From positions 1-64,000 of the forward strand of contig DF237201.1 in assembly GCA_000708835.1 (NCBI GenBank): a stretch of 64,000 nt of DNA, written 5' to 3'. A program made the translations under genes and the position numbers. Each line of letters opens with the position of its first letter. The first letter of the stretch is position 1. The notes beneath the pieces were generated by a model. That model was not told where the DNA came from. It saw only the letters and a list, made by a program, of their open reading frames with translations, and ran no database searches. Positions 1-64,000 of the stretch are shown here, piece after piece. The stretch is from Klebsormidium nitens. Lineage: Eukaryota; Plantae; Klebsormidiophyceae.

Positions 1-235
1 AATGTCTCAGCTTTGGAAGCTTTATGATTTCAGGATTCTTCATATCTTCTGGGCGAACTACGGAGAACCATAAACCCAGAAGGCGCTTTACTCAGGAAAG
101 GTTCTTCAGCAACGTTCCCATTTTCTGACTTGTTTGACTTCGTTCAACAGGTGCCAGTCTTACTGGGCTGTATGAAAGCTTCCCCCACTTCATACTCTTC
201 TTTATGTCACAAAATCCCTCTCTTCCTGTCCGCAG

Positions 236-2105
236 TTCCCGTCCGTGTACCAGTCCCGCAACACGTACGTCCGCTGCGTGTCCAACGACGGCCTGCAGCT
301 CGGCCTGGGCATCACGTATCAGTTTCTGGTCAACTCCACCGACCTGCACACGGTCGCCCTCCAGTACCACGACTACGGCAAGTACCTCCTGGTGCTCGAC
401 AGCGCGGCGGAGGCCAGCTGTCACTGGGCGTGCTCGCAGTTTCAGGTACGTTTGTTCTCATTGCTTTTCTAACCAGAGAGGTAAGGAGCACGATTGCATT
501 TAGCTGGGACTCTGGTGCGGAGGCCAGCTGTCACTCGGCGTGCTCGCAGTTCCAGGTACATTCGTTCCCGTCTCTTTTCTAATCAAAAGAGACGGGCGAT
601 AAGCCGAGAAGTATCCTTTCCAGAGTGGATTGAGTGCGGAGGCCAGCTGTCACTGGGCGTGCTCACAGGTAAGATGAACCTCAAGCATTAGAGTTCCTCG
701 GGGACTATTTCTGCATTTCTTCCAACAAAAGCTGAGAGTCATGTCTGCTGGGGGACGTTTGTCTTCAGGATTCTAGTAGAGTCGCACGAGCCAAACGAGT
801 CAAACGAGCCAGCCGTCACTGGGCGTGCTCGCAATCTCAGTTAAGTTTGGTCTTATTCATCTTTCCCGAAAGAAGAAATTAAACGGGAGAACTTTCTTTT
901 ATCGAAATGCGGAGGCTAGCTGTCAGTGCGTGAGCTCGCAGTACCAGGTTGGTGATTTTGTTGATGACCATTGAGACTTTCCTCAGATGACTGGGACTTA
1001 ACTTTAGCCTCGGATACGAGGCTTCCTTGAAAGCTGACTTTCATAACACCTGGACCTTTTTTTTCAGAATGTGCAAAGAAACGTACTTGAATTCTGTCTC
1101 ATTTTATGTTTTTGCATTTTCAAGTCTACCGAAAGCAGACTCACAACGATACCTCTGGCGACAAATCTTTTATGCTCATTATGTCTCTCCGCTGACCAAA
1201 CGATATTTCGACAGCTCTGAAAAAGGCCTTTTTTTACAAATAGGGGGAATATACTCTCTAAGAACGCTCTTCCTGTTCTATCTGCAGATTGGCGACTTCC
1301 AGGCGCTGCGGGCAGTCGTTCAGAACACCACCCACGATCGGCTGCAGTTCAACGTGCAGCCGCTCCATGCCATCATCCTCGACGTTCAATTGCGCAACGT
1401 GACGTACCCGCCCGACTGGTCGAACGCGGTGGCGCTTAAGGAGCAGGCCAGCTATGACATCACGCTCGCGTCACAGGAGCGGCAGCAGGCCATTTCCAAG
1501 GTGCAAACCCTTACCTTGGTCCGCTTTTGGTTTGTTCAAATTCAACCGTTGCTTACGTGGCAGGAAAGACTTGGTTGTGTGCTCACGAGTTTTGAATAGC
1601 AAGGTGCTTGAGAAATCCTGATCAAGGGCTCGCCGAGAGTGCTTCACAGGGCTAGCGCTTGAGTTGATGCAAGAGGGGCCTCTGAGCTCAATGCTACTAG
1701 TAACTTTTTGTCGGACGTCATATTTGTCTTCGACTAAGCCGGAGTATCAAAAGGAGGCGAGTTGGAGTCTCCTTCGACTTTCTCTGCTTCGTCTCATTCT
1801 CCGCTCGCAATCTTTCGCAGGCAAACGGCGACCTCCTGCTTGCGAACCAGAACGCGACCATAACCATCCAGATCGCCCAGACCCAAGCGAACGTTATGCA
1901 GGCGCAGGCTGACTATCAGGGCCAAGCGCTGCTAACCCAGTTCAAAACCGAAGCCGACAAGGCCGCCCAGATCCAGCAAACTCTGAACTTAACCACGGAA
2001 GGGTTATTGGCCTACCTAGCTAACCGGGCGGTCGGAACTAGTGCGGGGAAATTGGACGTGGCTATGGATGCCCCCGCTCAAATTTCCTACTCAACAGAGT
2101 TGTAG
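236..2105 (+). CDS. SPFH/band-7 domain protein, paralog A (5' exon lies upstream of the window)
   Basis: Phase-0 GT-AG exons 236-445 (FPSVYQSRNTYVRCVSNDGLQLGLGITYQF...), 1288-1500 (IGDFQALRAVVQNTT...DVQLRNVTYP...ASQERQQAISK) and 1821-2105 (ANGDLLLANQNA...SYSTEL*). Same exon lengths and near-identical protein to paralog B. SPFH call by motif recognition. Confidence 0.82.
406..960 (+). repeat. Tandem copies of the SPFH-A exon end plus 5' splice site within the intron
   Basis: True junction GCGGAGGCCAGCTGTCACTGGGCGTGCTCGCAGTTTCAG|gtac ends at 445. Degenerate copies at ~517-560, 636-675, 807-845 and 909-950. Confidence 0.85.
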
Positions 2106-3095
2106 TTCAGGATGACAAACAGAGAGACTAAGATAGACAGAGTTGAATCAGACCAAATGGTTACTTTGATGGAAAAATGTACAACCAAGCTTTTGCACGA
2201 CGAGCTCGTCAATCAGCGAATGGTCACTCGAAGGTCACTAGCACCAATAGCAAAGGTGCTCTACTGACCATGTACTGAAACGAAACGGTCGAAAGCAGAG
2301 TCGTTTAAGCGGCCTATCGGTTTGTCGCTTCCAATCAAGGTTGTCCATTTGCTCGTCCCGTGCTGAACCCCATGTAGTCATTCGGCTTGACGCCCAGAGT
2401 ATGAGGTGCATAACGTGTAGCGGTGGACGATCTGCATGCTTTCCTCGCTCGTTGAACACGTGTAGCTAAGGGCAGCCGTGGTCGGTGTCCAAAATAACGG
2501 TCCGCTCATGGCACTTCACTGGATTGAATCCGGCGCGATCAAGATCGCGCTTATATAACGCATACTTGGTTGACCTGGTTCTTCCAATCGACCATCAACA
2601 GCATCGCTTGATATTGTCCTGTTGGACCGGCGTGCGGATATGATGCATGACACGGCACTGAATGAGAAGACCTTTGACAATCCATGTTTGCCTAACTACC
2701 ACAATGATACTTGCATCATTGCATCCGAATGCTGCAGACGTAGCTAGGGCCGCCTCACAACGTTAGCGCGAAGCATGACGTGAGAGGCTCGTAACAGTCT
2801 GTATCCATGCGTGCTCTGACAATATATTACACGAAGTTCGACCTGCCAAGTGAACAAAGCCTGAGACACTGTCGTCCTGTACACATCACTGAAAGATGGT
2901 CATTCCACTTTGAAACCTACTTTGAGTTGTATACAAGATGACGTCTCGAATTGAGTTCTCAATGGGCCCACTCTAGTCTAATTGTACGGCTGAGCATCTA
3001 ACTGTTGCTCTGATTGGCGTCCTCAAGCCTATCCTAACTGACTTTCAGCTAACACCGATACTTACAGACCAAGCACTGGCAAGCCAGCCGTAAAT

Positions 3096-5660
3096 CTAGG
3101 GAACTGGCGCGGAACCTCCTGTGCTTATGAACCTCGTTTGGTAACCAATGTGTAGCGCCGCCTGTCCCGCCTGTTGCAGCGTGGTAATGTAGTCCAGCGA
3201 CGCCTTGTGCTTCGGCAGGGTTATGTTAACCGTCGAGTAGTAGTACGCCAAACCAGACCGCCTCGCCTCCTGAACGGTGTTCGTCGCGTTCGTGTGCGCG
3301 TTCTGCACAACCTGTGCAGCCTGCGCCGACGCTGTCTGAATCAAGAGCGTCGCGTTATTCTCGATTTGGTTAACGAGTTGATTAGTCGTTGCTCGGATGA
3401 CAGCCGCCTGACTGGTATAAATCTGCTGCGCGTTGTTCTGTAATTGGATGGCGGTCGCTAACTGCTTTCCGCTAACCTGACTGGGTATTGTAACCGCAGA
3501 GAGGAATATGTACGGGACGACTGCGTGGTACTGCCTAACCGAGCTGGTAACTGCGGCATAGAAGCTGGCCTCAATCAGGGTTCGGTTCAGAAAGTAATCG
3601 GCGGTGTTAAATGTAACGGCTGTGTTTTTGATCGCAGCCAAGGCCGTGTTACTGATAACCTGGTCGTAACTTTGGTCTAACTCCAGTTTGAGCGCGATTA
3701 TCTCGTCTCTGACGAGAAAGTAAGCAAACTCGACATCGATGATGGTGTCGAGCTTGTCTGCAGACACGGCGTCAATCTGAACCAGCTGGACAAACTGAGC
3801 GTCCGCGGGGAAGCGTCGGAAAACAAAGTCCGGTCCCAGGAAGTGGCGCCTGCAAAAACATGGACGAATCTTCTGAGAAGCCAGTAGCATGAGCCAAGAG
3901 TAAAAGTTGCCAAGTGCTGTGGACAGCAGGAACAGAGGAGAGTAAGAGCCGTCATTGTGAACGAAATTGGAGAAGGCTAACTTGTTGCGCAAACCTTGGT
4001 TGCACATATACTACGGCTGCTCTTAAGATTTGTTGCAATCAGACATATTCGACAATCGAGGACAAGCCAGCTGACAGCGACGAATTCGTCTGGGGAATTC
4101 CGCACAGGGTAATTTTACATGACTGCGAAATTGATCTTCTCAAGCCGAGCTTTGTGAGCTGGGAATAAGCAGGAGCACAAGCGAGGTGATGTACACAGGA
4201 ACGGTTGTCCGGGCGTCATTGACTCATTGTCACGAGCTTATTAGTTTTACTGCAGGAATCCTCGCGAGTTCGAGTCCCTCCGTAGCAAGGCCGGTTTTGA
4301 TTGAGAAAGTAAAAGCATAGAGAATCTGGTACAGCTGAATCGAAACATGAACCTCTTCCCATCTACGGAATCAAGAGCCTTCACTTCCTGAATCAAATCA
4401 GATGCCGAAGTTTCAAAATTTCGTTTCTTACCCGCCGTAGTAGACGCCTTTATCCAGGTAGACTTTGCCGCTGGAGCGCCTCTGAGCCAGGCCATACTCT
4501 GTGTAGTCTAGTGTGACGAAGCTTAGTGGGAGCAGGATGATCATCAGGAAGCAGCCAATTAGGAAAGTGCATATCCCCGCCTGCAAGCAGAAGGGAAGCA
4601 TGCCAGATTTAGGGAGCCTGCAAGTCGAAGGATGCAGAAAGAAAGATCTTCAAACGAACCTTCAAAAGCTTGATGTTGAGTGGACTGAGCAAAGTTCAGG
4701 AAAATGAAACGCAGTTTGAGCTCTTAAGTGGGACAAGCAAGATTTGACGCTGAGGTGTGCAATCAGATGGGACGTTTTCTCAAGGACCTCAAAAGGGAAG
4801 CCCTGGTTGAGTGGCTGAATTCATTGAAACTGCTCATGGTCTTGAACTGAAAGAAAGAAATCGGAAGCATCTGCTTAAAGCATCATTGATCTCTTAAGAA
4901 AACGTTCACTGCATAGAAGCTGCAATCAAGGTCACAATCAAGGTTTTGCAGGATTCTTGAACTTGTACCATCTTGAATAATATTGCATGTTTCAGATGCA
5001 AACAAAGGAAGACCTTCTACCCACACAAAGCAAAGCTGTCTTTTTGTGGCAGTCCTGTCAACCACTTGGCCTACCTTCGAAGAAATTCCTACAGAGTGCT
5101 GTTTAGAAGTTGGCGAAATCGAAGAGACGCATCAGGATGCACCAGTGAAGCTGCTGATGCCAAGCTGCTGATACAAGAAAATGAAGGAGAAAGCTTGTCT
5201 CACGCTGCTTAAGCACACTTTGGTACCCTCGGACATCTTGGAAGTAAAGCCAGACTCAATATCTGCAACAGAATGGTACTGTGACTAAGTTGTGATCCAG
5301 GTCGTGAGATGCATATGAATGTCGGGGAATTGAAGCGCCTTCCTTATCTTGAACTACTGCAATGGGAAACACTGGTTATAGGTTGGAAGCTCCAAGTGAC
5401 ATTCAGCGTCACTACTTTGGGTAAGCTCCGAATCTGATGACATAGTATGCGATCGATGCTGAATCTCAATCTGAAGCCTACCTTTCCCCTCCTCAGGCTC
5501 ATGGACTGATTCTTATTCCAGCTCAACAAGTTGCATTTCACTGGTGTCCGGCCAGACATTCACCTCAGGCTCCAGCAAAGAAACTAATTAAATGAGGCCA
5601 AAGCTCACCATGAGTACCTTGAGCATTGCGACCAGTTCCAGCTGCTGCCGGGGCCGCCAT
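3096..5660 (-). CDS. Divergent SPFH/band-7 protein with N-terminal TM helix, paralog C
   Basis: Exon 4580-4432 (AGICTFLIGCFLMIILLPLSFVTLDYTEYGLAQRRSSGKVYLDKGVYYGG) splices in phase to exon 3849-3096 (RHFLGPDFVFRRFP...coiled region...GSAPVP*). 5' exons near 5255-5200 and 5660-5609 (MAAPAAAGTG...) are tentative. Confidence 0.78.
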
Positions 5661-6897
5661 TTAGTGGTAGTGGTTTCACAGACCAAGGCGTCAGAAGATT
5701 TGGAAGAAGCTATGGCTCTTTGTTATCTTTCGCTTGAAGGCTCGAGCTCAATCAGGGTGTTCTACTGTGGGAGCGAGTTGAGCAACCACTGATGAGGGCT
5801 TCACAATGAATCCCCACACATCTTGCAACATATATCCTACCATGCGCTTTAGGTTTGGGGATTGAAGGCTGAACTTTTTGACTAATTATTAGCGCTGTCT
5901 TCATTCATGTTTTCTGCGCAGAGAATGCCCTACAGCTTACTACAGCACGTAGTTTGACGGCCGGTAAGTTTACCTGCTGCATGCAGGCAATCGCCCTTAT
6001 GGCCGGAAGGGATCCGCCGGAACGAGAGTGGGAACGTCATTATCTGAGCCGGCCTGCTCGCATTCCGCGGCAAGAATCAGAAATCGCGGAATTTGGGTGC
6101 GGGCCGGAACGAGTAGGCAATCCCCCAAACGAGTGCTGGAACGCCAACTCAACTGTCGGCACCTGCTCTTCAGAGGATTGCCACAGTGGCCGTATCTCTA
6201 CCGTCGATGTGTCAGATGATTGGATATAAACGATAATAAACTGTGCAGGTTTCCTCTGCAGTACCGGCCAGTATGCTGGGTGATCCCTCAGGGTAACGTT
6301 AGAAGCTCCGACAAGCTGTTTGGGGCTAGCTTGGCCGCGCAGGCTGTGACGTGACTTCACCGAGAGGTTGTATCGGTCCTGTATCAGTATATACCGGTCG
6401 TACTGCAGCCTCAGGCCAAAGTTGCCACACCAGAATTATGAGCACCCTACCGGTAGATGCTCCCCAATCTACTTGGGTGCAGTTCATGAGCAATCCCCTT
6501 AAAACCTAGTACCGGTATACGTGATCACATCAATGGCACACTCAGGGGTGGACTATTCATGACAAGCCTTAACCAGTGGTGTGCAATCCCTCACTCGCTG
6601 AACGGGCGAAGCTCGGGCATACCGATGCCCATGCCAAGCTTGGGCGCATCTGAGATCTAGTCTCGCAGAGGCTAGCTAGCTAGAACTCAAAGTACAGCTA
6701 GCTGAGCCAACGTCCCAATCAGAGATTGAAGAGGGCGATAAGTGTGAGCCATCCTTTCTGCTCCATTGCTACCTGGTTGCAAAGAGAATCCTCGCTTGCC
6801 AGCTTCACAGGCTGGTCAATTCCTTCTGCAGTACCTTCTTCTCTCCCAGTACATACACATCCGTGATTTAACCGCATCAATTACGTGGCGTCACAAC

Positions 6898-9351
6898 ATG
6901 GTGCGCTTGCTCCCCAGAACGCACCGCGGCACGTGCGGCTGCTGCTCCGCTCTAGCTGTCATCATCACCGGCATTGTGCTGCTGCTCCTGTCGTTCAAAA
7001 AGATCAGCTCCACGGAAGTGGGGCTGCGATACAACAGGGTCGCCAAGAGCTTAGCAGGGAGCATCACGGGGCCGGGACTCCACTTCGGCCCGCCTGGATT
7101 CAAGTTCGTGAAGGTGAGTTCAGGAGTGCGAAGAGGTACATATAGAAAAGCAAAGGAGAGATTGCTCGAGCTGAAGATCTTCTTGTTGCTTGCCAAACAC
7201 GCATACTCTTGTGGCAATCTGCACACATTTTCACTGGGCCACATGGGGGCCTGGCATCTGCCAAGCCGTTTCCGTCCGGGATGCTGCGGCAGCCTTGTGT
7301 CAACCTGGCGCTGCTAAGCGTAGAGCCTAAGTCTCAATTGGCCAAGTGTGTTGCAAAAGAAGCTTGTGACCACGCGCATCCTCCACAGCAAGCAGCTTGC
7401 TTAAGGGGCCCTCATCCTCAGGCTAGTCCTTTCAATTCGATCACCTTTTCCCTTCCTTCCCTGCCAGCATCCTTTCATGCCATCAAAATGCCGTCAATGG
7501 ACTTTATCTTGTTGAAACCCACATGTGCCTCTCATCTCTGCAGTATTCTTCTGTGTCCGTTTCCTCTAACTTCCATACGCTTGACCTTCTATCGCTTTTC
7601 CATGAAAGTTAACCCTACTTAACTTCATCTTATGAGAAGTGCTCCGAACACAGTGAACCCAACCGCCCATAAACTTTTGTCGGGTCCTCCTTGCAGTTCC
7701 CGTCCGTGTATCAGTCCCGCAACTCGGGCGTCCGGTGCGTGTCCAACGACGGCCTCCCCATCTTCCTGGGCATCACGTACCAGTTTCTGGTCAACTCCAC
7801 CGACCTCAAATTGGTCGCCCTTCAATACCACGACTACGGCAAGTACCTTCTGGTGCTCGACAGCGCGGCGGCTGCCAGCTGTCACTGGGCGTGCTCGCAG
7901 TTCCAGGTAGGTAAAACTGCAGTCGTTATTCTAGGGCTCTGAATCTTCAATACCAATTCGTACACAAAGACAAGGTCTCCAAACAGCTAGAGGACGATTG
8001 TCTTTCACCAGGACTCGAGAAGACTCGCGCGCCCCAGCTCTTACTAGCCGTGCTCGCGGTTCTAGGAGAGGACGTCTTTCTTTCACCCCTCTTAAGGAGC
8101 TACTTGGCTGCTTTGACCGGTTTTTCTATTCCTTAAATGTTCACCGAGACAGTGTCTGAATGTTATTGGGGCCCAGATCCGATGGTTCTTTTTACAAGCC
8201 CGGAACAGGTCCGGAACACGCTGCAAGTTGACTTTTCGAAATATTCAAATTCCTGGCCGACTTCAAGTTGTTGGTCCATACTTGATGCCCTTCGAAATCA
8301 GTTGCAACTAGCGGCAGCAATAAGGGAGCATTTGAGGTCCCGCTGCCGAACACGTTTGGCCTTTGCTCGGCTTTGGAAGTTTGAACCGTAGGTTCACAAT
8401 CACCACAATCTGTTTCGCCCGCCTTCATCCGAGGCAGTGAGAGCCTACTCGAGAGAAGATCAAAGCCAACAATGATTACTTTTGCCCTGCTTTTAGGTGG
8501 GCGATTTCCAGGCGGAGCGCTTGGTTGTCCAGAACACCACCCGAGACCGGCTACAGGCAAACGTGCGGCCGCTACGTGCCATCATCCTAGACGTTCAGTT
8601 GCGCAACGTGACGTACCCGCTCGCGTGGTCTACCGCGGTGTCGCTGAAAGAGCAGGCCAGCTATGACATCACGCTCGCGTCACAGGAGCGGGATCAGGCC
8701 ATCTCCAGGGTATAAACGCTTGCTTTTCTTCGCCTTTTGACATTCATGTAATAGTCGTTGGTTTTGATAGTTGCTCGGTACGTGGTAGGAAGGAGTCGAT
8801 TTGATCCTCAGATGTCAGGAACTTCGACCAATTAAGAAGCAAAGAAGTCCAATCAGGACGTTGTTAGGGTTCAGATCAACGAGACCTCTGGTTTTGATGG
8901 GCACCTTAAGTGGAGTCATCAGGTTATGTCTTGGACTGTTTCGATCTTATCGAAGGAGGGAACCGATCAAATCCCACTTCTGCCTGCGTACTTTGAGGGA
9001 AAGTGAGGCGAAGCGAGAAGAGGCCAAAGAAGTTCTGAGTCTCATTTTTGCTCCCCAACTTTGCAGGCAAACGGCGAGCTGATGCTTGCAAACCAGAACG
9101 CGACCATCACCATCCAAATCGCCCAGACCCAGGGGAACGTCATTCAAGCACAGGCTAACTACCAGGGCCAAGCGCTGCTAACCCAATTCAGGACTGAAGC
9201 CGACAAAGCCTCCCAGATCCAGCAAACCCTGAACTTAACTACAGAAGGGTTACTGGCCTACCTCGCTAACCGGGCGGTAGGAACGAGTACGGGGGTATTG
9301 GACGTAGCCATGGATGCTCCGGCTCAATTATCATACGCAACGGAGTTGTAG
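6898..9351 (+). CDS. SPFH/band-7 domain protein, paralog B (complete)
   Basis: Exons 6898-7113 (MVRLLP...TM...EVGLRYNRVAKSL...PGLHFGPPGFKFVK), 7697-7906, 8497-8709 and 9067-9351, all GT-AG and phase 0. Confidence 0.87.
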
Positions 9352-10347
9352 TCAATGAGGGAGGTTCAGATTGACATGAGAAAGGGAATCGTCCGACCAG
9401 GTCTTTATTCAGCAGCAACGGTAGACTTTTGAAGTTAGGATCGTCAGCGAACATTGATCCGCGGACCATGTACAGAAACGGTCACGCATAGCTAGAAGCA
9501 TCGCAGTCTGAGGCGCCTGTTGGAGCGTTCCAATGTCAATGTTGTTCCACATCCGATCCATTTATTCATGTGCGGCCCTTGGCGGCTGGCACGTATAATG
9601 TACTGATCTTCTCGTGAGTCACGGACTCGGCTTGAACTCATCGTTGAGTATGATTAACAGCACTCTAACTGTCAGGCTCGCGGGATCATTGATGATTGTA
9701 CGCGCCCTCCGACTCCGATTGCGTGAGTACGGAGTGCTACGCGCGGCCAGGCCGCCATGGGTGCGTCCTGAATGAATACTACATGTTGCAGCATGCATAA
9801 TTCTTTATGGCCGGATATATCATTTACATTGGCAGCTCCGTCGGACAGCTTCGTGTCGACTTGCGTGCGCTCAAGCTAGGCGGCCAGCGACCAGGCCGGC
9901 CGTTGCTCAGTGTTATCTTGCGACCTTATCATAGTATTTGGATCGGCCGGCCGATACATTGAAACTTTCGGTAATGCATTTATATTGCGACAGAGCATGC
10001 TGCAGGCGACCACGCTGCAGACGCCGCTTGGCAGCTTGCTAGGGCTCACAACGCTACCGCAAATTAAGTGCGACGTAAACGATTTGTACAGTACCAAACA
10101 GTCGTAATGCATGAATTGATCAGCACGCGTGACGGTGCTCTGGATATCATCAGGAGTCTCAGTTGAGCATACCTAGTGCATGATAGATTGCATGGCGTGA
10201 GACATACGCCCATTCAAACGGCCTAGCAGCAGTACTAAAGCAAAAGGAAAACAGCTCAGCGGCGCCGGCACCAATGCAACAGCTGGTTGTCCGAACGACT
10301 CATGCTTGCTATCTGTGCTGCGCGTCAGAAAAACATGCCCAACATCG

Positions 10348-13108
10348 TCACGTGCTTTTTCGCTTTGCTACAATGGCCTTAGCAACTTCTAGTAGGTCGG
10401 ACCCGACGACATCAGTCCTCTCCACCAAAGGGTCCCACGCCGCGCTCGGTCTATCAACAAAGGCGGCCTTAGCACCGGCGCGCATCGCCCCTGCGCAGTC
10501 CCAGCAGTGCGCAGCAACCATACGCATCTCAGCCGGGCCGGAAAGGCCCATCTCTTTTGCAGCGAACTCGTACGGCTCAGGCGCGGGTTTCAAGACCTGG
10601 AAAGAAGACGTAGCAAGAATCACCTTGAGCACAGGACTAAAACTGCTTTGTTGTCCGTATATAGTGGATAGCTGGATGCGATAGATTTAGTGCAGACCAA
10701 ACGGAGCCGGACCTCGAAGTAACCGTAGGAACAGCTATCCAACGTTCCATCACAAAAAAAGTGTGCACTTCTTTAGTCGAGAGCAAGGCGGCCGGTCTGA
10801 GTTCAGATCCGATGACAAAGGTTGTGCGATAGGGACGCCAACAGCCAGAGATTTCTGGACCGCAACTTCTGGATCGCCGAATCGAATTTGAAGTGTGTGT
10901 CAAAGTCCTTCGGATTGAAGGCGAAGAACCTTCCCCAACGACGAAGCACACACCCGCTAAAAGGTCCCGACTTTCGTCCAGAGGCGACGAATGCCACCAT
11001 GCATTCATCTCGTCGACCCTTGGCTCCATTTTCAGGTCTGCCAATCTTAGCTCTGACACTAGAGTCGTTGCGTGATAATTCACTGTACAAGTCTTCTAAG
11101 AAAACTCGTTTCCACCAATATGGACCCTGGATCAGCCCACCTTTATTGTGTCAGCCGAGAGAATCTTCTCGAAGTACTGCGTGAGCCCTGCATTTTTCAG
11201 CTGCATGTCCACCACGTTCTGCGCGTTGTTCGTCAACGCCGCAAGCCGGAACCCCGCATCCTTGAGGAGCGCCAGCGCTTCATCAACTTCAGGGTGGGGG
11301 GGTGCCAACTGCAGGGCAACCCAGAAACGGGTTAAGCCAGGGGGTTTGTGACAAACTCAAAAACATCACGTTGGGTCCAAGCGGAGATATCATTTTTTGA
11401 CGTCGCCCGATCACCCAGCGATGTAGCACCAACACTTTGTGGACTACAGGGGAAAGCGGGAGGGGGGGCCAGGGGCAGCTGTGGGCCAGCCAACAAAAAA
11501 TCGATGAGTCACAAGGCTGGGTTAAGGTCAGTTACATCAAACACACGAAAACAAAGTGATGGATTTGGAATGTGAAATTCAGATCATATCGATTGCGTCT
11601 TATTTGAGGGGGACCCCGGCCCCTAAGAGAAGCCCCGACCATTCTGGAGCGACGACGGGTGAAAACGAGGGGCCTAGCTTAGGATATTTGGATAAGCATA
11701 ACCTGTTCCACAATCCTGTTCCACATGTTTTACGGTTTAGTGAGAGTCCTTTGCAGGCCTCTCGCTGGAAGTAGGACCACAAAAGCAGGGGACGGAGAAG
11801 AAACCAGAAATCAGGATTACAACGGGAGACTTGGCTACTTGGAAAGTGGACTTGGGAATCATGTAGAAATTTAGTAGTTACTACCACGTAATAGAATATT
11901 TACATAAAAACGATTGGCATTTTTACAGTTTCCAACGCGACTTGGAAAGTGGACTTGAGAAGCAGCGGTGTTCGAGGCTAGTAACACAGTGTTTGGGTTA
12001 GCGGGCTGGTTTTAAGGCAAAGGGCTGGGAGGCCTTTTGTCATTCCAGTGTTTCAATAGACGTTGACCTCGACATACTGCTTCCATATTACTCTAAACGC
12101 TGCGGTGCAAAAGGAGTACAGATGATTGTAGAATGATCCTTCGCAAGCAAACCTGAGTCTGAATGGCTCACATGGATTGCTTCCTTGAGCGCCTCCTTGT
12201 CCTCGTCTGAGACTGTCACTCCGTTCTGCTGTCCGAGCATTGTGATGGCAGACATCGCATGGGCCCCAAATGGACAGTACCTGCACCAGAACAACTTAAG
12301 TGCGATGACATAAACTGCAACTCTCCACTTTATCTGTTGCAGATGCCAGCCTGTCCTTAACCATCAGATGAAGACAGTCTGTCAAATGATGAGCTCGAGC
12401 TGCAAGCAATATAGCGACATGGTAGGTTGAAAGAAGACGTGTGAATGGGTCCTCACACTCTCATTACTGCACCACCTGACAGGGGGCATCTTCTTCACGT
12501 AAGGGTCGAGCCAGGGTTGTTTTTCGCTTCCGCTGCACGATCCCCACTCACTGACGCAAAAGTTTGAACCAAGGCTTTATTTCTTTAGCAGATTGAAGTG
12601 GTGGCTTGAGACCTTTTTAGATCTTGTCAGGACACGCTGGCGCGCTCGCTGAATCCAGAGCTTTTCTCAAATCAAAAGGCACACAGTTCGCTGGAGACTT
12701 GTAGCCAGTCCTTCTTCGATGACGTTCCCATACCAGCTTTTTGAGAGCAAGGACCTATGGATCAGTGCAAAGTCAAGAGGATCACAAAAGAAGTCAAAAT
12801 AGGGTGTCAGCACATTCAGCAGCCATCAGTAATTTGAATTGAGAACAAGTACAGAACTGAGGCAACATGCATGTATTCATTCTTTTATACTCATACTTTG
12901 GGTGCACTCGAATGAATGCTGAGTTGCATACCACTTACTTTTTGGTTATGATTGCAGTAAATGCTGAGTGCACCGCCATGCCAAACCATGCCTGCCTCTT
13001 CCCCTCTGCCTTGACCCCAAAGATGCGCTTGAAGATCGGTTCAAGCGCCGCCGCAAAATCTAGTAGAGTCTCATTGACATCAAAGATCAGAACTTCCGGT
13101 TCCGTCAT
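10348..13108 (-). CDS. L-2-haloacid dehalogenase-like HAD hydrolase (type II)
   Basis: Exons 13108-12939, 12280-12172, 11308-11141 and 10596-10348 join in frame. HAD motifs: IFDVNETLLD, LAALTNN, LKPAPEPY, MVAAHCWDCAGA. Confidence 0.87.
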
Positions 13109-14237
13109 CTTTTGTTGAACACCAACACTCCAAGGTTGATACCCTTTCTTGCACCGCCACCCCCAACAAAATTTCAATCTTCCGTGTGCTTCCAGCGATG
13201 AAGAATTCTTACTTAGGCCCCCTAGATGATGGCGACGCCAAATAGCAGTAGACTTCGCGAACTTCAATGCAGGAGCAGTTTCTGAAGGCGCTTTCTCCTC
13301 AAACTCAAAGCTCAATACATGCAGATTCAATTGAACTTCAATTTGAAAGTGTTTAGCTAGCTGGGCCATCGAAGCCGCGGCCGCCTTACGTCGTGGTGCG
13401 CGCTCGAGGTTGGGCGCGGGTAGGTAAGGAAATAGCTTGGAGGTTCTCACACCGTCCGATGAATGAGGTCACGACCGACCACCGTCGGTTTCAACTGCCG
13501 CCAGATTGGTGGCTGACTAGTGCCTGACTTCGTTCAAGGCACAATTGGTACAGATGTTACAGTAGGTAGTATACCGGTACCTACATAAAGGATTACCTAC
13601 GGTAACCCACTGCGGTTCTCTTTAGGTTTACCCTGTTAAAATTGCACATTGCATTGCATATCCTATGTCTGCTTTCTCTATCTTTTGTTACAATCGCAGA
13701 GGCGCACTGAGGTAGGCAGCTTTGGAGTCTAGGTTGAAGAGGAGAGCCCTGCGGCTAGCCTCTAGGGAACTTAGACAATGTGGCGGGCGGAGTAAGGGCA
13801 TCAGAAGGATGTCAACAGCATGAATGCAGCTGCAGGCGTCACAGCGTATGCATCATGCGGCCAGCTCACCCTGCGACAGTGAGGTAGTCAGCTGGTAGCT
13901 CCGAGGGGTGACTTTGGGTCCTCGCGCTGAGCTCTTTAGCGCTAAAGGAGGCCGGGGAAAGACAAGATACGCGCATCTGTGGTCCAGCTCTTAGAGAGCG
14001 TGCTTTGAGATTGCCAGTTCTTCAGAGGGGGCTAAGACTTTCATTTTCTACTGATAGAATAGAGTCTGTTGAAAAGAGGAGTTTGAATGTGCGCCGAACC
14101 AGAGATACTGCATGTGCACAATGAATGCAGCTCATTAGCCTGATGCGCCGAACCGGGGCCAAACCCCGCCCGTAAACGTGACTGGCTGACATTGGGCTGC
14201 AGATAGTGCATAAGAGGATAGCTGGATGAGAGTTGAG

Positions 14238-17200
14238 ATGGCTACCGGTGCTTCGCAAAAGCTCCGTTTCACGGTGGAGTCTGCCTCGGGAGAGGTAAGA
14301 TGTTCTCTCTGCTTTGATTAGCGAGTGCTATAATCGGCACTGTTTTTAATAAGTTGACGCTTTGAACAATATGCGCTGAACTTCTGCTTGACAAAGTGTA
14401 TTAACACAGAAGAAACCCTAGTTCAGCGTGGGGCTTCTATGTTCAAGAGCTCAATTAACGCAGCGCAGTCGAATCTATAAGGACTCTTGCTTCCTTGCAA
14501 ATGCAAGCTTGAAAAACGACATGTCCTTCAGTCGCACAGCAAACACCGACGTTTTCACCGCTTCTGATTAAGCTTAAGCCAAAGCCAGCACTATTGCAAG
14601 TAGAAGCAGCATCGCCCCCGTCAGAATTGCTGCCACTCAACAGCACCCCAGAACTATTTCATGCAGAGCTCTGTTTGGAAGAACTTCGAATCAAGCCGTC
14701 CTCTTTATAAAAGATACCCGCTAGTCTGTGCACTGGAATTCTGCCTTCACACCACCCACGATCAAGGGCAACTGGACTCAATCTTGAGTGCGTGCTAGAA
14801 AAACACTTAACGACTAGGCAGTCAGTCGAACAATCTACCCACGATCCATATCAATGCAGGATCCAGACTACCCCGCCAAAGAGCTCAACTTCCACAGCCC
14901 CCACACAAAAGGATGGCAAAGCCCCCGCTTCTGCAAGTTCCCGCAGGAGCTCATTCTGCAGCTCGACAAGCCGGCGCAGGTGCACCAGATCCAGCTCCTG
15001 TCGCATGAGTTTAAGGTGAGCGCTTGGGGACGCTTTCTGAGAATTGGCTGAGAGAACCAGTGCTGGGACCACCCGTTGAATAGAGGGCGTCAAAATTTTG
15101 GCAATGGTCTGCGGTAGCTGATGGTGGTTGGTCGAGCGGACGGCCAAGGCCCCACAAAAGGGGGCGTGGAGAGCATACCGGGTTTGGTTTGCATACGAAA
15201 TGAACATTGAAACGCAATCCGACGCATCCAAAAGTCTGAGGTCAAAAATCGTGCAAGCGGCCAAGGGTCGAAGTGAGCAAATACACATCTTTGGGGCGAC
15301 AAATGAGCGGTTGGAAGAGCACAGTGTTGAAGACAAGTATGCAGAGCATCCGCTGGATTGTCAGGCCGCTGAACTGAGTAGCGCTACAGATGCTGACTTA
15401 ACGCCACTGACTATTGTTGCGCCGGTTCCGCCTGCTCATGGCGATCATGATCAAACAAGAGTGGACGTGTCTTTCCGCACCGGCCAGCGGTGTTGGAGAG
15501 ACCGGTCTAACTCTGCCCTGCTCTAGTTGTCGGCTCGACAGTTTGGCCACTTCCCATTATGACAACGAAGGAAGTGTCGAAGACACCCATGCTCTCCCAA
15601 AAGGACTGTCGTTTCAATGTATCCAGAGAGTCACCTTGTCAGATCGTCGAAGCCTCATCCACCCGCATCAGGCGTTTTCCGCAATGCTGAGTTGACGCTT
15701 CACCTTCAATGCAGATCTCGTGCAAGATCGAAGTATTCGTTGGGCTTCCGCCCCCTGGCATTTTGGACCCGTCGCAATGCCCCCTGAAGCGGTTAGGTTA
15801 TCTCTCGCTCGACCCTAACGAGCGGAGTAATCACCAGGCGCGGGAGCTGAAAAGCGTCCACGTGGATACCCCGGCGCAGGTCATCAAGTTTTTGCTGCAC
15901 AAGTGCCACCCAAACAAGCTCAACATATACAACCAGGTGAGGCTTTGAGGTGCGAGGCTTTTGCGGTGTTCTGGCACAAGCCCTTGGCGACATTTGAGTT
16001 GTTCCAGTCCCACCAGGACAAGACCAACGTTGAAGAACTTGGATCTAGGGTGTTTCGGTTTGTGCACGATCCACCAATGCAATTCCTGGATCAGTCTGCA
16101 CACGTGGTGACTCGATTTGAAAGCAACAGAGCAACGCCTCAAACAGCTCACGCCACAAAATAGACGCTCAAAGTGCGCTCGCGGCTGCCATTGGATCCTG
16201 TTGGTGCTGCACACGCTCCACAATCTAGAGCGAGGGGAGACTGCGACATGGCGTTCTTGGGAGCTGCTCGAAAGAATCTCCTCTCTTTCGTAAATCTTGA
16301 TAGATCTTAGTCGATCCCTCAAGCCGCTCAAATCTTTTGCCGAATCAAGTGCACATGTCAAGCACTTGAAGAAAGCAGCGACCTTTTGCTCGTCAACAGG
16401 TGGGCATCGTCGCCCTGAACATCGTGGGGCAACCGTTAGACGCGGCCAAACTGGCCTTGGCCCAGCAAGCTCTCTTGGGGAGAGCGCAGAACGGGCGGGG
16501 GGGACGAGGTGCGCCGCCAGAAGACCCCTTGCTAGAAAGCGTGGACGCAGTGACGGCGCAACAGCTTAGAGAGGTAAGAAAACAAGGCTTTAATGTTACA
16601 AACCGCGGACTGTACTCCCTACTTGATGTGAACTAAAAAAGATGGCAAATAGTGGAGTTACTCTAGTTGCTGAGTGCCGCCAAACCACCCCCTGTTAGAG
16701 ATTTTGGATGCGGTGACGGCGCAACAGCTGAGGGAGGTGAGAAGCAGGATTTCTTCTGTCTGGGCTATGCTGTGACCTAAAGGCGTTGGTCAAGATCAGG
16801 ATAGGGCGTTGCGCCGTTCTGCTGATTGCGAATAGGTTCCTCAAGACCGCCCTCGTCGCGATAGCTCGCTCACATTGATTTGTTTTAAACGAGGAGTGCC
16901 CCATTGATCCCGCTCTTGATATTCAGCTTTCTGGAGTGTTGTAGCTTGAAATCTCCTGGCGGAATCGTAACGAGAACAAAGATACAACGTGAAATATAAC
17001 CAACATAAGATGAACTCATTGGCTCCCCCCGGTGATCCAGATTTTCAACCCTGCCTTCAACCCCTCTCTTGCTTCCACAGCCGCTCGCGCAGAATACGCG
17101 GCTGTCCGCAACGAATTTTGCAACGAAGCAAAATCGAAGCAGGTCACGATCGGTCGTTTCTGGGTCCTCTTTACTCACCTCTTTGTCCACTCACCTTTCT

Positions 17201-20200
17201 CTGACCAAGTGTTCCATCTTCGCCTCTCCCCAGTTGCTCGCGCAAAAAGACGCAGCGGTAAGGAACGAAGATTACGACGAGGCCACAACGGCACAATCAT
17301 ACATCATCGCTTCGTGCCCTCTTTGCTTAGTGCTCACCTCTTTGTTCAGTCAGCTTTTGCTGACCAGTTATATCTTCTCTTCCCAGTTGCTCGCGCAAAA
17401 AGACGCAGCGGTAAGGAACGAAAACTACGACGAGGCCAAACGCTAAGGTCATAATGGAACGTTTTTGTGCCCTCTTTGCTTATGTCACCCTTTTTTAAAC
17501 ATGTTTTCGCCTCCTTTCAGTTGCTCGCGCAAAAAGACGCGGCTGTTCGCAACGAAGACTACGACGAGGCCAAACCGCCAAAGGTCATGATCGATTGTTT
17601 CCGTGCCCTCTTCGCTTGTTTCTCACCTCCCTTTTGGTCCATTGTCTGAACATTCTCCTCGCCTCCTTTCAGTTGCTCGCGCAGAAAGACGCAGCGGTAA
17701 GGAATGAAGACTACGACGAAGCCAAACGGCTCAAAGTCATCATCGACCGAGTGCGCGCCTTCGGGAACCAGGTCGCCGTTTTGGAAGCCCGAAAGCAAGC
17801 CGCGGTCGACAGGGAAGACTACGACGCGGCGAAAAAGATAAAGGAAGAGATCGATGCGCTGCGGAGCAAAGAGGGGGGCCTTGTACCGCTAGAGGGAGGA
17901 GGGGGGAGAACGGCGTTTGAGAGTCTGAGTCTGAACGAGGCGAGCGTGACGAGGCCCGATCCGGAGACTGTGTTCAACAGGTGGGAAGTTTCTCACGCGT
18001 CCTGTCAATACATTCATCTTGGATGGGCAGTTTGCTTTCGCGATCCTTTTACAAAGGAGGTACAACGGACTAGGGACTCGAGAAGGACAATCCGCGGTCT
18101 CAGGCGTGATGTCCATTCTGTTTTTCCCCTGTCAGTTGAAAGCAGGAGTGTAAAGATTGTTAAACAAGGAATTAAGAAATGAGCATCGCGCATCGCATAT
18201 CGGACGTGCGTCAAATATAGAGAAGTCTTGCTCTTACCAAAAGAGCATCAAGAATAAAATCGAATCAGATACGAGGATGTCAACCCCAGATGCGCACACT
18301 TGCAGAGTCCTCCAAAGCGGTAGAAACTCTCGGCCAGAGAACGAGGACCCCGAGCCCCCGTCCGAGTCGTACGCTTCGGACGCCCCTCCTGGCGACCAAC
18401 TCTCGGATCCGGACAGCCCCGCGTCGCCCAGCCTTCAGCGGACGCTGTCCAATTCGTACGACGACCGACCAATCAAAGGCGCTGCGTCCGCAAACGGGAA
18501 TGGGTACGATTTGATGGTAAGTGCCGGGACAGATCGACACATGATACGGAGTGTGATTTGGAGGGAAGCATTCAAGCTTCGTGTGGTAGTTATGACGACC
18601 AGATGAATGGAGTGCGCCGGAGATAAATGCCGGTGGCCACTCGGTGACTTGGTTTTGAATGAAGTTGTGAGCCTCCAATCTGGTAAAGGAGCATAGGAAG
18701 CGAGAAGATCAATTGGGCTGAATCAGTTCTTCTGTGCGTAGCGGTACTCGGAGAGTTCTAAGGCGCAGCCATGCATCATCATACGCTCATTTCTGGGCGC
18801 GAGCCATTGTAGCCAGTGCGTGCCTTTGGAAGCTCCACCGCATATCGACGAGGATCATAATAGGGCGAAGCCGTCACGCGCCAATCGTAGAACTTACTGG
18901 CAACTCATTCTTTCCAGAACGAAGTCGAGCCTGGAAAGCAACGAGAGATGGACGTCGTGATTTATCTTGGCTTCCGCACAAGGTCGCCATATAAGCCGTC
19001 GACGAGTTCCAGATTCTTCCAGAAGGCCTCTTAGAATACACTCAGTCGCACTTTCCCGTAACGCAATTATTGTCATTCATCCTACTCTGTTTTGCGGTTC
19101 GTGCTTATATCATCCGTGACGTCATCCTTGCAGGAGGAGAACGGGGGGCCGGACCCCCTCGACCTCGCGAATCGCGACAAGGCGCGGCGCGACTCGGGGC
19201 GCACCGCGGCCGCGTCGGGAAGCACCGGGCCGCGGAAGCAGTGGGGAAAGCCGACGGCTTCACCCGGTTCGTATACCCCCATCGTACCCCCATCGCCCTT
19301 TCCAAGTTTAATCCCTTTCCCTCAGCTAAAGCTTACTTACCCTTTAGACACTTGCGTTCTCCGTTCCATATTGTTCGACACCGCCATGACAGCTTTGTGC
19401 GTGCCGGAAGGAGTGGGGAGAGCGTGGGGTTGCTCCCCGTACAGTTTTATATTCTTGCGCGTTCGCATAGCGAAATGAATCTCTCCTGAAAGTCGAAGCG
19501 AGAGAAAGGTGGCCATCCAAAGGACTTCCGATACAAAAGGCATGTAACAGCACGTCTCAGTATGGGCGCGGGGGCGATGGACTGTGCCCTTCCGCTGACT
19601 TGAACGGCCGAAGGGAGGATTGGCGGAACTTCCGGAACGTCGAGAGGTGAAAAGCCTGAAAGATGTGGTGTGAATACTCGCAGGGCTGGATGACGTGGGC
19701 AGCGAGCCGACGTCACCCACGTCTCCGCTGCCGCAACGGCCGGACGGGATCTCAGCGGAACTTCCGGAACCGGAACGGCAGAACGGAGAGGTGATGAAGC
19801 AGAATGCGGCGCTGGTGACGGCGGTCGGGGAATACACTGCGCTCTGTATCCTGTCAAAGGTAAGGAACGATTCCGAAGGCCGGCTCCAGATTCCGTTCCG
19901 TCGCTTCTGATGGTTCCGGTGGTTCCGGCGGGGTCCCTTTTGAATGTACTTTGTGCGCAGGTGACAGCGTTGGACGATGATTTTCGCTTGCAAATGCAAA
20001 AGAATGGAACAAAAAGCGCACTTTTAGATGGAATATCGAGAGTACCTTTTGTTCTGCAAACGACGTGTAGCCCAGACTCTTGGAATAAAGAATGTCTTAC
20101 CTCGCAGATCTGGCAGAATCTTACATCCTTGCTCTGCGATTCTCGCAAATACAGACCGTCGAGAAAACAAAAAAACGGGCAAATAAACGGTAGAATATAT

Positions 20201-23200
20201 CCGGACCGTAAACCAAAATGTCTTTTTTTCTTTCTCGCCGCGCAGAGCTGGCAGCTCCGCGACGCCGCCTTCCAAAAGCTCCTCAAGGACCTCGCGGGGG
20301 GGTCATTTCCCGCGGACGGCGCCCCCCTGTTCCGGGGCCTCGTCAAAGCCACGCTCAAAGGCCTAAACGACAAAGTCGCGAGCGTGTTTTTCAACGCCAT
20401 CCCCCTCGTTCGTGGCCTATTCACATCGTACGCTTCGGAAGCGTCCGCGAGGGACGTCCAAAACTGCAGCGGGGAAATTATCGGGGCCCTGTTGGAGCGG
20501 GGGTTGTCGGACTCAAACGCTAGGGTGCAGACTGCGTCGAGCGAGACGTTGCAGTGGCTGGCGGAGCGGAAGGAAGTGGGGCCGGCGGCGGTGGTGGGGC
20601 CGCTGCTCAGACCCGTCAAGAGTCAGGTCAGCGGTCTTCACACTTCAGTTCCTCGTTCTAGCTTTTTTTACTGCGTTTACACGCGCATAGTCCTCCTTTC
20701 ATTACCTTGTTCATGAGTTTCCGGTTCCTGCAGTAGCTGAGACCGTTCAAGAGTTTGGTGTGTTCTCCGGCGATGCTCTCCTGAAAATGTTTCATTTCGA
20801 CGAGCTTTTTGCACGCCCCTTTCAGCACTTGCAGCCAGTAAAAGTCCCTATGCTTTTCTAAGTTTTATTCCACTGAACTCCTTTTGGGTCTGCCCCATCG
20901 TCTTTCTTTGAAAGCGTGCGTAAGAGCCAGAATGGCTGCCGGGAACTTTTCTGTGCCCTTCTTCGTTATTTTGTCGTTTTCGTTTGTTGCCTGTCCTACT
21001 CAACTTTGTTGCAGCCGCAAGCAGTGTGCAAAACTTCGCTCTTGTTCTGAGAGTTTCTGTGCGCCTCACAAAGCACACGAAGCCTCTACGACTTGGCGCG
21101 TCTCGTCATCAGTTTCCCCACAATTTCTCTCCTCCTCCTTCAAATCAATCAGTTTGTGATTCCACGAAGCTTGTCACATCGATCCAAGAACTAGTTTCCA
21201 GATATTCCTGTCTGATTTCTTCCCCACAGGCGCAGTGGAAGATGGTTCTCGGACGCCTGACGCTGCAACAAGCGTTCCTTCAGACGTACGGCCTTTCGCC
21301 CTCGTCCAAAAGCGGCCTTCCCGTCGACCAGCTCATGAAGTTCGTCTGCGATTCGTTCGCGAGCGCAAACGGCGAGGTGCGCGCGCAGGCCACCGCGGTA
21401 ACCGTCCACGTGTACCGGTTGATAGGGACCGGGGTCGAGCGGTACCTGTCCGGTCTGAAACCGGTCGTTCGGGAAGCGCTGTCGTCCGAATTTGAGAAAG
21501 CGGACAGTCAGGCGGCGTCTGGGGGGGTGGTAATCGAAACGAAACGGCGGTCTAGCATAGGGGGGATCAGCGAAGGTAACTTGCAGGGGGCGGGGATCGT
21601 ACCCCCCGGAAGGAAAAAGGCGTCGCAGCCAGGGAAGAGTCAGCCCGGGGGGGATCCCCCGGCCACGAAAAAGGCGAAAGCGCCCCCCCAAAAAAGGAGA
21701 GATCTCGAGGGGGGGCATCCGGAAGGCAGTCCTAGACCCCCGGGGCATTTGGTAAAGAAGCACGCGCATGGGAAGCACTCGGGGAAGCACTCCGGGGAGG
21801 GGGGGGACGAGGGAAGGGGGCATGGGCCAAGGCCGAAGGTAAGGTCGGAAAGCAACAAAAGAGCTTTGTAGTCATGAAAATATGTACCTTCGCTTTGCTG
21901 ATTTCACATGGAGGTGCACGTGCGGAACAAGTAGACCTCTGTTTTTCACAAGTGGAAGAAAGGTGGATAGCGTCCGATGGGCACCGCTCAACCGAGACGA
22001 AGCCTTTGTTAGCGCGTATACGCTTTGCCATACTTTGTGATTAGCAGCTTTCGAGCGGGGGTTTGCCTCCGCTTGTCAAGTGTCACTCTGTTGCCCATGA
22101 TTGGGTTGAAGCTTTGTGTTCCGTTACGGATTGGTGTCTGCTTTTCTCGTCTAGCAGCTCGTATACACAGATCAAAGAATCACGTCTTCAATTCTGCCCC
22201 ACTCTTCATCCAATTGATCTTCAAAGTCACCCCTCACTCCGTTGGATTGATATGTGGCCCTTCTCCAATCTTTGGAAACCGCAAAGCCTACTCGTTTTTT
22301 AAAGTAGATTCGTCACTACTACACCATCAAAACCTCTGTTTGTAGTGTCGCACGATTCTTTGCTCACTGTGTTAACCGTTGCGTAGATCAACCTTATCAC
22401 CAGTTCAATCTCAAAACTTCGAGAATTTACCTTGTCACACACCCCGTCCTTACTCTTTTAACCGCCTCTCCCGCAGACGTCAGCCCACCCCCCGCCCACC
22501 GAAGAAGACGCCGAGGAAGACGGTCCGACCGACACGTGCCAGTTTTGCGGCGTGGTAGACGAGCGGTTTCTTACGGGCGAGACAATGGACCTCCACTTCT
22601 TCCAAGAGTGTCCGATGCTTTGCAGCTGCGACGAGTGCGGCCAAATCGTCGAGATCGCGTCGCTGACGGAACACCGGCTCGAAGAATGCGAGGTGCGAAC
22701 AGTCAGAGAGCGTCATCAAGTGTGTCTTTGAACTGAGTTGAGCTGGTGTCTCAAGGCCGGGTTTTCAGTCCCTCTGCTATATGATGGGTTCCTTCTTGTT
22801 GTCGTTCTGGGGTCCGAATGTTCCTCAGAAGCCGCCTATTCCGACGTTTATGTGCAAGTTTCCTCTTTTCTTCGAGGACGTCGGTTGCTGAGGATCCGCT
22901 CGAGGGGTGCAAGGCCTGTGGGAGTCTTCGTAGAAACCCCTTCTTCGGTGAACGAGGTTTTGTCCCAATGATCTCCTCGGCAGCATGACTGATTTCGCTT
23001 CTGGGCAACGTATTACCAGCCCGTCAATCAAGGCCAACGACATCTCCGCATCGACGTCCGACTAGCAGCAATTAGAAGAAATTGAAGTTCCGTTACGTAA
23101 CCCGTCACAGTTGTTAACAAACGCAGAAGGGCTCCCTTTTACATCTTGAATCCAAGAACGAAGGTCTGCGAAGAACCCCCTGCATCGCCCATGAAATGCG

Positions 23201-23500
23201 GCTCAAATCCTGCCAATGAGAATTCGTCCACAGTCAGGTCTTGCTTCCGTCTGAGCCAGTCCCTGAGCATCTCCCAACCGTTTTCAGGAGGGAGGTGTCT
23301 ACGCAGAGTGTCCGAAGTGCAACGAGGCCGTCCCTCAGGAAGAGCTGACGCGGCACTCCAAGACCTGCCGCGCCGGCAGCCGTTCGTCTGAGATCGGACG
23401 CTGCCCGTTGTGCCGCGCGGACATACCGGGGGAGGACGGCTGGGCGGAGCACCTGCTCGAGGGGAACGGGTGTCCACGAAACCCGAGAACTGCTCGGTAG
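14238..23500 (+). CDS. CEP104: Centrosomal/ciliary-tip protein CEP104 (FAP256 ortholog)
   Basis: Exons 14238-14294, 14860-15015 (GWQSPRFCKFPQELIL), 15715-15936 (LGYLSLDPNERSNHQARELKSVHV), 16400-16573, 17673-17980 (EDYDEAK repeats), 18306-18516, 19134-~19266 (donor uncertain), 19684-19859, 20246-20626 and 21230-21838 (TOG region), 22477-22692 and 23288-23500 (C-terminal Zn fingers, CQFCG...CPLC). Confidence 0.92.
16689..17750 (+). repeat. Exon-junction duplications in CEP104 intron 4
   Basis: One copy of the exon-4 end plus donor (16689-16745). A ~150 bp-period array of polypyrimidine-CAG plus exon-5 start, with units beginning at 17081, 17234, 17387, 17521 and 17673 (true exon). Confidence 0.9.
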
Positions 23501-24853
23501 ACGACCATAGGGTATGCCGCGAATCTGTAAGATATCTTTGTAAGAAAGATTCATTGTCGGAAAGACGTGTATCAATGCAAGTAGGAAGAGGGTATTGCGC
23601 CCGGAGACGCGTCCGGTAAAACGACAGGAATTTCAATGCAATGGGCAACCGCAAGATGACCGGTTGTACTGCCAGGGCATGTAGAAAGCAAACGATGAAG
23701 CATTCCAGGTGCAAAAACATTCAATCGAAGTTTCGCGCCTGGCCGGCCAGTAAGCTGTCGATGTCTGGCCCTGCTCTATGCAGCCGCTGGGCTGGTAAAG
23801 TGTCAGCGTGATGTTGCAGTCTTTGAACCGGCCATATGTACCCTCCGAATGGGGGAACTATCGTTTATGCAGGTAAGTTCGCGGTATTAGCTTGAGCTCA
23901 TGGTGCATGTGACTCGGAAAGATTGCTATGCATGGTACCACCGGCATATGGGCTTGATCATCTCACTCATTCAGCCCATCATGAAATCAAGATAGATTGT
24001 TGCACATTGGACTCGTCGGAATCGAGAACTCCGGATTGTATCTATGAGTTTGCGACCAGCCAATGTGCGCCGCGATTGTAGTTTCAGATATTTTTGCACA
24101 TGATGCACACATGCATGCTTGATGTAAAATCTGCACCATACGTGTGTGGTGCACGACGTATAAACTTAAGGCGGTTCTTCAAGTCACAATCATTCAATGA
24201 TTACGAACATACGATTCAATGCTTAATTAGCTCAGGGCAAGCCATTTTACGGTCCGGAGCGCTGCCAGCAACTGTGTGCACACATCGGCTAGAAAGCTTT
24301 CTTTGTGCAACAGAGTTTCCGGCCGCGCCGCAGTCTCATTGAATGTAATGATACATGTCATAGACTCAGTCAACAACTTCAGGCTGGCTCTGTACATTAA
24401 AGTGCAATTGAAGAGAGCGACGATAATTATGCGCACAATATGTCGATTGCTTAGGTACAACAGCTCGCACGTACTATGCGTCGGATTGACTCACTGGGCC
24501 AGCTCTCAGAAGTAAAGCCACACGGCGGATATGCTTCAAGAAGCGGGTCATGTAGGTAGGCTAGTAGGTACAGATTATCCTGGAGGCTGTCAACCGAGCT
24601 TGAAGACAATCTGTATCCAGGATTTGATTTCGTAATGTTTCCTAATGCGGCAGGTAAAGTCCACACACACGCGCCGTCAATAATTGGTAAATTACAGCCT
24701 CTCACACACTCGTATGCTTGCAACTTGAGCCGTGAACACAAGTGTTACTGTGATCAAGACAATCTCGTCTCATCTCAACCCAAAAACACTGAGGAACCCA
24801 ACTCGACCTACGATGCAATCTATCAAAGCAGATTAGGACAGATTGTCATTTAC

Positions 24854-26825
24854 CTATCTGTTCCTCGCTAGTTGCTTCTCGGCGTCAACCAATTCCTCAA
24901 AGATTCTGTCCTTTCTCTTTGCCGGCAGAGGATAGGTGGGGCCGAAGTTGTTGTAGTGACCCGCAACAGCGTTGACTGCCGAGTACACATTGCCGTACGA
25001 GCTCTTGCCAGCAACGGTTTTCTCACGCCTGTACTTGGCAACCCACGCTGCAAAGATACCAAAACATAATCAGCAAGCAGAAGAAGTTTTCAAGACCTGT
25101 TGAAAGCTACAATCACTAGCAAAGCCATGAAGCAGCCAAGACAACAGAGAACCAAACGCCTAATTAAAGCGGCACATTCTGTGTCCTTCCCACGGCTGAG
25201 TGCAGAAACCTACTTGCTATCTGCACCTAAGAACCTAAATATGTTCCTGTCGAGTGGAGCCTACATATCCTACAAACATGGTTCAAGTGTAATCCACTGT
25301 CCTCCCGCATCTGGGTGCTAAGTGTTCGGTTTCCTGCGGCGATACTTGTCTTCCTTTGAATCCATACACAGCTCAAAAACAAAGGTACACGTGGAACCTT
25401 GACACCAGAATTAGAGTAAGTCGTGTTGGCAAGTTCACAGGCACATGCTCTCCATGCAAACTTCACAGTGTCAAAGAGCGTTGCTGATACGTAAACGAAT
25501 TGCGCAAATGCAAAGACTTTTTGCTCGTAGTACGTAGTAAAACACTTGGAGCAACCACCTCAAATACTTGCTGTTATACATGCAAGGAATCGACCATTAA
25601 ACGAGCAATTGAAGTGAAGGTGCTAACTTTCCCACATGTGTTTAGATACTGTAAAGGCGATTTGATGCATACAATAGCAGTACTATAAACCCTAATCTGG
25701 TTCAAGAGCATACTGCGATGCTTGAAGAATGCCGTCTGCTTTTGATGAATGAGAAAAATGCTGAGACAGAGCAAAACATGAGCGAGACTAGAGTTTTTAT
25801 TGCACCTGAGGACCAAGGCTGGGCAGAGACGGACAAACTGCGTCAAGATTATTAAACCCTAAATTACTCTCGCATTGAAGATGGAATCTGAATACAACTA
25901 TAGCGTATAGTGTAAACGACGTTGATGGTCTTAGCGCCCTGGCTCCTTGCCCTTCCCCATGAGGGGACACTGCTCAGAACCTAAGACTCGAAAGGACCTC
26001 CAGACACCAGTACGGAAGTGCCGATTCGCACAAAGCAATCTGCTTGCTGCTGTCACAAGTCATCCTTCTTCAAAGGTGTTCCATTCAACTACTTGGTAAA
26101 GTAAAACCGGCAGCCGCAAAGAGCCACCTCTAACGAAACCAGCCAGCCAATAAGAATGGCGAGGGCCACCAAGGCTCTGTCAGGACTCTTAGCCCAAGCA
26201 AAAGGTTGGCAGAACTCAGCCAATGCAATCGAACCGTCGCATCCAAATAATTCAGTTCCTAGCTTTGCAGCTGACGGGAACTGCAGAAAGAGACCGATGC
26301 TCAACACTGTTGACTGAATAGGCAATGTGGCTTTCAATCACAAAGCTTCTACCGGAAGGATGCAGACATAAGGCCACGCAACCAACCATGCAAACAAGGG
26401 CACAAACCACAGATCACATTGGTCTCTGTCTTACCTGTGGAGTTCTCCAGCAGCGCATTTACTGCATCCGGCTTGGCAGGGTCCTTCTTGTCGAGATCCA
26501 ATGCAGTTCTAATCTGTCCGATTATCGACTTGGTGTCCTCCTTGTACTCTTCCAACTGATCGGCATGCGCCTCTGGCGGAGCAACAGCCCCAACAACAGC
26601 CAACCCTGCGAGCCCTGCAATCAAAGCCTCCCTCCGTCCCAAATGGATCGCTTCATTCTGCTCAGAAGAGGCCTGACACCTGACACCAGCCGGTCTGCTG
26701 TCAGCGATCGAAGAGGGTCTGCATGCAATGGGCATGCAAAACTGCCTCGAAGCGCTTTGCCGCTGCACAACCGCTGTGGGTGACACCAGGGCCCGGCTGG
26801 CAGAGGAAGCGATCGCAGACGCCAT
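24854..26825 (-). CDS. PSB27: Photosystem II repair/assembly factor Psb27, thylakoid-lumen targeted
   Basis: Exon 26825-26435 has a transit peptide, RR motif and AHA cleavage site, then DQLEEYKEDT...ENST. Exon 25047-24854 reads AWVAKYRREK...YSAVNAVAGHYNNFGPTYPLPAKRKDRI...RNR*. Confidence 0.93.
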
Positions 26826-27536
26826 GATTATTAATCAGGTAGGCAGAGTTCAGATAAATCGATCCAAACTACGCCTTGCTGTTACTCTTGAAAATGATAA
26901 AAGTATCGCCCCTGAATGTGACCTCTGGTGATCGCCAGTTGACGCCCTTGGTGTGTTGTTTACAGTGTTGTGAAGATTCTGAATCTTTGTTTGCGTTCAG
27001 CAGGCAGTTGATAATGTGGATAACGTATGATTACGTGGCCAATTCATTATGAGCCACGTCGACGTCGAAGAGAAGCTTCGGCCGTCCGATGAACAGCTTG
27101 CAGAAACTGGACGGTCAAAAAGGGCCATGCCCGAACCGAATGACTAACCACGCTCCAAACCGCGGTTTTGGAGAAGTCTTCGCAACGTGCATTGTCGTAG
27201 GTACCTAGCCTGCTGAGCGCTCCATGCAAACGATGCGACGTACACATATTTCCCAAAATACTCTTCAGGTCACATCATCATGTGCATACCTGTTGCATCA
27301 TGGCACATGACACATGCAGCTTGACGAACCACCTCATACCAAAACTTTTCGAGTCTGTTTGCATTTGTTAAGTTTGCATATTGCACGCGTCTGAATACAA
27401 ACCACATTCAGTTTGCACTTGAAGTTGATTGCCAACTTCGAACTTAGCAATGGCTTTGCAGCCGCGGCTCGTTTACACCATCATGGCATCAGAAACCAAA
27501 AGAACTTCGAACACTGTACAGTGAAGCATGACCGCC

Positions 27537-30500
27537 TCATTCAAGTTCTTGTACAATCTTCTTTTTCCTGGCGGGGATGTTGGGTATGGAGCCTGGTGCA
27601 CTATGCCTCTTCCTTCTATCGTCTTTTCTTCTATCCGAGTTTGCAACCGTTTGTCTGAGCTTCTCCGCTTTGTAGATAGCTTTTGGTACATGTCGATGCC
27701 TGCACCCAAAAGAAAAGAAAGCTTAGCGATCTACGCTGAGAAATTTTGGTTGCTCAAGAAACACACAGATCGTGCTTTCCATCGAGTGCAAGTGCACCGA
27801 CTTGGCAGATGTTCTTGAACGCCAAGACTCCAATTTAAGCTTGCACACCCACAGCCTTAACATGCAACTTGAACACCTGGTATTTGCGAGAACCGTGACA
27901 CCCGCTTGCCTAAACTTGTTACCAAGAAACCAGAACTACAAGCACATGCGAAGCAACTTCACGTACCAAACTTGCTGCACAAGCGAGCTCTTCGCAATCA
28001 ACATGCGTATCACATGACGCCACGACTTCAGCAAAATCAGTTTCCATGTTACTGGTCCCGTGCTCACCTGTCTATCCGCTTGATTTCTGGCAGGAACTTG
28101 TACCGCTGCTTCACTTTTTCCATGTATGCCTGTTTGCCCTTTTCCCGTGGCAGTTTCTGCATGCGCATGGGTAATCGTTAGCCCTCCTATCTTCCTTTCG
28201 AGTGTGAGAAGGTTCGAAAGAGCCGATAGAGATGACGTGTCCCTAAACACCGCGCACATTTAGAGGCAGCAGAGCAGCGTGCACGTTTTCAGAAGGGAAT
28301 CGACTTGAACGTAGCAGCTGTATTCGTACTTCAAGGATTGATAATTCTGCAAAATTTCCTCTTATCATCGTTTCTAAGTGTGAGAAAGGTTCCAAATAGC
28401 CGGAAGAAATAAAGTGGTCCAAAACGTCGAGCATATTTGCGCACAGGCAGGCAAGCAGCGTGCACGTTTCTGAACGTAGCAGTTGTGATCCGCACTCAAG
28501 AATCGACAACAAACCTGCAGATTCTTTGACGAGGTTATGCTGGACACGATGTTATGGTGCACGGTAGGTATTACAAGAGAACAGTTTCGCGGTGAGCATT
28601 TGTTCCTTCACAAGAGAACAACTTCGCACCGAAACTCTGGACAAAAGTCCGTCAAAGGACGGGGCAGAACTGTAATGTCAGCTCGTCTCGCCCGTTTGAG
28701 AGTACGCCACAAGAAAGCATGGCTGATTCGTGTATGTGAACCTGAAAGGCGCCTCTAAAGGGGCGACCGAAACGGTAGGCCGGATTGTATCGTCAAACGG
28801 CGCGCTCCGACTTGACAACTTTCGCCGGGACTCCCCAACGGATCCCCAAAGCATGCAAGAACTTTGCCTTCACGAACCCGGCGTTGTCTGCATCACCAAC
28901 TTACTTCCTTTTTTGCGCCCGTGATCTTACCCGAAAGTCACGCGACCCCGCAAAATCTATTTATCGCTTGTCGTAGACACCTGCCTTCTCAGAACAACAT
29001 GACGAAGCAAAAGAAAGACATTGACCGGCCCTTTAGAAGCATCCCACCGTGAGAACCAGGACAGTCGCGTCTGAAGAGAAGGTCATGAATCCTCACCACT
29101 CCTAGTTGCTCCGAGGCTTTCGCTTTCCATATCCGAATGTTGGTGTCGTCACTGCCCGTCAATACGTACGTAGCGTCCCCGCTGAACTTCGCACAGAACA
29201 CCCTGTACGAGAAAAGGAAGTGTGTTATTGTCGCCTCAAGCTCGCTCCACTCTTTGGCTGTCTGTGAAATCAAGCATCAGGATTGGGCTCGTCTCTAAAA
29301 CCCATATGAACAACCGCGTCACGTGTTGATATTTAGCTTGCGTGAAACTTGCAAGGTTGAGGCCTGCAGGATGGTCAATCACACATATTTGGGCCATCCG
29401 ATCCCTCCGGAAACCGATCGGACGGTCCAGAATCATGTAAAGCAGGAGGCTTGACTAGCGAGAGTTGCATATTCCCCGCAGACAGTTGTACAAAGAAGAC
29501 CTCCGAAGTGATTTCAAGAACGGCTACGTTGGACCTCATATATGAACGAACTTCGAACATCTGCGCTCATATGGTAAATTGCAAAATACCTTCAGTCATG
29601 AACGCTTTTCGAAGACAGTGCATGTTCTGGGAGAGGTCTGCCGTCAAAGAAATGACACGATGTCCAGTAGTGCGCTTGAAATTCCTTTGCTGCCGTCCAG
29701 GTAATCAATGGACCGATACGACCCGACTTCTTGCCTTCCGTCACCGGGTGTAGACTGCACAGCGCTCTGATGACTGCCATGTGGCACCTCGTCATATGCT
29801 TCATGTGTTACACTTCCCAGCCGTTCCCCGCTTGAACTCCGCGAATCGCGTAATCCAGCCTCAAAAAGGCGTCATAAACTTCGTAGATCTCTGACCAAAG
29901 AAGAAAAGGACACTTAAAAGAACGTGCACGCACCTCTGCATCCGCTTCGTGTGGTACACCTCCCGGCTGTGCCCCGCGTTGTACTCGAATATCCGCACGC
30001 TGCGGTCGTACGAGCCCGTCACGAACTCCCGGCCCGTCGGAGAGTAGTCAATGTCCATTCTGCAGAACGAAGTATCGTTAAGCTCTCGCCTTTCAACTCT
30101 GTGCTCTTGCAGCTGACTGGTGAACGACGACGCTGTTGAAGAACGCTTGCTAAGTCACAGTCTCTTTCTTACGGCAACTGAGTTCGTAGGTCGAAGGGAA
30201 GGACGTAGAAAAACATGGGCTTCTATCCCGCTTCCTTACAACTAGACAACAGAGGCACTACTGAGCGCAGATTTCGACAAGGGTAACACTACACCGGAAA
30301 CCCGCTGACCGAGGGCACATAACAGCAACCCGAAGTCCTCGCAAGAGCATCTTTTACCAAAGCACATTGGCCAACATTCTTCGGTCCAATTTTACTGTCA
30401 ACGAACACTTGGTTTAGGGAAGCAACTGTGGTTTCAAAAGGAGCCCTCGTCCGGAGCTTACACAGCAGAGACGTGGTCTTTATGTACACAGAGCGCGCTC

Positions 30501-33500
30501 TTCATCTTGCGCATGTCGTAAGTATAGCAGTTGCAGTCCTCGTTGGCTACCGTGAAGTTGAACGCCTCCCGGGGATTCCAGGCCAGCGCGTTGCATCGGG
30601 TCTGCAAGGGACGCAAGGAACTTCGCTTCATCAGAGCAAACAAGCGGAATTATGTGCTCACAGGCAGAGACTATTGTTTGTCATCTGGTGCGTTGATTCC
30701 AAAGCACTGCTTACTGGCCGTCGTGAAGTTTACCCATTGCACGGGATCCAGTAAAGCGCATTAGACCGGGTCTAACAGACGTAGCAGTTTCCTGCTTCAA
30801 CAGCAAAGGACTTTCATGCGCTCGATCCTGCCAAAACTTCTCGTTCTAAAAATGGCGTGTCGTTGGGACGTCACCTTGTGTCCGCCATGTAACCAAACGT
30901 CTCCCGTTAAATCGGAATCAGGAGAAGGGCACGAGTCCTCTAAGCTGATGCTTCGAAGTTCGTGAACTTGACGCATGTGCTCCCAACGAAGAAAAGATAG
31001 CCGAGAACTCAAACAAGAGCCGGAGCCGAAAACAATCGACCGACTCAACTCACCACTGACAGAAAGGAATGCACAAAAAGAGAGCGAATCTTCTCTTTTA
31101 GAGAAGATTGACTGACCACCAATCCTCGGAACTGGGGGCGAATTTTGGACAGCTTTTTTTATAGAAAGCCTGCGACCCTTTTGTCGCGCACAAACTTCCT
31201 TTTGTCGTTGTCGACTAATTTGATTTACGGTTCTGTTAAGCAAAGACCAAAAAACGCTGCACATATTATGATTCACGCCAAGCTCAAGCGAATATGTGGT
31301 CAGCACCAATCTGCACGCAAATCGACTATCTTAAATAGCACTGACCTGCATGATCAGCTTCCTGAGCGGGGTGCTGACTCGCATGTCGTACAGGACGATA
31401 CTCCTGTCACTTCCGGTTGTGGCGAACACGTCAGGTTCGGCAGGGTTCCATCGTACAGAAATCACGGACTCAGAGCCCCACGAGAAAGAGTTGATTGGAT
31501 CCGACCTGCAGACCAGAATGATAAGCACAAGCCCGGTCAATGTAAACCGATGGAAGCCTCATTCAAAACAGTGCTCAAGATGCGTCACGCTTTGACTGAA
31601 AACTTGCACGCAGCCCAGTGGTTGCTCCGCATTCAACGCACCACGAACTCAAGCTAACGACTCTCACAGCTCACCTGTTGTGATCCCAGATGTCAACTTG
31701 CGCGCCGGTCGTGGCAAAGAGAGGCCCCTTCCAGTGGTGGTCCAGCGCTCTGCAAGGAAAGAGCTTGCAGCTGTCGGTGCAAGCCAGGACACTATCTCTG
31801 AACCGTCCACCAGTTTTCTTCTGAGTGTGCAAAAAACAGGAGTAACTTGATGTCGCCAGAGAGACGATGGTGACACCCTTGACAGTGAGCAGTGTCTCCT
31901 TATTGCTATGCTTGCTGATTTTTCCAAACGCGCTTTGCCCTGAACGCGAGTAACATTGACCAAAAAAGATAGAAAGGTTGTCCAAGGGCAGCCTTTGCCG
32001 ACGTAGCTCCTAAACTTAAACCGAAAGCTTTCAAACAATTTAGACACCCAAGGGTCAGAACAAAGGCTTGTATGTATCTTGCCTCAGATGCAATGAACAT
32101 TGTCAAGTCGTGTGATACAATGGGGGGTGAGTTTGTCGCAAGGCCTTAAGAATTGCTAGCCAGAAAGTGTGATTCAGCACCCTTCTGATATTTACACTTG
32201 TGGTAAGAAGAAACAGAACAGATGATTGCTTACCTGAAACCATTCTTCCCTTGTAATGTAACCACTGGTTCCTGCGTCTCAATGTCTGTCCCGGAGGCTT
32301 CTCCCATCTCCGTTTGAGGCAAGCTCCAAAGACGCACCCTGAAAGGAGATGCGTCTTTCAAATGAGAGGGTGACACGTTTCTCTTTGCCCCACACCTGAT
32401 GCCCTCAAGCAAGATACGTGATTGGAAAAGGAGAAGCAAGCAAGATGCCGTGCTGGCAGTTATACTTGGGCAACTGAAGCAATGAATTTTGATATCAGAC
32501 TGGCGTCCTGTGCCCCACCGCTCTGATGAAATGACACCAACATGACTGAAAGCCCAAAGCCTGCCAGGATTTGGCGGTCCAGCCAGCAACTCCTCAGAGC
32601 CAGATAGCGCATCGAACAATCCTTAGGAAGTTCGGAGTGGGTCAATTGAGGCAGTCTTACGTGCAATCAGAGCTACACGACACGAAGTGCTCCCCATCAT
32701 GCGACACGGCCAGGCCGGTCACCGCGCCTCGGTGACCAGGGAACTGCCGGATGGTCCTTCTGCAAGCACCAAGATGGAGATAAGTTTGTCTAGAATCTGA
32801 AGAACCTTGCCTCCTCCAAGCTAGTAATCAAGAGCCCCCTTCTCATAGCCATGGAATAGTACAGCGCATGATTCAACTGACAGCAGGACATCAAATCCAG
32901 GCGACCAATTGCAACCAACCACAGTAATAGAAAGGGGATTGAATGCCTGGGCATCATGTGCCTACCAAGGATGCCTGGTTGCAGAACAAAGGCCTGAAAT
33001 TAGGGTTTCAACTCTCACTTCTTACAAACTCAGATTTCAGGCAATGCTGAAGCGAATCAGCTATGATAATCTGGGCCAAGCAATCCACGCGCCAGAAAAC
33101 GCTTCTGGGGTGTGCACCACCACGCCCATCAGACGCTTCATACCGTTACCATTCTGGTGGCAAATCCTGCTCAACCCTTGGAAACACGGCATTGCCAAGA
33201 GCGGTGGCGCACGGAAGTGCAGGCATGCACTGAGCAATCAGCACTACAGGATTTACAAAAAGACCCAGGCGCCACACAAACCCTAAAAGTCTAATGCAAC
33301 TTTTCTCACCTATATGCCAGGTCCCACAACCGGATATCCCCATCCATGGACCCTGAGAGGAGGCAATTAAGCCTCCGGGGATTCTTGGCCATGCAGGAGA
33401 CGCTGTCGGCATGTCCATCTAGAGCTCCAATCAGCGGCTTTGCAAAAACCTTGTCTAGCTTGGCAGCATTGAGCGCCCTCGTGTATTCATGCGCTTTTTC

Positions 33501-33605
33501 AAAGGGGTGAAGTGCAGGGTCTAGGTTGCGGTACACCTTTTGCACATCCTCTGTGCGCTCCTTGGTGAAATCTTGCTCTGAGCGGGAAATCACTTTGACT
33601 TTCAT
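27537..33605 (-). CDS. DCAF13: DDB1- and CUL4-associated factor 13 / Sof1 (U3 snoRNP WD40 protein)
   Basis: Ten GT-AG exons: 33605-33310, 32759-32661, 32338-32234, 31749-31675, 31505-31346, 30601-30462, 30059-29934, 29202-29097, 28156-28068, 27699-27537. MKVKVISRS...RNLDPALHPFEKAHEYTRALNAAKL start, WD40 repeats, Sof1 C-terminus (HRHVPKAIY...). Confidence 0.96.
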
Positions 33606-35470
33606 GGCGCACTAGGTGAGGAACATTTAGGGTGGTAAACAGAAAGAGGGCTGTTGAAAAGCGGGCGCATAGTACAAGCGGTAGTTAGACCTTTTCAAAA
33701 AGCTCGGATAGAGAACCAGAGCAGTTGGAAACAAACAGCAAAGTGCTGAGCGGTCTCTTTGCGTCTTCCTCCTGTCTCTTGCAATCATCAAGGAAGATCA
33801 GATTCAGCTTGTGAGTGTTTGACTCTGAGCAAGCTCGGCTTGCATGAACTTGAAGTTTGTCTTCCTTTTTTCCAAGAGCACGTTTTCTATCCGCTTATGA
33901 ACACCATACATTTTGATTTTCATGAAAGGCAATAGCTTTTGACGGAGGAAAAACATGAAAAGAGGTTTTCAAGTTGAAATGAAAGGCATCGCGTATCTGT
34001 CCTAGTCTATCCTCTTTTACGGCTGAGACCTCGGCATTTGAACAACAAGTTGAACAACTTCAAGGAGAGGTAGGAGGACTTGTCCCTATTATCGGCCCGG
34101 CCCTATTACCGGCCCCCCCTTTTCCCAACCAACGTTGGCTCAATCTGCAGCTGCTATTCGCTGCATTTGGAAGCCTGTCATTGGTTGGAGATGGCGGCAG
34201 GGCCTACACTACATTTGCAAATACAGCCTGCTTGAAGTTTAGAGGCACTGCATCAATCAAATTTTGCTGTAGTACCTGCAGATTCAGATTTGAAGTGCAC
34301 TACAGTCTACATGGCCCTGCAAGCCCTGCATCTTTCACAATCTGACAGTTGTCTGAATCATCCTTCAGAATAGATCTACAGATCAAAGGCGCCATGGTGG
34401 ATCAGCTCGCTCCAGGATGGCAAGGAAGCCGAAGCCCCATCATAGATTAAGGCCAAAGCCAGCCAAAATTAGTCCAGGGCCTCAGAAGCAAAGAGGGGGC
34501 AGCAGGGAAAGCGTTCCAAGAAGGGTGGAAAGAGCAAGCTAAGCACTGCTGAGAGCAACAAGAAGCGCGCCGGTATCACAAGAAAGCAGTATTCTCTTGA
34601 GCAACTTGAACTAGCAGTTGATGCTGTGAGATCCAAGAAGCTTTCTGTGAAGTCTGCTGTTAGGCAATTCTGTGTACCTAGGAGCACCCTCCAGGATAGA
34701 TTGACTCGTTACTAATGCAGCTGCCGATGCCTCCACTTTGAAGCCCGGCAAAAAGTCTTTCCTCAGTCTTTCGGAGGAAGCTCTGCTTGTCCAATGGATC
34801 TTTGACACTTGGCAGACCTTGGTCAAGCTGTTAGCCCAAACGTTGTAGCTCATAAGGTGAAGGAGATCTGCCAAGCAGCAGGCAGGGCCACCCCATTCAA
34901 GGATGGCATTCCGGGAAGAAAGTGGTGGAGAGGCTTTTTGAACAGGCAGATTCCAACGTGTCTGTACGCGTTGCTGAAGGTCTTGATCGAAGCCGCAGTG
35001 CGGCGCAGACACGGGCATCCATTGTTGACTTCTACAAGAAGCTTGGCGAGTGGTACGATGCGCATCCAAATGCCAGACCTCCTGGAAACATGGACGAGAC
35101 TGGCTGGCAGCCGGGCAATGTAGGGGGTGGCAGAGTGCTAGCACAGAAAGGGGTCAAAACTGTGCAGACCGCCATCTCTGAGAACCGGGAGAACACCACA
35201 TTTGTGGGGTGCATTGCTGCAGACGGGACGTACCTTGAACCAGTGTACATTTTCAAGGGGAAAAGGAGCCTAACAGCAGATTGGTTGCGGGAGGGGGGTG
35301 CGCATCCCAATGCAAAAATGGCAGTGCAAGAGAACGGCTACATGACTGCCGAGCTCTTTCCCCAATTCCTCCAGCACTACATCGACACCGTCCCTGGTGG
35401 GGTGTCCCCTGCAAACCCCGACCTCCTGCTTGGGGACAATCACTCCTCCCGCTTCTCGCCAGAAGGGATA

Positions 35471-38094
35471 CATCGCAAAATTTAGGGCTTGCCGCACAGG
35501 TGCCGCAAGCTGCCGGCGGCAGTGACGGCACCTGCCGTCATGGTGTGCCGCTCCGGCAGTCAGCGAGGTGCCGGAGTGTACCGTCCGGCAGTGTCGGTGC
35601 CGGCAGCATACCGTTCTAGTGCCGGCAGTCCGTGCGCGGCACACGTTACCGGCGCATGTACGGCACTTGTCGGGTCCGGGGCACGCAATAGTACGGCAAT
35701 AGTTGTGGTCGGCATGGAGCCGCAACGGCATGTGTACGGCAGTAAATGACATATGCAAATAATTATTGAAGTATATATTCGCGCACACAGCGCACAGTTT
35801 ACGCAGAAACCTTGAATGGGCGGTATGACGGAAAGTTCGCGCAAAGCGACAGTACAATCTAAATTTCGAGTTCAACTCAGCGAATATTTCGGCGCGCAAC
35901 TCACTGAACCCTGGCCACTGGGCCTAGCTACCTACTCTAGCCTATAGTACCTAGGTACTTTGGAGACTACCTAGCCCACTGGCCTACCTAGCAGGCGAGG
36001 TACTCTAGTAGTAACTAGTGTACCAATGTACTGTACTGTCGCGACGGATTCCCTCCAGCCACCTGTAGATAATTTGGCGAAACATAAGTCTTCGGCGCAC
36101 AAGTTACGCTGAAACCTCCCATAGCCCCTCTAACGTATATTGTGCGCCAGCAACAAGAACTCATTGGAAAAGACAGGCACACACACCAATTGATCAAGGC
36201 ATCAATAGATATTGAATCTCTACGACCGTTATTGCTTGAAAGGCTAGTATGGCTTGTGTCTGACCTGCTATAGTAGTTGCCCGATGATTGTCTTTTTTGA
36301 CCATCACGTAGACCTACAATGATCCGGGCCTTGTCCTGCAATGTACAATCAGCAAACATATGAGCGATCAAGGCAATCAATGGCAACGATCCAACATGGC
36401 ATTCTTGGCACGCTACAGAGCTAGTTTGCAGAAGGAAATTCTATCACCAGATATGGAAATAATGACATACACGATGTATGACCTTTGCACAAATCCGCAT
36501 ACGAAGTTTTACAAAGAACTCAATTGAGAGACTTGCAACAATCACAAATGGTCACAATATCCTGTCGGATTGCTATGCTACTGTGGCAACCAAGACTGCA
36601 AGACCAGTTTCTAAAAGACTCGCACGATCTTTTTGTGTCATACTTTATGTCGTTAGAGTCCCGCTGGAGATTGATCAAAAGTTGTTGAACTTGCCAACTT
36701 GCACATTGCCGCTAGTGCGATCTACATTCAGTGAGTTGTCTTCAAATGTTGCGCCCCATACAGGATTCCGCCGCCGCCTCTTACCTCACTTGCAGCATGT
36801 TCTTCGCCATTGCTCCATTCAAGGTCTATTGACGCAATTGGGTAACGCCGTTGCAGGGTGGCATTGCGCATATATTTGAAGGTAAGTTGAAACGACCTGC
36901 GCCATGGCGCCCTACAAGGCGGCGCCCGATGGCTTACCCAGCTAGCGATGTATTACATCTACAATGTGTCGACTCTAAGGCTAGGCTCCTACCTAGGCTG
37001 AGTCTAGACTGTAGGGTAGATACACTTCGTGGGTCTCGGAATTTTGAATTCGAACTACCTAGGTAGGCCAGCGACTTTTGAATTCCGACCGTCGATTCGA
37101 TCATCGACGGCGGTCGCAAAAACTCCGTACGGTACATACCCTAGGCTAAGTTGGTAGGGTACCACACTCCGTAGGTGCGCCAAAGACCGACCGGCTGCGG
37201 TACGGCACAAAAAAACGACCGGTTGGCGACACAATACGCGGACACAGCCAATTTGGTCGCTTGAACTACATCCGGAAATGAAAGCGGCCTGGCCGGTACA
37301 TTTTTTCAATATTGTTTATATATTTAATAACAACCGTCGGTTTAATCAGTGGTGTAACCTAGCGGTAGCGCGCCCGCTCTCAAAGCCAATGTTGACACGA
37401 GGTCCAGGTTCAAATCTCCTGTCCGGCAGCAACTTTTCCCAGTCTCTGCGGCTGGCGCACAATTTACGATGCGAAGCACCACTGGCCTATCTATCGTAAA
37501 GTGCGCGCTAGTGCTTCTTCGGATTTTTTTTGGCTCCACACCTTTCCCGAGCTAGCCTTTTTTCTTCTCCCACGTGCTTTCGCGAGCAAGAGACTAGCTC
37601 GCGTAATCTAGAGCCCTCGGACCCTTTTGGACTTTGATGTGTGAAACTGAGGTATGTGAACGAATTTTAGCATGAAGTTACCGCTTAGATGTTGGGATAA
37701 GGCTGGACATCATCATCAAATGTTATGTACGCATTCAATATGCAATCCGGCAATGAGTGGTACGTAGGCGGCACGGTGGGCGGCATGTGTCCGGCACCAT
37801 TGAGACGGTGCCGGCACTAAATGCGGCACTTTCTCAGCCGTCACGGCAGTCGGCGATGCCGGCATGGCTACCAGCTGCCGCACAACAGCATGCCGGCACC
37901 AGCTACGGCACAAACTTGATACCGTCCGGCAGCTATATGCAATGCCGGCATCATGCGGCACCTGTTGCGGCAGTAGGTTCGATGTATGGCACGGTGCGGC
38001 AGGTGTGCGGCAGTAAAACGGCACTAGTGCGGCACTGGAGGTGCCGGCCGGTAGGTCTGCGGCACCTGGTATGTTCAGTGGAAATTTTGCGATG
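35471..38094. mobile_element. Non-autonomous TIR element, 2,624 bp, TA TSD, with subterminal TGCCG(C/G)CA arrays
   Basis: 13 bp TIR CATCGCAAAATTT (35471-83 / 38082-94), TA on each side. Removing it restores ...SPEGI|ELARSKGLDVLLFPGHLSHWLQPLD. Inverted motif arrays at ~35488-35750 and ~37750-38070. Confidence 0.88.
37346..37425 (+). ncRNA. Degenerate tRNA-like / Pol III A-box and B-box sequence (possible SINE head or pseudo-tRNA)
   Basis: TGGTGTAACCTAGCGGTAGCGCG (A-box-like) followed by CAGGTTCAAATCTCCTG (B-box/T-arm-like with a 2 nt bulge). No clean acceptor stem. Confidence 0.25.
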
Positions 38095-39719
38095 TAGAGC
38101 TCGCCCGATCGAAAGGGCTAGATGTCCTGCTCTTCCCAGGCCATCTTTCGCACTGGCTGCAGCCCCTTGACGTTGGGGTTCAATTTCTGTCCCTTCAAAA
38201 ACGCAGCCAAAAAGGAACTCAACCGCCTGCTCGCTGTAGCGCCCGATCGAAGGCTCACAAAGGCGGATGCTGTCCGAGTGCTGGAGGTAGCCAAGAAGGC
38301 GGCGTTTACTGTAGACAACATCAAGGCTGCCTTCCGCGCTACAGGTGAGCTGCTAGTGAAATCTTTTGCATGTTAATATATCTGGCTGCTTTGCAAGCTT
38401 TGCTTAAGGTCTGGCACATTCAGAAATTGACAATGTAAAAGCATAATGTCAGCTAGTAAATGCAGAGGCGCCATTTTCTTTGTTGGTTTGGGGAACAGGA
38501 AAGAAACAGGAAGGACTCAAAAGATAAGGTGATGGGTTGCCTGCCTCGGAAACACATTGTACATTCTGGCATTGCTTCAGTGAACCTGCTACAAGATTGA
38601 GTTGCACACTTGTTTCCACATGCTCTTTAAGCAGAGTGGCTGCTGGCAGATCTGTTTCAGGTTCTCAGGTTACTGTGGTCAATGCTGCATAGTAAATTTG
38701 TTCCTCTGACTGGGCGTCGTCAGCGCTTACAACGACTCCAGATGTATCTTGCAAGGGGTTCTCAAAAAGTTTCTTGAATAGTGTGCTGCCACATATCACT
38801 GGGCTGCTAAGTGCATTGCTGTGAGCATTTCTTTTTTGATCAGTAGGTTTATGGTCTTCCAATCAGATGCTTGTTGCCATTCGCAGAGATCTACCCATTC
38901 AACCCACATGAGCTCTGGACGCGAAGTTGGACGCAATTGAAGCGGCACAACGGAAGGCAGGCTGGGAGGAGGAAGAGGCTGTCGCGGGTGAGCCTTTGAT
39001 GCCCACGTCAGGGCTGTCAGCCGTCATAGCTGGGGTTTTAGCAGAGGCCGACCTTGCGGAGGGGGCTGCCGACGAACTCACCGAGATCGGGGAGCCACAG
39101 GAAGCGGCGCTTGGCTTAGCGCCTGAGCGCATGGTAGGGTCAAGAGCTCCTGAGGAGGAAACGGGGAGCAACGAAGCCTGTTCTGAAACGGGGGAGAGCG
39201 AGGGAATCAGGGCCGGGGAAGGGGAGCAGCCACCCGGAGTGGGACAATCGAAGGAGTTGCTGACGTCATCAAGAGAGACCGCGGGGGAAAGGGGGGCTGT
39301 CGGGCCGGCACCAAGAGACGGTCGCGTGATGGGGGCTAGTGTTGCAGCCAGCAACGAGGACCTGCTCGACGACCTCTCCGCTGTGAAGCGTTGGTCGCGC
39401 TTGGAGAAACGACCCAAAGTCGAAGAGCCCCCAAGGGGTGGTGTCAAAACATATTTCTAGTGGTAGCCAGACCCCCGACTTTCCAGATTGACCCCTTAGG
39501 GGCTGTCCCCTGCCACGGAAGATGTTCAAGTTTGGGGGGTCCCAACGCTGCCACCTGCCGCCCCCTCTTTTATCAAAAAAATCTATTGCTTGAAGGGCGG
39601 GGGGGGGGGGGGTGGGGTCTCCGTTCCGCCCGTCCCGTGTTGTCGTCGTACGTACGTCGTACCGTAGTTTTTGTTTTTGGAGTAGTTCGTAACTTAAGTT
39701 TAACGTTCGTCCCGTAACC

Positions 39720-39739
39720 NNNNNNNNNNNNNNNNNNNN
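39720..39739. other. Assembly gap (run of N)
   Basis: About 20 N bases; flanking sequence is low-complexity or low-quality. Confidence 0.98.
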
Positions 39740-40337
39740 GGGGGGGGTTGCCTTCCTCCGGACCCCTTCGATTTGCTGACTAGCCTAGATTTTTTTGTGA
39801 TGTACATTAAGTCTGCCCTAACAGAGCTCATTGGATGGAGACTGCGAACTGACATACCGCATGGAGTGGGAGACCGACTAGAGGATGTAGTAAATGCAAC
39901 CACCCAGATGTATCGCTAGTAAAGCATGCATGTGAGTCCAAATGCTATAAGATTTCAAACAAAACATTAGTCCAATCATTGTACTAATGTGTATCCATAA
40001 GTCTAGGCCCACATGCAGATTCACTTGCATGAAAGGGCGTTAATCAAGCGTCCGTCGCATGGACAAACTTTGGAATTGCATTCGCATCATCAAGGCTAAC
40101 AAGTCCTGATATATCGTCATAATAACTTGACGCTTTTCCTAGTAAGATGGAAAGACTGCGAAATCACTCCAAATTCAAACCATCTAGCCGCCATGCTTTA
40201 GAGATATTCATCTCTTCAAATCGCTTCGGTATGTTATTCACCGTGGTTTGAATGCAACATTTTGATGACATGTAGAAAACCACTAAGCAAACAATCAAAA
40301 CCTGACGCACTTATTACATAAGGAGATTGCTTTAGGA

Positions 40338-41366
40338 TTATCCGCTGCCCTCAAAGCGAGCCGGACGACGAATTGCTCTACCCTTTCTACTCTTCCTAAC
40401 GTCGCTATCCACTTCGGAAAAGCTTTCTAACTCTTGTAGGCTAAGTGCCTCTTCTTCATAGATCAGCATGCAATCAACACACTCCCAATCTACTCCATCT
40501 TCTAGAATCTCCTCTGGAAATAAAACTCCTCGACTCGTTAAACAATCTAGATGAAAGCCCTTATTACAAGAATCACACAACACTTGCACATCTTTGCCCT
40601 CCCCATGGAAAAGATCGCAAATCTCGCACTCCTCTTTCACCCCCGCTACATTCTGCCGCTGAGCGCTGACGCCTTCCACCACCTCCACCACCTCTCTCTG
40701 AAACGAATCCAGGGCCCCCATCAGTCGCTCGAGTTCCTTTGCAGGCAGCCGAAACCCACTCGGATCTATCTCTAGAGCAACATCAACAGCGAACCTTTGG
40801 GCCACATCCTCCCTGTCCTCCCCCTCAACTCGATACAACGATGAATCATCTGCCGAGATTCCTAACCAAACAACCCGTAGGCTCTGCGTGCTATTCCCTA
40901 CAAACCCTTTATCTCGCCCTATCCAAAACATTCTATCATTCCCTACCGCAAGTTCCATCCCCTGCGAGTCCTGCGGTGCCACAAACGCGGAGAAGGTGGG
41001 CTGACGAGCGCGACTGGCCCGAATCTGTGCTGCTCCACTGGTTGGCCCGTCTGTCCCTGATGCAGAAAAAGAGCTGCCAAGCTTTGGTCTAGCTAAGTGT
41101 GACATCAAAAAGCGTAGCCTGGCGAGCGTCTTCCTTTTCGCAAGTTCGCCTCGGAGGCGCGCCCCGGGAAGTTCCGGAGCCCTCGATATGAAGATAAGAA
41201 GCCAAAGGGCTTCAGCAAAAAGGGGTTGGAAGGGCAGACTGAAAGTGGCAAGCGCAGCAAGCATGTCTTTCGAACAGCCGGTGAAGTGCGCACAAGGCCC
41301 CAACCTAGTCAAAGCGTCTTGGGATTGCTGGACTTTCAGCATTCGAGGCGCTACTTGTTCGAGTAA
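40338..41366 (-). CDS. PHD-finger-encoding terminal exon of the Zator-like gene
   Basis: Acceptor tttctgcag at 41367-69, open to the stop at 40338. C4HC3 PHD pattern CEICD...QVLCDSCNKGFHLDC...WECVDC. Confidence 0.75.
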   Translation of the reverse strand, partial: LLEQVAPRMLKVQQSQDALTRLGPCAHFTGCSKDMLAALATFSLPFQPLFAEALWLLIFISRAPELPGARLRGELAKRKTLARLRFLMSHLARPKLGSSFSASGTDGPTSGAAQIRASRARQPTFSAFVAPQDSQGMELAVGNDRMFWIGRDKGFVGNSTQSLRVVWLGISADDSSLYRVEGEDREDVAQRFAVDVALEIDPSGFRLPAKELERLMGALDSFQREVVEVVEGVSAQRQNVAGVKEECEICDLFHGEGKDVQVLCDSCNKGFHLDCLTSRGVLFPEEILEDGVDWECVDCMLIYEEEALSLQELESFSEVDSDVRKSRKGRAIRRPARFEGSG

Positions 41367-41832
41367 CTGCAGAAATCTGCAAATTTGTCACAGTTGTAAC
41401 AGGGTTCTGGATTGAACATCAAGAGCTTCAACAAAACGTGCATCAACGAAACTGTCTGGTGGTTGGTACCATATAAAAGCCAGGCTGACCTTTCTGCTCA
41501 TGCTCGACCGGTAAAACCCCCAGTCATTCCGTTTCGTTTTGCTCCAAGAGCGTTTCCAGGGTCCGCCCCGAAGCCACTCAAGAAACGTCAGACATTCACG
41601 AAAGTCCGCAGGAATTGAATAGTTCCGCTCACTTCACTGCTCCCGTCCAAATATACAGATCGATGCATCAAGAGAATCCAAAATGATACTAGGACCCGAA
41701 AATAGAGCTTCTCCTGTGTCTGACAGGACTGAACACGAAATCGCCGTGAATCAACATGCTTGCAGAAATTGACAAAGGACGAACAAGGCAAGGTTCTCGT
41801 ATATTCTCGACCAATATCCTTTTAAGGCTTAC

Positions 41833-44800
41833 CCTGAGCAGGATCTGCTGAACCTCGGACAGGTGCTGCAGCCCGCTGACGTGCTCTCGCGTCCGCGTGT
41901 AGCTTCTGAATCTGCCACTTGCGGACTTGAGCGATGGCGTCTTTGTCCGAGCAGCACCCGTTAACCCCCCCACAATGAAAGCCTTGACGTCCTCCTCCAT
42001 CCACAGGTAATTCCGGCGCTCCAACTCTTGACGGAGCAGGACAGACGGCAGGCACCTGAATACATAAATTGGTTGTCAATATGCAGATTTCAGCGCACCA
42101 GCATTCAAACGTAAGATTCCTCTGCTGAGGACACAGAACTTAGGTAAAATGATTCTCTCCCTACAGATCACAAGATATACCAGCAACAAGGGCGGCTTCT
42201 ATTAGACATTCGTTTTCACACCCGACGTTCAAAGCAAGCACCGAAAACTCAATTTACAAAAGAGAAAAGTCTCCAACAGTACACAACAAGGACTTTCCAA
42301 CGACTTTTGAAAGCAGATGCGTCATTCACAGAAGTATGAAACTCGCAGACTTTTATGTGACAAATCACCTTAGATATCATACATCAATTACAGACCACGC
42401 AAATGTTGAACTTTTTCAGCGAGGCTTTGACTCAAGCTCTTTCTTATATCGCTCCAGCCCTTCAACATCCTTTCCTATTCCAAGAACTAAATCCTTCCAG
42501 TCAACCAAATACTGTGAAATTCTGAACGGACTGAAAGGACTTCAGCTGGCACATTCAGTCACATGATTCAGCACTTAAGAGAGCTTTACAATTCTCAGCT
42601 TGACACCGGAAAGGAACTCGCCCTTGCACATAAATCATCACCTGTCAACACAATCAAGTTCCCACGGAGGATGTTGCTCGTTCTGCGCTCGTGCTACCGA
42701 GTCCTGGAAATGTCCACCGCTCTCCGTAAATTGGGCGGTCCCCAAGAAGGTCCTCTCTCGGCACCCCGAGTGATCGCAACACGCTGCCGGACTGCCAAGC
42801 CTCCGCCGCGCCTTCTCAAACCCGTCCATGCACTTGAAAAGGCACTTCTCATCCCAGCACGCCAAGAACTCCATTCCGTATCGGCTAAGCAGGGTGTGCT
42901 TTGGGCAGTTCACGAAGTCGAACAACTCGTCAAAACGGGCTGCCTGATCACGATCGGACCAAAGTGCTCTCTTTCTCACGCCCGCTTTGGAGTACGCCCT
43001 CAAGGCCTCCCTCTCGCTGTTCGAAACGTACCCCAGTTCACACGCACACTCGCCGGCACCTCGGCCGCACCCCCCCGCGCACTCTACCGGAAGAGCCTGC
43101 TTGACAGTTAGTGGAAAGCCGCAGAACTCCCCGTCCGACAGCCTGGATCCAACCTCGTCTAGCTCCCACTGCAGGTTTGCCCAAACCTTCCGCTCGTCCA
43201 CCACCCCTCTCTCTAGGTCAACCGCGTCACCGAACGGCTGGGAGTCGATGGGCACGTTACACAGCTCTTTCGTCTCGACTGCATTCAGCCTCTCCGCGCC
43301 CACGTTATAGGCACTCTGCCCCCCAGCATGCGTCCGCTGCGAGCTGTAGCACAACCCCTTTTCTCGGAAGAACAAAGCTTGGGTGTAGATGACCTCTCGG
43401 AACTCCGGGTTGTGGTCAGGCCCTTTGTCGGTGTAGTGATGCCAGGAGCACGAGTCAAACAACTCCGGGTCCCCTTCCCACAGCTGCTCGACATTGTTGA
43501 TCTTCTGAGCTGCCGTCGAGGGATTATATTTCTCCGTTTGGAGGACTGCATAACCCCGGCCCCCGTTTCTACTCACAAGGGCCTGCTTTCCCCCGTGCCG
43601 CTCCAGGGCCCGCCGAGTGCCCGCGAGCCTCTCCCTGTTCATGGCCGTGTCCTCCGTCAACAAGACGATGCTGTCGATGATGATGTTGCTATCTCTGGCC
43701 TTGGAGTGGAGGTCGTGGTCAGGTGATGTCTTCTTGTTGCTGCAGACATGGTAGACGCGGTGCCTGCTGGTTGAGGTGTTGATGTCGGGCTTCACTTTGG
43801 CGTGATCATCGGCAGCCGTGATGGTCGAGCAGGGCGTAGCAAACGCCCGATCTTGGGACGCGCGCCAGTCGACGTGGCAGTGTTTGCCGTCCACGTTTCC
43901 CTCCTTGTCCTCCGCCCTGACCTGGAAAAAGAGGACCGGAAGGGTTTCTGAACTAGCTTGAAAGGGCTTGAGGTTCATACCCAAGCACCGACAGGAGGGT
44001 TGCAAAACATCAAAATGAAAGTCGGTTTCGCAATGAATGTCGATAAGGACCTCAGGCCTGCGCCTTTCTCTGTGAGAATTTGCAGTAGACATTCGTGAAA
44101 ACCCCAACCTTTCCTCATGATGCTGCCTCTAGCTATCATCGGTTTCGAACTTACATCCAATCCGTCCAGAAGTCAGAATCTGTTTTGTTCAATGTTGCCG
44201 CTTGCTATTACCCGATTAGCGTTCAGATCCAGTCTGTCCAGAGAAGTCAGAATCTGTTTTGTTTGATGTTGCCTCTGGCTATCATCAGATTTGGATTCAG
44301 ATCCAATCTGTCCAGAAGTCAGAAACTGTTTTGTTCAATGTTGCCTCTAACTATCATCAGATTAGGGTTCAGATCCAATCTGTACAGGAGTCAGAATCTG
44401 TTTTGTTTGATCACAAGTTCAGATGTGATTTGCACAAAGATTCTACAAACAGCATGCATCAAGATCGACCGGTATCCCCAGCCTTGGAGAAAATAGAAGG
44501 GTCCAAGAAAAAGGGCGAGCGGCCAAGTACGCTAGAGTGTGTATGCTTCAATCGTCCAACAAACAGGATCTGCAAAGGGGGGCAGCAGTTAAATCACCTT
44601 CATGAATCGTTTGCGAAGATAAGCATATCCTAGACAAGTGTTCTCAGAAGATGGAGGAAAGAGGACGCCCGGTAAATTTCCTCATTGGACGCTCTGCTCG
44701 AAAAGAATCCCATCTCAGGTCACTTCCTTGTTGACAGCAAGAAACTTAAGCAATTCAGAAGTTGGTTTGCCACAAGCGGCTTGTAGTGAAACCAGGATCA

Positions 44801-46897
44801 AATTGCATATGCCCATTCTGTCCACCGCAAGTGTGGCTGAACTAACTCCGGGGACTTGGAGCAATTGCAAAAGTGTCTCCCCACTGAAGCAAAGCGCGTT
44901 TGCATGAATAGTGGTTGACCTCAACTCCCTCCTTTCCACATACAAAATTGATATACATTTTCTTTAGAGGAACCAAAACCCTTTCCAATGGCGCAAACAT
45001 CAATGTTCCTCACCTTGTGCATGCGCACGTCAGCTAGTGGAACGTGGAGCCTCCCAGCAATGGACCGGCAGTTGGCAGGGTGCATGGCCCGGTGCACCGT
45101 CTTTCTGGAGACACTTATCAGCTCCCCAGTCCGGCAGCACCGGCACTCCAGGACATACAACCAGATCCGGGTGACAGTGGAGCGCCCGCCTCGGTGCAGA
45201 GTAGAATCCTGCCTTCGCCTCTCCGCCTTCCCTCCATCTCCATCCCCCAAGTTCTCGACCGCCCTCTCTATGTGCTCTCCCAAGCAACACGCATGGGCCA
45301 GAATCTTAGAAGGACGGCCCCCCTCTCTCCTCTTCCGGAGCATGAACCTTGCCACCTTCAACTCAGCCCTCCTGGTGTCCCTCTGCTTCCTCCTCTGATA
45401 GGCGCTTGGCTCCGTTTTATATGCAACCGACCGCATTAGCTGATCAAGGTCAGCCATATAAAACTCAGCACCCGACAACTCCTCCGTGATCGCCGCAATG
45501 CTTTCCCGCTTCCACCCATACTGCTTGACTACAAAGTCAGCCCCCGTCAGCTGCGCAAGAAGGCCTTTAAAGACCCTGCGGTCCTGCTCCTTGCTGAGGA
45601 ACCGGAGGTATTTCAGGATGGGGAGCTCCCGGGCCTTCTGAGCTGTCTCCTTTGCTTGCTCACGCACCATCTTGGCCAGAGTGGCAAACTGGAGGATGTG
45701 GTCATGTGCTTGGACAGGCCTCGCGCAGAGCAACACTACCTCCTTGCAGCCTTCCCTCGCCTGAACAGTGATGCTGATAAGAGGAAGGTATCGAAGCAGA
45801 AAAGCCAGCAGCCGACTTGGCCGGCCTCTGAACTTCTGTGACACCCCTCCCCGCCCGGTTGCCCCTTCCCCCTCCAACCCCCCCATCCCATCCAGATCCT
45901 GGAAACGCTCCAACACCTCTTCCACCCCCGCTTTCTCTCCCCTCAAAGAGCCCCCTGCAGCCCCGGACCCCTCGGCAACTCCCGCTCGTCCAAAATTTCG
46001 TAGCCCCTCCAACCCCTCTGCCCCCACAGAAGCCCCTCCTAGCCCCTCTTCGTCCCATTCAGCCATGAGATCAGCTGCGTCATCCAGGGAAAAAAACCCA
46101 GTTTCGCTCAGGTCAACCGCAGCTGCTATCTCAAGAAGAGACGTCAACTTAGCTTTGTCCCGCGCAACCGGCTTCCAGGGCTCCGCCCACTCTTCCCACG
46201 TCTTCTTCTTCTGCACCCTCCGTTTCTGGAGCGCTTCACTTTCCTCCTTGTCTATAAGCTGGCCGATAAACTTGATTGCCTTTTTAAGACTAACCGCATC
46301 ATCCAGCGCCCGGCACATATTCACACCCCTATCGACGTAGGTCTTCTCAGAGGCCCTATCCTTCAGGTGACGCTTGTACCTAGTTTCCAGTCTAACTACA
46401 GGAGGGAACTTGCTAGCTGCCAATTCCCTCCACTTTTTCCGGATGCGGGACGCAGCCAGCTCCCGAAAAATCCCTTCCCCTTCTATCAAGGAGGACGTAT
46501 AAACCAGACTCCATTGCCCCCTTGAGCCCTGGAAGTGCACCGTAGCCACCAGCGCCTTTACGCTCTGCACCCCCCATCCAACGCTTAGAAACTGAGGGGG
46601 CACCGCAAAACCCAAGTCCAGCCCTTCCAGCTCTTCTACCTTGCATCCCACCACCGCCGCAAACAATCTAGCTTGAAACTCATCATCACTCCCCTCTTCT
46701 TCTCCACAATCTTTGCCCTCCTCAGACCACCGCCTTTCCCCGCGTCCCCCAACCTTTCAATTCGTCTCCTCCTCCTCCCCCTCTTCCCTCTCCCCCTCGT
46801 TGTCCTCCTGCTCGACTTCCGCCTCATCCTCCTCGTCCCCTTCCGAGGGTTCCTCTTCACTGCTCTCAATGTCTTGAACGGCCGCCTTCTTCTTCTT
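41833..46897 (-). pseudogene. Zator-type DDE transposase core (one in-frame TGA at 46757-59)
   Basis: Exons 46897-45014, 43921-42642 and 42055-41833. Motifs GRPSK...ERRRQ...VSRKTVHRAMHP...GRLHVP, AADDHAKV, PDHDL, TDKGPDHNPEF, THAGGQSAYNVGAERL, PFGDAVD...NL, LACWDEKC, DRCLPS match my recollection of Zator/TP36-like transposases. Confidence 0.8.
44117..44412. repeat. Minisatellite, ~72 bp x 4, in an intron of the Zator-like gene
   Basis: Units start at 44133, 44205, 44279 and 44351 (CTATCATCAGATT...ATCCAATCTGTCCAGAAGTCAGAATCTGTTTTGTT...). Confidence 0.9.
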
Positions 46898-48077
46898 CTG
46901 CACAAAAATGGTAGCACAGTTTGGGTAAGTTGCTGCACTTTTCAAGACCAACCACTTCAACTTGCAGGTCTTCCTCCTGCTCCGAGCGTAACCAGGGCAG
47001 ATACATAGATCCCTTCCGAGCGCTGCAGAAGTTTAGAAACCCCAATTACGTCCAAGACACAAGGCACTGACAAGTCATATTTCTTTATTGTGACGGCCAT
47101 TATCAGATCCTGTCTTCACGCATTTTCAGCAGCGACATGCTGCGGTCACATCCCTATTCAGTCCTCTCGCTTCCCCATTGCAGCAGACATCATCGAACTC
47201 TGATTGTATACAGCAACCGATGCAAATTTGAAAGCAATCCGGCGTCCACTCAGCTGGACTATCTGCACTGAACTTTAGCGTCCACATCAATACAAACATT
47301 ATTGGTCTGTGATTTACTGCAGCGATGCAGACCTTACCAGCTCGTCCACATCGCTGCAGACACCACTAGACCATGTCCATCTGCACCAAAGCGGACCTGA
47401 TAAATCTGTTACTGTTTGCCTCGATGCAGACAAGCTTAGACTAAACTGTGCAGCGATGTGGATCTAATCAGGAAAGGGACGTCTGCATCGCTGGAGACGT
47501 CATCGGACTTTCATCTTCTGCAGTTATGCCGACGCCTGACCTTGTGATCAGATCTGCATTGAGCACTCCAAACATGACGGACAAATAGATAACTGAAGCA
47601 ACGCAAACTTGACCAGATTTGAGTGTCCGCAAAGCTGCAAACATCATCCACGCACACGTGTTCCTAACACCGCTCAACTGCTGCTTGAATATCACCATAC
47701 TCTTGACCTTGCAGAGCTGCAAACCGTGTCAGACATCAACGGATTACCAGCAACAAACACCTCCTTGAAGCTCGAATGACCAGAAAACTGCAAAAGCCTT
47801 TCATGTCTATGTTAAGGGTTTCAAGAAGTATCCATGAACTCCAAAGCCGTAACGTTGTTGAGAGTGATGAGACTTTAGCACGTCAGACCGCTTGAGCATC
47901 TGTTAAAAAAGATGCACGTTCGCTGTCAAGACTTAAATCTTAAGTGGAGGTCTGAGTGCTTTTGAAGCTATCTAATTGGTCTATACTGTGCAGTAATCTC
48001 GATCTGGCCCTCTCCAAAAGTAGGCCAGCATAATATCTGCAGAGCCCCAAAAGCATGGACAAAACCTCAATTCTCAC

Positions 48078-50386
48078 TAGCTTTGCTTGCATCTCCTTGA
48101 CCAACTCCTCCATCTCTTGGATATTCGCCTCAGCTTTCCCCCCCTTCCCTCGGGGGCCTCCCGCAATCTTCTTCCGCTTTGCCTGCTGCACCATTCCCGC
48201 TTTCACCGTCCGCTTCTTCGTACTCTCCACCCCTGTCCCCTTGCCTTTCTGCGCTTTTGCCACTTCTTTCTCCTTCGCCTCCAACAACGCCCCCACGATT
48301 CCAGGCCCCAACTTCGCAATCCGCACTCCGAGGTCCTTCGCAAGCTTTGCAGCCCGCTCCGCTTCTGTCTGAAGGTTGATCAGGACGTCGAAGTAGGGAG
48401 GCGAGCGGATCAGAAACGCGACTCCCTCCTTCCAATTGAGCTGCTTCTGTAAAAGCATGAGAAGTGTCTATCAGAAATTGAACTCTCTTATACTACGGTC
48501 AAAAATAAAGGCTGTTTTCCTAGCAGGACATGCCGGCTTTGTACCTCCAGCATCTGCAAAGACTGCGGCCTCGAGCAAGAGAGTTAGTGCATCTTGAAGG
48601 GCATGCCTTGCTACAAAGAAGTCCAAGAGAAGTTCTGCCTTGGCGCCCATGCCAATGGTGCATTTTGCTGTGTACAGTGGGCGCCAATTTCCCATTTGTT
48701 TTGGTTGGCACAATATGGAAGAAAGTGAAGGATAAGTCACGGCTTCCTTGTTGCAGCAGCGTTATCGCCTGAGCACCGTTTCCGATGCTCATAGAGATGC
48801 AGATTTGAATAGCGACGTGGTCCTTCGTGGCCTGCAGGAGTCCTAGAAAATGGCTGCAGATCTTGATTCTGGCTCTGCATCAGATGCGGATCTGTCACTG
48901 GCCTCAGAAACGAAATATCCCAGAACTGGGCAGGATCTTGCAGCCAAGGACTCAAAAGAGCAGCTCAGTGTGGCTCATCTGCCTCTGGTTTTAGTTACAA
49001 ACCTGCCAATGCCTTTAGCTCATCCTCAACCTATGTCTGTGGCAGCTAGCGCATTCGTCCATGTCAAGGTCAACTCGAGTGCAACCCATGTTAAGGTCCA
49101 GCGTGTCACTTCTGGTAAAGCCATAGATCATGCACCGACAGAAGGGAAGGGTTTTAGCATCGGCACCAAGTGGTCCATCAGTTGGTTCAAATGTCTGCCA
49201 ATATGCAGTTATTACAGGGCTGGAGACAATCGGTGCAGAGGGCCTGGAGCTTGGCTCTCAACAGATCGAAAGAAGGCGGCTGACTTGAGAAGCACATCTG
49301 CCATGGTGGCTTTGAATCAGCAATTGTTGAATTGCCTTGCACTAAAGACACGCAAGAAGGAAAGAAGAGAATGCTTCTTACCAGAAGTGTGTCCAGTTGA
49401 CTCTGCACCAGGGCGATGGTGGTCGTCATCCGCTCCAATCTCTCTCCTCTTTGATCCTTGCTCAACTGAACCCCCTTTCCACTTGCCCGTGCAATCCGAA
49501 TTGCCTTCTCGTAGTCGTCAACCTTGTCACAGAGAGTTCTGTTTCTTGCATCCGTTCCTGCTGGGCTTGTCTCAAAGACCACCTTCATTGCAGATGCAAC
49601 AGCCAGCACGTCAGCCTGCCTGTCAAGAGCATAGCTCTTGATGGTGGAATCGTCCTGCACTCCGAACCCAGGCTCGTCGCAGACTGCCTTGAGCTGCGCA
49701 GCAGCATCCTTTGACGTCTGCAGCTGAATGGCCGCATACCTTGAACTCCCTGCAGCAGTGCTCCTGGATGCACCGCCGAGCCCAAAGCGCTTGGCATCAG
49801 CAACGGAACGGGACTTCTTGAGGGCAGAAGTGACCCAAGGAGCTGCCTTCTTTACATCAAACTTCGCAAGACTCGCCAGCGGTCCACTCTTCACGGCCCG
49901 TTGCAGTGCGAGCTGCTCTGCTCTGTAGTCAGATCTACTCAGAGGCGCCAACAGATTGTGAGTTACTCGCGTGCCCTTGGTGTGAATCAAGTCCCAGCAC
50001 ACCTGGCACAATGCCTGGTCGCACTCCCCACAGTACCCAACCGCGTCCTTCCCATGAGGACAGACCGAAAACGACCCTTCACAGGGACAGGTGGGTTTCT
50101 CCACAACAACTTTGGCATGGTTCTGATTGTCACCCCACTTGTGGGGCACCTCCCAGCATGGTGAGCAGAAGCTTGCCACACAACTGGCGCACGAGAATTC
50201 TGCCTCAGCCTCCTTGCAGACAGCACACTTGGGAGGTGGATCCTTTGCCACCCCTCCCGCTGCGAATTCTGGACTGCCCTCATTCTCTCTTCCCCGAGGA
50301 TCAGCATCCTGAGCTCCAGTTGCTGAGAAATCCATGACCGCCACCTTCAGACAAAATAAACGTGTACCCGTTCTGTAAGCAGACAC
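48078..50386 (-). CDS. Double B-box zinc-finger plus coiled-coil coding exons inside the Zator-like element
   Basis: Exon 50386(or ~50335)-49382 with CAVCKE...CASCVASFCSPCWEVPH...H and CPH...YCGECDQALCQVCWDLIH...H, donor GTAAGA. Basic coiled exon 48446-48078 with AG and GTGAG boundaries. Both phase 0. Confidence 0.72.
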
Positions 50387-51136
50387 CTAACAGGCCGTTG
50401 AATATGCAGTTCCGGGCTTATCAGGGCGCCAAGATTTTCTCTCTTCAACAAGCCAGACAAAAGCAGTCCTGACTCCTGAGACTGAGTCCTGAATGCAAGC
50501 CCAGCAGACCAGCAGGGAATTTCGAACTGTTTCATTATTTCGATAATTTATATCAGTAATGAGTACTGCTCTACCGGTACATTCACCTATTCAAAGAGCT
50601 CAATTCTAATTAGATTCCATGGAGGCCGGCACCAAGAAATAATTAGTTACTCCACAATTTTTCGGGGTGGTGGGGGTGGGGGGGGGTTACTACCAACGCT
50701 GATCTGAGGCAAACAAAAAACGGAATGTTGGATGAACGGGGGGTGGGGGGGCCTGCCCCCTTAGGCAAACGTTCTCGAATGAATTGGGGGATTTACGGGG
50801 GCTGGGGCCTGTCCCCTGTCCAAAAAACCGCCTGCGGCGCTCAAGGGGGGGCCTGTCCCCTGTCCCCAAAGTCCGAGGGGTCTGGCTACCACTGGAAATA
50901 TGTTTAGACACCACCCCCAACCCGTCTTTACGCATACAGCCCTCCAACCCACAGTCGCACACCTTGGCCGCCGTGCAGGGGGTGCTGTGTCTTCCCCCCA
51001 AGCCAAAAGCAGGGAAGAAGTCTCGGGCGGTCACTGTGGTGACAGCCCTGTTGATCACCAGTGACGAGTGGCAGGAAGCAGTGCGGCAGCAAGAGGAGGA
51101 AGAGAAGCGGAAGAAAGCGGAGGAGGCAAAGCGTGG

Positions 51137-51885
51137 GGGCGGTAGCACAGTTAGTCCGCCCATTTACGAAGCAAGCGCGTTTGTCGAAAGTTCTCGGATT
51201 TTGGTGTTTGATAGTGCATTAGAACCGCCTCGACGAGTACAATATATTTCGTCCCGGCCGGGGTTCGAAAATTTGCCGTCTGGCGGCCGCGCGACGCGGC
51301 CGCAAATTCTGACATTCACACGTGCGGCTGTTGCGGGGTTTGCCGCACGGTCATTTTAACATTTTTTGACCGGTTTTAGGGGCCGTGCGTGTCGACCCGA
51401 CCCTAGGCTACGGCCTGAAACACTCATATTCGTGAAAATTTGAAGTGCCCGGTTATAGTGCAAATGGCCCTATTATCAGGTTAACACGGAATACCTAGGC
51501 AGTGGTTCCAAGTGACGTCAGTGTCAGATTTGCATGTGAAGGGTGTCAGTCGACGCGGAATCTTTGGGGCTTTCCAACGAATCCGAAGGCGGCCGAATCT
51601 GACAAGATCTCAAAAAGTTATTAGTTGAAATCATTGAAAATGTCGAAAGGTGGCCCGATGGACGGTCGGGTCACCGAGCGCGACAATTCGGCCGCCGGTT
51701 GCTGACGTCATCAACCGAGCGGCGCGACCCTTGAGGTCGGTAGTTCGATCCATGAAAGTGACATACGAACTTTGAATCACTACTTGTGGACCAAATGCCA
51801 CAAAGTTATCGCCCTTTGAAGATTGGTTTCACTGTTTTTTCCAACATGGACGCTGAAAATGGGCGAACTAACCGTGCTACCGCCC
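51137..51885. mobile_element. MITE, 749 bp, 4 bp TSD GTGG
   Basis: TIR GGGCGGTAGCAC(A/G)GTTAGT(C/T)CGCCCATTT (29 bp, 2 mismatches). GTGG at 51133-36 and 51886-89. Removal restores ...EEAKR|GEKAAASARAKE. Confidence 0.9.
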
Positions 51886-53386
51886 GTGGAGAGAAAGCGG
51901 CGGCGTCCGCTCGAGCAAAGGAGGCAAAAGCCGATAGAGCCGAAGCGACGAGATTGAGAAAAGCGGAGGCGGCTGCAAAGAAGCAACGGGAGGCCGCGCG
52001 GAAGGAGCAAGCTCGGGCAGCCAAGGTTGCATTAGGAGGGGGCAAGCGAAAGAAACTGCCACCGAGGGGGGGGAAGGAGGTTGATGACAACATGAAAGAG
52101 GGGGAGGGTCCCTTGAGGGACTTGTTGTATGGAGGGGTTGGGTCGCCAGCTCCCGCGGCGACGATTGTGTCGGATGAAATTGTGTGTCAGCCAAAGGCCT
52201 TGACGGAGGTCCATAAGGCAGCTAGGGCTATTAATCTCGCTAGGCTGAAGCGAAAGCGTCTTGCATCTCGTTGATATTGTATTGCATTTCAGAAAAATGT
52301 GTTCGTGACCTAGTCAACCACTTTACAGTTGCATTGATAGACTACGAGGAATTGTCGGAGGGCACCTCAAACACGTTGACATTTGATGAAATGAAATGAC
52401 TGGATACATGCATACAATCTTTACAAGTTCGTCATTGCGATCTTCATCAATGTTCCAAAGTAAATGTGGCGTGTCGAATTGATAAGTTGTGCTTCCTGAA
52501 GGCCGCATAATTTGGTTCCGTCATGCATAACTGGCATTGAAACATTGCCAATCACTAAGGCGGCATCTTATTCCGTCCTGCCACACAGCGAGCGACGGTT
52601 GTAATATGATAGAGTATTGGGAGTAATACTGAAAATTCAATCTTAAGCGTCAAGGAGTATTTCACTTGGTCATGTTTCTAATGATCTAGGTTTCATGTTT
52701 TGCTCTGTGGACACTAGCCGGCAGATCGCACAACTGCAGACTGCACAGGCCTATCATTAACACTGATTGGAAGGCTTGCATCCAACGGCTCGCAGAGCAA
52801 TACGGTAGATTCTCATGGCCTGCTCGTGTGTTGTGGACCGTTCAACCAGTTCAGGGCGGGGCACCAAGGTCTGGGGCCTTGTTAAGCTTTGGGCCGCTGT
52901 TGTGTAGCTTGCTAAGAATGGCCGAGGAGGGTCTTTGTCGAGCATCCGCAGGGCCTCGACATCGCGGCGGACGGGGGGGCCGGTAATAGGACCACCGTCG
53001 ATTTGAACCGCCGTACGGAGATACAAACAGTCCCGATGCTAAATCAGGTATATTACGACATTTTTATATCTGACACCCTTATACGGTTGGAAAGAGAATT
53101 CGACGCCCTACATTTTCATATAACACATGCCATACTGAAAATGCTACGAACATCGAGTAATACAAGGTCAAAGGCGAAGGGGGCCGATAATAGGGACAAG
53201 TCCTCCTACTGTCATGTAGACCAGCACTGGCAGATCTCAGAACCATCAGCTGGACACAGTTGAAAGCTCGGGGTTGAAGCTGGGCGCAAGAGGGCTGCAA
53301 CGGGAACGGGTGTGGCAAGAAGGGAAACGGAGGAAGCTGGTGGTCAAGCAAGGAAAGATTTTGAGGACAGACATTTCTGAGGCGCC

Positions 53387-56300
53387 ATGCAAGCTCTGAA
53401 GGAGGTTTTGAGGCGGGCGCCCCACCTTGCAAATCCGATTTGGCAGAGAGCAGTCATTGAAGAGACAGTAGCACCATGCATGAGTTTGGCCCTTAGAAGA
53501 TTACGCAACCTGAGTTCGTCAGAGTGTCGATGTGGACAAATGATGAAGGCGGAGGCGGCTGGGCAAAGAGAATCGTCCTTAAGTGGTGGGTTTATGCGCT
53601 TACTTTGTTTCAGAGGTGGATCTGAGAGTACAAGCACTTTGGATCCGTGCTGCAACATGCAGTGCTTGTTATGGCGATGAGTCAGTCAATGCTGTGGGAG
53701 AACTTTTTGGATCTGGAGTGACTTTGACCACTTCTCGGCGCCCTTGAGAGACTTTGCGCAGGCTCAGTTTGGCGCTCACGAGCGGTCCTGTCGTGTCAAG
53801 CGTCACTAGGCTGTGGATGTTGGGTCCCAGAGGGTCTGGTCACAGAAATACCATTGTCTGCAGAGCTTTTTTTTCTTTTCTTTTCTGCCTCCCAGTGCTA
53901 AGTTGCTTGTGAGACTGTGCAGGGTCCTTCGGGCGGCATCAAAGTAGAGGGTTTGCGGCGGAGGCGGCAGCACTGGCTGATGAAAAGGAGACGTAAGCAG
54001 ACCTCACGTTCGTGCATCATTGTTCTGACTAGATAATATGTGATCATCGTGGCTGTGAGGTGGTTAATGTGGTGTTGGACGTAAGTTCTGACGCTCAGGG
54101 TAGGGCCAATGCGTTGTGCATGGTGCTGTCTCTTGCAGTTCTTTTGTTGTGGATATTCCTGCTAGAGCCCCCTGTGTATCCAGATTCGACATACCACCAT
54201 TATTGCAAAATGCTTTCTATGCATGGCGCGTCTTGTTGTTGAGTATGGTAAAGTAGGGCTCTGCATTTGACACCAGTCTTTATCTGCAGGATCCAGGTTA
54301 CCTTTGTAGACAAGAATGGGGAGGAGAAGCAGATACGAGTCCCGATGGGTGTAAATATGCTACAAGCAGCACATGATAATGACATAGAATTAGAAGGTGA
54401 GTGGGTTACTCTTGCAGTTGGTCTGCAAATCACCGTTGTTGTTTCCTTGTTGTATCTGCGACTCAGGCTTCTGGAAACGATCTTTTGATAATTATTCAAC
54501 TTGAAAGGTGGTGCTATTTAGTATTAACAACTTGCTGCTTCATCCAAAGAGAAGAGTGCGTCACTGTGTATATATCTGCCATAATTTTTCCTTCGTGTTA
54601 GGTGTCCAGGCCTCTGGCATGGCATTTTGGGAGCAATCCTCTGATGGCCTGGCAACTTGAGTGGTGGTGCTATTTGCAAGCTTCTGTTTTTAAAAGGGCA
54701 GAGAGGTTTCCATTTTGTGAAGTCACAGTGGGAAAGTCCGCTGGAACTTTTTGTTCATACCTTGCGTCCTAGGCGTCTGGCACGGCTTTTTGGAAGCAGC
54801 CGTCTGATGTCTGACTTGATTGCTGGTTCACAGACAAGCAGCTGTTGAACCAGCAGACTGCTCATGTGGGGTTATCTTGCAGGCAAGATTGTTTGATGCC
54901 TTAGTTGGTGGATCTCACCGTTCAGCATATCAAGCTGCTCACTCATTGGCTTCTGGAGGGGTGCTAACAGGATGAATTGAATGGAGCGATGGGGAATGAG
55001 GATGGACTCTGAGCATCTGCTGGCACGTCTTGTTTAACGTATGAGCTTGGAGGGCTCGAACAGTGGCGATGATGGATCCTGTTTGAGCACCAAAAGCTCA
55101 TGTGATTTTTGACCGGGGATCTGAAGCCGAAGCGTATGCGTTGGTCCCCCAGGTTTGGCCGAGCTCCTTCTGGAAGTCCACAATGTCTAGAGCCGATTTG
55201 TGTCATGGTCTTTATTGCCGATGAAGGTTTGGATCGCTTCCTGCGCGTAAAGTCTTTCCCCGAAGATTTCTTGTTGAGCTGTGTCGCTCGTTGGCACCCT
55301 TGCCTTTCAGACTCCTGGGACAGTCCTTTCCGGTCGCTCATGCTCGGGTGGGCTGCTTGGCAGAAGAAGTCCCAGACATTGTCTGTGCCGCCTAATACTT
55401 GCCGCCATTGCATTTTGGGCGGGCAAGCTTCGCTTCGGCGCAAGATCTTGAATGATTTTACTGGATTTTTGAGAACCAACTTCATACCCGTATCCACGGC
55501 TGGTGCTTCTGTCAGTTGTCTTACCCCGTTTCTCCGTCATTGGAGATTGCAGCAAAGTAATGTCTTGTCTTGCTTGGAGATGTGCCGACCTTCTCTATTG
55601 CTCTATCCTTACGGAACCCTCTGTTTTGGAGTGTCGAGGAAGACAAAAAGAGGCAAAAGCGCGTTTTGACAGATGTCCTGAGATGACCGGGTTGCCTTCG
55701 CTTGTTTAATCTGTTAACCCTGATCAGCAGGAGCCAACTCGTGTCGGTTCTGCCAGGATCTGCTTTACTCACTAAAAACTGCTGTCTATGTTTCAGCGAC
55801 CATCTCTGCTTGCACTGTTTAGTTGAACGGAACCGAGAAGATGGTAAAATTCCCAGATCATGGAAGATAGCGATCTTCGAGAAAGTCAATCATTACACAA
55901 ACCCCTCCGCTTCGTGTCTAGGTTCGACCGTTTCGGCTGATCGGTACTGTTCCGTTCTCCAGCTAATCTGCGAATGTAGATCATTTATCGCCCTTGTGGT
56001 GCAGGCTAAAGCCAGCATAAAGCTGAAGACTTGCTGATATAGTGCTTCGAACCCCGCAGGTGCTTGCGAAGGGTCTCTTGCGTGTTCAACATGCCACGTC
56101 ATCATAATGGTAAGCCCGTCCGTCCTCGCCCTTCCTCTGTCGTTTGGCAACCTATGTGCACCCTAACGCGCCCCAGAGACACTTTGTCTAGTCTGTAGAT
56201 GTTTGCAGAGAATGTGGCCGTTGGAAATTTCGATTGTGTCAACATTGGTAGGGACGACGTTTGGTCAATCTCTTTATTTGTGTTCAAGATTTTACAAGCA

Positions 56301-57733
56301 AGTGGGGGCATTTGTGGGCCGAACTCAGTCTCCTCTTGTCCGTTCGTCTCTTGGGATGTAGAGTCTACCAAGGTCAGTAGCATCTGAAGTCAGCTGCACA
56401 GGCTCCGGAAGCGATCCCAAGCTTTACAGCTTGTTGACCATCCTTCGACCGGTGCTAGTTGCAAACCTTCCCACCCACTTGAGGTTTTCTGACGTTTCTA
56501 ATTTCTAGCCCTTTCTACGAAGGGCACAAATCGATCTTGGTCAAAGATTAACTTTTGGGCAAAGTTTTGGGCGGTTTGCATGACTTGACGTGGAGCCAAA
56601 ATCCTGCTCGTTCCTTTCTTGTGGACCGTGCATTTGAAAGCTACCACAGAGCAGACAGTGGGGCCATCAGCTCTTGCGTCCACATTGGTTGGAGTCTCGA
56701 GTTAAATTTCCCCACAACATCCTTATCGACTTGATGAACCGCAAAGGTAGAAGTGGAACTGCGTTTTGTTGCGCACATGCTTCCTGTTTGCTCTCTCTCT
56801 AAAGGGTATCTTGAGTGTTTGTAGTCTGTCTGCGCAGGACCAGGACTTGTACGATAAAATGGAGGAACCGTCAGACGAAGAGAACGATATGCTGGACCTC
56901 GCTTTCGGGCTCACAGAAACGTAAGCAACCTCTCTTTCTGCTGTTAGGCCACTTTTTTGCCTAGTTGAGGTCTTGGTGTTGGTGGGGCAGCGGAGCGGGC
57001 CGCAGGTGCTTAGCAGGGTCTCTCTCTAATGCGGATGACGATGTAAGGGCCCAAAGAAGATATGGTTTGAAGATCAGTGTTCCTGGTTGAGGGGCATCCT
57101 CCTGCTTGGAGGAACGAGTGTGATCCGTCCGTGTCCTTGAAGATCGTGAACAGTCGTTTGCAGTCGTTTGCTAAAGGCTATCCTAGCATCAGTGGTACAA
57201 GAGCATTTGCGGTGGTCGCTGATAAACAGGCGTTGAAAGTTTTGAGTTCAGAAGCTAGTCTCACTTCCTTCGTCTCACTCGGACTTGAAACAAAACTTCT
57301 TTCGCGATTGGACAGACAAGTGATTCTTGTCAAAAGTGAAGTGATTCTGGTTTTTGTCAGTCTGCTACTCCGATAGCGAGTTTCCGTCTCAGCGTTTTTC
57401 TACAATAAGTTTCAGCTCGCCTAAGATTCGCCTCATTGCGGCCTCTCGTCTTGACAGGTCTCGCCTAGGCTGTCAAGTCGTTGCCTCCCCGGAGTTTGAC
57501 GGCATGCGCTTGTATCTCCCTTCCGTACGTGACGTCAGAGGTTAGCCTAACCACCAACAATCCTTCGGAAGATGCCTATTGACACCAGGCTCATTCTTTG
57601 GCCCTGTCTGCATGCCAGGTCGCGGCTGGGGTGTCAAGTAGTAGCGAGTCCGGAGCTAGATGGGATGAAGCTCCGGCTACCGGCCGCGACTAGGAACTTT
57701 TATGTGGACGGACATAAACCGGAGCCGCATTGA
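53387..57733 (+). CDS. MFDX: Mitochondrial adrenodoxin-type [2Fe-2S] ferredoxin with two alternative last exons
   Basis: Presequence exons (53387 onward and ~53923-53992; boundaries tentative), then 54290-54396 (IQVTFVDK...ELEG), 56060-56109 ([16 protein letters not shown]), 56838-56920 ([15 protein letters not shown]), then 57458-57545 or 57619-57733 (SRLGCQ...). Confidence 0.93.
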
Positions 57734-60700
57734 GGTTGGGGTAAGCATAGGCATGCAGTCTATGCTCTTTGGGGTAGAGCTAGCGGAAAGGTTCTGCACA
57801 CACAATTGCTCGCATAGACACATGTCTGAACACGTGGAAGATATCTACAGTTGTCTGCAGTCTCTGTGGTTCTAAGAAAACATTCATTGTGAAATGGAGC
57901 GGATCATATTTTCACATCAGAGGTTTTTGATATTCTCTCGATCTTCTTCGTCAGAGTCATGTGTCGCATGATATGTGCCTCCTACGACCATCCCGACTGA
58001 TCGTCGAAGCGTTTCAGGTTGTTTTTGCTCTGCGTTTGTCGGTTTGTTCCTCTGGCTTGTCCATCGCCGCAAGTTGCGGTTAGTTTCCTCTTGTGATTGT
58101 CGTAATGTTGTGACACTTCTTTGGCCTCTCCCTCCAAGGCTTGCGTCCAACCCCAGCTTTTTGCTGAGCATGCCTTGCTGCGATGTGGAAATTTGGAAGG
58201 CTTCTGTTCGTCGGATTTGTCCGTCCTTCCATCCTTCCATTCTATTGCTCAGGCGCGCCAACGCCCGACTTTTGACACGTCGATTGCAGCATCAGGCGTA
58301 ATGAGCATGTCTTTTCGCAGATCGTAAGTAGACCGTAGGTGCTGGACCGACTTACGAGTGAGTCAAATGCTGTCTACTTTCTCAAAGAGCTGTTGCGCTT
58401 GAAGTGGCTTTGAAACTGTTCCCTCAACGGTTGCAAGTTGGCATTAAGTGCCACCACCCATCGTTGACCCCGTTTTGCATCGACGGGGTCAGCGTTGGGC
58501 ACTGCCCTAACTTGTGCAGACAATGGTTCCTGAAGTCCTGCAAACCTTGAAGTTTCTGAGCTTTGTACTAAAGCCATCACGCATGTTAGCCTGGTCAATT
58601 ATAGCAGTGAGAGAGCAGAGTACATTTTGGGCGCCCCAGTTGAAGCCCAAACATTCTTCCAGGACTTTGAGGCTATACTAGCTGTGATGCTGTCGACTAA
58701 GTGTCTACAGCTTTTCTTGAGACTTTTTCTCACCAAGATTTGGAGACGTGCCTTTCAAGTTCTGAGAGTCCACCGATATACCTCCTTTCGTTTCAGCAAT
58801 GGTTGCCGATCAGAGGCAAAGGCTAGTCATCTGTCCTGATTACGTGTTATGCTTGACCCGTTAGTCCTACTGCGTTTGGCTTGGTTGTGGAGCTCAAGAC
58901 TGGGAGCTTAAGAGAGTTGTTTCTTAAGGAGTGATTGGGTTCGACAATCTGCATTCATGGAGCGCAGGAATGGCAGCGCAGCCCGAACTTCATCGTCCTG
59001 ACTTTCTAAAAGGCCCTCAACAGTCGCTCAAGCAGCTGGCAATGATGCGCCCGCAATGCTCCGCCTTCAGCTGATAGCAAAGGCGGATGTCTCTTCAAGA
59101 TGGCTCTTCAAGCTGACACAGAAGCCGGATTCGCTGATCTTTAATTTCCGATAATCCTTCCTTTTCAATTCGCAACCCCGTCATTGGCGGGGCTCTTTTT
59201 GGTTGGACGATCGAACTGACGTCCTGTGCGGTTTGTCCCTTTTCTGAGGCTACCGCTGACGTGAGCAGACAATATATCAATTCGAACTTGATTATGCGTT
59301 GGCTTAGCGTCGTTTTCAACGATACGTTGCCAGTGGAAGCGCCTGTTTCTACTCACGATGTCCTCGCTGCTCTCCCAATAAGCTCGAACCTCAAGCATTA
59401 AGTCTCGGCGCTTTTGAGAGTGACAACCGCCGTGCCTTACCCGCTTTCTAGGAACTAGGAAGGTGGCAATGACCAGACTGAAAGCTGGGTTTGAGTTTCT
59501 TCCGTAGGAGCTCAACGATATTTCTTGCTTATGAAGCCAACTTCTCTGCTTCCGTCTTTGCTGCTATTCGTTTCATCCTTCTGAAAATCCAACTTGGATA
59601 TAGGGCCGCTCCCGTCCTTTCGTCCGCCGTGCTATTCCGCAGCCCTAGCAATTGCAGCTGCCCATGTGAACGGCCCGGTAACGTGGTTGGCTGCAAGTAC
59701 AACGTCTCATATAACCTGAAAGCCTGCTGTGAGATTAATTTTACCTGTTTGTTCTCCCTTCCGCTTCAACCTGGTTCAGCCTTGTGCATTGAGTGACTGT
59801 GTCGTGTGCGATGCGCCTCAAGATGTCCGCCTCAACGGGTTGTGTCCGTTGCACATCGGCGTTGCGAATTAGCTCTGATTCCCAACCAAAGGTGTTTCAC
59901 TTCCCGCGCCGAGAGTATTCTATCTAGGAGGAGGGACGTGTCGCGTATGAGATCTAAGTTCTGGCAGCTTGCATCTCCATCCTTCTGAGAAGCACCTTCT
60001 GTCACGAGATCAGTCCATCTGTTGCTAAATCACTTTACTGAGATCTAGGTCCTGTTGTAGTCCATGTAATTTGAAGAGCGACCAGTATTTTTTCAGTGCG
60101 ACTTGGTCTGCTGTGCTGGAAGTCTCGGATGACCGCCCAATGAAGTGTATCTCTGATGTTCCTGTGGTTGGCTCACTTTGACCCACATCGGCCCCAGGCT
60201 TCCGCTGTTTCAGATGGCTGTGATGACCAGTGCTTGTCTCCAGAGACTCCACGACAGCAGAGAATTCTGACCAATGCCTCTTAAGCCCAGTGAATCTGCT
60301 TAAGGCGACTGTTGTTCTCAGTACGTCCTCAGGCAGAAAAGCTGTTGCATGAATTTATCTAGTCTACTTGTTGTCAAGTATCATCCTCAAGATTACTTGG
60401 ATACGAGACCGGACCTGAAGCAGTGAGGGGAAAGAGAAGGCAGGAACCAAGAAGCGGGCGGTCGCTCAATCTTTGCAAATCTTAAAGAGTGGCAGACTGG
60501 CTTCAGAATTCTGCAGCAATCACTTAGGATCCTCTGAAGGATCCTCGACATCCTTCATCTTTTCCCGGGGTTGGCATCCTGAGGTCAAATGAACATGCAG
60601 CGTCTCTTTGGATGACCCCGCGGGGGTCAGTAAGTTCACTCACGTAACGGAAATACATGCATTCTGAGTCGATCGTAGGATATATGCATTGACACTTTGA

Positions 60701-61124
60701 ACTTTCAAAGTGCCCACTCTTGCTTGAGCGCCCTCAAATGATCTGGCCACGCATGGGTTGTCAAAAGAAGACTGTGTCTCACGGAGTGGCGATGTAATAG
60801 CAGACTGCCCGCAATCAGACAACGAAGTTACCCACTTACCTGTTGCTCGAAGACGTAAAATGGAGATTTGAATCGACGTGTTTCCTCAGTCGCGGCGCGT
60901 CAAAGAGCTACCTTCAAGCAATTGACATGTTTCATCTGCACCTCACTACCTTTTGTTATGAAAAGACAGGCCTGGTCTATAGTCCTCGCAGATCTTGTCA
61001 TTTTGATGAGACATTGACAAGGGGCAGTGAGCTCTGCAGTTCGTGAGCACTCCGGCTCACTCTTGAATTCAATTGCGGAGTCTCTGCGAAGCCCTGTTGA
61101 TTTGTGTGCTACCCAGCTACAAGA

Positions 61125-61410
61125 ACGGCTCTGTCAAGCATGTCAAGCACCCCAAGACTGCGCCAGACAATACATTTTATGCAACTGTCGTCCTGCGTGC
61201 TTTGCACTTTGCAGAAGATTTACATCCAGTTCGATGATTAGGCCTGCTCAACACGAGCTGTTTTGCGGGGCTAGCCCCGCAGAACGAGCTCGTTCTGCAA
61301 GAAAGCCCGATCTGCTTGCGTGTCGACGCTGCCTATGTGGGTCGTCCGTCGTATGTCTCAGATGCGAATATCTCTGCCTTAATCCCCTCGACGAAGGTGA
61401 TCAAAGATGA
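61125..61410 (+). repeat. Decayed paralogous segment, copy 1
   Basis: Aligns by eye with 63730-64000 (caagcacYccaagactgcgccaRacaat...gtcgtcctgYgtgcttt...ctgctcaaYacgagctg...gacgctgcct...ccgtcgtWtgtctcag...tctctgcctt...tcgacgaaggtga). Confidence 0.75.
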
Positions 61411-63729
61411 CGTTGAAGAAGCATTGGGCGGGTCGTGCCACCTCACGGGCTCATTGGATGTGGGCGGTGACCGATGGCCACATGTCGATCATGGTAAATT
61501 GAACTTGTTACTCTCCTGTCTGTTTTACGAGTCTGAGTCTGCTGTATTTCAAATGGTTGACAACTTCGTAATGGCAGCGGCTGGCGATGATTCCGCGCGA
61601 CTCAACCTAGCTACTTGAGCACCAAATTTTATTGCGGAGGCTCATGCAGGTGAGGAAATAAGGAAAGGTCTCATGAAGCCAGCCTAATCTATCATACACT
61701 TAGGCCATCGCAGACCCATCCAGACGGCATTTGGGTTGACAGACTGCGTGCAGTACTTGCAGACTGGCAAGCGCCACATGTTTCCATGCAGTCATATCGA
61801 TCTTGCCCAAGTGCTGCGTTCCTGTCCTGTTAGAAGATTGTACGTACGCTGATAAGTTTCAAGGCCGGAAAAGCTGGGAAGATTTGGAAGAGTTATTATT
61901 TCCTTCAAGCCATCGTCGGTGATTTACCACCAAAACAATCCGAGATCGTTCGAATCAGTTGATCCTCGTTTTGGCTTTTGCACCTGTAGGCTTGTTTTGA
62001 TTGTCTAAATGTCCCTTGTAGCTGTAGATAAAGATAATGCTTTTCCTTCGTGCTAGTAGCTAGGGGCCAGATGCTCTGCGTGTCAACGTCAAGCTTCGCG
62101 AGCCGCATACTTGATCTGCACAAAGCCGCTTGGCAATGACAGCGCCACCCACGTTTTGGGCAACCTGGTTGGCGCCTAGCGGGCTTCTCTGCAAGACGGG
62201 CACTGAAGCCAGACGGGCACTTTAAGATGCTTCGTGTGAGGTCCTGCAAAGCACTTGATTGTGTTGCGTGTTGGGTAGAATCAGAGACCAATTCGCTTCA
62301 TACCATTGACTGCGATTAAGTGCGGTCAAAAGGTGCCTTCAGCAAAACGGTCGGTCACCAGATGCGTGGACAGATTAGTGCAGCCGCTTAGCGCTGCCAG
62401 TATCAGAGTACCTTACGCCCCGTGTATGTTGAATTTTTTCGATCTGCAGGTTGATCCACGTTAATTTGCGTCCATTTTGGATCAGACTTGATTTGCTCCA
62501 GTTTTGCTAGGACGCGGAATCTTGCTTCTCGTCCGCCTGATTTCCTTGGAGATGCGGAAATGATCGGCGGTTTGACACAATTACGGCCGCCGAATAAATG
62601 CTTGGCAGCGAACCGGAAAGATCGTTCTCGTGCAGGATTCAAGAAAAACCTTTGACGGTCTGGATTTCAAAGAAGCTACGGTGTACATTTCCTGTATACT
62701 TGTTAATATGCTTTCCATCTGGAAAACGCAGTTCGCTCTCAATCGCTGTCCCGTAGCTTCGCTTATAGGGTCCTGGAGTTCCACCTGCTATCTTGCAGAC
62801 CACACGTAGCGCCCCAGGGGTTGCCAACTCAAGTGGCTATGCTGACTGGTCGTGTCTTTATTGCAATGACGGAGACTGCAGTGACTGGGCGTCCTATCTG
62901 AGCCATGTGATACCGCTCCCTTATACAATTTTCGTTCTTTTTGCCAACTTAACTGAAAGACGAACCCAGGGTGTCGCAAGTTCTCAGTCTACTCGCTGGC
63001 AAGGATTACTGAGTCACTCTCTCACTGGAATCGTACGTTCTGCGAAACCCGACGGGAAAGGCAAGGAAGGGGTATAATTGCTAAATCTGCTGCCACTTCT
63101 TGGATTCCTCGATTCGTTTGTTCGCCTCCCTGCTGAGCAGAAAATTTCGGGAGGCTTTGAAAGTGGTCGACTTTCCCTGGTACTAGAAGTACATGTGACG
63201 ACGTCTAAGCAGCGTCCTTTGGGCGATCTTGCCAGCGCACTCCCTCGCAGTATACGGTTGGTTCTTTTCAAAGATTGGACAGATCTACAGTCACTTTCGC
63301 GAGTTGAAATGCCTCACTTCAACCGGATGCAGTGCCTTGTAATCTGACACCCCACTGACTGAGGACTGTACGTCGTTGAGCGGCCAGTGTCATTAAAGTT
63401 ATATCCGCTTACGAGCATACGTCACCGAAGGCGCCCATTAAATTCTTGCTCGGATTGTCCAGAACATTCATTGACAGTTGAGTGCAATTGTTGCGATAAT
63501 CCCCTAGAGACACTGCGTTGATGCAGTTCTGATGTCTGCTTTCTGTTGTTGGAAGGCATTGAAGTGGTCGTAGAAAGTTGGAAGGCATTAAAGTGGTCGT
63601 AGGAAGACCGACAAAGTATTTCTGATAGACCGACAACGGGCAATGACTCTTGCAGTTCCTGAGCACTCCCTCTCAGGCCATGCAGAATGGTAGGAATTAT
63701 GAAGCCCTGGAAAAGTGTGTGCTTAATCA

Positions 63730-64000
63730 GCTACGAGAACGGCCTTTCTCAAGCACTCCAAGACTGCGCCAAACAATGGATTCCACGCAGCTGTCGTCCT
63801 GTGTGCTTTGTGGGGGCTTCAAATTTAAAAGCTTTAGGTTCAGTTTGACAATCAGACCTGCTCAATACGAGCTGTGTTTGCGGGGCTGCTTATCCAAGAA
63901 GCCCGGTTGGATTGTTTTTGACGCTGCCTAGCTATCTGGGCTGTCCGTCGTTTGTCTCAGCTACGAAAGTCTCTGCCTTCAGTCCTCTCGTCGAAGGTGA
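63730..64000 (+). repeat. Decayed paralogous segment, copy 2 (runs off the window end)
   Basis: Collinear blocks of similarity to 61125-61410, with indels and stops in all frames. Confidence 0.75.

What the first reader, a model, noticed from the sequence alone, without database searches (positions are those of the whole stretch)
39435..50917. Giant Zator-like transposon whose exons join into a B-box / B-box / DDE / PHD protein of ~1,900 aa
Seen: 41 bp TIRs starting GGGG, a CAA TSD, and six minus-strand exons (50386-49382, 48446-48078, 46897-45014, 43921-42642, 42055-41833, 41366-40338). Their GT-AG phases are all compatible (0,0,0,2,0), with a single in-frame TGA. Candidate catalytic residues are intact (DDHAK ~43805, DKGPD ~43430, AER ~43290). 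Knowledge: GG termini, a 3 bp TSD and these motifs fit the Zator superfamily, which I recall mainly from animals and protists and as compact elements. Inference: a green-lineage Zator that has captured a chromatin reader (PHD) and B-box fingers, possibly for target choice or silencing evasion. Alternatively the B-box exons are a separate passenger gene.
Basis: partly seen in the sequence, partly recalled or inferred. Interest (0 to 1): 0.85.

Follow-up and report, generated by a model that had tools for sequence, protein, structure and literature searches.

The report
Large Zator-type transposon in a green alga
This is a real 11.5-kb cut-and-paste DNA transposon of the rare Zator superfamily, sitting in the genome of a Klebsormidium-like green alga, and its unusually long six-exon transposase gene also carries two B-box zinc fingers and a likely chromatin-reading barrel-plus-PHD module, although this copy has two disabling lesions as assembled.

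Summary
A 41-nt terminal inverted repeat (39/41 matched) bounds 39435-50917, flanked by CAA on both sides. The N gap (39720-39739) lies in non-coding subterminal DNA, 598 bases past the stop codon, so reading frame is not at issue.

The DDE core has no Pfam hit. Its family profile aligns to a Glomeromycota transposase family at 99.2% probability (E 3e-19). Those fungal proteins hit only PF07592 (TP36) and share the printed motifs of Zator-1_HM, so the Zator call is supported. The host is green: a neighbouring gene is 84% identical to Klebsormidium nitens.

Relatives in metagenome contigs share the TIR, the B-box exon inside the TIR, and the C-terminal PHD. An intronless relative fuses core and PHD in one ORF.

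- Exon 5 carries a -1 frameshift in a G7 run, which was missed.
- The exon 6 acceptor supported by homology is 41056, not 41366.
- The TGA in exon 3 is specific to this copy.
- The conceptual protein is about 1,810 aa, not about 1,900.
- As assembled, this copy cannot make the full protein.

Verdict: a new variant of a known kind, of moderate interest.

The parts
39432..39434 (.). Left copy of the 3-bp target site duplication (CAA)
   Evidence: the flanks read CAA|GGGG... and ...CCCC|CAA. Lengths of 2, 4 or more do not match.
39435..39475 (+). Left terminal inverted repeat (the 3' end of the element relative to its gene)
   Evidence: 41 nt, 95%; the same terminus, GGSGYGRTGTCWAAACA..TTTCYAGTG, sits at the 3' end of relatives L002/L003 and L006/L007.
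39720..39739 (.). Assembly gap in non-coding subterminal DNA, flanked by G runs
   Evidence: It lies 598 bases beyond the stop codon and 244 bases inside the left TIR, so it is not in any exon.
40338..41056 (-). Exon 6 as supported by homology (linker, beta-barrel, helix, PHD, basic tail; stop TAA at 40340-40338)
   Evidence: the L006 ORF aligns from 41003 to 40353. The acceptor ctctttttctgcatcag|GG at 41058-41057 fits the phase-1 donor of the conserved exon 5 frame.
40749..40997 (-). Five-stranded beta-barrel upstream of the PHD (BAH/Tudor-like)
   Evidence: strands at residues 20-102, pLDDT about 75-85; conserved FW..G..V.V.WL..D..Y..E; the best, but weak, Foldseek matches are EBS BAH-PHD, PHF1/MTF2 Tudor-PHD and UHRF1 TTD-PHD.
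40470..40628 (-). PHD finger (C4HC3: C-x2-C-x13-C-x2-C-x4-H-x2-C-x20-C-x2-C)
   Evidence: PF00628, 23.4 bits, cut-off 24. Relatives pass the cut-off: P0003 29.5 bits and L006 25.4 bits. All eight ligands are invariant. Foldseek matches PHD fingers at rmsd about 3.1-3.3 A.
41057..41366 (-).
   Evidence: No counterpart in L002, L006 or P0003. However, it is open in frame and its GC (0.53) is above intron level, so the 41366 acceptor remains an alternative.
41833..42055 (-). Exon 5 (conserved peptide RCLPS..LRxELERRxYLW...NGCC..D..QV.KW.[IL]QKL.AD.RAR)
   Evidence: The phase-2 acceptor gives R-CLPS, as in L002, L006 and L033.
41965..41971 (-). G7 homopolymer where the reading frame shifts by -1 relative to all relatives
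   Evidence: the first half of exon 5 matches relatives in one frame and the second half in another. This is either a true lesion or a homopolymer assembly error.
42642..43921 (-). Exon 4: RNase H-like DDE catalytic core plus a Cys-rich region after the core
   Evidence: 31 relatives among 1.84 billion representatives. (AF2 pLDDT 77, beta-beta-beta-alpha-beta-alpha-beta-alpha core). (only RNase H-fold matches). (hhalign 99.2% to Zator-like fungal transposases).
43796..43813 (-). First catalytic motif, ADDHAK (D1)
   Evidence: It aligns with the invariant QDDKAK of the fungal family and with SQDDKARV of Zator-1_HM.
43415..43432 (-). Second catalytic motif, TDKGPD(HNP) (D2)
   Evidence: It aligns with VDGGPDENP of the fungal family and of Zator-1_HM.
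43283..43300 (-). Third catalytic motif, (SAYNV)GAERLN (E), 45 residues after D2
   Evidence: It aligns with QSAYNPVER of the fungal family, where the spacing is 44.
44120..44407 (.). 72-bp x 4 tandem repeat inside intron 3
45014..46897 (-). Exon 3: acidic stretch, a conserved region of unknown fold, then the region preceding the core (GGRPS...HIERAVEN...CCRTGE..SRK.VHRAMHP)
   Evidence: The junction 45014|43921 reads ..ADVRMHK|VRAEDKEGN, continuous with the intronless P0003 (..ADIRCTRVRKDDHDEH) and with the fungal family. The match to the fungal N-terminal region on its own is weak but collinear.
46757..46759 (-). In-frame TGA within the acidic stretch of exon 3
   Evidence: L005 reads through the equivalent acidic stretch without a stop, so the stop is specific to this copy.
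48078..48446 (-). Exon 2: Lys-rich, probably coiled-coil linker
   Evidence: 52% identity to L005 over 65 residues, at the equivalent position. Splice sites are good.
49382..50335 (-). Exon 1 from ATG 50335: two B-box zinc fingers (about 50227-50117 and 50065-49958) plus 190 further residues
   Evidence: PF22586 45.2 bits, PF00643 39.1 bits, two stretches. One search gives the Cys pairs. It is 45% identical to the L005 B-box ORF (PF22586 28.6 bits), which lies just inside the L005 5' TIR.
50877..50917 (-). Right terminal inverted repeat (the 5' end of the element relative to its gene)
   Evidence: The L005 5' terminus is homologous over about 105 nt.
50918..50920 (.). Right copy of the 3-bp target site duplication (CAA)

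Best explanation
The interval 39435-50917 is one autonomous-type cut-and-paste DNA transposon of the Zator superfamily. This superfamily comprises the eukaryotic relatives of bacterial TP36/ISAzo13 transposases. The element belongs to a divergent lineage found in Klebsormidium-like streptophyte algae.

Its single six-exon gene on the minus strand encodes, in the family's ancestral form, a transposase of about 1,810 aa. The order of parts is: two B-box zinc fingers, a Lys-rich and acidic linker, a conserved region of unknown fold, the Zator N-terminal region and RNase H-like DD45E core, a Cys-rich region, and finally a BAH/Tudor-like beta-barrel and a PHD finger.

Inferred mechanism:
- The protein recognises the conserved 41-nt TIRs (GGGGTGGTGTCWAAACA...).
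- It excises the element with the DDE site and reinserts it with a 3-bp staggered cut, giving the CAA duplication.
- The C-terminal barrel-PHD cassette most likely tethers the transposition complex to a histone-tail state and so biases where it lands.
- The B-boxes most likely mediate oligomerisation or contact with a host partner.

Shown here: the TIRs, the TSD, homology of the core, presence and conservation of the domains, and shared architecture in relatives. Inferred: catalysis, the DNA-binding region, and the roles of the B-box, barrel and PHD.

This copy carries a TGA in exon 3 and a -1 frameshift in a G7 run in exon 5. It is therefore inactive as assembled, unless these are assembly errors.
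For: Ends:
- The TIR is 39/41 matched and unique in the window.
- The duplication is CAA on both flanks.
- The same terminus is conserved at the ends of relatives whose cores are 54-72% identical.
- Only exons and TIRs align at the DNA level between the window and L005/L002.

Superfamily:
- The core family is rare: 31 hits among 1.84 billion representatives.
- Its profile aligns over 259 columns to a Glomeromycota family at probability 99.2%, E 3.1e-19.
- 8 of 8 tested fungal members hit only PF07592 DDE_Tnp_ISAZ013 (E 1e-5 to 1e-3).
- The fungal consensus (SQDDKAKVPLG, DHDF..KLIPSV, VDGGPDENPRH, APGQSAYNPVER) matches the printed Zator-1_HM core (SQDDKARVPIG, DHDF..KLIPSV, VDGGPDENPRY, APGRSAF) in the supplement of PMC3985635.
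- PMC5751038 reports Zator elements in fungi mainly in Rhizophagus, with single occurrences in Basidiomycota.
- The AF2 model has an RNase H-like topology, with D1 on strand 1, D2 after strand 5, and E on the following helix.

One gene:
- Intronless P0003 joins the exon 3 C-terminal half, the core and a PHD in one 1,226-aa ORF.
- The exon 3/4 and 4/5 junctions are continuous with relatives.
- L005 has the order TIR, B-box ORF, exon 2, exon 3, core.
- No Met precedes the conserved part of exon 3 in the window or in L005, and L005 reads through the acidic stretch.

Reader cassette: all ligands are invariant, and the model has a barrel plus a PHD whose best matches are BAH-PHD and Tudor-PHD histone readers.

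Host: 84% identity to a Klebsormidium nitens protein.
Against: - The window core has no direct Pfam or NCBIfam hit, even at E<=10, so the link to Zator/TP36 is through one intermediate family.
- No reference Zator protein could be aligned by a tool. The Zator-1_HM comparison is by eye, on printed motifs.
- Only one complete copy is available, so the 3-bp duplication rests on n=1 (chance 1/64).
- There is no transcript evidence for any junction. The B-box exons could still be a separate or alternatively spliced unit.
- The Foldseek matches for both models are weak (no E<=0.001), and the barrel-PHD model has a mean pLDDT of only 62.
- The more distant P0003 lineage shows no B-box.
- The left TIR is separated from all exons by an assembly gap.
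Confidence: 0.8

Rival explanations
1. The B-box exons (1 and 2) form a separate passenger gene carried inside the transposon, and the transposase is translated from its own start.
For: The as-assembled sequence ends the B-box reading frame at the TGA (codon 488), which would give a free-standing B-box protein. The distant P0003 lineage has core plus PHD with no detectable B-box. There is no RNA evidence.
Against: L005 reads through the acidic stretch where the window has its TGA. Exons 2 and 3 have conserved coding sequence upstream of any Met, in both the window and L005. All three junctions are phase 0 with strong splice sites. The order of exons 1-2-3 and the intron positions are conserved at 45-54% protein identity.
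Confidence: 0.2
2. The element is not a Zator but a separate, so far unnamed superfamily-level lineage of the IS630/TP36-like transposases that merely shares the catalytic motifs.
For: No direct hit to PF07592 or any other model. Identity to the fungal Zator-like family is only about 23%. The domain set and the size are unlike the transposases of about 700 aa in that family. No phylogeny was made.
Against: The profile match covers the whole core, in order, at E 3e-19. The flanking N-terminal region is collinear. The D-D-E spacing is almost the same (45 against 44). The 3-bp duplication is the Zator hallmark.
Confidence: 0.12
3. The C-terminal PHD-like finger binds the transposon's own DNA ends (as the Cys-rich domain of piggyBac transposase does) rather than histone tails, so it is not a chromatin reader.
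For: Cys-rich C-terminal fingers are described as a feature of piggyBac-related transposases (abstract of PMC8086355). That the piggyBac domain is PHD-like and binds the element's own DNA ends is from my own recollection. Fungal Zator-like transposases end in C2H2 fingers, which are typical DNA binders, at the same place. The window PHD scores just below the Pfam cut-off.
Against: The finger sits directly after a beta-barrel, an arrangement whose best structural matches are histone-reading BAH-PHD and Tudor-PHD cassettes. The single PHD matches at rmsd about 3 A are histone-tail readers (MTF2, BAZ2B, CHD4, DPF).
Confidence: 0.25
4. The TIR pair is an assembly chimera: the scaffold join at the N gap links the left end of one copy to the body of another, so the 11.5-kb unit is not one insertion.
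For: The left TIR and 244 bases next to it are separated from every exon by the gap. The assembly has homopolymer trouble nearby.
Against: The 3-nt flanks match (1/64 by chance). Orientation is correct. The stop-to-terminus distance is like that of relatives.
Confidence: 0.06

Closest known systems
Zator superfamily of eukaryotic DNA transposons (reference Zator-1_HM of Hydra; family A.28 in Majorek et al. 2014, PMC3985635), and the Zator elements of Rhizophagus (PMC5751038)
   Same: 3-bp target duplication and terminal inverted repeats. The RNase H-like DDE core has the same motif series (DDxAK; DHD..IxS; DxGPDxNP; SAYNxxER), with about 45 residues between the second D and the E. The region before the core is collinear. 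The profile match to the Glomeromycota members is 99.2% probability, E 3e-19.
   Different: Identity to the fungal members is only about 23%, and there is no direct PF07592 signal. The gene has six exons and a product of about 1,810 aa, against about 700-760 aa in the fungal family. It has an N-terminal double B-box, and a C-terminal barrel plus PHD in place of the fungal C2H2 fingers. The host is a streptophyte alga. The paper library held no report of Zator in green algae.
Bacterial TP36 / ISAzo13 transposases (Pfam PF07592, DDE_Tnp_ISAZ013)
   Same: They are the presumed prokaryotic ancestors of Zator (recalled from Bao et al. 2009; PMC7386202 says the same). The fungal bridge family hits this model and no other transposase model.
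   Different: The window protein itself gives no hit. The bacterial elements are compact, intron-less, and lack B-box and PHD modules.
RAG2 / ProtoRAG (Transib) PHD, and chromodomain-bearing LTR-retrotransposon integrases
   Same: A chromatin-reader module attached to DDE recombination machinery, thought to guide where DNA is cut or inserted. This is an analogy of mechanism only.
   Different: The DDE superfamilies are unrelated. In RAG the PHD is on a separate subunit.
Plant-type double B-box proteins (BBX/CONSTANS-like), ANCHR-like B-box (PF22586)
   Same: Two tandem N-terminal B-boxes with the spacing C-x2-C-x8-C-x2-C-x4-C-x2-C-x4-H-x7-H.
   Different: No CCT domain, and the B-boxes are fused to a transposase. 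No close sequence relative among solved structures. The origin from a host gene was not traced.

Membership tests
Zator superfamily | 3-bp target site duplication | tested here: met
   CAA on both flanks, and only length 3 matches. This rests on one complete copy only. Relatives are cut by contig ends, so their duplications could not be read.
Zator superfamily | Transposase homologous to Zator transposases (core motifs of Zator-1_HM / family A.28) | tested here: met
   hhalign of the window family (A3) against the Glomeromycota family (A4) gives probability 99.2%, E 3.1e-19, over 259 columns. The A4 consensus and the window share the printed Zator-1_HM motifs. The comparison with Zator-1_HM itself was by eye, not by a tool.
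Zator superfamily | Detectable relationship to bacterial TP36 (Pfam PF07592) | tested here: inconclusive
   No hit for the window core or its close relatives at E<=10. 8 of 8 members of the bridging fungal family hit PF07592 at E 1e-5 to 1e-3, below the gathering score.
Zator superfamily | Intact DDE triad on an RNase H-like fold | tested here: met
   D in ADDHAK, D in TDKGPD and E in GAERLN are conserved across the family. The AF2 model has pLDDT 77 and RNase H-like strand/helix order, and all Foldseek matches, though weak, are RNase H-fold nucleases and transposases.
Zator superfamily | Groups with reference Zator elements in a DDE-core phylogeny | not tested
Bao et al. 2009 and Yuan & Wessler 2011 are not held.
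B-box zinc finger (PF00643 / PF22586) | Score above the curated cut-off, and the Cys/His ligand pattern | tested here: met
   PF22586 45.2 bits (cut-off 27) and PF00643 39.1 bits (cut-off 24.1), two stretches each. The ligands are conserved in L005, which itself scores 28.6 bits.
PHD finger (PF00628) | C4HC3 ligand pattern and score above the cut-off | tested here: met
   The pattern is complete and invariant in 5 sequences. The window scores 23.4 bits, just under the cut-off of 24. Relatives pass: 29.5 and 25.4 bits. Foldseek matches PHD fingers at rmsd about 3 A.
PHD finger (PF00628) | Binds a histone H3 tail state | not testable with these tools
   This needs peptide binding assays. The motif before the Zn-binding His (GFH/GWH) and the Foldseek neighbours (BAZ2B, CHD4, UHRF1, DPF) hint at a reader of unmodified H3K4. 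That is inference only.
BAH / Tudor-like histone-reader barrel | Fold match to BAH or Tudor domains | tested here: inconclusive
   A five-strand barrel is modelled at pLDDT about 75-85. The best matches are EBS BAH-PHD (E 5.8e-3) and PHF1/MTF2 Tudor-PHD (E 1.5e-2), and none reaches E<=0.001. No Pfam hit.

The most novel reading that the evidence does not exclude
A Zator transposase that chooses its landing sites by reading chromatin. A fused BAH/Tudor-like barrel plus PHD cassette would tether the transposition complex to a particular histone-tail state, and an N-terminal double B-box would assemble the complex or recruit a host partner. This would be the first chromatin-guided member of the IS630/Tc1/Zator group, and a streptophyte-algal lineage of a superfamily otherwise known from animals, protists and Glomeromycota.
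Probability: 0.3. Interest if true: 0.65.

Novelty: new variant of a known kind. Interest (0 to 1): 0.5.

Why it matters
Zator is one of the rarest and least studied cut-and-paste superfamilies. Here its core family had only 31 relatives among 1.84 billion protein representatives.

A lineage in a Klebsormidium-like alga extends the known hosts into the green lineage. It shows a Zator transposase more than twice the usual size, with accessory modules at both ends.

A transposase fused to a barrel-PHD cassette is a natural test case for chromatin-guided insertion, with parallels in RAG2 and chromoviral integrases. The conserved TIRs and the near-intact gene give a concrete starting point for asking whether Zator elements can move in an assay.

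For genome annotation, the element shows that standard Pfam-based screens miss this family entirely.

Tried and rejected
- Pfam at E<=10 on every ORF and on all 32 members of the core alignment, and NCBIfam: nothing for the core.
- Word-indexed profile search with A1: only close relatives.
- Foldseek of the core model against the PDB: only weak RNase H-fold matches. Mos1 had the best TM (0.27), which is not discriminating.
- Sequence and profile searches of the PDB: nothing.
- Scan of metagenome contigs for the conserved TIR core: 23 single matches, none with matching flanks, about the number expected by chance by my own rough estimate. No new copies were found.
- Search for a partner TIR in L006 and for TIRs around the Rhizophagus gene in L004: none, or only AT-rich noise.
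- Logan contigs L031-L034, checked in the hope of spliced transcripts: they are genomic.
- Bao et al. 2009 and Yuan & Wessler 2011 are not held.
- A tool alignment against the printed Zator-1_HM core was left out, because that sequence has no reference and should not be typed in.
- The 1,227-aa ORF nested in L002 is unrelated to P0003.
- Considered and rejected: CACTA, PIF/Harbinger and Academ, which also have 3-bp duplications (recalled, not tested here), because the core is homologous to Zator-type proteins; and an rve-type integrase (similar ER.N motif), because there is no rve hit and the spacing differs.

Full report
**1. The ends and the gap**

The inverted-repeat search finds one outstanding pair in the region: 39435-39475 against 50877-50917, 41 nt, 95% complementary. 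The 23-nt terminal pattern occurs only at these two places in the 64-kb window, with 0 expected from shuffles.

The bases outside the repeats are CAA on the left and CAA on the right. Only a duplication length of 3 gives a match.

The N run at 39720-39739 is the only gap in the window. It lies between the left repeat and the stop codon of the last exon (40338-40340), flanked by G runs, so no exon or frame depends on it. It does leave open whether the left repeat is physically joined to the rest. Two observations favour continuity:
- The flanks match over 3 nt (1/64 by chance).
- The distance from stop codon to terminus is 903 bp, close to the roughly 980-1,210 bp seen in relatives.

Only a spanning read can prove it.

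**2. The gene**

The longest minus-strand ORFs of the whole window lie inside the repeats.

Pfam finds two B-box stretches in exon 1 (PF22586 45.2 bits, PF00643 39.1 bits) and a PHD finger in the last exon (23.4 bits against a cut-off of 24). It finds nothing for the 1,100 residues between them.

**3. Relatives**

An exhaustive phmmer search with the exon 4 ORF found only 31 proteins among 1.84 billion representatives. They come from JGI, ENA and Logan assemblies, plus distant hits in Gigaspora and Rhizophagus. Fetching their contigs gave the key comparisons.

- **P0003 / P0032 (locus L001).** An intronless ORF of 1,226 aa, 41% identical in the core. It contains, in order, the counterpart of the exon 3 C-terminal half, the core, and a C-terminal PHD of 29.5 bits. 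Core and PHD are therefore one protein in a distant member. The window's exon 3/4 junction (..ADVRMHK|VRAEDKEGN..) is continuous with it.
- **L005** (core 72% identical). It has a terminus homologous to the window's right repeat. Following it are a B-box ORF (45% identical, PF22586 28.6 bits) and then counterparts of exon 2, exon 3 and the core.
- **L002/L003 and L006/L007.** They have the core, exon 5 and the PHD exon, followed about 1 kb later by a terminus homologous to the window's left repeat.

Across these loci the termini all begin GG and share GGSGYGRTGTCWAAACA..TTTCYAGTG, while the base outside varies. This fixes the element boundary independently of the window. At the DNA level only exons and termini align between the window and L005/L002, which is the pattern expected for constrained coding sequence and transposase binding sites.

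**4. Superfamily**

Three motifs are conserved in all relatives, including the fungal ones: ADDHAK, TDKGPDHNP and SAYNxGAER.

The AF2 model of exon 4 (pLDDT 77, pTM 0.79) has an RNase H-like order of strands and helices, with the three acidic residues in the expected places. Foldseek returns only RNase H-fold proteins (Argonaute PIWI, endonuclease V, IstA, Mos1, retroviral integrase), all weak.

The decisive link came from two sources.

First, the supplement of Majorek et al. 2014 (PMC3985635) prints the core of Zator-1_HM, their family A.28. It also lists PF07592 in the domain legend of that family's Amphimedon member.

Second, a search with the Gigaspora hit P0030 returned 225 Glomeromycota proteins. 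Their alignment consensus carries the Zator-1_HM motifs almost letter for letter:

| Motif | Glomeromycota consensus | Zator-1_HM |
|---|---|---|
| D1 | SQDDKAKVPLG | SQDDKARVPIG |
| between D1 and D2 | DHDF..KLIPSV | DHDF..KLIPSV |
| D2 | VDGGPDENPRH | VDGGPDENPRY |
| before E | APGQSAYNPVER | APGRSAF |

Eight of eight members tested hit PF07592 and no other transposase model (E 1e-5 to 1e-3). PMC5751038 independently reports Zator elements in fungi mainly in Rhizophagus, with single occurrences in Basidiomycota.

A profile of the window's own family, built without any fungal sequence (A3), aligns to the fungal profile (A4) over 259 columns covering the whole core, at probability 99.2% and E 3.1e-19. 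The region before the core is collinear, but weak on its own. The spacing from the second D to the E is 45 residues, against 44 in the fungal family.

The caveats are:
- There is no direct PF07592 hit.
- No phylogeny was made.
- The comparison with Zator-1_HM itself is by eye.

**5. Corrections to the gene model**

- **Start codon.** The first Met of exon 1 is at 50335, at the same place as in L005.
- **The TGA at 46759-46757.** It lies in an acidic stretch. L005 reads through the equivalent stretch into the conserved part of exon 3, so the stop is specific to this copy.
- **Upstream exons are needed.** Neither the window nor L005 has a Met before the conserved part of exon 3, and the Mets in exon 2 are not at conserved positions. 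The start therefore has to come from exon 1, which favours one B-box-transposase gene over a passenger gene.
- **Exon 5 frameshift.** Its second half, however, is conserved in a different frame. Three independent relative sequences, each seen in two samples, read RCLPS..YLW....NGCC..D..QV.KW..QKL.AD.RAR in one frame. The window switches frame at a run of seven G (41971-41965). This is a -1 frameshift, either real or a homopolymer error in the assembly.
- **Exon 6 acceptor.** In the conserved frame the donor at 41833 is phase 1. A strong acceptor at 41058-41057 (exon start 41056) restores the frame, and it gives a linker of the same length class as the continuous L006 ORF.

The revised model is:

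| Exon | Coordinates (minus strand) |
|---|---|
| 1 | 50335-49382 |
| 2 | 48446-48078 |
| 3 | 46897-45014 |
| 4 | 43921-42642 |
| 5 | 42055-41833 |
| 6 | 41056-40338 |

The total is 5,429 nt as assembled, for a conceptual product of about 1,810 aa. As assembled, translation stops at codon 488 and, if that is read through, at codon 1608, before the barrel and PHD.

The last-exon frame stays open for 110 codons upstream of 41056, and that stretch has GC 0.53, above the 0.41-0.49 of the introns. Open runs of 80-119 codons do, however, occur in the other introns. RNA data are needed to decide.

**6. Accessory modules**

- **B-boxes.** The spacing is C-x2-C-x8-C-x2-C-x4-C-x2-C-x4-H-x7-H, twice, with the ligands conserved in L005. 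The spacing resembles the plant double-B-box type; this is my own recollection, not a test.
- **PHD.** The pattern is C4HC3, and all eight ligands are invariant in five sequences.
- **Barrel.** Upstream of the PHD the alignment shows a conserved FW..G..V.V.WL..D..Y..E pattern. AF2 models it as a five-stranded barrel at pLDDT about 75-85 (whole-model mean 62).
- **Fold matches.** Foldseek's best matches are two-domain histone readers: Arabidopsis EBS BAH-PHD, PHF1/MTF2 Tudor-PHD and UHRF1 TTD-PHD. Single PHD fingers also match at rmsd about 3 A (MTF2, BAZ2B, CHD4, DPF). None reaches E<=0.001.

The reading as a chromatin-reader cassette is therefore an inference. The rival, a DNA-binding finger as in piggyBac-type transposases (PMC8086355), stays open. 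It is worth noting that fungal Zator-like proteins end in C2H2 fingers at the same position.

The B-box is shared by the window and L005 but was not detected in the P0003 lineage. The PHD is shared by both lineages, so it seems to be the older addition.

**7. Host and context**

The window also holds a Band 7/SPFH gene, a CEP104-like TOG gene and a UVR-motif ORF. The Band 7 ORF is 84% identical to Klebsormidium nitens KFL_006590020, and 90-92% identical to unnamed metagenome proteins. The host is therefore a Klebsormidium-like streptophyte alga, and 'green lineage' is right.

The paper library holds no report of Zator in green algae, nor of a Zator with PHD or B-box domains. Absence from this library is not proof of novelty.

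**8. Verdict**

This is a real transposon, correctly assigned to Zator, in a green alga, with a large multi-domain transposase gene whose architecture is shared by relatives.

It is a new variant of a known kind. Its interest lies in the host range, the size, and the fused reader-like modules, whose function is untested.

Noticed in passing
window 51137-51885: A 749-bp MITE-like unit just right of the element. It has 29-nt inverted repeats (51137-51165 / 51857-51885, 93%) beginning GGGCGGTAGC, and the flanks read GTGG on both sides, a possible 4-bp duplication.
   Followed up: partly
window 44120-44407: A 72-bp tandem repeat, four copies at 81% identity, inside intron 3 of the transposase gene.
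   Followed up: no
L002:2661-10061: The related copy in L002 has a 7.4-kb insertion in an intron of the DDE core. The insertion carries a 338-aa ORF with a ZF-HD_dimer match (28.1 bits) and a 1,227-aa ORF with no Pfam hit that is unrelated to P0003.
   Followed up: partly
L005:8222-9983 and L002, versus window 43700-43760: Relatives have an extra intron in the catalytic core (after ..HRVFQ) that the window copy lacks. Intron content therefore differs between family members.
   Followed up: no
window 41057-41387: The last-exon reading frame stays open for 110 codons upstream of the homology-supported acceptor, with GC 0.53, above intron level. This may be chance, an alternative acceptor (41366), or a remnant of coding sequence.
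   Followed up: partly
window 39476-39520 and 50800-50876: Four of the five GGGGACAGS motifs in the window lie within about 110 bases of the element's ends, all on the same strand (0 of 100 shuffles reach 5). L005 has the motif near its terminus too. These may be subterminal binding sites.
   Followed up: partly
window 1027-4007 and 17595-21868: Host genes in the window: two Band 7/SPFH ORFs (one 84% identical to Klebsormidium nitens), a UVR-motif ORF, and CEP104-like TOG-domain exons.
   Followed up: partly
window 50921-51360 (+): The right flank holds an ORF-like stretch (..KKSRAVTVVTALLITSDEWQEAVRQQEEEEKRKK..). When the element is removed in silico, an open frame crosses the insertion point, so the element may sit in an exon or in another repeat.
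   Followed up: no

Follow-up and report, generated by a model that had tools for sequence, protein, structure and literature searches.

Work published between 2023 and 2025 has made the C-terminal tail of FDX2 the focus of two problems, namely how FDX2 and FDX1 choose different targets and how ferredoxin and frataxin regulate each other on NFS1. Cryo-EM of the core assembly complex shows the 15 C-terminal residues of FDX2 without order in the distal state; in the proximal state they are ordered on NFS1, where tail residues Asn175, Phe176, Val178 and Asp179 mediate docking (PMC11618653). FDX2 lacking 1-12 C-terminal residues keeps its cluster, is reduced by FDXR and makes [2Fe-2S] in vitro; at high ferredoxin, truncations of 1-10 residues outperform the wild type, the 12-residue truncation doing so only slightly and being slower at low ferredoxin concentration (PMC11618653). 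C-terminal residues also help to define the target specificity of FDX1 versus FDX2, according to a statement in the same paper that cites Schulz 2023 (PMC11618653). FDX2 and frataxin compete for one NFS1 site, the affinity being provided by residues of helix F, and the FDX2 tail, especially Asp179, acts as a repressor of persulfide transfer in that it restrains the mobile loop of NFS1, tail mutants being faster when FDX2 is in excess (PMC12804074). Both problems have so far been approached only through engineered truncations and point mutants.

In the literature searched, human FDX2, plant MFDX and yeast Yah1 are encoded by one or two genes, each of which specifies a single C-terminus, and no report was found, within the limits of that search, of a mitochondrial ferredoxin gene making two C-terminal isoforms. 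The gene described here, from the alga Klebsormidium nitens, shares with these proteins the cluster-binding pattern and the acidic helix, and its isoform B carries a complete FDX2-type tail, but the same gene also gives rise to a tail-less form, isoform A. Two other described systems come close to it in layout. As in splicing that stems from tandem exon duplication, where homologous exons are used in a mutually exclusive manner (PMC6071210, PMC7797038), adjacent homologous coding exons have acceptors of their own and one of them is translated per mRNA; the K. nitens case differs in that the duplicated exon is terminal and that exclusivity is brought about by the stop codon of the proximal copy, not by skipping. 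The chloroplast APXII gene of spinach and tobacco (PMC9434269) is likewise a plant-lineage gene whose two organellar isoforms differ only in the C-terminus, through alternative 3'-terminal processing, but neither of its terminal exons is a copy of the other, and the feature that they alter is membrane anchoring, not a partner-docking tail. Ferredoxins of this type and alternative splicing born from tandem exon duplication are both already known.

For the locus as a whole we favour, as the probable reading, an anciently duplicated terminal exon with two acceptors, from which a major FDX2-type isoform and a minor, tail-less but working ferredoxin isoform are made. This reading starts from observations, namely the gene model, the two splice junctions, an A transcript that is continuous and two exon copies whose sequences are constrained; its limits are set by an A tail that matches no motif, by a constraint signal that comprises 22 codons and by evidence that lies at the level of RNA and sequence.

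The gene and its predicted products

The DNA comes from K. nitens contig DF237201.1 (assembly GCA_000708835.1), of which a stretch of 64,000 nt, hereafter the window, was analysed. The ferredoxin gene lies on the plus strand and consists, from the ATG at 53387, of five shared exons followed by either of two terminal segments, referred to here as exon A and exon B (Table 1). RNA evidence was drawn from the contigs of four runs (X1, X5, X7 and X19) belonging to four studies, aligned to 53350-59250; all four runs yield spliced contigs on this interval, which marks them as RNA, and together they confirm every intron, with GT..AG borders throughout. The 5'UTR reaches at least 100 nt upstream of 53350. 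At the end of exon 5 a single donor, GTAAGC from 56921, feeds both acceptors, and a motif search places candidate branch points for acceptor B within the spacer (TTGAC at 57579 and CTCAT at 57590). The preliminary description had proposed two tandem segments, each behind an AG acceptor in the right phase, and this was borne out at 57458 (28 residues) and 57619 (37 residues); after splicing, the products amount to 207 aa for isoform B and 198 aa for isoform A. Upstream of the ferredoxin gene, the minus strand of the window holds a long ORF (49187-50386) with Cys-rich, B-box-like motifs.

Table 1. Coordinates of the ferredoxin gene within the window, with the RNA joints that delimit its exons.
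Feature	Positions	Strand	Content and RNA support
Exon 1	53387..53585	+	start codon and N-terminal extension (presumed mitochondrial presequence); joint 53584>53922 (cut +1) in 4/4 runs
Exon 2	53923..53992	+	joints 53584>53922 and 53992>54290 in 4/4 runs
Exon 3	54290..54396	+	ferredoxin fold begins (...IELEG); joints in 4/4 runs
Exon 4	56060..56109	+	cluster-binding loop with three Cys ligands (C-x5-C-x2-C); joints 54394>56058 (cut +2) and 56108>56837 (cut +1) in 4/4 runs
Exon 5	56838..56920	+	acidic helix, common to both isoforms
Segment A (exon A)	57458..57545	+	proximal acceptor AG 57456-57457; 28 codons and TAG 57543-57545
Spacer	57546..57618	+	73 nt; belongs to the 3'UTR when acceptor A is used and to the end of the intron when acceptor B is used
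Segment B (exon B)	57619..57733	+	distal acceptor AG 57617-57618; 37 codons and TGA 57731-57733
Common 3'UTR	57734..57922	+	contigs of 4/4 runs stop at 57910-57922; depth zero beyond 58078

Judged by its sequence, the gene, a nuclear one, encodes an adrenodoxin/ISC-type [2Fe-2S] ferredoxin of the mitochondrial type. Both isoforms share an N-terminal extension of about 90 residues, the three-Cys loop and the acidic, partner-binding helix, and all four Cys ligands are present, the fourth being supplied by the SRLGCQ of whichever terminal segment is used. A mitochondrial location of the protein would fit both the family and the conserved N-terminal extension, and from the family one would likewise expect binding of a [2Fe-2S] cluster and reduction by the mitochondrial ferredoxin reductase. 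Pfam and NCBIfam returned no matches for exon-sized pieces, which are too short for these profiles.

The preliminary description had taken exon B for an FDX2/MFDX-type tail, and this assignment holds: all 37 residues align to residues 85-121 of human FDX2 (entry 8rmc; E 2.8e-13), and the tail TRNFxVDGHxPxPH is complete, including its N, F, V, D and terminal H. Metagenome contigs gave further matches to isoform B, in ferredoxin genes that are fungal-type, FDX2-type or bacterial, with E values from 1e-14 to 1e-32. Isoform B, the major form, can accordingly be classed from these alignments as a putative canonical FDX2/plant-MFDX-type protein; neither its exon B ORF nor its exon B peptide had a record under exact look-up. 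Exon A aligns with Yah1 and FDX2 over its first 23 residues only; the fourth Cys ligand and the Pro that follows the last strand are present, after which seven unrelated residues take the place of the FDX2 tail. In searches of solved structures and representative sequences, the A tail matched no known motif.

Attempts to find an A-like segment elsewhere differed in how much they could reveal. A word search with exon A gave no candidates, a blank that is uninformative because ordinary ferredoxins sharing SRLGCQV were not returned either; a search of representative sequences with exon A (30 aa) gave 0 matches and is equally uninformative, the query being short and isoforms being collapsed at 50% identity. 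A metagenome scan returned distant ferredoxins only, all of them lacking both an A-like tail and a second terminal exon.

Age of the duplication and constraint on both copies

Exons A and B are adjacent homologous segments that stand in the same phase relative to the donor at 56920. The first 22 codons of the two copies agree in 18 residues, and 13 of the 18 are encoded by a different codon in each copy; this recount gave the very figures first reported. The two copies differ at 25 of 66 bases, 16 of the 25 being third positions, and a likeness of this kind goes far past what chance would give: when 25 substitutions were placed at random, an average of 8 residues survived, and in no case 18. 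Homology is confined to these 66 bases, as both the upstream intron ends (35-100 nt before the acceptors) and the tails after codon 22 resemble each other at shuffle level, and no third copy of the exon was found within the 64-kb window. A hexamer common to both copies, CTCATT, located 23-26 nt before each AG, was considered as well and set aside as not significant.

By the Nei-Gojobori method, A and B have diverged to a pS of 0.84, which is saturated, and a pN of 0.21. The four replacements (F/L, R/K, Y/R and S/A) fall at positions that are variable among solved ferredoxins too, and SRLGCQ, DG and LP are unchanged between the copies. Divergence from a common sequence was simulated over a range of times and with two transition biases, and an outcome was counted when 18 or more residues had stayed identical and 13 or more codons had changed synonymously. 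With exon A neutral since the duplication, this outcome had a P of at most 2.5e-4; with an omega of 0.3 on the A branch the value was about 0.01, roughly ten times worse than with 0.1, and with both copies constrained (omega 0.1 and 0.05) it was about 0.1. Because synonymous sites are saturated, residues are kept and a neutral A is rejected by the simulation, exon A evidently coded for protein during most of the period that followed the duplication, a conclusion that covers 22 codons and is compatible with a recent relaxation.

How old, then, is the duplication? One relative was recovered, by a protein word search with exon 1: a Logan contig of SRR23617307 (L001:185-2799) that carries the orthologue in a related alga, with exons 1-4, and ends before exon 5. 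Within the N-terminal extension, residues 1-31 are nearly identical in the two algae and the remainder is divergent; exon 3, which can also be aligned to other ferredoxins, is 94% identical, and intron 1 is still alignable. Over exons 1 and 3 the pS between the two genes is about 0.38. Since the pS of 0.84 between A and B is well above this value, the tandem duplication of the last coding exon is old, and the split from the relative younger than it; exon A, if maintained, should therefore exist in the relative's species as well. A further word search that started from exon 1 of the relative, with a length range spanning 198-207 aa, brought nothing new. The proposal of an old duplication with both copies constrained as protein is thus upheld by the saturated pS, the low pN and the rejection of a neutral A.

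It might still be argued that exon A is an old duplicate in relaxation, which residual recognition of its acceptor continues to bring into mRNA, the protein with the truncated tail being a tolerated by-product without a role of its own. Such a view could point to the status of A as a minor form that is absent from the contigs of X19, to a tail without motif for which the protein searches found no counterpart, and to the four replacements and the lost tail, which could represent early decay. Nevertheless, 18 of the 22 residues and all invariant positions (SRLGCQ, DG and LP) were retained while synonymous sites became saturated, neutrality of A is rejected (P <= 2.5e-4) and an omega of 0.3 fits about ten times worse than 0.1. 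The frame, moreover, is open and ends soon after the structural proline, and a usage of about 30% in two independent studies is high for noise. On this evidence we regard relaxation as unlikely, albeit deserving of serious attention.

Use of the two acceptors in RNA

Both acceptors had been expected to be used, and they are. Junction 56920>57619, which leads into exon B, occurs in all four runs (contig depths 155, 102, 32 and 90), and junction 56920>57458, which leads into exon A and has GT..AG borders, occurs in two runs from two studies, X1 (depth 66.8) and X7 (14.9); in the other two of the four runs examined, X5 and X19, no contig with the A junction was found. The depths are additive: in X1 the exon-5 contig has a depth of 224, close to what the A junction (67) and the B junction (155) add up to, and in X7 the corresponding values are 45, 15 and 32. 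In X5 the upstream depth minus that of the B junction (117.9 - 102) equals the depth of a contig covering exon A (15.5), which suggests an A share of about 13%, and in the contigs of X19 the exon A sequence is absent altogether. The share of A in A+B thus comes to about 30%, 31%, 13% and 0% by data set, figures that are indications only, contig depth being a crude measure.

Low-depth contigs (3-7, against 45-230 for exons) extend over most of introns 3, 4 and 5 in X1, X5 and X19 (54370-57487); they are unspliced precursor or traces of DNA, and the depth of exon A (15-67) is to be judged against this intronic background of 3-7. One intronic contig of X7 (depth 4.4) carries a single C>A difference at 57305, which may be an error or a strain difference.

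In X1 and X7, A-specific contigs run unbroken from 57458 to 57648, crossing the A stop and the spacer on the way, and merge with the B path inside exon B. In the A mRNA, exon B is consequently 3'UTR, which amounts to about 375 nt as compared with 187 nt in the B form, and the A stop lies in the last exon, with no exon junction downstream of it. Because the A transcript is not spliced again beyond its acceptor, its stop, the spacer and exon B all being retained, the event is an alternative 3' splice-site choice between acceptors 161 nt apart. Of the "alternative last exons" of the preliminary description, the choice of acceptor has therefore survived and the separateness of the exons has not, as the A transcript retains the spacer and exon B as 3'UTR. 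The same description had singled out a GTACGT at 57525 for checking as a donor that might splice exon A out again; no joint starts there in any of the four runs, so exon A was not seen to be removed through it. It also follows from the unbroken contigs that the strict exclusion at the mRNA level known from mutually exclusive exons does not apply to this gene, in which exclusion holds at the protein level only, and, in contrast to those systems, no competing RNA structure was found at the two acceptors.

How common is the A form beyond these runs? A second index search, made with exon A and the spacer alone, found this stretch complete (1.00) in 18 runs from 5 studies. For a wider stretch, the count of 31-letter words predicts a share of 0.38 for A+B mRNA without the intron and of 0.26 for B-only mRNA, and some of the 18 runs have a wider-stretch share of 0.36, matching the former; two organism-B runs have a share of 0.23 and are not among the matches to exon A plus spacer. 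The A form is thus widespread, though not universal, among the data sets. The organism-B runs (X19 and X20) contain the gene at 100% identity but zero words of exon A plus spacer; the share of these words is 47% in X32 (organism C) and 20% in X33 (organism D).

The RNA data also bear on the idea that the A splice is regulatory at the level of RNA, pre-mRNA being diverted to an mRNA with a longer 3'UTR and a different stability or translation, and the protein mattering little. The ratio of A to B does vary by data set, from about 30% and 31% through 13% to 0% of A, and the 3'UTRs do differ in length (375 nt for A, 187 nt for B); indeed, a 3'UTR of 375 nt might make the A form unstable. Regulation of this kind, however, needs no conserved frame, and the coding constraint on exon A is strong; neither is there a stable or otherwise unusual RNA structure around the two acceptors (z = -0.49), nor a junction past the A stop that could trigger classical decay. 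We therefore consider it quite improbable that the A splice serves the RNA alone. That the A junction should be an artefact of assembly chimeras or DNA contamination is scarcely credible: although its support comes from assembled contigs only, the RNA nature of the runs was guessed and the junction side measures 27 letters, fully spliced contigs across five introns identify the runs as RNA, two studies show the identical junction, its GT..AG borders exact, junction depths sum to the depth of the upstream exon, and a skip of 537 nt is impossible from DNA.

A predicted ferredoxin without the FDX2 tail

What could a ferredoxin of this type do once its tail is gone? In the mechanism that we propose for the favoured reading, the donor after 56920 would be joined either to 57619, giving the major mRNA and the 207-aa protein, or to 57458, giving a minor mRNA (roughly 0-30%) whose translation would stop at 57543, so that the spacer and exon B would trail as 3'UTR behind the frame of a 198-aa product. 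Isoform A would fold into a reducible ferredoxin with properties like those of human FDX2 truncated at the C-terminus by engineering: the reductase would still donate electrons to it, but no tail would lock onto the NFS1 mobile loop. It would then work either for other clients or for the Fe-S assembly complex, in the latter case free of tail repression. The splice ratio could then tune mitochondrial ferredoxin function. Since isoform A keeps helix F, encoded by the shared exon 5, and lacks every docking residue of the tail, it is most likely a working ferredoxin without tail-dependent docking and repression.

These thoughts lean on the engineered FDX2 truncations and tail mutants (PMC11618653, PMC12804074). 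Isoform A is likewise devoid of the equivalents of Asn175, Phe176, Val178, Asp179 and the terminal His, as the longest truncations are, and it also keeps the cluster ligands, helix F and, as predicted, the fold. It differs from them in being a natural splice product to which seven unrelated residues are added.

A bolder version would be that one gene provides two functionally distinct mitochondrial ferredoxins, an FDX2-type form whose tail docks on the NFS1 mobile loop and holds it back, and a natural tail-less form that is free of this effect or works for other clients, for instance in the synthesis of lipoyl, biotin or haem a, their ratio being set by a condition-dependent choice of acceptor. 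Such a choice would explain why the A share spreads over roughly 0-30% between studies; taken as a whole, we hold this version to be tentative and, on balance, doubtful.

What would be the significance of a natural and selected isoform that dispenses with precisely this tail and retains the remainder of the protein? It would amount to an evolutionary experiment on tail function, performed in a lineage sister to land plants, and the gene would offer a simple system for asking what a tail-less ferredoxin is good for. For the evolution of splicing, it adds a well-documented case, from outside the animals and with RNA support, of a duplicated terminal exon used via alternative acceptors.

The pair of isoforms also invites comparison with animal FDX1 and FDX2, two genes whose products have different tails and different clients; the likeness lies in having two mitochondrial ferredoxins that differ mainly at the C-terminus. 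The comparison ends where the origin of the tails is concerned, exon A being a copy of an FDX2-type exon and not of an FDX1-type one. The preliminary description had called the A tail reminiscent of FDX1, a suggestion that the scores do not support: among solved structures the best matches of exon A are Yah1 and FDX2, and adrenodoxin is the weakest of those listed (E = 1.8). A positive control, the FDX1-type terminal exon at L002:3377-3469, found adrenodoxin as its best match over 30 residues with an E of 2.7e-7. The end of exon A (...LPSVRDVRG) and that of the control (...IPEGLSDARG) have only P, V, D and R in line, with one gap needed, and we give little weight to this apparent P..V.D.R resemblance, which was chosen after the fact. 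The body of exon A, in turn, is identical to exon B at 18 of 22 positions as against 12 of 21 for the FDX1-type exon of the control, which is why we take it for a copy of the B-type exon.

The control itself belongs to a eukaryotic, intron-containing ferredoxin gene on a metagenome contig (L002:2875-3469; Ga0224511_10069584); in the 360 nt that follow its last exon no second terminal exon was found. That last exon is clearly of the FDX1/adrenodoxin type, so that FDX1-type tails exist outside the solved animal proteins.
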